A DNA stretch of 49,622 bases from Catajapyx aquilonaris (GCA_000934665.2 JYFJ02002869.1:1-49622), one strand, 5' to 3'. Counted from the first letter of the stretch, positions 1 through 49,622 are shown. Translations and numbers: made by a program. The notes: generated from the sequence alone by a model not told the origin.

Positions 1-2309
1 GCTGCCTCCTAGCGGAGGTCTGTGTAAAGACAGCAGATTAAAGCGAGTGTCAGCTCAGAGCAGACGTGTTATTATTGTGTTAGCCCAATACACAACAGGA
101 TCTGCATACGATAACTGGAACTGGTCAATACCACCCCCCAACCCACCACAAATCCGGGATCCGGGCGGACGGGGGAGGGGCGAAAAAAGGTGTATTCTCA
201 GGAACCCCCTCAAAATGCAACTCCTCGGGACGAGTATATATCGAAAATCCGAGAACTTTTCGATCACACCTCGTACTTTATCACTGCATGACATCAAAAC
301 CATTTGCTGCCTTTACTTGAAGTCAGAGACTAAATTAAGTCATTAACTAATTATTGAAGAATTATTTTTTCCCTCAACCTCTTCGCGGAGCACTTGGAGA
401 AGGTTCGTGGATCACAGTTTGGGAACCTCTGCAATAAGTCATAGCCACCTCACAATGCGTGACTTCATTTTTGGATAATGACTCTTCCGGCGTGGAATTA
501 CTCTATGGCAAAATGGCTACCTCTTTTGTGGCAGTCACTGTTGTAATCCCTGCCGAACGCGTATGAGGGCAGGGAAATGAGTAGCACAGGAAAACTACTT
601 CTTTCTATATACTATAGGCTGCAGTTCTGCTAGTCAAAAGAGACTTGTACATTGCTTGATTGCTATGCAACACTTCACATTGTTGTCATTGTTGTTGGTT
701 GAAATCTGAATTTTTTTCTTGTTATAATGGCCACCATCCTGGACCAGGATGACCTACTTGAAATATTGGAATTTTCCCGGAGGTTTGAAAGCAGGACCTA
801 TTTTTGTGTCAAGTTTGGTGCTTCTAGCATTGCCGGAAGTACCAGAACATTTGCGTCCCAAATCCTATATTGTTATACCCAGGAAAATAGCCTTGTTTGG
901 GCCCTTATAAACCGCAGACCGTCTGTCCAAATTTCACGATTTTTTTTTTCTGGGGTCCGTCCCGCTGTAAGACCAGGCCATGCAAATCTCAGACCTCCAG
1001 CCTTACCCAGTCCCGAGTTACAAGGGGCTCGTGTGTAGAGTAACTAGGGGGTTCGTGTAAAGGTAGGGCAGTGCAGGTGGAGGGTGGAAGGAGGGAGGAG
1101 GGAGGGAGGAGGGAGGAGGGAGGGTGTGAGGAGGGCGGAGGGAGGGTGGGAGGAGACTTGGCGGACGCACTGCCGTGCTACCCAATTTTAGTTAGAAATG
1201 AATATTTTATTCTTAATAGGTGCACACGCCCGTTACAGGCACAATCACCATATTATCAGAAGTGAAGAATATCTCACACAATTATGGTGGCTGCAAACAG
1301 GATGCATGTTCGTAGCAATTCCGACAAGCTTTTAGGATCAAAATGCATTGTATAGTAGGACTAGTAGCCTATACTGTAAGTCAATATTACGAGTAATATA
1401 CTAGTCAGGTCCGTGAAGATATTTTACGAGGTCCCAGTGTGCCTATAACAAGGCGTCAATTTTATACAATGCGGGGTGTTTCTGGATTGTCCCTCAGTCA
1501 GGGTACTCGTTGACCCCGAAGAAAAGTCGAAAATGAGGAGGTGCTGTAACCTATAATATAAATTGCAATACTATATCGAGGAGTTCCGTACATAACCACT
1601 TCCTTCTAGTGACCTTGAGGCCATAAAAGAGGAATATTTTTGGAATATCGAGTTGAAAGTGTTGGGCGTATCATAGACTACTGCAAAATATTTTATGACA
1701 TCCCATCAGTCACTCGCAAGCCCAAATGCCAATCCGAACCCTTCCTTGATGATGTATGTCATATTACTTATGCAAGCTAGCCTATTTATGGTACTTATTG
1801 TAAGGATTTGGAATACTCAGAGAAAGAAACTGAGATAATAATTTTTTTCCCCAACCAATCAGATCCCATCCCATATTTTTTTTTACGAATGGCCTGAAAG
1901 GAAGGAGTACAGGTATTATTTTCTCCCATTGGATTTCTTTTTTACTTTTTCCGCTTGCCCTTTCGAGGCAGTCAATTTTCATGATGGATTATTTTTTTAA
2001 ATAAATACCATGCGCCTAAATAAACTGTAGTTGCAGATGTGGAGTAGTTGCAGATGGGGACAGATGCACTTCCATCCCTGCACCGAATTACTGTTCTGAA
2101 AACAGCAAGCAATAAACTATATCCCCTGACGCAACTAACACGACGTGTCCTGAACATAAACATATCATTATTTTTTCTGTGAAAATCCACAAATCTGGAA
2201 TTGCAGGACAGAATGATGTCCCTGCTGCGTCCCTGCAGCCTTTTAATAGTCTGCATCCAGGCCGATGCAAGGTTCTCGATCACTTCCTCGGTTCACCTCG
2301 GTCAGGACA

Positions 2310-4872
2310 ATGCTGCTCTTCGTGTTGCTCGTACTCTCCTTTGCCTTCACGGGTAAGACACTCTTGGATATTTTTTATAGTACAAAAACCAACAAAATGA
2401 ATAACGTTATTAATTTCGCATGTAATTCCATCTGGCCTTGGAACTACAGTACTAACTGTTCCATCTTTGTTTTATTTGGCCACTCAGTTGTGAACTGTTG
2501 TGGCTAAATGTTTACAAGTACATAATATTATTTATTCTACGCATGTATTATCCTAGATTAAATTTTCACCGCCACGTCTCTTTCTCTCATATACCTTTTA
2601 AAACATGCCCATCAGCTGCTGGTGAAGTGGTGGAAAAGCCGCCATATCCGTTGCCAAAATTTGATTACGACTATTACACACACAATTTGGCAACAACAGT
2701 GGCAAAGCAAATTGAATCGCTGATCGGAGAAGCTCTCTCAAAAAAGGTGGCCCAGGAAATAGACTGTGGTAAGCCCACACTAACAGTAAGAGTCTGCACA
2801 CTTCACAAGTCCAAACCATCATTTTGTGCTTTCAGGTCCTCCATTAGGTAAGTTTTATAACTGCAACGGAACATGTTACCAGATGGGGATGCCCAATTGC
2901 GATTACGAGAAGACACTGTTCTTCCTGAGAAACTCCGCTGACCTTGATTTGGTTCAAGAATTGGAATTTTACCACGCCGACCTCACGCATAAGACCAACT
3001 TTAACAATAAATGCCAGACTGTTCTCATAATCCACGGCTATACCGAGTCTGCCAATATCGCCTGGATGCTACTCATGGAAAAAGCGCTCTTCTGGAAGGT
3101 GTGCCATTTTACTTCAGTTAATACCCTATAGTCCTACAATGCGATTGTTTCTTTCAGTACCAGAAATCCTGCTTGAACGTAATCCGCATAAGCCATGAGA
3201 CGAATCCCAACTTTGACCTCATCCGTCTGGCCAAAAACGGAGACGTGATTGGTCGACGCGTAGGAATCTTCATCCAGGAGATGGTGGTCAAATCTGTAGC
3301 AGACCCAGACATGATCCACCTCATAGGATTCAGCTTCGGTGGAGTTGTTACATCATATGCAGCAAAATACCTGGTCAAGAATGGCATTCATCTGGGAAGA
3401 ATCACTGGCAAGTGATATAGATCACGAAGGAGCGCTTACAGCACAGTAATATCTGTTGTTTCTGGATAGGCCTGGATCCTTCAGGGCCGACAGCTTGTTA
3501 CTGGGAAGGAGTGTCTGGAGGCCTCAGGTTAAACCCGACGCTAGGAAAGTACGTGGACATTATTCATACAAACGGAGGTTTCATCACGGGGCCATCAGGG
3601 CTGCCCTTGGGTTGCATGGACTCTCTGGGACACGTTGATTACTTTGTCAACGGAGGGATGTCACAGCCAGGATGCAACGTCACTTACGGTAAACGCACAT
3701 GCTAAATGTGCTAAAGAGTCGTGTTAAAGCAGCTTTTCTATATTTCCAGACAATCTGTTTTGTTCTCATTTGTTTGCACCAGCATATTTCACTAGTTCTA
3801 TCCTTTCCGAAGACTGTCCCTTCAAGTCCTTTCCTGCTCCTTCGAACTTGAGCTACGGTGAATTCGAGATGGGAAAGTACTTCACCTGCAATGATAATAA
3901 TTGCGGATTAATGGGATTTCATTCCAAAGAGACGAAAGCAAGAGGAATTCAGTTCGACAAGACTCTGCGCATACCTCCTTATTGTGGTCAGTAAAATAAA
4001 TATGACACATAGTAGCCTACAAAAAATTTCATCCACTTATATTTTATACCACAGGAAGCCAATTTGCGATGCACATCACTGTTGACTCGCCAGCTGCACT
4101 AAGATTTGAAATTGAACTATCACAGGGCAACATATCTACCGGAAAAATGCCTTTTATATCCATGTAAGTAGCATTTGTGCATTACTGTAAATATTTGAAG
4201 ATTGAAATGCAGGACGATCAGAGTTGCAAAGTCATCAACCAATGATATCTTAAATTATCTTAACACAGAATTGGTTAGAATCAGGCAACGATAATTGCAC
4301 TGTTACACGTTGGACGTCTTACATAGACACCATTAAATACGACAAGATCCCGTCTCTTAATTTTTGAAACAACAATATTTTACCACAAAATCATGTAAAA
4401 GTGGCTCTGATCGTTCAAATATTCATTTTCTTCGATGCTTCCTTCAATAATATCATTATTATTGTGTCATTAGTGTGTTTACGTGCAAAAACATTTCTTA
4501 GGAATACCGCTCCAAGTACGTCAGCTGAACAGGTCGTCATTGGAAAATATGCTCCTTTTGTTGTCAACAAGAAAACAAAACTGTCTGCTAAGATTAGTCT
4601 TGCCATCCAGCCAATCAAAACCATGAAAGTGACTGATGTTCACGGAAAGAGGTGAGGAATCCGTTTGAAATATTTTCAACAATATTGGGAGAAAAGATTA
4701 GCCTTCCAATGATACTAAAATCAATTTACATTTCAGCACATTTTACTGTACTTCCTCTGGAAATGGAGCTACTGCAATTGCAAAATCTCCAATGCAAAAC
4801 ATGCGAATCAATTTAACTGATACCACCTGTCAAAGTGTCAGCGCAACTCCAAGACTTTTGAGTGGAGTTTAA
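2310..4872 (+). CDS. Lip1: secreted pancreatic-lipase-family (PLRP/PLA1-like) protein, 9 exons, apparently intact
   Basis: Exons 2310-2352, 2616-2768, 2836-3098, 3158-3407, 3470-3688, 3750-3986, 4055-4163, 4502-4651 and 4737-4872 splice in frame. Signal peptide MLLFVLLVLSFAF, IIHGY, nucleophile elbow GFSFG, RITGLDPSGP (Asp), DIIHTNG, GHVDYFVNGG-QPGC and CSH (His). AATAAA at about 4943. Intron 4 uses a GC donor. Confidence 0.9.
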
Positions 4873-5977
4873 AGTGTCACTTTGAATGATACAATGTGCT
4901 TAGATTTCGCGAGTTATCTCTCTGTATTTATTTTCTTTGCAAAATAAAAATCGCTTCTGCAGATTTGGTCACGTCCGGAAAATTATTCATGGAATAATTA
5001 GAGTCCCATGTTAGTACTGATGACGATTATGGCACTTATGGAAAATAAATGGGCAAACATAAATACTATAGGGTCAATCCAAGGCCTAATTTTCACAAGC
5101 AGAGCAAGAAATAGGCCAGCTTTCTGCAGAACTACTAGACACTAATCTTTTTGAATGAAGTACTTTGGCTTTGGTTTAATATGTCTGAGTTATTGCTTAA
5201 ACATCACAGCAAATATTATGGTTTCTTTCAACCGCAAGGGAATAAGAATACTTTATGTGATTACGAAATGTGCATAAAGTGCTTTGTTTACTGAAAAGAG
5301 ACACTGTTATCGATAAATGAAGATATGCTCTAAATGTAGGCCTGTATCGTGTAGCACAAAGATTAGGATTGTTAAGATTGTTATATAACTTAGAGTTTGT
5401 TCTGAATCAGATCAAAGGCAGGCAAGTCCACAAGAGGTGAGAATCTACAGAATAGAAGCGACAACCGATCATTTCTTATCTTTTACCTGCACTGTATAAG
5501 CTTGAACTTTTTATGTATAATACATGACTCTGTTGTCGCAGTTCCACGGCATACGGTATACCAATGTGTCATCAATTCCCAATGACATTAAAGTATACAT
5601 AACTGCTGCATGTTTTTGAGTTATGCCTCCCATCTCTGGACTTGCATGCCTTTGATCTGACACGCTTCACATGTTGACGTTGCCTTAGATGCTTAGACCA
5701 TATAAAGAAAGTTATAATGTAAACATCACATTGACATAATATTTACTTGTTTAATTTTTATGGCTATTTTCCTGCCTTTTTAAACCGAAGAGGTGCATTT
5801 TTATACAGCAGGATGTATACTGTATTTGTGTAGTAGGTCAATGAGTAAAGAAGATATGCAGAATGTCAAGGAAGAATATGTAGATCATATACTGTATGCA
5901 GTATGTTAATATCGTACCTGTTTACGATGATGGCTCTTACCCAAGGAAAAAAAATACCTACACCTTTCATATTTATG

Positions 5978-6609
5978 CCGATCCGAGTTAGCTCCAGAAC
6001 AGGACTGGGCAGAATAAGGCACCTCCCTTTCACCATACGATTCGAATTATACGCGCAGTTCATTTTGATAGGACCAAGTTCTGTTTCGCAACATCAATTC
6101 TTTTCCGAAAACTTGCCGAAAACTAGTTGAAAGATATTTAGATTGATTTTTTCAGTTCAGGTATTTGGCCAGAAAGTAGGACTACTATTCGCGTTGAAAA
6201 AACTAACATTGGGGATGATGATAACAATGATGACGACGACGACGATGAGGCATTCCCCGCGCAGGCTGCCAATTTATTCCTGTCCCACATGTATAACAAA
6301 ACTCGTCAAGTTAGAATTTTGCGAAATTCAGATATTCCAATTTTAAAAATTGTTTTGCATACATTGTACAGACAAAAAAATGTACAATTTTTTCTCATCG
6401 AGGACAATAAATTCACGCATACTGAGCTGCGTATAAGTTATTCCCTTAATTGCACGATTAGGGAGTGACCGTCTTTGCCAGAACCGAAGTTTCACTTTCA
6501 ACTGATATGGCAGGAAAATATATACAGTATAAAAAAGTGAACCAGCAAGCGGATCAATCGACTTTGACACCCTTTGGAAACAGAACACAAATTCTTAATG
6601 TGTGGTGGA
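5978..6609. repeat. About 630-bp dispersed repeat, copy 1 (probable non-autonomous transposon fragment)
   Basis: Highly similar to 17117-17734, from CCGATC-GAGTTAGCTCCAGAACAGG to CTTAATGTGTGGTGGA. No clear TIR or TSD seen. Confidence 0.85.
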
Positions 6610-7142
6610 CATACTGTTCATATTAAGGAGGTAGGATTCCTGAGAACATCACATCATCAAAGTTGGCTTTGAACTTTGAAGGGTGAAAAACCAGACAATA
6701 GCAAGTTTCGTAATCCGCTGCTATTAATGTTCCTGAAAGCGTGACCTTGAATAATAAATGCACATGTGCACAATGCCGTTGTCAGTCGCTATCGCCTTCA
6801 TATTGTGGTCTTATACTGTATAATGGCAAAAAATTAGCATATTTCACTCTCACTCTCTGCGGAAATGGTGGACGTTCAGTCATTGAATATCGGAGCCAGT
6901 AAAAGATGGATCCGTTTTAATATCATTCCCAATGAAAAAGGCTAGTAAAAGAAAATTCTGCTCATCGAGGACGGTGCTGCTCATCCATCAAAATTATTGT
7001 AGTCTATGCACAGATTAAAGGAAGACGATGATTGTGTAATATTGCACCGGAACAACGATGTGATAACACCTTTGCGTGCGACTCTCTGCAATATATTTGA
7101 GCACGGCGCTACAATAGTCGGTATTCTTCCTGAGCTGAGACC

Positions 7143-9080
7143 ATGAGGTCACCTTTACTGATCACGGCTCTTTTACTCTCATTTTGTGAGTATCATTTCA
7201 TTCATGTGCGTCAAGTAAACATTACTCCTGCAATTATCAGGCTACTTCATGGCGCGTTATGATTCTAGTCGAGCGCAATGAGGGACACGATACGGATCCA
7301 GACATACAGTTCTACACCAGCAACCTTCCAGCAACAATACTGCAGCAGATGATTTATGCTATGTCAATTGTGGCGACCACGAACCTGTTTGAAAACCAGA
7401 AATGCTGCGGTAAGCTTCGGATACACTTCCATGACTATCACAAAATAATATATTACATTATGTCTTTCTTTTTCACAGCCAATTTAGGCTGCTTTGACAA
7501 TGGAGGAAGAACCCACTACTTACTGGGCCTGCCTGACTGCAACTTCATGGAGACCAAATTCTATCTGACCAATTCAGCCAAGCCTTCAGTCACTCGGGTC
7601 CTGCCTTACAACAATGCAGGGCTTCTGGAAAGGTCCGGATACGACAAGAAGTGTCCCAGCGTGTATGTAATTCACGGATACGGAGAGTCTCCCAAAATTA
7701 AGTGGGTGAAAGAAATGAAGGACGCCTTGTTGCGGAAGGTATGCATGACATGTATTTACAGCAAGTGTGGGTGTGTCAGATGTTCATTGTTTCAGTACCG
7801 AAATTCGTGCGTCAATGTGATCCTAGTGGGCTACGAAGAGCTCTCAAATATTTTCTACAACGACATGTTGCGTCATGTTGAACTGATAGGTCGAAGAATC
7901 GGATTCTTCATCGGAATGACTGTCCAACTGATGGGGGCCAATCCGGACGACATTCATATGGTAGGATTCAGCCTCGGAGGAATGATCACAGGCTACGCCG
8001 GGCAATTCCTTCTGACCAAAAACATCAGCGTTGGTCGCATTACAGGTACTGTGCCAAATAATGCGCAGGGGATGTCTTACAAATTATGAATTGTTTCAAC
8101 TTGATTAGCCTTGGATCCGGCCGGACCAGGATTCTGCTCCTTCTCCCAATTCTCAGCTGGATACAAGCTGAATCAATCGCACGCTCAGTACGTCATGGCC
8201 ATTCACACGAATGCAGGAAGCATTTTCCGACTCCAAGCGGGATGCATGGATCCTCTGGGGCACGTGGACTACTATCCCAACGGTGGACAAGCACAGCCGA
8301 CTTGCGAAACCGGCAGCATTTTGGGTCATTAACTGTTGTTTAGACTTTCAAAAATGAAAATAATATTCCGTACACTGTTTTGCAGGCATTTTCAGCTGCC
8401 ACCACTATTGCGCACCCGCTTACTTCATGAGGAGCCTTTCGAATGAGAACTGCTTCAGGTCCTTCCCAGCTGCCGATTACACCAATTTCAAAGAGTATGT
8501 ACCGAGCAAGTCAACAATCGCAATAGGAAACATGGGCTTTGATTCGGTTACCACGAAAGCTAAAGGAATTCAGTATCTTAAAACTTCCGACCATGCACCA
8601 TATTGCGGTGAGATTAAATAATAATTTCTCTTTCACGTAATATACGCACAGTCATGTTCTTAGTCCTTTCGTATGTTTTTATGCTTCAATTGTTGGTGTA
8701 AATTACAGGGAGCCAGTTTAGGATTGAAGCGACAACTACTAAACGTCCGGCCATCCCGATATTCATAGTTACTCTTTCGGATGGCACTTTCAGCACCGAA
8801 AAAATGAGCCTACATGCCAGCACGTAAGCATCTCAAAAATGTTGGGTAATAATAATAATGGGCTGAGCATAATTATGGCGAGAAAAAAATATTAGGCTAT
8901 TGAACAATCTGCCAGTTTGGTATAATCCCGTGTGTGTTTTGCAGGAGGTCGAAACATATTACAAACATGATTGTTAGCACCATCACACCTGTAAATTTTG
9001 CCGCTGGAAGCGTTATTACTGCAAAGTTTAAACCAAAGATATCACTTAAATCTCTGGTGATAACTAATGAAGATGGATGA
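7143..9080 (+). CDS. Lip2a: pancreatic-lipase-family protein with a premature TGA at the end of exon 8 (ancestral end 9338)
   Basis: Exons 7143-7185, 7269-7409, 7479-7738, 7796-8045, 8109-8324, 8386-8607, 8709-8823, 8945-9082 and (9260-9338). Motifs VIHGY, GFSLG, ALDPAGP, GHVDYYPNGG, CHH. TGA at 9078-9080 where paralog Lip2b has TTA (Leu). Confidence 0.85.
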
Positions 9081-9999
9081 AGGTAAGCTGCAACATCGGA
9101 AACTGGTTGCTTGGGCTCATATTAAGGGACAAATTCTGCTATTATGTGTACAGAAGATATTCACAAGTGGATAATCCGAGAAATCGGGTTGATTTCCTCT
9201 TTAATTTGCGTTCATGCAACCGGAATTCATATATATTTACATTTTTCTCCCCATTACAGCAAGTATTATTGCAACAATGCCAAAGGTAAGGTGCCAGCTG
9301 CCAAATCCAGAATAAAACTCGACGACAACAAGTGTTAATCGGGACAGACGGGGATTAATACGGAGGATTTCTGTCAGTTTGGACTGACTTATCCAATCTT
9401 AAATGACCTTGATTTTTAAAAAAAGGATTGCAGTAGTCAAACTCTACACAAATGTACTACAGTACAGTACGTCGGTGAATCCCGTATAAATTGCATGATA
9501 TAAATTTGCAATGCTTGAGAAATGTTTTTATGGCAATTAATCTCTGGAGCAGCAGAAGTAGCAGAAATGACTACTTTTCACGCAAAACATATGGTGATAA
9601 TATTAAAATGCACTCATACGTAGACATTCGTAGCTACGAATATTATTTAAAATCTGAAAATCACTTGAAAATATGTAATGACCAATCAACAAATCAGTGC
9701 TGCCCTGTCATAAATGACTATATTCCATTCTGCAATAGATGTTTTCAAGAAATCAGTACCGTGTGTCAAATATTGTGGATTTTGATAAAGTGTCAGTCAT
9801 CGCGGGCTTAAACGCAATTTTATCTTAGTTCTGTGCTCCATTATCCAATGTTCTGTTTCGCTCATTACCATCCAAATAGCAACTATTTAATTGAATTTTC
9901 AGTGAATAAATATATCATAAAAAGTCTAGTTAAATTTAAAACACAACCTATCTCCAATTTTTGCCTACCTTGGTGCATTTATAGGAATAAGATGGACCA

Positions 10000-11640
10000 C
10001 ACTGAAAACCTGGAGTGCATTAAAATATGCACGAAGTGAATATGTGGAGCAGAATATGCATCTATCGCATGAAATTATGCACGAAATGTCAATGGTTTGC
10101 ATTATTTTATTCACTTTTGAAAACTGCATAAATTTATGCAGCGACTATGTTCACTAAGTAAGTAATTAAATGCACTATATGAATAATGTTATTCATATAG
10201 TGCATATTCCCGTTATTTTTATTCATTTCACGCAGTTTATGCAGTAAGTGAATGGAACATAAGCAGTGCGTTATTTTATTCACTTACTGCATAAACTGCA
10301 TAAAATGCAGTAAGTGAATGAAATAATTGACTGCTTTTTTCCATTCACTTACTGCATTTATGCATTTTATGCAGGAAGTGAATAAATGAAATGTTTGATT
10401 AGGGATGACGTCATGCGTGTGACATCATGATGAAGGTCAGGTCTATCGGGTTTGCGGTGATCGGGAGGCAACTTATACTGACAAGACTGAAGCAGCCTTC
10501 GTTTGGCAACGGAAGGCCGCGAGTGCAATGGACACATCAGCAAAGTAAGTAGCCTAGATAACCAAGTAATAATGTATCCGTATTTGTTGACATTTACACT
10601 GCTGTCGTACTATATGTTTGATCTGTTCCTCTATGCGACACTCCGTTTCTATTTGATTTCCCCCATTTGAGTGCATTTTTGGCGTTAGCACTAATTACTG
10701 TTCCACTTACAGCAAAAATGGTTTGTTTTGGAAATCGACTTACTTCACTCCAAAACGTGGCTCCTCCAGGAGAAGATGAGGCATCAAACATAATAATTAA
10801 CCACAAAGAGCGGATGAAAAAGGAAATGAAACACGTAAGTTTATGTACAGTAATTTGTGTAATCATTATCTTTAATATTTCTGAGTAATAATGTCATTAA
10901 TTTCGCAGCAATTAATTTCATGCATTTACTCGAACCCTTTTCTTCCAGACATAGCCGCATCCGTACCGGAGATTGTGGATATTGAACATAGGAAGGATGG
11001 TACAGTACATGTAGAATTGCACACTTCTCATCCATCAATGTATACAACTGTCAGTATTAACTGTACGTAAGTGTATGCCGCGGCTGTGATTAATTTCATT
11101 TGTGGTTCATAATTTCATGTCATATTATGCAGAAGGTTATTAGGATAATCCTTATAATGACATCATCAGAAATGCACAATTTTATGACGATCAAAGGAAA
11201 ATATTATAAAAGGATGTTGTTATGAAAGGAATCAGCTGCAGCATATTTTAATACAGTGAATGTATTTACTCAATGTATGTCAATTAGTATTGCAAATAAA
11301 TGATTATTGCCAAATGCATACGTTTATTTATACAGGTGTGTATTGAACTACCAAAGATTTCACCCAATGCATATAGTCTATTAATGCACTTAAATGAATA
11401 AAGTGACTTTATTCACCTGTCCCAGTTTCAAGTTGGCAAGTGAATTAATATATTCACATTGACGCATAAGTTTATTTACTAAATGAATAGAGTGAAATTA
11501 TTCACTTGTCCAATGTGGTGAATTTAAAAATGCACTCAATGCATATATTAATGCATTTGAAATGAATAAAGTGAAATTATTCACCTGTCCCAGTTTCAAG
11601 TTGGTAAGTGAATAAAATTATGCACTCCAGGTTTTCAGTG
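10000..11640. mobile_element. Non-autonomous CACTA/CMC(EnSpm)-like DNA transposon, 1641 bp
   Basis: 21-bp perfect TIR CACTGAAAACCTGGAGTGCAT...ATGCACTCCAGGTTTTCAGTG. 2-bp TSD CA (9998-9999 and 11641-11642). Many subterminal TATTCAC/GTGAAT motifs in both orientations. The duplicated copy has the empty site GGACCAGAAAAGG at about 27140. No transposase ORF. Confidence 0.9.
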
Positions 11641-12119
11641 CAGAAAAGGAAGACTCTGCATAATATTTAAGCACCGTTCGATTATTATTCTTATTATTAT
11701 TCCTTGTGATGTAATAAAAACTTTCCGCCGCTCTAAATGACAAGTTAGTATGTGACGTGATGCTGTGCCGGCCAGGCATATAATTCACAGAATATAGACA
11801 GATCAGCAAATCCTTCGTGATCAATTTGGCAGCTTATCCAGCCATATTGCTATTGCAAAAGATGGCATAAATCAAACTAGAGTCATAGCAGTGCCTCATT
11901 AAGCCCTGTAAATGCTTACAACCCGTGAGACATTTATGGATAGTAATGTCTGGAGCACCAGAAGTATATGACTGTATAGGATTTAGGTGCTAATGTATGT
12001 ATGTATGCAACGACATTTTTCCGTGCGATGAATATTAAAATCCCTAATTTTAATATTCAAATGCAGGTTTGCAAAAATGAAAAGAGGCTATTGTTTTATT
12101 GGCATGCATTGCTTTCCAG

Positions 12120-13155
12120 GCGAACCGATTGGCTGCTTCGACACTGGTGGCAGAAGCCGCTACTGGCAGGGCCTTCCTAATTGCAACTTTGCGCATGCAA
12201 GAAGCATTCTTCTGGAAGGTAGTGTATGGAAGGTAGTACTTCGACTCAATATTACTCCATCACATAACTTGCATTGCAGTACCGATATGCATGTGTGAAC
12301 GTGATCCGAGTGGGTTACGACGAAGAAAGAGCGGACTGGAACCTCGTGGACATATACAGGAACGCGGAGATCCTTGGCCGAAGAATCGGGTATTTCTGTC
12401 AACTTTTAATATTACTGGGCACCCATGAAGACGACATCCACTACGTAGGCTTCAGCATGGGAGGACTGATCGCCGGTTTCGTCGGAAACTATCTGAAGAT
12501 AAAATATGGCATCGTTATTGGAAAGATATCGGGTAAGACTAGTCCTCTTTTTTTGCAAGAGACCACCTAATTTTTTGCATGTGAGGACAAAACACTTGAA
12601 ACTGCGCTGTACTTGTAAGCTAACTCTGAATATCTATGGCATCTTTTGAAGCGTTGGATCCTGCTGGTCAAGGTGGCTGCTATTTGAGGCAAATAAGTGG
12701 TGGTTACATGCTGGACAAGTCCCATGCCAAGCAGGTGATGTGCTTGCACACAAACGGAGGCAACATCACAATGGACCAAGTGGCCTGCTTTGATCCAATA
12801 GGACACGTCGATTATTATCCAAACGGAGGACAGTTTCAACCTACATGCTTGAATCCAACTCTCTGTATGGACAACATGATTGAAAATAATGTGTATCAGC
12901 TGGCAATCAATCTTATCATGTTTTTTTCTTCCAGTGAACGTGTTCTGCAGCCATTTATCCGCACCGGCCTACTCTCTGAAACGTGTCGTTTCAAGTCCTT
13001 CCCAGCTTCCGACCACAGAGATTTCGGAGGATTCCTCGAGGGAGATTACTTTGGGTGCAAGGGAAACTGCGGAGAGATAGGCTTCCCCACGTTTGAGTCC
13101 GATGCAACTGATGGAGTACAATTTCTCCTTACTCACGCCAAGCCTCCATACTGCG
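12120..13155 (+). pseudogene. Lip3a: lipase pseudogene (exons 3-6 only)
   Basis: Compared with Lip3b: exons 1-2 are deleted, about 163 nt are missing from exon 3 at 12190/12191 (removing HGF), 16 nt are missing at about 12972 in exon 6, and exons 7-9 are replaced by lectin sequence. GFSMG and ALDPAG are retained. Confidence 0.88.
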
Positions 13156-13196
13156 GTGAATTACAATTACATCCGTGTAATGCACAATCCACTGCA

Positions 13197-13736
13197 ATGA
13201 AAATGAAGGGCATCCTAGCAGTGAGTAACTCCAGCAGCCAGTGCAAATACCCTTTCGTCACACTGTCCACTGGTTGCTACTACACCGGCGGGCCTCATGC
13301 TATTACATGGTTCACTTACTGCTTCCCATATGTGCAGGAAGCTCGGTGGGGATCTGTCATTGAGGGCCCTGAAGAACACGACGCCATCAAGAATTACCTC
13401 GCCAAGCGTAAGCAGATGTGCATTACAGGCATCCTGGAAAGTATTTTACAGGGATCGAGAATATTGAACTTGCTTATGCCTTACAGAATACGTGACTACT
13501 TTCGTTTGGTTGGACGCACACGCCCTGGTCGATGGCGTCAATTTCTACTGGCAGACAACCCTTCAAAACCACTAAATCTTGGTTACAGCGATTGGGATAA
13601 AGAAGAAGGATATACACAGGACGCGAGGAGTTATCCATGCCTTTGCATGAAACCTAAAAACAAGTTTTTATGGGCCAACTGGGAGTGCAATAATAATTTC
13701 AACTTCATATGCGAAGCACCCTGGGAGCCTCAATAA
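13197..13736 (+). pseudogene. C-type lectin (CTLD) gene, frameshifted
   Basis: CKYPF...GCYY, then W-FTASHMCRKLGGDL in a shifted frame, IEGPEEHDAIKNYL, intron 13408-13486, VWLDA...FYW, then YSDW...C...W..W.C.....FICE. Frameshifts at about 13315, 13356 and 13561. Confidence 0.8.
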
Positions 13737-13933
13737 CATTTTAACTAACATATAACATATAACCACTTTCAGTATAGCGTCTCCTCTCTGGATGTAGGGA
13801 AGGATTCTGAGGTCCACATGATGTGTTGTTAGGTTGGCGTGAATAAAATCATCGTTTACTCCAAATTCCTACTTCATTCCATCAAGCAAAGTGCATCCTA
13901 ATACATCCTAATAAGCCTTTGAACTGGTTAAAT

Positions 13934-14081
13934 CAAGGGGGTAATCACTCGACTGAAAAGTGTACACTGGAGTACCAAATTCAAGGAGTACCACGGAGTA
14001 ATAAAGAGTGAGGTGCCTGAGGAGTACCAGGGAGTACCACTCCCAGGTGTACACCGGAGTACCGAAGTGATTACCCCCTTG
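13934..14081. mobile_element. 148-bp MITE (8-bp TSD; hAT- or P-like)
   Basis: 16-bp TIR CAAGGGGGTAATCACT / AGTGATTACCCCCTTG. TSD GGTTAAAT at 13926-13933 and 14082-14089. Internal GGAGTAC repeats. Confidence 0.85.
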
Positions 14082-15042
14082 GGTTAAATGGATAGGAACT
14101 TTTTAAATTCTCGCTATTCCGTTGCCATTGTCGACTATAGGTTCTGCTTATCTTTCCCATGAATCGGACATGATCGTGTGACGTAGACATGGTAATTCAT
14201 TGGCGCCATATAATAATTTAAGGCTGGAAGTGATGTTCGGGGGAAAAATAAGTCCAACTATGCAGCTTGTAACTACTGCGATTGTAACAGGCAACAACAA
14301 TAATATTGACGTTGGTGTATTTATGACATGGGTTTTAAATATTTTGCATGCATCATTTATTTTTAATTCTAGAAAGTACCACTGTGGCTCCACACGTGGA
14401 GATATTAAGCAAGTGACATAACATGACCATCACCGACAAACAGCACATTAGTATGATCAACCCTAGTTACATAAGAGTGCATGTGTAGGCTACACTACGC
14501 GACTAATAAAAAATCCTGTCCTGGCGAGACTGGAATGCAGGTTCGTTCACTGCGAGGCCACACAACATGCACAAACAGATTTCCATGAAGCACAAAATTA
14601 TGCAGTACTGTACAATGCAGCAATGGACTGCAACGGCAGATGATGCCGATATTAAAATCACTCGTACTCATAGAATGAGGAAGCACGTGTGTAAATCATG
14701 TAAAAGGGCAGGGTTACATTCACGCATTTTTTCTGCGAGGCAGGGATGTTCCAACGATGTTCCTTCTTCGAGGCTGGCAGTTCTGTTAAATAATATTTTT
14801 AAGATTATTATTGAACACTGAGACACGCACACTGAGAATAATAATAATCTCAAAGGAAGTTATAGTGTCACGAATGCGCATAAAACTACTGTACTTAACA
14901 CAAGAAGTGTACACGTAGACTACTACATGATTTTAAAAAGTTTCGGGACAAGCATACCGTGATATTCAAGCAACAGCACTCTATGAAGGAGAATATTAGA
15001 AAGAAATATATAATTAAAGTACAGAGAGTTGTACAGCACCAA

Positions 15043-15131
<89 letters not shown>
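15043..15131. repeat. (AAT)n microsatellite, the tail of the adjacent SINE
   Basis: About 30 perfect AAT units. Confidence 0.95.
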
Positions 15132-15132
<1 letters not shown>

Positions 15133-15410
15133 TCATACCCCGTTATCAGCCTATCGGCTCTTAAGGGGGGAAGTTTTTTTTTTGCTTTGGCTGGAACTCT
15201 TTGCTTTCATTTTACTGCGCTTTTTGGGATAGGATAGGAACGGAAGGAAGCGGCTGTGGCCTATTAATTACAGAAACAACTCCGGAATTTTCCTGGAAGG
15301 ACCGTGGGAAACCACAGAAAACCACGGTCAGAGTTGCCGGCCCCGGGATTTGACCCCAGGACCTCCAGATTAGCAGTCGGACACCATATCCCCTACTCCA
15401 AACTGCTTCG
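15047..15410 (-). mobile_element. tRNA-derived SINE-like retroposon with (TTA)n tail, inserted just 3' of ELOVL-A exon 8
   Basis: Minus-strand 5' region has a degenerate B box (GGGGTCAAATCCC) and the 3' end has a microsatellite tail. Flanked by direct repeat GTACAGCACC(A/G)AAATA at 15031-15046 and 15411-15426 (TSD). Confidence 0.7.
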
Positions 15411-15474
15411 GTACAGCACCGAAATATACGCTTATCATATTTTTTTTGCTAGGCTACAATATCAGTAGACTTAC

Positions 15475-17051
15475 CTGTGCTTCAATTTGTAAGCAGGCTA
15501 ACTTCGTGCCACATTTCTCACTTATTAATTTTATAGTAATCTGAAGAAAATAGATACTGGGTAAATAACTAAATATTCTTCGATTTTTGTCAGTAGGCCT
15601 ACCTTGGTATTTTTGTTGTTGTATGACTCCAGGTAAAAATTAATGAACAATCCCAAAAGTGTGGAACCCAAAAGTAATGCCAAAACTCTTGTGAACTTGG
15701 GATAATTGCATTCCACAAAGAACAGGAAGGATTCGTGTATCATCAGCACAACAAATTGAGCCTAGGGAAGACACGGAAACATCACTAATATATTATAACT
15801 GACTTCTCACATATCTGGGGGGAATAATAAAGCCACAATATTATATTATTGATAAAGTATGATGGGAGTTAATTATCTGTTCAATCGGTTTTTCTTCTCT
15901 TCGTGTTAATTACACGAACAACCTTTTTACCATCTGGAGGACAGTCAGGTACCGTTTCCACCACAGGTACTTGTGGTATCCAGAGGCAGACAAGAGGTAG
16001 TACGTGTACATCAAGACGTGAATGAAGGAGTTGAGCAGCAGTAATAGAGTGTAATGTCCTCCTTTAAAGAAAGATGCAAATCAGTAGGTAAATAGCAATT
16101 TCAGAGCAGTTATCCACAGCTCAATCACCTCCAATGAATCTGACGATGTACCACACCCAACACAGTGTCGCAATGTGATGGTACACGTGCAGGAAGCTGA
16201 CCTGACTGTAGCTCTTCCTCAGAACAAAAAACACCTGATCGGACAACAAGTTGGATCATTAATATTATCATAATTGCTTCAACCACGTCCAACGTCTTTT
16301 ACTCTTGGTTTCATTGTTGACCATCGTGTTTGAAGCCATAATATGATAATTATAGGGCTTGTTCTACTTACAGTATCGAGCCAATCGACCACTTTGGCCA
16401 GCAAGTACCACCAACAGGCGTACACCATCTGCAAGAAAAAGGTCAACATCATTGACAAGCAGGCTAATAGCTGTTCGAACAATGCAACAATGGCTACAAT
16501 GGGTTACTAATGGAATTGCTTATTTCACTTCTTTCACTAACCGTCATGGCCTGGGGACTCCTGGAAAAATCGCTCGGTTGACATATGAAGCTGTAACCAT
16601 TGAACCAACCTCCTCTCACGCACTAAAATAATAACAGACATACCGTATACAGTATAAGCGTGATCAATATAATATGCAGGACTCACCAGTGTGATGATCC
16701 ATGCGTTCTGGACAACTTGAAATAGGTTATATGCGATCATTGTATTTTTTAGCTGGAATGGTTCTCTACCAGTCATGAACTTGGGAAGAGCGTAGCATAC
16801 CGTAACCAAGTACACCAGAGAAGCAAACAAAACAATGAAAATACTGTTCATCAATGGCAGCTCCAACAGACGAGGGTCTAAAAATAATCACAGGCGTAGA
16901 GTAAGAGAGTGGAGAATAAACACATTTAAAAAGCCTTACCTTCATTATTATAGAACAAGTAGTTGTATTGCTTCATCACAAATGAAGTCAATAATTCACT
17001 CCCATTTTCGCAACTGTCACTAAACCTTTGAAGGGTCTGGTCCATTTCCAT
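15475..17051 (-). CDS. ELOVL-A: very-long-chain fatty acid elongase (ELO/GNS1/SUR4 family); 3' end uncertain
   Basis: Exons 17051-16940, 16877-16687, 16622-16542, 16428-16372, 16234-16129, 16061-15931, 15761-15603 and 15540-15475 splice in frame. Motifs [61 protein letters not shown]. Possibly ends in a micro-exon at 14980-14966. Confidence 0.9.
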
Positions 17052-17116
17052 CTCTTGCACAAATTCTCCTTTAAATAATTATGGAGCTGTAGGAATTTTG
17101 CAATTTTATGGGTATA

Positions 17117-17734
17117 CCGATCAGAGTTAGCTCCAGAACAGGACTGGGCAGAATAAGGCACCTCCCTTTCACCATACGATTCGAATTATACGCGCAGTTC
17201 ATTTTGATAGGACCAAGTTCTGTTTCGCAACATCAATTCTTGTCCGAAAACTTGCCGAAAACTAGTCGAAAGATATTTAGATTGATTTTTCCAGTTCAGG
17301 TGTTTGGCCAGAAAGTAGGACTACGCGCTGAAAAAACTAACATTGGTGATGATGATGATAACAATGACGACGACGACGATGATTAGGCATTCCCCGGCGC
17401 AGGCTGCCAATTTATTCCTGTCCCACATGTATAACAAAACTTGTCGAGTTAGAATTTTGTGAAATTCAGATATTCCAATTAAAAATTTGGTTTTTTTGAA
17501 TACACTGTACAGACAAAAAAAATCTCGTCAAGGACAATAAATTCACGCACAGAGCTCTGCGTATAAGTTATTCCCTTAATTGCACGATTAAAGCGAGTGA
17601 CCGTCTTTGCCAGAGCCGAAGTTTCACTTTCAACTGATATGGCAGGAAAATATAAAAAAAAGTGAACCAGCAAGCGGATAAAACGATTTTGACACCCTTT
17701 GGAAACAGAACACAAATTCTTAATGTGTGGTGGA
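17117..17734. repeat. About 620-bp dispersed repeat, copy 2
   Basis: Highly similar to 5978-6609. Begins about 65 bp upstream of the ELOVL-A start codon. Confidence 0.85.
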
Positions 17735-19598
17735 TGAGGGGCCTGGGGTATAAAAAGTTGTCCTAGGTTCAGGTTTGATAAATATTATCAAAACGCTTCC
17801 ACCACGAAGCCTACCGTGTACAGTAGATTCGAGTTGATTATCCCCCCCCCAAAAAAAAAAAATGTATTTCTTCGCCCTATTTATTATTATTTTTTCTACA
17901 TTTTTGTTTTTATTTTATTGGCCTTCCCAAGACCCGTAAGAACATGCTGACGCCCAATCCGTGCTGTCGAACCTGTAGACCTGTCTGAATGACCTCATGC
18001 AGTGATTTTATTATTATATTTGACCTTGTTCCAATGTGAAGGTTCAATCAGTGTCAAAATAATTGCTGATTTTGTAATCCAGCTACAGCACATGTGCGTC
18101 ACTCACGATTTACACGCGAAATTGCTGAATATTTCCACATTTCCTGTACCTATATGGTGTGTAATAATAATATTCAAGAGTTATTACTCTACAAGTCTAC
18201 AGGATAGTGGAATGATTTCTATCCCATGGTTTGTGACACCCAAAAAGTCTCTTACAAATTTTCACCAGAACCCGAGTAAGTTTTGCCCTAATTTACAGTG
18301 TATTTTTGGTAGCTTTGAAACAACACTGGACATCGAATAATTGGTCGCATATAGACCAATTAGAATGAAGTTTCAGTTTTTAAATTCAGCCATACAGTTG
18401 TTAGTAAAGTGCCTTGATAATATTTGCTATGTCCACTGGCCACATTACCTGGCATAATGCATGTTCACACAACAAGAAAAAAGGTACGAGTCAAAAATTC
18501 CGACCTAATTTTAAGTTTATTTTTCCTTGATAATGTGATAGTTATAAATGTATTAACTGTGTCTTATTATAAGAAACATCAAAATAATGTAAGGACATGT
18601 AATTGACTCTGACATAGTCACGGTGTGCGTTTGAAAACAAGTGAAGTGATTGGAACGCCTTTAAAATAGGTCAGACGAGACTACATACTGTGTAACAAGT
18701 TGCCCTAGGTCCAGGCCTATAAGATGTCAAACCTGAAATTGTGGTCTCACATAATATTATATGAAAGGTGGCATCCCGACAGCACATCTTACACCACAGC
18801 TTATTGTACAGAATAATTAATTTATCGTCGCACTAAACAATAATTAAAACAGGAACTTGCGTGCACCTGCTGAAAGTATCATAAAATTGGCATCACTCTA
18901 GCTGCTAAATGATGCTGAAAATCCCAAAATTATTCTAACACAGTTTGTGTCTTAAAATATTAATTGAAAGGTTCTAATTGTGGAGTGTCACAGATCGAAA
19001 TGTAATAAAAGGAAAATTATTGTGGGAGTTAGTGTGTAGTTCTTAATATGCTTACTCTCCCCGGCACATGTTGTTGGTAGTGACCTTCACTGCTGACGTC
19101 TGGCATTGTGATGTAGCTATCACTGTTCAAGATCATGGTCACCAGTTCACGCATTTGTTCTGTGAGGCAGGCTGCCATTAATTTTCTCTCTCTTTGTGAT
19201 GGTTGAATAATGGTCTACATTGTAGGTCGCGCATGCTTCAGTCGCAGGCTCGGCATGCTATTCAAAAGAAATAGAAATACATGTAACGGTGCTGAATGTA
19301 GTTTCCAGGAGCAATAATAATCAGACCCATATTTATATACGTTAGCATTGCTTTTCTGTAAAGTGGCTGCTGGAGTGAACAATCCGCCACTTTTCACCTC
19401 TTCGTTTCTGACCTAATGTCTTGAGCAATTCATCCCTCTGTATAGCAATAAAATACTCATATCCAGAAGGCCGGAGGTATGAAAGCAAATTGTAAAAAAT
19501 CTCAGCGGATTATGTGTGCGTGTATTCCGGCACTTTGCCTATTACTACACAGCTCTCTTAATTTGAGTCCTCTTAATTAGACATAAGAGTGAGCGTAC

Positions 19599-21098
19599 CT
19601 GCGCTTCAATTTGCAGGCAGGCCAATTTCCTCCCATACTTATCACCCATTAATTTTATGGTCACCTGAAAAGTAGCCTAATTAGCGTATAGTCATAAAAT
19701 AGTTTCGTCACTCTTTATCAATTATATTACCTTGGTGTTTTTTCCGCTGTAGGATTCGAAATAAAAATTAATGAACAGCCACAAAATCGTAGGCCCCAAG
19801 AAAAACGCCAGTGCCCTCGTGAATTTGGGATAATTGCAGTCAACGAAGAATAGGAAGGATTCGTGTATCATGAGCACAACGAACTGAGCCTGTAAAAGAC
19901 ATTGCAAGGTGACTTGGTTCATTTCCAAAAAATAAAAGAAGACTGCCTGCAACAAATAAATTGATAAAGATTCTCGATGAGACGATTAATTATTATTAAT
20001 TCTCTAAAACAGGTTCTGACTCTTCCTGTCAGTACCCCCCCCCCCTTTACCATTTGGATGACGGTGAGGTACCGCTTCCACCACAAGTACTTGTGGTATC
20101 CTAAACCAGCAAGCAGGTAGTAAGTGTACATCAAAACATGAACAAAAGAGTTGCACAGTATTAGTAGTGTCCAATGTCCGCCTGTGAAACAAGCGCAAAT
20201 TACTTTTTGCGAGCTCACTTCCATTGCCACAACAACTAATTACTCACCTCCGATGAACCGCACTACATACCACGCCCAGAAGGGCGTTGATATGTGATGG
20301 TACACGTGCAGGAAGCTGACTTGAGAGTAGCTCTTTCTCAGCACAAAAAACACCTGATCGGACAAACAGGTTTGACGATTAAACACTTGCATGACATGTT
20401 ACTTGCTGACCTACCGTATCGAGCCAGTCCACCACTTTGGCCAGCAAGTACCACCAACACGTGTACACCATCTGAAAATTTACCAAAGTTTTTAAATATT
20501 ATCTGCATTAAAATTTTCGGCCTACACGGAGTAATTCACCTACTGTGGAGTCTGTATAGCAAGTGGGACGAAAATTCGACCCCTTCTTTTTAAAACTAAC
20601 CATCATAGCCTGGGGACTTCTGGAAAAGTCGCTGGGTTGGCATAAAAAGCTGTACCCATTGAACCATCCTCCTCTCACGCACTAAAACAATAGCAAGTAC
20701 ATTAATTATTACTGCATGATTAAAGATATGCTGGAATTTTGTAACTCACCAACACAACAATCCAGGAGTTCTGCACAACTTGTAACGCGTTGTACACAGT
20801 CAGTGTGTGCTTGAGATTCAATGGTTCTCGACCTTCCATGAACTTTGGAAGTGCGTAACATACAATTAAAAAGTACACCATTGCAGCTCCCAAAACAATC
20901 CAAACGCTATTCATCAACGGCAATTCCATGAATCGAGGGTCTGCAAAACGTTCAACTTGTCAAAAATTCGAGTTAAAACGAGGCTGATAGTTTACCTTCA
21001 TTGTCGTACAGGAAGTAGTTGTACTGCTTCGAAATATACGACGTCAAGTGTGTTCCGGTTCCGTTAGCCGCGTCTTCGTCCAGCTGAATTTTCTCCAT
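19599..21098 (-). CDS. ELOVL-B: very-long-chain fatty acid elongase, paralog of ELOVL-A; 3' end uncertain
   Basis: Exons 21098-20996, 20940-20750, 20681-20601, 20471-20415, 20353-20248, 20181-20051, 19889-19731 and 19664-19599, with the same intron positions as ELOVL-A. Motifs [27 protein letters not shown]. Probable further exon at 19214-19056. Confidence 0.9.
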
Positions 21099-24000
21099 TT
21101 TGGCCACTTGTTGTCCAGATGATGTGAACTGCCCAAGTCCTTCTTCAATAATGGACCCACAGAAATACTACAACATTATAAAATGTTCCCTCGTGCAGCC
21201 TGCGTATCGCCTTTCTTCCCATATAATCACACAATCATATGCACAATGTTTATATCCGATTCGACCTGAAAGTAGAACCACATTTTAATTTATAGAGCTA
21301 GCCCGAATTTCGTGAAGGGGCTAACTTTACGTTCTCCAGATCATTACTCCGGACGGAAAAAAAGTTGCCTTTATTTGTCATTGCGTAAGAAGAATAACGC
21401 CAAAAGTTGGTCAGTCAACAGCAGGAGTGCGATTCTGAATTAGGATTTAGGGTCCTTCTCTGATTGGCCAGCCTAATCCATGACATCATGACTGATTAGG
21501 ACCCAGTTCGGTGTGGTTCAAATATGAGTGTTTAAAAACCTCGGTCTTGAATGGAAATAAAGTGTTTGAGTAAAAAAAAGTAACTTACCATCACCCAGCG
21601 TATGTTTTGACATGTTCTAATCGGGATTTAAAATTTAAATTATTTTTAGAAGAATTCTAGGAAGAATACAGCTTGACAGTTACCTGCCTAATATTTTTAA
21701 TTGTCCATTGCTGATAGAAAATAATGTTATTGCTGCACTGAAATCCTTTACTTCTTTTCGATAAGAACACAGTTCCCCGCTGCGGCAAAGAGTGTGGCCT
21801 GCTCCATCAAATCGCATACGAATGTGGAGCTCATTATTACGATTCAACCAGGGAATGATGTCGATCTATCAAGCTTTTAATGTGGCAGTAAGTTTCATTT
21901 AACTGACATTAATGAGAGTCAAAAAAGTTACTTGACTGGTGTTGTTATTTTTAAAAAGTCGAAATGTAGCGGACTTCAATCGCAATGCAGTTTACTTTGG
22001 AATCGATTAAGGCAGAACAAGGTGCCCAATAGAGAGGATGGCGTGATTAACATACTTTGCATATGGAACACCGTGACAATATCATGGGGCGCAACAGGTC
22101 CAGCCAGAGTTTGGAAAAAAAAACTAACTGGAAATTTGGGTCGAATATTTTGAGGCAAGAGAGATTGTGGGCGTCATTTTCTGGTTTGCAGCTTTCTGCG
22201 TATATAGAGAAACGTGGTTATATTAGTTTACACATAAAGGATTACAATAAGACGACGGACTATAATTATAGCCAATCATGAGAAACCTCTCCTTCAAATT
22301 AGACATCTTTTTAGAATATATTGATATTTCTTCTAGGATTTAATCCCATTCACACAGACGATATTGTTTTGCCTGATTGAACTTCAAAAACTTAGCCTAC
22401 TTTTGTATCTAATGCTGAGCTACAATTTTTTGAGGGTGAACAAAATTGTTATACAGCCTTGAAAAGCTGAACTCTGTTTTTGTACTATACAAAAAGTTCA
22501 TGAATAATTGTTTTGTTTCATTTTATCATTGAGCACAATTTTTCGCAGTTCGTTTATTACTTGATAGGTGTTTTTACGAACACATTATTATGACCAAGTG
22601 CCAGCAATGGCTGCCGATTATGACATTAGTGAACCATAACCTATTGTATAGGAAAAGTTATAAGAAAATTCCATTTTGGCAAGACCGCTTTCACTTTTTT
22701 TTCTGGTAGCATATACTGACCACTCTAATCGATAATGGCATCAATGTTTGGTATCAAAATAATATGCTCTCAAGGTTTCGCAAGAAAAGAGGGCGTGAAC
22801 AGACAAATATGTCGGTTCTAGGAGGTATATTTTGCAAAAAAGTATTTATCCAGAAATGCAAATGTGCTGCGTCATCATTACATACATGGCATTAAAATTG
22901 ACAATGTCACGGTAAAATTAATATTGACTAAATGTAAATAAGGAACAAGTCAACGTAAGTTGAGTAGATTACTTTACTTCATTAATGAGTAATGCGGTTC
23001 GGCATTTAGTGGCAATGTAATATGACTAAATCATGTCCATTGCACAACGTTTTTGAAACTTGTCAAGTGAGTCGATAAATTTTGACTCGAAAGAAGGCCA
23101 ATGGGGTAGTTTGCTACCCACTACCTTTTTAGACGTAACAATTTTCCGATCTAATTGTCCCACAGAGGTTTAAAAAATACTATTATTACTCTTTTTTATA
23201 TAATAATACCAGGCGTTTGTTAGGCAACAACCATGGGTGCTGCATAGGGTGTGGACAACTTGTAATTTCAACATTAGAAAAGTCATCGCATTATAATACT
23301 GGCATGGACTGGTTGCTTTTAACACTTGTGGAACCAGCTGATTAGCATCATGTAACGCATTTTAAATTTTGGAATGTAAACGATCGTCGTCAAATGTGCG
23401 TTGCTTGTTATCGATATACAAGAAAGGAGGGCGTTGTGCGTAATTCATTGGGCGCTCAACTTTCACTCTCAAAAACTGGATGAAAACAAGATCGACAAAT
23501 TCAAAATAAATCAACAGGAGCATGGAAAGTAATGTCACACACATCATTACACCAAATGAGAATAGAAAAAGAATTGAAGTAACAGCATGTGTACATATTG
23601 CAGGAAATGGTATGCAATATAGCGGTAGTCTATTTACTATAAGTAAATGCCATTATGATACAAAGTAATGAAGTCTGAATTTTTAATGTGCACGTTACAT
23701 AATTATTCAATTGTGATGCTCCAACATACTGTTCGTATTCAGGAGGTCGTCCTGAGAACATCCCATCATCAACGCTGGCTTTGAACTTTGAAGGGTGAAA
23801 AATCATACAATAGCAAGTTTCGTAATCGTGTTATTAATGTTCCTGAAAGCGTGACCTTGAATAATAAATGCAAATGTGCACAATTCAGTTGTCAGTCGCT
23901 ATCACCTTCAAATTGCTGCCACATATAATGGGAGAAAATAAGCATATTTCACTGTCACTCTCCATGGAAATGGTGGACGTTCAGTAATTGAATATCGGAG

Positions 24001-24271
24001 CCAGTAAAAGATGGATCCATTTTAATATGGCATGCAAAAGGCCCAGTAAAAGGAAATTCTGCTTGGTGAATTAGCCGATTCATCGAGGGCGGTGCTGCTC
24101 ATCCATCAAAATTGTAGTCTATGCACAGATCAAAGGAAGACGATGATTGTGTAACATTGCACCGGAACAACGATGTGATAATAACACCTTTGCGTGCGAC
24201 TCTCTGCAATATATTTGAGCGCGGGGCTACAATATTTTTGCGACAGTCGGTATTCCGCCTGAGCTGAGACC

Positions 24272-26460
24272 ATGAGGCCACCTTTACTCCTCACCGCTCT
24301 GTTACTCTCATTTTGTGAGTATCATTTTTTCATGTGCGTCAAGTAAACATTACTCCTGCAATTATTAAGCTACTTCATGGCGCGTTATGATTCTAGTCGA
24401 GTGCAATGAGGGACAGGATCCGTATCCAGACATACAGTTCTACACCAGCAACCTTCCAGCAACAATACTGCAGCAGTTGACTTATTCTATGTCAATTGTG
24501 GCGACCACGAACCTGTTTGAAAACCAGAAATGCTGCGGTAAGCTTCGGATAAACTTCAATGACTATCACAGCATAATTACAGTATGTCTTTCTTTTTCAC
24601 AGCCAATTTAGGCTGCTTTGACAATGGAGGAAGAACCCACTACTTACTGGGCCTGCCTGACTGCAACTTCATGGAGACCAAATTCTATCTGACCAATTCA
24701 GCCAAGCCTTCAGTCACTCGTGTCCTGCCTTACAACAATGCAGGGCTTCTGGAAAGGTCCGGATACGACAAGAAGTGTCCCAGCGTGTACATAATTCACG
24801 GATACACAGAGTCTGCCAAAATTAAGTGGATGAAAGAAATGAAGGACGCATTGTTGAGGAAGGTATATGCATGGCATGCATTTACAAGTGTGGGTTTGTC
24901 AGATGTTCATTGTTTCAGTACCGAAATTCGTGCGTCAATGTGATCCGAGTGGGCTACGAAGAGATCTCAAATTTTCTCTACACCGACATGTCGCGGCATG
25001 CTGAACTGATAGGTCGAAGAATCGGATTCTTCATCGGAATGACTGTCCAACTGATGGGGGCCAATCCGGACGACATTCATCTGGTAGGATTCAGCCTCGG
25101 AGGAATGATCACAGGCTACGCCGGACAATTCCTTCTGACCAAAAACATCAGCGTTGGTCGCATTACAGGTACTGTGCCAAATAATGCGCAGGGGATGTCT
25201 TACAAATTATGAATTGTTTCAACTTGATTAGCCTTGGATCCGGCCGGACCAGGATTCTGCTCCTTCTCCCAATTCTCAGCTGGATACAAGCTGAATCAAT
25301 CGCACGCTCAGTACGTCATGGTCATACACACGAATGGAGGAAACATTCTCCAACTCCAAATGGGATGCATGGAACCCCTGGGGCACGTGGACTACTATCC
25401 CAACGGTGGACAGGAACAGCCGACTTGCAAAACCAGCATTTATGGTCATTAACTGGTGTTTTGATTTTCAAAAATGCAAATAATATTCTGGACACTATAT
25501 TTTGCAGGCCTTTTCGGCTGCAACCACATGTGCGCACACGCTTACTTCACGAGGAGCATTTCGAATGAGAACTGCTTCAGGTCCTTCCCAGCTGCCGATT
25601 ACACCAAATTCAAAGAGTATGTACCGAGCAAGTCAACAAACGCAATAGGAAACATGGGCTTTTATTCGGTTACCACGAAAGCTAAAGGAATTCAGTTTCT
25701 TAAAACTTCCGACCATGCACCATATTGCGGTGAGATTCAATATTAATAATTTCTCTTTCACGTAATATATACGCACAGTCATGTTCTTCAATTGTTGGTG
25801 TAAATTATTACAGGAAGCCAGTTTAGGATTGAAGCGACAACTAAACGTCCGGCCATCCCGACATTCAGTGTTACTCTTTCGGATGGCACTTTCAGCACCG
25901 AAAAGATGAGCGTACATGCCACGTGAGCATCTCAAAAATGTTCGGTAATAAGAATGGGCTGAGGATAATAATTATGTCGAGAAAAAATAGATAGGCTATC
26001 GTACAATGGGCTAGTTTGGTATAATCCCGTGTGTGTTTTGCAGGAGATCGACACATATTACAAACATCATTGTTAGCACCATCGCACGCTTAAATTTTGC
26101 CGCTGGAAGAGTTATTACTGCAAAGTTTAGTACAAACCTATCACTTAAATCTTTGGTGATAACTAATGAAGATGGATTAAGGTAAGCTGCAACATCGGAC
26201 ACTGGTTGCTTGGGCTCATATTAAGGGAAAAATATTGTTATTCTGCTATTATGTGTACAGAAAATATTCACAGGGGATAATCCGAGAAAGCAGGTTGATT
26301 TCCTCTTTAATTAGCGTTCGTGCAACCGGCCCTCACTCACTGAACTCAAATATATTTACATTTTTCTCCCCATTACAGCAAGTATTATTGCAACAATAAT
26401 GCCAAAAGTACGGTGCCAGCTGCCAAATTCAGAATAAAACTCGACGACAACAAGTGTTAA
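24272..26460 (+). CDS. Lip2b: pancreatic-lipase-family protein, 9 exons, intact
   Basis: Exons 24272-24314, 24397-24537, 24603-24862, 24919-25168, 25232-25444, 25508-25729, 25814-25922, 26044-26181 and 26379-26460 in frame. Signal peptide MRPPLLLTALLLSF; IIHGY, GFSLG, ALDPAGP, CNH. Confidence 0.9.
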
Positions 26461-27184
26461 AACCAATTGGGACAGACAAGGATTAATACGGCGGATTTCT
26501 GTCAGTTTGGAATAACTTATCCAATATTAAATGACCTTGATTTTTTTAAAAAGATTACAGTAGTCAAACTCTACACAAATGTACAGTACAGTACGTCGTT
26601 GAATCCCGTATAAATTGCATGATATAAATTTGCAATGCATGAGAAACGTTGTTATGGTAATTAATCGCTGGAGCTGCAAAAGTAGCAGAAATGACTATTT
26701 TTCACTCAAAACATATGGTGATAATATCACCAATCGCCATGCACTCATACGTATAGACCTTCGTTGCTACAAAAATGATTTAAAATATGAAAATCATTGG
26801 AAAATATGTAATGACCAATCCACAAATCAGTGCTGCCCTGGCATAAATAAATTCCATTCTGCAGTAGATGTTTTCGAGAAATCACTACCGTATCTCAAAT
26901 ATTGTGGATTTTGAAAAAGTGTCAGTCATCGCCGGCTTCTAGAAGAGAAACACAATTTTATCTTAGTTCTGTGCTCCATTATCCAATGTCCTGTTTCGCT
27001 CAGAACCATCCTATCCATATAGTAAATATTTTAATTGAATTTTCAGTGAATAAATATATCATAAAATTGTAGTTAAATTTAAAACACGTCCTACGTATGT
27101 CAACTTTTTTCCTGCCTGGTGCATTTATAGGATTAAGATGGACCAGAAAAGGAGGGCTCTACATAATATTTAAGCACCGTTCGA

Positions 27185-27185
<1 letters not shown>

Positions 27186-27264
<79 letters not shown>
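27186..27264. repeat. (ATT)n microsatellite
   Basis: Perfect trinucleotide run left of the SINE. Confidence 0.95.
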
Positions 27265-27600
27265 TACGTTACCCCGTGCTAGGGCCATGGGCCCTTATAG
27301 GGGGGTGGATTACCACCATTTTCCTTCAATTTTCTTATTATTTTCTTCTAACACCGGTGCAAGGATGAAAGGACAAGAGGTAAGGATAGGGATTTTCGGG
27401 GAGGGAACATGGGTGCAAGTGCACGTCTGAAAACGGGTCATGTGCTATTCCCCAGGAGGTTAGGTTGCCAGACACCTCCAAGGTGCAGGTCAGAGACCCT
27501 CCCGACGCAGGTGAAAGGAAAGTTCCCCAGGCGGGGATCGAACCTGGGGCCTTTCACTCAGCAAGCCGAGACGTTACCATCACGGCCACCACACCTCCCC
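27265..27600 (-). mobile_element. tRNA-derived SINE inserted into an (ATT)n tract
   Basis: Minus strand begins GGGGAGGTGTGGTGGCCGTGATGG (A box) and contains GGTTCGATCCC (B box), followed by an (AAT)n tail. Absent from the duplicated site at about 11680-11700. Confidence 0.85.
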
Positions 27601-27608
27601 TTATGATG

Positions 27609-27683
<75 letters not shown>
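27609..27683. repeat. (ATT)n microsatellite
   Basis: Perfect trinucleotide run right of the SINE. Confidence 0.95.
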
Positions 27684-27684
<1 letters not shown>

Positions 27685-28266
27685 CTTGTGATGTAAAAAA
27701 ACTTTCCGCCGCTCTAAATTACAAGTATGCGACGGGATGGCCAGGCGTAAAATAATTCACAGAATAGAGACAGATCAGCAAATCCTTCGTGATCAATTTG
27801 GCAGCTTATCCAGCCCTATTGCTATTGCAAAAGATGGCATACATCAAACTAGAGTCATAGCAGTGCGTCATTAAGCCCTGTAAATGCTTACAACACATGA
27901 GATATATTTATGGATAGTAATGTCTGGAGCAGCAGAAGTACATGACTGTGTAGGATTTAGTTGGTAATACAGTACTTACTTTACATGTGTTGACGCAAAC
28001 GGAAATTTTTTGATCAACAGATCGACCTGCAATACTCCTATTTTTGTTTGAAAAACCACCTGCATGATTGTGTATGCCATCTGAAAATTACGTACTTAAA
28101 GCAATCTCTCCTTGCGAAACAAGAGTATCTCAGACATACTTTTCCCCACACGTTGAACTGTATTAAAGAGGCAATGCAATATATTGCCCTTTAAAATGTA
28201 TTGAAATGTATGCAACCACATTTTTCAGTAGGTATAGCCTCATTGCAAGCAGCAGATTCCAACAAT

Positions 28267-30686
28267 ATGCGTCGCTTTTTCATCCCTCTTCTCCTCGTTT
28301 CCACTGCTGGTAAGTGACTCTTTGATCGCCTTCAGTGCAATCTTCACAAACTGCGATTCTAAAGACATTACTGTGTATTTATTTCAGTCAGTGGTATTGA
28401 AAAGCCTTGCTGTCCTTACGCAATTTTCGACTACGACTATTATCTGGGCGACCTTGACGTTTTAATTTTGGATCAACTGAAAGCTGTGGCGGAAGCAGTG
28501 AATTCAACTGATTTACTTGCAGATGAAGTGTGCTGTGGTAATGTTTTCCCCATTTGAGTTTCGGCGCATTTACATAGACTCTTTATTCACAAATAAGCGA
28601 GACTCTCGTTGGTTGTGGCACATTGCAAAAGAACGCAACGACATTTTTCCGGTGCGGTGAATATTAAAATACGGATTTTTAATATTCAAATGCAGGTTTG
28701 CAAAAATGAAAAGAGGCTATTGTTTTATTGGGATGTATTGCTTTCCAGGAGAACCGATTGGCTGCTTCAACACTGGTGGCAGAAGCCGCTACTTGCAGGG
28801 CCTTCCTAATTGCAACTTTAGGCCAACGAGATTCTACCTGACCAATTCAGCCGACCCGTCCAACGTTCAGAATCTCACTTACGACAGTCAAGAACTATTA
28901 TTAGGGAGTAATTACAATAAGACTTGCTCAACAATCATAATAGTGCACGGATTTACTGAGTCTCCGTTCATCACTGGGTTGTGCGCATGCAAGAAGCATT
29001 CTTCTGGAAGGTATAGTGTATGGAAGGTAGTACTTCGACTTAATATTACTCCGTCACATAACTTTCATTGCAGTACCGATATTCACGTGTGAACGTGATC
29101 CGAGTGGGTTACAACGAAGAAAGAGCGGACTGGAACCTCGTGGACATATACAGGAACGCGGAGATCATTGGCCGAAGAATCGGGTATTTCTGTCAACTTT
29201 TAATATTACTGGGCACCCATGAAGACGACATCCACTACGTAGGCTTCAGCATGGGAGGACTGATCGCCGGTTTCGTCGGAAAATATCTGAAGATAAAATA
29301 TGGCATCGTTATCGGAAAGATATCGGGTAAGACTGATGGTCCTTTTTTTGCAAGAGACCAGCTAATTTTTGCATGTGAGGACAGAACACTTGAAACTGCG
29401 CTATACTTGTAAGCTAACTATGAATGTCTGGCATCTTTTGAAGCGTTGGATCCTGCTGGTCAAGGTGGCTGCTATTTGAGGCAAATAAGTGGTGGTTACA
29501 TGCTGGACAAGTCCCATGCCAAGCAGGTGATGTGCTTGCACACAAACGGAGGCAACATCACAATGGACCAAGTGGCCTGATCCAATAGGACACGTCGATT
29601 ATTATCCAAACGGAGGACAGTTTCAACCTACGTGCTCGAATCCAACTCTCTGTATGGACAACATGATTAAAAATAATGTGTATCAGCTGGCAATCAATCT
29701 TACCATGTTTTTCCCCCCAGTGAACGCGTTCTGCAGCCATTTATCCGCACCGGCCTACTGCATATGCAGCATACTCTCAGAAACATGTCGTTTCAAGTCC
29801 TTCCCAGCTTCCGACCACAGAGATTTCGGAGGATTCCTCAAGGGAGATTACTTCGAGTGCAAGGGAAACTGCGGAGAGATGGGCTTCCCCACGTTTGAGT
29901 CCAATGCAACTGGAGTACAATTTCTCCTTACTCACGCCAACCCTCCATACTGCGGCGAGTTATACACTTGCATATACGTATGTAATGCACTCTTTGGGCT
30001 TAAACGGCATTAACATTATGTCATTACAGGAAGCCATTTTAAGATCAGTATCACACTCTACACGCCAGCAATTGTGGCGTCGTTCATTACGTTGTCAGAT
30101 TATTACAACCACTCTACTGGGGAAATGCTGTTTTTAGCAGTGTAAGTATGACTCTATATTAGTCTTTTTTATTTATATATAAAAGGTTTCGGTCAATGGT
30201 GTCCTGGAGCCATACGACCCTTACTACTCTAGATAATTATCATGCACTTGGCATAGAATCATGAGCATTTTATATAGCGCTCACATCAGCTGTTTCGTAA
30301 ACTTGATTAGCCGTGTAAGCAGCATTATTTTCCTCACGCCGCATTTCACTCTTTGTTTTATTTGCATTTGTGCCATTTCAGGAGCACTTCGAATAAAGTC
30401 ACCGAGGTGGTTCTTGGAGACTACGCTCCATTGAATTTCTCTCCGGGTGAGGCCATTCAGGCAACAATGAAGCCTTACTTACTGCCCATCAAGTCTATGC
30501 AAGTAACCAACGACGAGGGCGTGAGGTGAGATGGAGTGCTGAAAATAATTGTAATGTTTCTTCAGGAGTTACCATCTTCTAACTTTGCAATCTCATTCCA
30601 GCAAGTATTACTGCTCTTCCAGTCTAATCGGAATTAGTCTACAAACACAAATATTATTACGCGATCAACCGTGCTACATGCCATAA
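28267..30686 (+). pseudogene. Lip3b: full-length 9-exon lipase gene with two frameshifts
   Basis: Exons 28267-28309, 28388-28537, 28749-29010, 29074-29326, 29444-29651, 29721-29954, 30030-30141, 30382-30525 and 30602-30686. 1-nt loss at about 28973 puts WVVRMQEAFFWK out of frame. A 5-nt deletion creates TGA at 29578-29580 (Lip3a has TGC TTT GAT). Either lesion could be an assembly error. Confidence 0.82.
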
Positions 30687-31294
30687 TTTATGGTGAAGAT
30701 GAGTGAAGCTGGTTGTATTATTCATGTTGTTGTGTTATAGCCGCAACCTGATGTTATAAGTTCAGAGGCGAATAACACAATTTAAAATATCGAATTAAAT
30801 ATTATCGAGTACAGAGTGCTTCCTTCCTTTAGATAGGGCGTCTAATTGTTGCTTTTTCATTCGACCTTGAAAGGCATCCTATTGAAAAGGAGGCATTTAA
30901 GAGCACGGTGTATATACATGAAATCTTGGCAGAGAAAAAAATATATCCAGGATTTTTAAAAGTACGCAAAGGAGTGATTCACTTCTATCCCTTCCAGTAT
31001 AAGCACTTGTATTTGCAAATACCACGAAACGCTGACAGCATTACAATTGCACACCTGGCCATAATTACTGCACGTGTGCTCAACAGACGAGATTATTTTA
31101 AGCAGGTGCCTCGTACATCAATCATAAACGGTGTAAAATACAGTAAAAATGCAGAAAAGCTAATGCCACGATTCGCTATTTATTGCTGAGTTTTGGGATA
31201 TAAACATCCACATTTCCGACGCTAATTTACACCTTCCGTGCGGTGCACGTAAGACTTATTTTTTGCTTTTTGCTTTTGCTTCGACACTAGCTGC

Positions 31295-31920
31295 AGGACG
31301 CACTATTGGCAAGGCTTACCAAACTGCAACTTTAAGGAAACCAAGTTTTACTTGACCAATTCAGGTGACCAATTCCCTAGTTCAGATGTTGGCCTAACAA
31401 CAACTCTTAGCGTTGTCTTAACATACAGGGATCCACTTTCGTGTCACCGTCCAAGTTCCTGTATACCGCCTATTCCATCGCTTGCAATCACTCTCTCTCG
31501 GATGGTTCACACACTGCAGGAAAGATGGCAATTGCATCCATTTTTGTAGACATATACAGTATTTATTACGTACAGTACTATTTGTATACTGTATAGTACA
31601 GTTGCAACTCATGCGCGTCTCATTTTGCACATAAACATGGGACTAAAGAAGTCAAGGGTTCTCATAGGCAACTTTGCGCCTATAGATTTCAGCAAAAGGG
31701 GCTGTCATCAAGGCAGAAATATCTCCTCCTCTTACTAACATACGATCTGTGCAAGGGAGGAATGAAGACGAAAAGAGGTGAAGAAAATTCTGCATGTTAA
31801 TTACTACATTTTCTATCTGCCTTAAGTATTACAAATAATTTTCCAGCAAGTATTATTCTCGAAGTGGCCTTTCACTGACACCGATATCGAAACTGAAACT
31901 ATACAAGACAAGAAATTCTA
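31295..31920 (+). pseudogene. Lip4: heavily deleted lipase remnant
   Basis: YWQGLPNCNFKETKFYLTNSGD (exon 3 homolog, about 31300-31370), then exon 7-like GIHFRVT...SDG, exon 8-like VLIGNFAPIDFSK...NEDEK|GT and exon 9-like SKYY. Catalytic exons are absent and there are several frameshifts. Confidence 0.75.
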
Positions 31921-32682
31921 ATTGAGCCCACAGCGTACATGTATAATGGCTTTGTCACTTAATAAAGCAATGCCCCTCATAAAATACTGCTTGGAATAAT
32001 TAGCGCAGGGATTATTTGATTGGAATAGAAATGTCAACATGCATGCAGGTAAGGCATTGGAGAATATTCCCAAGGCATTTGATACCTTACAATACGGTAT
32101 ATTACAATGTACTAAACATTTCAACCCTGTCCGCACCCCCAATAATCAGACAATCAGCCGTACATCAATAGCTATAGAAATCATACTACAGTAGAATAAA
32201 ATAATTGAATGGCTCCACAGAACCAGTGTAAAAGTCCAGAGGAATAGAAAAATGGTGGATGTACCACATAGCACTGAACACTCTTTCGCCAGCCAGTAAT
32301 ATTTTTGTGTGATTGGATCATTGTAGAGCTACGTGATTGATTAATGCATGTTGTTTATACATAAACGTTCAATGCACTATAGCTAATGACTCATACCCAG
32401 AACATCAGCAGAACTATTCTTTTATTGCTCATGACCTGATGAGTGATGGTACAGTACTGAAATGTGCAGTGAGGACTGCACGGACAGGAATGCCAGTCAA
32501 CAGGTCAGCTGCAGGTAAGTGTTGTTTAAATTTAGATTAATGTGGATTTACCCTTCACTTGTTGGTAATTTTAATTTCGGTTTCACACATTACAGATTGG
32601 CGCCTGCTTGGCTTATTTCTGCTAGCAGTACAAGTATAAGAAAAATAGCCTGGCCGAATAATATTCTGATTATGCAACAGGC

Positions 32683-34810
32683 ATGAAGAAATTGCAATTA
32701 TTTCTGGGTATATACTGAATAATTACCTCTTGCAATGCAATATTCCATATCAACACTTTGCTTTTTCATATTTATTAGTAACAGTAGCATCTATATGCAC
32801 AGCAGATGTCGATTTAGGAAGAGACATACCTGAAAGCAAGATTACTTCTCCAATGTGCTCCAGGATTGCCCGTGACGTTAACCGCGTACTGCAAATGCTG
32901 AGATGGAATATTCGCGACAATTCAACGACCGCTTGCTACGGTAAATGCTCACTTATGCTTCTTAGAACGGTGGCTAATAATAATAATTTGGAAAACTCGA
33001 TCGGCAGGAGAATTTGGGTGCTTCCGACGAACGGAGACCAGTTACATTTGGGGCTTGCCTCGAAACCAGACGACCTACTTCATTCTGACAACCTCAACAA
33101 ATCCAAACACAAGCACGAACATCTCGTACGAAAGCAACTTCCGCAAAGTTGGATTTGACATCAGCTGTAAAACCATCTTTATCGTCCACGGATGGACCCA
33201 AAACACCCAACGAGGTTGGATCATCGACATGCAAGACCGACTCTTTCTCTTGGTTAGGACGATTTATCCGAACGATTTATCTGTTCCTGTTTTTTTCTAT
33301 ACGTTTAGTTTGCGGGATAACCCGAATTATACCATTCATTTGCAGGAGCCGTGCTTTAACATTGTAAGAGTCGACTGGGGTAATAAGAAAAACTACAATT
33401 ACGTCACAGCCGCCATAGAATCCGAGTTGATCGGGCGACAAATGGCCGTCCTAATTAGGAATATGGTCCAGCAAGGAGCAAATGCAAGCGATTTTCATCT
33501 AGTTGGATTTAGCATGGGAGCTCACATTTGCGGATTCTGCGGCCACTTTCTCATCCAAAAATATGGCTTGACACTTGGAATAATAAGCGGTGAGCCAGCT
33601 GTGCACAACCGTAGGCACTTACAGCATTATGTAAATTATTATTACCTGCTGATGGCATTATTAGAAATGTCTGCTTGCTTTAGGTTTGGATCCTGCTGGA
33701 CCTTTGTTTTGTTACTCTGGGCAGCTGGCTTCTGGTTACAAGCTGAAAGCGACACAGGCAGACTTTGTTGATGTGATTCACACGAACGCGGGAAACCTGA
33801 TCAACAGCCAGGTCGGATGCTATGAGAGTCTGGGTCACGTTGATTTCTTTCCAAACGGAGGTCAAGCACAACCAATGTGCTCAGGGATAAGTGAGTCCAC
33901 ACCTTTGCACTCCAGCCTGCATACCATGAAGGTTTAATTGCATTTTCTACTCGGCCGACAGACAGTGCATCTTGTAGCCACGCAATGAGCACCATTTATT
34001 ACGTCGACTCATTAACTGAAGGACCTTGCACTCTACGCACTTTCCCTGTGCCTCCCTGGACACCTTTTCAAAAATATGTGGATGGGGAATTTTTCGAGTG
34101 CAATAACGGATGTGGAGAGGTGGGATATTTTTCAAACCGCCATCTAGGAAGAGGATGGCAGTATGGATCAACCCTCAAAAATTTTGGTTATTGCGGTACG
34201 AAAACTCACTTGCACTTGTAGGTTTTTTCTGAAATTGATGCACCTTGTCTATTGTTCGTGGACTTTATTTATTTATTTCCTCAGGAAGCCAATATAAATT
34301 TGATATTAATCGTCAAAGCCTTGTCTTCCCATTTCTCCAAATGAAAGTCATTTTAGAAGACATATCAAACGTCACAACCAATGAAATGAAAATAAAGTTG
34401 TAAGTAGCAGTGGTAGCACAATAGTATTTTCCACCAAAGCAATGTGAGGTACTTTTGCTTCCAACAAGCAAACAGTAACACAATAATGAAAAAAGTAACT
34501 TTCAGCAATAGAAGAAAAACTGTTGCCGTAAGCCGATATTCTCCACTGAAATTTTTAGATGAAATTACAGCAGAGGTCACGTATGGATTTTTGGAAGCAT
34601 TTTTCTTTCACAGGGATGTAAATCTGGCAATAACAAATGAGGATGGTATCAGGTACGTTGCTCAAATAATCATGGTCCTGTATGTCCTTAAAAACATTAA
34701 AATCATTCAGAGTAATAGCGTCTCTTTTCAGTGTATCTCCCTGCTTACATGCCTGGAAACCAACTAAGGGAAGAAGCCACTTCATTGAAAAGCTTCGAGC
34801 GGATTGTTAA
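32683..34810 (+). CDS. Lip5: pancreatic-lipase-family protein, 9 coding exons, intact
   Basis: Exons 32683-32707, 32779-32940, 33008-33252, 33346-33589, 33684-33890, 33962-34195, 34285-34399, 34506-34652 and 34732-34810. Motifs CYGEFGCF, IVHGW, VDW, GFSMGAH, GLDPAGP, FVDVIHTNAG, GHVDFFPNGG, CSH. AATAAA at 34835. Confidence 0.9.
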
Positions 34811-37093
34811 TACAGCATATTATTACTGCTTAATAATAAATCAAGCCTTTGTAAGTTAATTTTTAAGTACTGTTCTGAATAGAATATTTTTGCTGTAATA
34901 CATGTATTATTAGTAGAGAAAACTAGTGCTGCATATTATTCCTTAAAACCATTCAAGATAGACCTATCTTGAGTCATAGTTCTGTACAAAAATGTTCAAC
35001 ACTATACAGTATAATCAAGAACAAATCAGTTCAAATTGATCACTATGATTGCCCCAATTGTTTTGAAACCGTGTGTTAAGTTCCATGCATTGTACTGCAG
35101 TGTTGCAACCATTTTATGCACTTATACCTTTACATATTTTTATGGATACGTGGACAGTGTCAACAGCCGAAATAGCATAATTTGAAAGGTATAATGTCAT
35201 CACAGGATGGATAAATTAATTGTAGTATGCAGTACAGTTCCAGTAATATAACATTGACAGTTATTGCTGGGTAGCCTATAAATTGCCAAGGGCCCGGGCC
35301 ATAAAAATACGCGTCTGTTGGTGGAGGAACAAAATGCAGTGCATGTCATGTGGTGTAAAGTGAATGTAAATGCCTCCTGTACCAAGGAAATAAATGGCTG
35401 AAATTTCAAGGCCGCTATGCAGATGGAGAAAGATACAAGTCCACTGACTTACTAAGGCTTTTTTTGCCACTTAGGTATATCTAGAAATACACAGGGAAAC
35501 AATGTGACATGCATAAAAATGCAAATCTCCCCCCCCCCCCTGGTCTCCCCATGTCAGAGCTTTGCAGTGTGCATGACCTCTGCCTGCATTGTGCAGTATA
35601 CTGTTCGGTGTTTTCCGACACTCCTGGACTAATCAATGGTATAATAGGCAACAACAAGTTAGTGGCTTGTGATATAGAGGTCAAGGTTGGCACGCAATGG
35701 TTGGTTTACTAGCGTATATGCAGGGTCTGACAGATGGATAGTCGAAGGTATGTGTACAAATTTCAATCAAGTTCGTAGCGGTAATGGCAACATGATATTT
35801 TCTCACGTCACGTCGCCTCACAGAAATAATAAGTTGCATGTCCGACTTTCCAAATTACCCCTACTCTCTACATTTCTTTAATCAACCGTATTTCAAAATA
35901 CGCCCATATCAGATACTATATCTAATAACAAATAGCATCGTACATATGAGCACATTTAATGCCCCTTCTAAAAGAGCTGAAAGTTTCACATGACGGTTGA
36001 CTCTAATACTGTTTAGGCCAATAGCTTATTTGCAGCTACCCTGGGCTATGCATACGCCTTTACGTTACTTAACTCTTGGTAATAATTAATTACATGAAAA
36101 AGTTGCAAAAATAATGTTGCAAGTGTATGTCGCAAAGGATGTGGGTTTGAAAGGATGTGATAACTTCTGCAGCCTACCTGACCGCGATATGAGGGATAAG
36201 TTTATACCTGTGTCGAGGAAAGACATGTTGCAGGCAACAAGCTCGACCTAAGGCTTTGACGATAGTGATACTCCAGAGTTACTCATTCGAACCGACCTTG
36301 AAGTAGGCTGATACACCTAATGTAAGTTGAATGTACGTAGGCCTACTGAATAGCTCTTTCCTTCCAATATTGTTTCACTAACAAACCCAGCAGCACGTCC
36401 TACTAAGTTAGTAACATACTTGAGCTAAATAAGCTAAATAAATTCAATTCACAACACTTGCACGTTATCACATAAACTTCCATCTTTATTCTCTAGGCTC
36501 AAAAGTGATTGATACTTTATATTGATAAATGATACTGACAGGGCTGCATTTCTTTCATATTATGATGCAAACGTCTTATTGTGTAGTCTATAGTTAATAA
36601 TGATGGTTGAGGAAATTAAGGCGAATGTTAGAACTGCAAATATTATTTATTTCACTAACAATGCTCATCTACCTAATATTGATCCGACAATATTATTATG
36701 AATTCATAAATCGAGTTAACGGAATATCCAGAGAGTTTTAACATTCCATTGTTCTTTTAAAATATGCCCTGTGATTGACGAAGTCAAGGCGGTGCAATAA
36801 TATTTTGAAAGGTTTTTGACACTGATATTTCACCCATATTAACATAATTATAATTATGGTCCACCGACTATTTACATGGTGCTGGTTCACTGCCTGAGAG
36901 CATGGAGAGTGCTCCACCTCTATGCAGTTTTATTGGCAACATGCGAAGTATTCTATGCAGTATTTCAACAAAACAGTGATCATTCTATTGTTTCGCTGTA
37001 TTTTGATGCCTGTCACGCCATTTGCCCAGATGCAGCGTGCCACAGAGTGGGGTTGGGAAAAAATGTAGTCGCGTGTGATCGAGTTATAACTCA

Positions 37094-37394
37094 GCAAATA
37101 TTCCCTGGTCAAATAACTTATCACCATACTATAGGGAATGACATCATACAGTATTAATTTTTTGCATCAAAAAGACTCCGGTTTGTTGAAGAACACTTGT
37201 CGACACACAAAGCTTCCGTCGGCAGCAGAACCTTTCAACACAGCATGTGGCAAATATTCCCTGGTCAAGCCTATCACCATACTACAAGTAGTGGCATAAT
37301 ACAGTATTAATTATTTTGCATCAAAAAGACTCCGGTTTGTTGCGGAACACTTGTCGACACACAAAGCTTTCATCGGCAGCAGAACCTTTCAACA
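37094..37394 (+). repeat. Tandem duplication, 2 x about 156 bp, immediately upstream of Lip6
   Basis: GCAAATATTCCCTGGTCAA...GCAGCAGAACCTTTCAACA occurs at 37094 and again at 37250. Confidence 0.9.
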
Positions 37395-37458
37395 TCTGTG
37401 GCCAACATTTTGAAGATTAATTTTACCTCGACATTTCAGAGGGTTACACCTCCGCAGG

Positions 37459-39489
37459 ATGATCCCAGAAGCACTGCTTTGTAAGTACATCGAATAAGTT
37501 CACATTTACGCTCTTCTGACACATTTTTTTCTCTATAGATTTCCTCTCCGTTGTCACATTGTCATGTTCACAGTCAGCACCTTCAAAGATATGCTACGGT
37601 AAGATATCACTGGTACTAGCACTGCTCATGTCAGTTCAAATGGCATGTGAATAAGACAGTTATTATCATGGATTGTTTACTTTATCCGTACCATTTTTCC
37701 CTGCAGAAAAGGAAGGATTGGGATGCTTTGAGAGGATACCAGGAGTGAGCTACGAGGCAGGATTTCCTTGGGATCCGTCCAAGCAGAAGACGGTCTTCAT
37801 ACTGACCACCAGTGGACACAGCGACGTGGTCCAAAACCTGACGTACAGGGACAGAACAGCACTGCGTGACAGTTACTTCAGTGCTCTGTGCCCAACCTTC
37901 GTAATAATACATGGCTTCACGCAGAACGCCAGCGTACCGTACTTTGTCGACACCCAAACAGCCCTGTTGAAAAAGGTATCGTGACCTAACTATAGGTTAA
38001 AAAAAGTAATGTACAGGCATAATAATTCGCAGTTCAACATATGCGCAAATGTCATTCGGCTCAACTGGAATGATCCACCAACAACTGACTACTTCATAGC
38101 TAGTGCAAACTCTGAACTGATCGGTCGCCAGCTGGCAGTATTTATCAACATGGCTGTCACATATGAACGTGCCAGGCCTCAAGATTTCCATCTCGTCGGA
38201 CACAGTTTGGGAGCCCAGATCGCCGGATTGTGTGGGAAATATCTTAAGAAGGCTTTTCACCTCACTGTCGGACGCATAACAGGTACTGTCCCAAACAAAA
38301 ATTACTCCTTTGGAGACTATAATTGTGACGATTACTTCTAATAATGCAACATCATTTTTGCAGCTTTAGACGCAGCTGGTCCCGGATTCTGCTACCTGTC
38401 CCAGTATGCATCCGGAACTCGTTTGAATAGTTCAGACGCCGAATTCGTGGACGCCATCCACACCAATGGAGGAAACGTGTCTGAAGGTCTGAAAGGTTGC
38501 GACATGAGGATCGGTCACGTCGATTTCTACGTCAATGGTGGTGTGAAGCAACCTGGCTGCAAATATGGAAAGTGTCGTCGCAGGTGCTTCATAGTGATTA
38601 AAACAATATTTTATGATCGAGTCGTGTCTTGATTTCTGCAGGTGATGAATTAAACCTGAGGCCTTCTTCATGCGACCACCAGATCAGCGTGTTCTACTTC
38701 ATCGAGAGCATTAACAATATCAAATGTGGCTTCACATCCTTCCCGGCCCCTAACTCTGCCAGATACGAGGATTTTCTTGTCGGAAAATATTTCGGATGCG
38801 GAAAAACCGGTTGTGGAAGTTTGGGATTCAGATCACGTCAGGCACGAGGAAGAGGAAAGCAGTTTATCTTGACTACCAACAGAACTCCCTTTTGCGGTAC
38901 GAATAGCTCCGGTTCGTGAAGGGCTGACTTTGAGAAATATTTGTTGAGACAATGGGGCCAGAGAATACAAGCTTTTGAATGCTACTGAACTCAAGAACAT
39001 TTTTTAACTCTTGTATAAATCATGATAATCTTATCTTTGGCTTTGCAGGAAGCCATTTCAAGATCAATGCTCTAGCACGGGGGAAGAGACAGAAGGAATT
39101 TAACATGAAGGTTACCCTCTCTGACAGACGCAGCTCTACCAGCAACATGGAAGTAGCATTTAGGTACGGTATAATAGTCGAGAATCAACCTGACCCTTTC
39201 CCTAACCTTTCTTCCATATTGCAGAGAAGAGTCACAGAATACAGCGGTTGTCATAAGCAAGCACACGACACTTGATTTCTGCAAGACCATCACGGCAACA
39301 ATATCTGACAGTACAATTCCGACGAACAGAATTAAATTTTTAGAAGTGACTGATGACAGAGGCAACAGGTGAGGTCGGAATAAGAATATTGCAGTCTACA
39401 ATATTGTCGAGTAAAGCATATTATAAGATGAGCATTTATTTTCCAGGAAATCGTCCTTCCCTACATCTCACCTTTTCAATAATTTCTGA
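37459..39489 (+). CDS. Lip6: pancreatic-lipase-family protein, 9 exons; intron-5 donor non-canonical
   Basis: Exons 37459-37480, 37539-37598, 37707-37975, 38033-38282, 38364-38567 (or 38573), 38642-38896, 39049-39163, 39225-39368 and 39447-39489. Motifs IIHGF, GHSLGAQ, RITALDAAGP, DAEFVDAIHTNGG, GHVDFYVNGG, CDH. Confidence 0.85.
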
Positions 39490-39758
39490 ACCCAAATGAC
39501 TGTGGCTTTGTTTACAGCAAAAAAAATCATAAGAGGAAGGTCAAATTGGTGAAGAATTGGCGCAGTGGTATATTTGTTTGAGGAAGTAAAGTCATGAAAT
39601 CCTGAAGTCTTCATTTTATTGCGCAGTTTTGAATGCCTCGGATATCTTTAATGCTCCAGTGTTGTGAATGTGAGATTCCTCTTCGGTTATGATCAGCACA
39701 TAAAATTCAGTGTACACAAGTCGACGACCAGTGGCTAGAAAGCCTGCCCTCCTATTTC

Positions 39759-42700
39759 TCAATTCGGGCAAGCGATATCCGCTAAGGAGATATTACTGTG
39801 CTTACCGTTACCAAATCTAGACTTCAATGTATTGCAGTAGAATTTGCTGAAAGATGATTTGGTCATGAATCAACCGTAAGTAAGTTTAGATAATAAGAAT
39901 GATTTGGAGGTGGCTCATTACCCTACTCCCGTCTCACTCAAGATACTGAGGCTCGTTACGCCTCTGTACGAATGAAAATGAACCGTGGCAGCCACAGGTT
40001 TGGTGTAGTCCAACGTTGAGCATTTGCTGATCCCCACGTAGGAGTCGCTCTTCATGGAGCTGGGCGAAGCATGAAAAGCCAATAATTTCATGCATAAATG
40101 TTATGACCTGTGCTTATTGTCATTATTGTTGGTGATAATAATAATAGGACTCAAAATTAATGTTACTGAGTAGGTAAAATTATGAGGTTGGAAGTCACTC
40201 CGTCGGTAAGTTCAAGCTTGTTGATCCTCAATCTCCTACGATGTTTCATAATAATCAGGAACTGTGTACCTGCAACAGATTTTTTTTTTTTTTTGCAATC
40301 ATGCACACTTTTCCAAAAACAATGCAATGACTCACCAAATAACGGTCGCTGGCCTCGAGTGATCAAGTACTGCGTTCCTCTACCAGGGTAATCGAAAGAT
40401 CTATATCCCATGACACCGCATCCGTTCGGTTCGCACGAAAATAACTGTCCATTCTGGAAATCCTTGAAACTCGAACTTGCTGGTGCTGGAAACGACCTAA
40501 ACAAGCAATCTTTGGTGTGCAAGCTGGCATCGAAGTATGTCACGCTCATTCCGTGATTGCAGAAAAAATCACCTACAATGGTCAATATATATAATAAGCA
40601 CCATATGACTGTGTGCATTGGATTTGAAACATGCTTTATTATTTTCTAGTAATAATATTATATTGAATTAGTAATATCACCCTTCACGTCTTTGCAATAT
40701 GGCTGACTTTTCCCGCCATTTGGAAAGAAATCAATGTGTCCCAGACTCTTAGAACAGCTCAGCTGATTGAAGGCGACGAACCCAGAGTTGGTGTGGACAA
40801 TGTCCACCTTCCTGGCCTGTGACGGGTTCAGGTGGTACCCGGCACCTACTTTGTTCAGGTAGCAAAACATCGGGCCTGCTGGGTCCAGACCTGCACGTGA
40901 AGTATACGTGTACTTGTCAGTGCATTTCGCACAATCATAATAATTCGGCAAGAACTTTGCGAATGATTTTTCCAACGTTTTACCTGTTATACGTCCAAGC
41001 GTGAGATTGAAGCCAGTTCTCAGAAACTCCCCAGCATATCCTGCGATTTGAGCCCCAGTACTGAATCCCACGATGTGAAAGTCATCAATATCAGCTCCCA
41101 TGGACACCATGTTTCTTATCACCACTGCAGTCAATCTGCCGACAACCTCCGCGTTCAGACCGACCTCGATGTAGTTGATATTTGCATACTCATTCCAGTC
41201 TATCATCACAGTGTTGACACACGGAAGCTGAAGGAAAGTGCATCTGCATTAGTGAACAACATTGATGTTCATTTCATTTGATGAATATTCGCTCAGTCAG
41301 ACATACTTTCATAAGCAGTGACTTTTCGATGTTCGACATTCGATTCTCTTCTAATGTGTTTTGATATCCGTAGGCAAGAAAAATGGTCGGACAGGTGATA
41401 TTAAAACGGCTGGTTCGTACTGTCTCCTCGTCATTGTACATCAGTCTCTCATGCTCCGTGGGATTGGCTGTCGTCCTCAAAAAAAACTTTGTCGTGTTGG
41501 CGTAAGCACTCGTAGGAAGCTTCACAGCGTAGGTAGTAGGAGTCTTGTAAAAGCAGCCGATAAGATCTGTGAGAGAAATGTCGGTGTCGTTAGAAAATAT
41601 TATTCAGTCTTAGCTTTTTCAATATTAACGGCTGCCACGTCAGGAATGTGTGACAATGAGGTCCTAACCTTGGTCTGGGATTTGGGAAATTTTTACACGA
41701 AATGCTCAATCATATACCTATAAACACTCATTTGACCACTTTTCAGCACCAAAATGTCATTCCTCGAGATATTATCGCGGGTTTAAAAGTCACTCTAAAA
41801 GTGGCGTGGAAAAGGGGGCGTGGCTTAAAAGGCGCATTCCCACTCCTGCTGACCAAAGTGGCGTCAGCAGACAGGTGCACCAGCTTTGCTTTCGATTCCG
41901 TTGGTAGGGTCGCCAACAAAGCAAACAAAGGAACAAAGCAGCCCGGGTGCGTTCCTGCCTCTGCACCGATCTGTTTGGCCACAGTGTCGTCAGGGGCAGG
42001 ACGATATCGTATACAACAAATATCATCATTTTTCCTGTCCATGAGAATTCATCGCCATTTTCGTGTTCCTTAGGCCGCTCATAACTCATAATGACCATTC
42101 ATTTTGTGTGGGATATGTTTTAGACCTCGAGGCAGTCAAAAAATCAAAATCCCCGAAATATTGGGGTCATTCCGAATCAAGTGGGCCAAAAATTTTCTAG
42201 GCCATTTTGGATTGTGCTGAATGAAATCACAGCCGTACACGCCTGCGCCATAACGCTGCATATCAATTTCAACCATATTACGCAATGCCATGATAAGGGA
42301 GAAATTCGCGAATTTTTGAAAATGGCTGGAAATTAGTTTGGATAATTTTTTCTGTTAGTGGAAGAGATAAAACCCCAATCAAAATAAGGTAAACCTACCA
42401 ATTTATACACCATCTTAAGGGGGGGAAATACGGATTTTGGGTTTTTCACATAACACCCAAAAGAATAAAAGGATGTCACAGCCATGTCTGGATAATCCAT
42501 TTCACGGTGCTCTACCTGAATCTATGTTTTACTCTCCATAATGTACCAGTAGCTATATGGAATACCGCACAGTGAATTTTACTATCATGCAGTATCACGA
42601 CCCTTTCGTGACACCTGTTTTCGCCCCTTTTATGACACCTTCAGCCCAATTTGTGACACCTGTTTTTGTCAATTCTATGACACCCATTTTTTTTTTCGGA

Positions 42701-44807
42701 ATGTTCTAGCTTTTATTTTTATTGTGAAAACCAGTTTTTTCCTGTATGATGGTGGTTCTAGATTTTGTCTGAGTCTGGACTACTCTATCAATGATGTTTT
42801 TATGCCTCTTTCTGAAGAGTATGTACTGTACACAGTACTCCTGATTATCTGTGTTGCGAATTATCGATGCATCAGCACAAAAAGTTAGAAATAAAAGTCC
42901 CGAAAATGTCAATTTGTCTCGCAAATGCAAGGAATACCAAATCCTGGCAGGATCCGATCACCGTAAACGACTGAAAAAGATATTTATCGAAAGTTCCTTT
43001 TAGGCCCTTTTCATAATCATAAAACTATTACAATACGATTGTAATGTAACAATTCGAATGTAAATAAACACTATTTCTAAGGGTGTCATCAATTGGCAAA
43101 TGACAGATTTCAGTACCCAATTTCTGACACCCACACTAACTCTTTCAATGCATCGTTACGATTAGAACAAACATTCACAAGAGGAAAAGGACATGTTCAA
43201 TTACTAATTGTAACCTTTAAACTGTTTCCCCATTTTTTAAATAAACTTGTAAGAAAATTTTTGAAACGAAACTTTGCTCTTAACGGAATTGGCTTTTCAC
43301 TCCATGTTACACTGTGGCTGTGCAGCACTTGACACTCTAATTTATTTCTTGAAAACCAACTCACCACTGTCCTTCACCTCACTACAGGTTGTTAAATAAA
43401 GATCGGCAGTGCTGTGGTTAATTTCTGTGATGCATTGTCTGTATGTTGATGTTGTATGTTGTATGTTGATATATACCTATACGAGTATTTTGATTGGGTT
43501 TTGACCATTTCCACTAATCGAAAATAATTCATCAAAAAAGGCTTCATTTTCAGTCATTCCTAAAATCTCGCTATTTTTTCCATCCCCAGGGTATTGCGAA
43601 ATTTGGCTGAAACTTGATATGCAGCGTCATGGCATATGTGTGTACAATATATTATGATTTTTTCAGCAAAATCTGAGATGGTCTAGCAACATTTCGGTGC
43701 ATTTAATTCGAAATGACCCCTATTGACCCCTATTTTGACAGCCCCGAGGTCAAAAACAAATCCCGGGCAAAATGAATGGTCATTATGAGTTACGAGTGAC
43801 CTCAGGAACATGGAAATAGCGATGAATTCCAATGGACAAATATCGTGTTGCATAGTGAATTAGCATGGCTTTAGATCGATCATAGCTCTAGAACTAATAG
43901 TCATACGCATTTCTTCAAACTAAAAACACCAAAATCCCTTTTAAAATAAGAACTATTTTCTACATTGGTTTGCAAAATGTAGGCTAGGATCCCATTATTT
44001 GGTTGGCATAACTCAGACTTGAACCAAAATGCATTTTGCATTTCAGGTGTTCTATGTCTGATTAAGATGAACTCACCATAGCAGACCTTAGCAGACGAGA
44101 ACAATCTCTTTCCAGGAACAAGGCCAATGAATTGCGCAACCGATCTTAATATTCCTGTGATGGGCGTGATGCTTTTGATTTTGGACAGCAGACGACCGGC
44201 GAAGTGTAGTTTCGCTGGAGCCGGTGTGGGTACCGCTGGAGGCGGTGGCGTCACAGGAGCAGGAGAAACATCGTTCGATTCTTTCATTTGCTTAAGATAC
44301 GCCTTATCTTTTTGCTGCAAGTTGCCACCTTGTTGCTGCAAGTTGCCACCTGGTTGCTGCAAGTTGCCACCTTTTTGCTGCAAGTTGCCACCTGGTTGCT
44401 GCAAGTTGCCACCTGGTTGCTGCAAGTTGCCACCTGGTTGCTGCAAGTTGCCACCTGGTTGCTGCAAGTTGCCACCTGGTTGCTGCAAGTTGCCACCTGG
44501 TTGCTGCAAGTTGCCACCTGGTTGCTGCCAGTTGCCCCCTTGTTGCTGCCAGTTGCCATCTTGTTGCTGCCAGTTGCCACCTCCCTAATCAGAATACTTC
44601 CAGTTATTACCATATTGGTTCTCCTGTTGTTATTGCATTACATAAGACCCCCCCCCCCNTGACTATAATACTGGTTGTAACCACTCGCCTGCTGCTGGTT
44701 TGATCCTCCGGAATACTGGTTGTAACCACCTCCATATTGCTGCTGTTGGTATGCCTGCCCCCCGTAGCCATTCTGCTGTTCATACTGACCCTTCACATTT
44801 GTGGAAC
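39759..44807 (-). CDS. Lip7: pancreatic-lipase-family protein with a Gln/Gly/Tyr-rich repeat N-terminal extension; exon 1 not found
   Basis: Exons 41566-41307, 41227-40984, 40890-40681, 40572-40336, 40269-40167, 40059-39922 and 39846-39759 in frame (GFSTG, GLDPAGP, CNH). The upstream exon region 44807-44077 ends KVCY-G|GTGAGT and joins to give CYDLIGCF. It contains two in-frame stops (44630-44632, 44585-44587) and an N at 44659. Confidence is higher for the lipase core than for the 5' part. Confidence 0.75.
42036..43838. mobile_element. About 1.8-kb non-coding element with long imperfect terminal inverted repeats, in Lip7 intron 2
   Basis: 42036-42390 is an imperfect reverse complement of about 43485-43838 (for example AACTCATAATGACCATTCATTTTG / CAAAATGAATGGTCATTATGAGTT, and GCTGCATATCAA / TTGATATGCAGC). 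Inner GGGGTCATT...AATGACCCC ends (42163, 43720) are each flanked by TATT. Confidence 0.75.
44310..44582 (-). repeat. Coding minisatellite, 13 x 21 bp, encoding (G/D)GN(L/W)QQ(P/Q/K)
   Basis: Plus-strand unit TGGTTGCTGCAAGTTGCCACC. Confidence 0.95.
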
Positions 44808-46566
44808 CTAGAACTAATCACATATCTCGTTGCAACAGGCGCAAGTGCAAGTGCCACATCGAGTATCTTATGGGGCCATATATAAAGGACGCCATCTGGA
44901 CATTCTCTCATAAACTGTATATCTCTCCACATCGCCAAACAAAATTCATGTCTTTCAAAAGTAACTAATTGATCCCCCCGATAATGGGAGAACAAAATGG
45001 ATTTCCAATATATCGTATTCTTAAAAATTTTGGTGCGGGATGGAGAAAGTTATGAACTTATGCGCAGCTGTTTTCTCATAAGCAAATAGTATCGGAACTA
45101 ATTTTGCTGTTACATAATTTCTTTCTCGTGGAAGTTGTCCAGGATTACATAAGAAGAATAGCTAAACTCAATTGTTGCCCTTTATTCTTTGAATTGCAAA
45201 TATCTGGTCTTGAAACGTCACAATTTTCACTTCTAAGATTGAAACAAAAGGCTATAGTTGCACAATGTGGCAATTGGTGGCAGCGCTTCAAATGGCGCAT
45301 TGAAGTGAACAGCATTATGAACGCTCCCATCATTATATACGTAAAGTGTCACTAAGCATTGTTTCATTGAACAATGTGTGAGTCAAACGTTCCCTCCCCA
45401 ATATGAAGAAGTCCTGCCAACGGAATTTGAAGAAGATGATGATAATGATATGTACGGATTAACGTGTCATTAAAATTAAAATTCGGGAAGGTTCCCAGCA
45501 CCTTTTTGGTCATTCCAAAGGAGAACAAATATTGCTAACTGTCCACTGTCGAGACCGACTTTTAAAAACTCAGAGAATAATAGGAAAAGCTGAGTTTAAT
45601 TTTTTGTCTAATATTACGAGAGACAACTAAAACTATTGTCAAGAAATATAGCACACGTCCTGGACGGTATAGTACCCTTCGATCAATTATGTCATTTTAT
45701 GAGTTTATAGCGTCACATTAGCACCTCATCCTTGTTCAGAGTGAGTCAAAGTTATCCAGGTGTCAGTGAAAGTCCGTTATGCAAGAGTGGGAAATGTCAA
45801 TATTAAGCATAATCATTAACAATGATGGACGGTTGGTTTACCTTCAGAAACACTCTTACACTATTACAGATAAGGCCACAATCACATTCCGAGTCATAAA
45901 TTACGTTCATCGGTTGGTTTCCGGTTGCTGTCTCGGCATTTTTTGCCCTGTACATTTTAAAATTACTGTGTTAGGCCAATCTAGCTGGATAGCCTCTAGT
46001 TATGACTCACCCTGTATATCACAATTGATCAATCACATTGTGACCCCCCCCCCTCCCCACCTGACCCCTACAAGAGTGACGTCCTCTATGGAAGACCCCT
46101 TAATAATTATACTTGCGCAGGAAGACGGCTACAGCTGTTTTGAAGTCAGTCATACCCAAGCAATCCACTTATTGGAAGCCAGGTCTGCTTACGTACTGTA
46201 TGTTGCATTACACGTGTACTACACAGTCCTCACTTGACGCTTACGCATTCTCACATCACTTTGTGCCATTATATATGAAACAATAAACTGGCGAGAACTG
46301 ATATATTCTTATGAAGTACATGCCGTCTCAGGATTAGAATCCCAGATACAGGGAGAATATTACTCTTGCAAAAAAAAAATAAGAAGAAGAAGAAGAGTAG
46401 GACTTTTACACGGACTCTTGTCGCATTATTGCCTCACGAAATTGAAGACGTTGAAAAGAAATTACTAAAGCAGACTACAGAAAAATTTATCAACACACTT
46501 CCAATCAATTCAAATGCCCTTCTGCACCTTCAGTTGCAAACAATTACCTTTAAATACATGAAAATC

Positions 46567-46629
46567 AAATATTTTATGGGGCTGTACACAGAGCACTAAA
46601 TGCTCTCTGTACAGCCCCATAAAATATTT
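46567..46629. repeat. Near-perfect hairpin with 29-bp arms and a 5-nt loop
   Basis: AAATATTTTATGGGGCTGTACACAGAGCA-CTAAA-TGCTCTCTGTACAGCCCCATAAAATATTT, one mismatch. Confidence 0.9.
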
Positions 46630-47145
46630 ATCGGTGGCCATGTACAGTCTATATGGAGGCAGATAAAAAAACTTAATAACACATGCACCGAAAGAAGATA
46701 TCAAAAATTAGGTACAATACCTCTACAGTTAGTAACACATGGCCATACAAAATAACAAGCTGGCAATAAATAAATAACGTTTTCCCATCGGTTTTTAAAA
46801 ATATACTAGGCACCAATTTGCCAAGATTTGGCACAAAATTTGGCAAAATTCCGAAAGTGGAGGGAGGAAGGGAGAGACGATGACAAGGCAGCGACGTCAG
46901 ACGGTGAAATTCCGAAGTAGGCGAGTCGCCACCCAGGAGGTGGGGCCCCGCGCCCGGAACGGCGGAAATGAGAATTACGTCGAAATATAGCGGTTGGTTT
47001 ATTTTAGGCGTTCGGCGTTTTTGCGTTTTATAAATTCCCTGGACACTATTTCCAAAAACAAAAAAAAACAAAAAAAAACACAGATGTCTATTACAAACAT
47101 AGAAAACGCGGGCTAAATTTAGACATCAGTCCCAATGCTGTAGGC

Positions 47146-47330
47146 CAGTGGTTCCCAACCCTTTGGGTCGCAAAGCCTTTTCCGGGGTGTCGCGCGTGGC
47201 CGCGGTAATTTTTATAAAGTAAAAAAATCACTATTTTTTAAAAATCAAACAGTTTTATAGGAATTTCATCGTGAAGGGTTTTTTTTTCCAACACATCGGG
47301 TCACGACCCGAAAAAGGTTCGGAACCACTG
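47146..47330. mobile_element. 185-bp hAT (Charlie-like) MITE
   Basis: TIR CAGTGGTTCCCAACC / GGTTCGGAACCACTG. 8-bp TSD CTGTAGGC at 47138-47145 and 47331-47338. Confidence 0.9.
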
Positions 47331-49007
47331 CTGTAGGCCGAACGGCGCGGGAGGAGTCGTGGGGACAGTCGGGTATTATTACTAATAACTGACTATATAG
47401 GTAAGCGCAAAAACTTCAGTGAAAAAAGGGTAGTAGGACCTCCGTGGCTGAATGAAACAAGGCAAGGACACGACATAAGTCCTTCACCAATTGATTTGAG
47501 CTGTACCATAAAATAAGTCTTACTCAGCAATAATTTCTTGTTGTGGATAATACAAACACCAAATGAACTCAAATGGTCAAGGCTGTGGTCCGTGAAATCT
47601 TCTGGGAAGGTGGTTACTCGTGGAAAGAGTGGCTAATGACAGGGGACTATTCAAATTGCCAGGCAAATATAAGAAACGTAATTTCAGCAACTCGCGCCGT
47701 TATAAATCTATATTGATTTATCTCCTGAGATAGGATTAGCTCAATGTTTCCTTTATGCGCTTCCCTTGCCACAAGTAAGAATGGTGAGTAATCTCAGAAA
47801 TCAATCAAATTCATATTATGTTAAAAAATACAAATTCTCCTTTCCCTCAGACTCCATTTGCACTGTCTGTAACTCGGGTGATACTTGGTCTATGTACAAT
47901 GTGGCATTTTTTTTGCTTTTTTAAGAAATAGTAAGTTGGCAGGAATCCCAGATTTACCACAAGATAAGATACATACCCTGTTCGCATTGATGCCATCAGC
48001 TGCTATTTGCCAAATATATTCATTTTTTCAGCAGCTGGGGATTACCTAAATATTATTGTGACATAATTCTCTAAAAATAAGGCAGAAATATGGTTGATAG
48101 AGAATGTTTGTAGGGGAAGTCTTCCCGAATGTACCCAATATACATACTCGAGCAATAATTTCCCATTTACTGCTCATGAAGTCTCCTTTAGGAAAACTAT
48201 TTGCGGAATTTTCATCGTACTACCAAGAGCTCTTGGTACTACTAGTTACTTCTACCACTGTAGTGCAATGGTTTCTGCTAAGCTAGCAATAACATTTGCG
48301 ACGAAAATAATTTCCACCCATTAATTTTCCGAGTCACGCCATATATACTTGTATGTGATTTCTGAAATTATGAACTTCAATATTAAGCACATTCCATTCT
48401 ATACGATTGGTATAATAATTATTGCCATGAAACATTTATGCAGAATCGTCACCTCTTTTAGATGCTGATTTGAACTACGAATGTTTCATTCTTCACAAAA
48501 ACGTAAATTGGTGAATTTTCGAGGGTCTCTTTCGATTGGATTCTCCATTTTCAGGAGCGAAAATTCCCAAGTCTGTGAGGATGGGTTCAGTTCCCCCCCC
48601 CCCCCCCTCATTTTTTTCCAAAACAAAACTCTGCCTAGTGCTCTGAATAGTTTGCAGTAGTACAACTTTTTTAGGAGCCATTCCTCACAATTCTTCAGAA
48701 TAAATTGTTGAGTAAGACCTATGGTACAGCTTAAATCAATTGGTGAAGGTCTTACGTGCGCCTGCCTTGCTGTTTCAGTATTTTCATTCCGCTACGGAGG
48801 TCTTATACTACCCTTTTTTCACTGAAGGGAATGTTTTTTCTCGTATTTCAGTTCTTTTTTGTAAACCCCTTCGCTACCAGCTATACCGCCATCGCTTAGG
48901 TTTTCGCTTACACGTACTCTGAAGATAAGGAGAAGATATTTTACCAATAACAACAGCTATATAGTGATATACGTATCATATCATACTCACACGTTTATGC
49001 TCTACAC

Positions 49008-49080
49008 CAGTGGTTTTCAAACTGGGGTACTGTACGTGTACCCCTGGGGGTACGCGAACACAATTTTGGAGGTACGAGAA
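49008..49080. mobile_element. Isolated hAT-MITE-like end
   Basis: CAGTGGTTTTCAAACTGGGGTAC...TACCCCTGGGGGTACGCG resembles the TIR at 47146. Partner end not found. Confidence 0.4.
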
Positions 49081-49622
49081 AGATTTTGGCCAATGGCGTC
49101 CAGTCACTACATTTGTGGAAACCCTAATATTCTGATTCAACCATCTGAAGGAACCAACTGCTGAGAAAACACAAAAAATGGTCCTACTTATTCCCATCTT
49201 TCGTTTTGCTATTATTACAGTTGCATCCGGATATACCAGACTTTAAGGGACCGAGGAAAATAATCAATCTGTTATAACCGAAAGTATGTTACAGCCGAAT
49301 CTGTTATGTCCGGATTCAACTCTATTATTTTAGGGAAGATTTATTATATATACAGGGCATTTTCATGGAAGCCTATCCGGGCCTGGCTACCAGTGATCTG
49401 AAGTACTTAATACCATTTACTAACTGCCTAATTACGTGAAGCTTACAGTATTTTTGCGTTGACGTCCATGAAACCGAAGTACCGTCATCGACTCTATGTT
49501 GAGAAAGACCTCAGTCTTTACGCCATTTGTGAAAGAAAGAAATCACATCCATCGCACTAACTGATAGGACGGTGCCCACAATTACAATTTTCAGGTAGCC
49601 TAACAGGTCGGAGTGGGGGGGG

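Follow-up and report, generated by a model that had tools for sequence, protein, structure and literature searches.

A low-complexity repeat frame that runs into exon 2 of an inverted lipase gene in Catajapyx aquilonaris

Introduction

Short repeats rich in Pro, Gly, Gln, Asn and aromatic residues, such as those of the yeast Sup35 N domain and the PrP octarepeat, have a propensity for self-association. Repeats of another kind can share a polypeptide with an enzyme: nacrein-like carbonic anhydrases of the bivalve shell matrix are described as joining a secreted enzyme domain and a short Gly-X-Asn tandem repeat in one chain (PMC4066178). A literature search of limited coverage found no published fusion of a lipase to a self-associating low-complexity domain.

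Here we examine a candidate for such a fusion in a 49,622-nt stretch of DNA from Catajapyx aquilonaris (GCA_000934665.2 JYFJ02002869.1; the window). A sequence-only reading had proposed that one of its lipase genes, Lip7, carries a Gln-rich, repeat-built N-terminal domain. We weigh this against the possibility that the repeat lies in an intron.

Results

Lip7 in the lipase array

The window holds 8 tandem genes of the pancreatic lipase family, 7 on the + strand and 1, Lip7, on the - strand, the sole inverted member of the array (Table 1). Spliced from exon 3 onwards, the Lip7 model reads through 373 codons before its first stop and has the Ser, Asp and His motifs; we take the Ser of Gly-x-Ser-x-Gly, the Asp of the Asp-Pro-Ala-Gly loop and the His of Cys-x-His to be its catalytic triad. 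Its exon frames matched the Pfam family PF00151 at 96.8 bits (E 2e-27) and 33 bits, both above the cut-off of 27. The frame of exon 3 by itself fell short of that cut-off, with a Lipase match of 22.8 bits. In an alignment with a 347-residue coral lipase, the locus covers residues 33-344.

Identity of Lip7 to any paralogue is just 27-53%, with Lip5 the closest for exons 4-5. No close relative was found elsewhere, the top identity being 36% among 7 longer and 13 near-length proteins. Lip7 is strongly diverged yet intact, including its exon 2 donor and all splice sites, and this speaks for a gene still expressed as a secreted enzyme with disulfide bonds. It is a live gene, the old, intact, inverted eighth member of a tandem array of secreted pancreatic-lipase type. 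The array also contains a dead, 5'-truncated copy, Lip2.

Table 1. Features of Lip7 and of the low-complexity sequence upstream of it, in window coordinates
Feature	Coordinates	Strand	Description
Candidate exon 2a	44689..44807	-	Tyr/Gln/Gly/Asn-rich, low-complexity; phase 1 in, phase 0 out; no in-frame Met
Candidate GC-AG intron	44585..44688	-	104 nt; contains N, G11 run and both stops
Repeat array	44312..44584	-	13 x 21-nt units; heptad Gly-Gly-Asn-(Leu/Trp)-Gln-Gln-(Pro/Gln/Lys) in the frame running into the lipase exon
Spacer	44236..44311	-	25 codons, Lys-rich then Pro-rich; coding linker, or else the last part of intron 1 (polypyrimidine tract for the acceptor at 44235)
Core exon 2	44077..44235	-	159 nt, phase 1 to 1; codes for 52 residues, basic and amphipathic, up to Lys-Val-Cys-Tyr, and one further base
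Intron 2	41567..44076	-	2510 nt
Exon 3	41307..41566	-	Phase 1 start; opening residues complete Cys...Gly-Cys-Phe
Exons 4-6	40166..41227 (41227-40984, 40890-40681, 40572-40166)	-	Gly-x-Ser-x-Gly, Asp-Pro-Ala-Gly and Cys-Asn-His motifs
Stop	40163-40165	-	

Exon 2 and its splice to exon 3

The open frame terminates with Lys-Val-Cys-Tyr and one base (44077), followed by a consensus GT donor. Between 41567 and 49622 on the - strand there are 27 sites of the form 'Cys, one residue, phase-1 GT', and no other among them has a consensus donor; scored with a matrix from 21 lipase donors of the window, the site at 44077 ranked at the 99.4th percentile of 10081 GT/GC sites. Joining it to the phase-1 acceptor at 41566 rebuilds the N-terminal Cys...Gly-Cys-Phe motif across the exon 2/exon 3 junction. 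Paralogues have the same phase-1 ending of exon 2, with Cys-Cys in Lip1 and Lip3 and Cys-Tyr in Lip5 and Lip6. The final 26 residues of the frame resemble the exon 2 end of Lip1/Lip3 (shuffle p 0.0005-0.001); the 52 residues preceding this homologous part resemble none of the paralogues (p 0.23-0.94). The earlier proposal that the Gln-rich frame ends as a lipase exon 2 spliced to 41566 therefore agrees with the paralogues in end, phase and donor type as well as in those 26 residues, and we regard the splice from 44077 to 41566, into the lipase, as very probable.

That reading had also assumed that lipases start close to the first Cys. In this array they mostly do not: of the seven other copies, five have an exon 2 that codes for an N-terminal extension of 46-53 residues ahead of the first Cys. 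Exon 2 measures 153, 141, 141, 150 and 162 nt in five paralogues, a range into which the 159 nt delimited in Lip7 by the acceptor at 44235 fit well. This acceptor scores 3.5 (97.4th percentile of AG sites), has the family phase of 1, and aligns no more than one residue from the exon-2 start of Lip5. A shorter exon 2 of 78 nt, starting at 44154, was ruled out by its weak acceptor (78.7th percentile). The segment 44235-44077 thus has the length and phase of the family extension (52 residues, phase 1-1), with sequence similarity that is significant for the last 26 residues only. These comparisons establish the last 159 nt of the open frame as the family exon 2. The encoded residues, the last 52 of the frame, have a net charge of +8 and an 18-residue hydrophobic moment of 0.52. 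Since five of the seven other copies have such an extension, this basic amphipathic segment is the normal exon-2 product of the family rather than part of a new domain.

Intron 2 is 67-211 nt long in the paralogues, compared with 2510 nt in Lip7, where it is enlarged by an inverted pair of ~350-bp repeats (42036-42386 and 43486-43838, 73.6% identity). None of the intron 2 ORFs scanned reached a Pfam cut-off.

Repeat array, spacer and open frame

The 13 heptad repeats of the sequence-only reading were recovered by Tandem Repeats Finder as 12.9 copies of period 21, with 95% matches and 0% indels. Eight of the 13 units are identical at the DNA level, marking the array as a very young minisatellite. 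An acceptor-type site at 44584 (score 0.7, 89.2nd percentile, phase 0) coincides with the start of the repeat frame, which is open from there to 44078 (-), 169 codons in all; its sole in-frame Met, codon 100 (44287), falls within the spacer. The Pro-rich and basic segments are as they had been described, with one qualification: the supposed Pro-rich linker, though Pro-rich as read, doubles as a strong polypyrimidine tract for the acceptor at 44235. Use of that acceptor would give the normal exon 2 and leave the repeats in intron 1.

Openness of the frame is weak evidence for coding, open frames being cheap in such a T-poor stretch. The repeat is open in six of six frames, and the + strand antisense frame 44082-44585 is open as well. 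Dinucleotide shuffles stayed open in 19% of cases for the 52 non-repeat codons that precede the homologous part and in 4% for all 78 non-repeat codons. Over the Tyr/Gln-rich part further upstream, there are three open frames, two sense and one antisense. Codon usage is lipase-like in the Tyr/Gln frame (+15.5 bits), whose two alternative frames score -12.7 and -29.0. For the non-repeat part the score is neutral, at 0.0 bits, with one antisense frame at +11.1. These scores mostly track stop content and do not separate the hypotheses.

Tyr/Gln-rich stretch and a candidate GC-AG intron

The Tyr/Gln/Gly-rich frame is open from 44817 to 44641 (-) and differs from the repeat frame. The two are separated by an N (44659), 11 consecutive G (44658-44648), a TAA (44632-44630) and a TAG (44587-44585). 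They come into frame with each other only if the 104-nt GC-AG intron is excised; 44807-44689, 44584-44077 and exon 3 then join into 295 codons with no stop. The proposed repeat-built N-terminal domain can be accommodated in an in-frame model that needs this intron and read-through of the strong internal acceptor at 44235. As first drawn it was not confirmed, the Tyr/Gln-rich part lying in another frame and being cut off by two stops.

The splice sites of this model are of unequal strength. The acceptor with 44807 as first exon base scores 1.5 (92.1st percentile of 5418 AG sites), lies four codons past the stop that opens the Tyr/Gln frame, and has phase 1, as do all exon-1 donors of the array. 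The GC donor with 44689 as last exon base scores 5.8 (99.8th percentile, phase 0), a value reached by 31 of 10081 sites, and a GC donor is in use in the paralogue Lip0 (last exon base 3407). GC-AG introns are rare, at ~0.8% of junctions in a report on human and mouse coding genes (PMC7242645), so a model needing one is a priori unlikely; this one was found by searching for a rescue. The proposed intron also reads as low-complexity Gln/Asn/Tyr sequence, so this appearance is no proof of coding. Candidate exon 2a matched no Pfam family.

Two other ways past the stops were rejected. A variant code with TAA/TAG read as Gln was ruled out because in Lip0, Lip1, Lip3 and Lip4 the conserved C-terminal motif has TAA as the nearest stop downstream, 1-4 codons away in three of the four; both stops in the Gln-rich frame are therefore real. 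Mini-introns of 18-26 nt around the two stops would be far below the smallest measured intron, 58 nt.

The 5' end of Lip7

We scanned the - strand from 44236 to 49622, 5.4 kb upstream to the window end, and found no signal-peptide exon, that is, no Met followed by a hydrophobic stretch and a phase-1 donor. As a positive control, the same kind of scan recovered exon 1 of Lip0, Lip1, Lip3 and Lip4, and a second scan that of Lip0 and Lip4. Neither a start codon nor a signal peptide for the long form of Lip7 was found within the window. With no canonical exon 1 near exon 2, the 5' end of Lip7 is unusual whichever model is adopted; its signal-peptide exon may lie beyond 49622.

On the + strand, at ~39633-39669, there is an orphan exon-1-like piece consisting of a Met and 11 further residues with a phase-1 GT donor. 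It is short and weakly hydrophobic, and comparable chance hits are frequent.

Similarity searches

A phmmer search of 1.84 billion representative sequences with the 169-residue frame gave 726 hits. In nearly all of the best 150 of these the best stretch was in the repeat; a few reached the Pro-rich part, to residue 131, and none of the 150 covered the basic C-terminal segment. A relative with the repeat-plus-lipase architecture did not appear: PF00151 was present in none of the 136 repeat-matching proteins scanned (from the best 150 of 726, with 14 long ones left out), one of which has an unrelated GDSL lipase domain. A word-based search with residues 93-169, in longer proteins only, scored none of 485 candidates, and the ESM Atlas returned no usable hit for the 78 non-repeat residues. 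Rfam gave no match in 41000-49622, and none of 61 ORFs in 41.3-49.4 kb exceeded a Pfam cut-off.

Discussion

The reading that we tentatively prefer, although we would stop short of calling it probable, is a lipase fused to a low-complexity domain through an in-frame 5' extension of exon 2, in at least some Lip7 mRNAs. The low-complexity sequence would be a young addition to that exon. An upstream exon outside the window would join 44807, the GC-AG intron (44688-44585) would then be excised, and the exon would continue across the old acceptor at 44235. Exon 2 is very probably spliced to 41566, across an intron swollen to 2.5 kb by transposons. The predicted product is a lipase with a ~130-residue N-terminal prion-like region, rich in Gln, Gly, Asn and Tyr, followed by the basic amphipathic segment; the prion-like region would most plausibly serve self-association or sticking of the enzyme within secreted material. 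Joining of the upstream exon to 44235 instead would give an ordinary lipase.

Several points count for such an extension: the 169-codon frame is open into exon 2 and the repeat period is a multiple of three; the GC donor at 44689 and the acceptor at 44584 between them take out the N, the G run, both stops and the shift of frame; the lipase family uses a GC donor in Lip0; and the Tyr/Gln frame has lipase-like codon usage. Against it count the stronger acceptor at 44235, with family phase and exon size, inside the supposed exon; the lack of paralogue similarity in the 52 residues before the homologous part; and the failure to find a relative with repeat-plus-lipase architecture among the proteins scanned, or a long-form start or signal peptide in the window.

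A more elaborate scenario, which we think unlikely, has Lip7 capturing the prion-like repeat by exonisation of an intron-1 minisatellite, with acceptor choice between 44807 and 44235 as a switch and the long form anchoring the lipase in a secreted self-assembling material (glue, egg coat, plug or biomineral matrix). The role of matrix-tethered enzyme or transglutaminase substrate is putative and is proposed from composition alone.

It is also quite possible, though we lean away from it, that Lip7 is a canonical gene with a 159-nt exon 2 and an exon 1 that lies outside the window, over 5.4 kb upstream. The repeat and the Tyr/Gln-rich sequence would then be non-coding, in an enlarged intron 1, and the open frame would be a by-product of T-poor, stop-poor composition. 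The 44235 acceptor, with its 97.4th-percentile score, phase 1 and an exon size within 141-162 nt, suits this alternative well, as does a 52-residue product set beside the 46-53 residues of the paralogues, whose similarity ends about there. So do the insignificant openness of the frame, the two stops and the frameshift that break the low-complexity frames, the youth of the array, and an intron 2 already grown through repeats. An intronic minisatellite must however leave to coincidence a period that is a multiple of three (~1 in 3) and an unbroken frame into exon 2 (1 in 2-3), together with a 92nd-percentile acceptor and a 99.8th-percentile in-phase GC donor (by rough estimate, a few percent each), and its exon 1 was likewise not found in the window.

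Loss of the canonical Lip7 5' end, for instance by an inverting rearrangement, is improbable; the gene would then have been recently silenced or would start at Met codon 100. The latter start would give a 70-residue Pro-rich and basic N-terminus with no classical signal peptide, the repeats being leader or promoter-proximal DNA. Such a loss would account for the failure to find a Met-plus-hydrophobic exon with a phase-1 donor on the - strand, and has in its favour that Lip7 is the only inverted member, that the array has dead 5'-truncated copies (Lip2), and that an orphan exon-1-like piece lies on the + strand; we give low weight to the idea that inversion left exon 1 there, a short and weakly hydrophobic piece with frequent chance look-alikes. 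Against loss of the 5' end, Lip7 diverged anciently but is fully intact, all splice sites included, and no N-terminal hydrophobic core follows Met-100.

Least credible of all is a separate + strand gene, the antisense frame 44127-44585 encoding a small Cys/Pro-rich repeat protein: it is open from Met to stop and has favourable codon usage (+11.1 in the non-repeat part, +18.9 in the repeat), but it overlaps a demonstrable lipase exon 2 in antisense, showed no Pfam match (+ strand reading 44082-44585) and no promoter evidence, and open antisense frames are common where DNA is coding or poor in stops.

Should the long form be real, it would show the birth of a protein domain caught in the act, from an intronic minisatellite beside an existing exon with the old splice site retained, and would fuse a lipase to a self-associating low-complexity domain. 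If it is not, Lip7 is a warning that stop-poor simple sequence and a polypyrimidine tract can mimic a 'Gln-rich domain plus Pro-rich linker'. Either way, the 46-53-residue exon-2 extension of most array lipases is an uncharacterised feature of the family.

Comparison with known systems

Lip7 shares its lipase domain (PF00151) and Ser/Asp/His motifs with pancreatic-lipase-related proteins that lack a C-terminal PLAT domain, for example those named 'pancreatic lipase-related protein 2-like' in Montipora (P0003) and Ptychodera (P0015). Like them, it stops shortly downstream of the conserved C-terminal motif. In the coral protein, as in Lip7, the four residues Lys-Val-Cys-Tyr precede Gly-Cys-Phe. 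Identity to these proteins is only 28-36%, and, unlike them, the array copies have the 46-53-residue exon-2 extension between signal peptide and first Cys. Lip7 may add ~130 further low-complexity residues, and no signal peptide was found for it.

The candidate repeat, including its Tyr/Gln/Gly/Asn-rich flank, resembles the Sup35 N domain and the PrP octarepeat in composition only; those proteins are cytosolic or GPI-anchored and have no enzyme domain. As described in the source cited above, the nacrein-like design offers a model for an enzyme built into a secreted matrix, which the putative long form of Lip7 resembles in design only; the enzyme families are unrelated and the repeat is placed differently. 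A tyrosinase-domain protein, P0094 (PF00264), ends in C-terminal Pro-Gly-Gly-Asn-(Asp/Asn)-Gln-Thr heptads, with 65% identity to the Lip7 repeat over the matched stretch (phmmer), a low-complexity match that does not demonstrate homology. The enzyme is different and the repeat is at the opposite end, but P0094 and Lip7 have in common a Pro-Gly-Gly-Asn heptad core attached to an enzyme domain of secreted type.

The lipase array

The 49.6-kb window is eukaryotic and intron-containing and uses the standard genetic code. It holds eight loci of the pancreatic-lipase family (PF00151), seven on the plus strand (Lip0 to Lip6) and one, Lip7, on the minus strand. Lip1-Lip2 and Lip3-Lip4 are two copies of one two-lipase unit, the result of a segmental duplication. 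Lip2 is a truncated dead copy of Lip4 (12007-13163 compared with 28267-29962, plus strand): ~670 nt with exons 1 and 2 lack a counterpart, and exon 3 is short by ~163 nt. Long AAT/ATT-type microsatellites, reading as poly-Asn or poly-Tyr, occur at about 14990-15140 and 27170-27710. A Met-initiated, signal-peptide-like piece of 19 residues at 16343-16400 (+) ends at a GC donor-like site, and could belong to some other, unrelated gene as its first exon.

Coordinates of the lipase loci, the duplicated unit and selected exons
Feature	Position	Strand	Remark
Lip0 to Lip6	about 2.3, 7.1, 12.0, 24.3, 28.3, 32.4, 37.5 kb	+	PF00151
Lip7	41566 down to 40166	-	PF00151
Duplicated unit, matching segments	6609-9999 vs 23724-27145; 11681-13163 vs 27663-29962		identity 89-94%
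Exon 2 of Lip0, Lip1, Lip3, Lip4, Lip5	2616-2768, 7269-7409, 24397-24537, 28388-28537, 32779-32940	+	phase 1-1; 153, 141, 141, 150, 162 nt
Lip7 exons 3-6	41566-41307, 41227-40984, 40890-40681, 40572-40166	-	spliced model

Lip7 is 27-53% identical to any paralogue; its exons 3-6 splice to 373 stop-free codons that include all three motifs (Ser, Asp and His), and the locus aligns to residues 33-344 of a coral lipase (347 residues). We take this as evidence that Lip7 is an old, intact gene that is expressed now or was until very recently. Protein database comparison, over 7 longer and 13 near-length proteins, found no relatives above 36% identity. At the C-terminus (40166-40345, minus strand), Pro-Leu-Phe-Gly replaces the conserved Pro-(Phe/Tyr)-Cys-Gly, and the frame continues for ~55 residues, including a Lys5 run, before its stop. 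Among the paralogues, Lip0, Lip1 and Lip3 reach their stop 1-4 residues past the motif, and Lip6 and Lip4 continue for 6 and 19 residues.

Exon 2 of Lip7 and its splice to exon 3

An open minus-strand frame of 169 codons (44584-44078), here termed the repeat frame, ends with Lys-Val-Cys-Tyr plus one base at 44077, followed by a consensus donor. This is the only consensus donor among 27 sites of the form 'Cys, one residue, phase-1 GT' on the minus strand from 41567 to 49622. Splice matrices were built from the window's lipase genes (21 donors, 15 distinct; 22 acceptors, 19 distinct) with candidate sites excluded, and against 10081 GT/GC sites donor 44077 ranks at the 99.4th percentile. Joined to the phase-1 acceptor at 41566 over a 2510-nt intron, it rebuilds the Cys ... 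Gly-Cys-Phe motif. Exon 2 likewise ends in phase 1 in Lip1 and Lip3 (Cys-Cys) and in Lip5 and Lip6 (Cys-Tyr), and Lys-Val-Cys-Tyr also occurs in the coral lipase. The last 26 residues of the repeat frame resemble the exon 2 end of Lip1/Lip3 (p 0.0005-0.001, local alignment, 2000 shuffles) and more weakly those of Lip6 (p 0.02) and Lip5 (p 0.06). Given this ending, phase, consensus donor, restored motif and 26-residue similarity, we are confident that the 3' end of the repeat frame is Lip7 exon 2, spliced to 41566, and the family-like junction proposed in the sequence-only reading is well supported.

Intron 2 of Lip7 is long compared with those of the paralogues (67-211 nt), and contains an inverted ~350-bp repeat pair (42036-42386 and 43486-43838, 73.6% identity). 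Another inverted pair lies at 47414-47531 / 48704-48827 and a 63-bp palindrome at 46567-46629; all are probably small transposon remnants.

In Lip0, Lip1, Lip3, Lip4 and Lip5, exon 1 encodes Met and ~13 hydrophobic residues and ends at a phase-1 donor; exon 2 then adds 46-53 residues that separate the signal peptide from the Cys-Cys or Cys-Tyr end. Lip6 alone departs from this, its exon 2 being just 60 nt. Three or four of the five extensions have a Pro/Tyr/Asp-rich start and then an amphipathic helix, and the extension could be a propeptide. Given such extensions in the paralogues, the basic amphipathic segment of Lip7 is the local version of a normal exon-2 product. Its net charge is +8, compared with -8 to +1 in the five.

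The repeat and the break upstream

Within the repeat frame a 21-nt repeat occurs 13 times (12.9 copies at period 21, 95% matches, no indels), with 8 units identical; 3' of it come a spacer, first Lys-rich and then Pro-rich, and the basic amphipathic segment. The repeat, Pro-rich linker and basic segment of the Gln-rich ORF described earlier are thus present, but the Tyr/Gln/Gly-rich stretch placed with them (44817-44641) lies in another frame. The frames are separated by one N (44659), a run of eleven G (44658-44648) and two in-frame stops, TAA (44632-44630) and TAG (44587-44585). The single N adjoining the G run (44648-44659) marks base-level assembly uncertainty exactly where the low-complexity frames shift. 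Because both stops occupy Gln-like positions, a code reading TAA/TAG as Gln was considered; it was rejected, as TAA is the first stop after the conserved C-terminal motif in four paralogues, within 1-4 codons in three of them.

We give openness of the frame little weight as evidence. All six frames are open over the repeat, and three (two sense, one antisense) over the Tyr/Gln part; one antisense frame is open across the whole repeat frame. In dinucleotide shuffles, the 52 non-repeat codons that precede the homologous part are open in 19% of cases, and all 78 non-repeat codons in 4%. The only in-frame Met is at codon 100 of the repeat frame (44287), with none in the Tyr/Gln frame.

Where exon 2 starts

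Is the low-complexity region translated together with the lipase, at least in a subset of transcripts? We consider this possible, at a little short of even chances. A single 104-nt GC-AG intron would remove the N, the homopolymer, the frameshift and both stops; 44807-44689, 44584-44077 and exon 3 then join into 295 codons with no stop. The GC-type donor (last exon base 44689), 104 nt upstream of the acceptor and in phase 0 of the Tyr/Gln frame, beats 99.8% of sites in the donor matrix (31 of 10081 score as high). Acceptor 44584, also phase 0, is at the 89.2nd percentile, its AG coming from the stop immediately before the repeat frame. Acceptor 44807 (92.1st percentile), four codons after the stop opening the Tyr/Gln frame, shares phase 1 with the exon-1 donors of the family. 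In favor of this form, the array has its own precedent for a GC donor: Lip0 has a GC-AG intron at 3407/3408 (+), after the Gly-Arg-Ile-Thr-Gly motif, a place at which every paralogue carries GT. The Tyr/Gln frame also uses codons as the lipases do (+15.5 bits, versus -12.7 and -29.0 in the other frames), but codon usage of the non-repeat spacer is neutral (0.0 bits) with +11.1 in one antisense frame, which counts against translation. So does the origin of the 104-nt intron in a search for a rescue of the frame. The removed stretch itself reads as Gln/Asn/Tyr-rich, so this look is a property of DNA composition. A further point against is the rarity of GC-AG introns, which make up about 0.8% of human and mouse coding-gene junctions, though with enrichment in first introns and alternatively spliced genes, in the account of PMC7242645.

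Somewhat less probable, though a serious contender, is that the repeat is a noncoding minisatellite within intron 1. Among all 5418 AG sites scored with the acceptor matrix on the minus strand, by far the best for Lip7 exon 2 would start the exon at 44235 (score 3.5, 97.4th percentile; real acceptors, left out one at a time, score -9.1 to 5.5, median 1.0). This phase-1 acceptor yields an exon of 159 nt and 52 residues, inside the family range, and lies within one residue of the Lip5 exon 2 start in alignment. Its polypyrimidine tract is the DNA that was read as a Pro-rich linker. With acceptor 44235 in use, intron 1 would take in the repeat and all sequence upstream of it. Our estimate starts from a low prior for coding in a young minisatellite 77 nt upstream of a good acceptor. 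Against it, the frame is unbroken from 44235 upstream through the repeat, whose period is a multiple of three. Frame continuity, the period of 21 and two well-placed in-phase splice signals raise our estimate for translation; it is lowered by the strength of the internal acceptor and by how rare GC donors are. The translated form would most simply be an alternative to use of acceptor 44235.

The missing 5' end

A start codon exon was found for neither the translated form nor the 44235 model. On the minus strand from 44236 to 49622 there was no credible Met-initiated piece ending at a phase-1 donor; a comparable scan recovers exon 1 of Lip0, Lip1, Lip3 and Lip4, and a stricter setting Lip0 and Lip4. 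Exon 1 of Lip7 must therefore lie beyond the window, >4.8-5.4 kb away (compared with 58-264 nt in the paralogues), or have been lost. A lost or non-canonical 5' end is improbable in our estimate. In the gap where Lip6 and Lip7 face each other with their 3' ends, at about 39633-39669 (+), is a Met plus 11 residues with a phase-1 GT donor, which could be an exon 1 orphaned by inversion of Lip7, or chance. A separate antisense gene over the repeat is very improbable: we interpret the Met-to-stop frame of Cys-Cys-Lys-Leu-Pro-Pro-Gly heptads at 44127-44585 (+) as an artefact that mirrors the stop-poor repeat.

Comparison with other proteins

The 169-residue frame matches 726 proteins; in nearly all of the best 150 the matching stretch lies in the repeat, and PF00151 was found in none of the 136 scanned among these. 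Residues 93-169 had no match among 485 candidate longer proteins, and an ESM Atlas search with the 78 non-repeat residues gave no usable match. In the limited literature searched we found no description of a lipase with such a low-complexity domain. The original proposal, a lipase fused to a Gln/Gly/Tyr-rich, repeat-built N-terminal domain and tethered in a secreted matrix, is borne out for the exon 2 end and its splice but not for a contiguous Tyr/Gln-repeat frame, and its interpretation is partly supported; a matrix-tethering or transglutaminase-substrate role is suggested by composition alone. The finding is, in sum, a lipase exon of the usual kind next to what may be a nascent low-complexity domain. 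Among the nearest designs to the proposed fusion are the nacrein-like carbonic anhydrases with Gly-X-Asn repeats, as presented in PMC4066178, and P0094, a tyrosinase-domain protein whose heptad tail resembles the Lip7 repeat.
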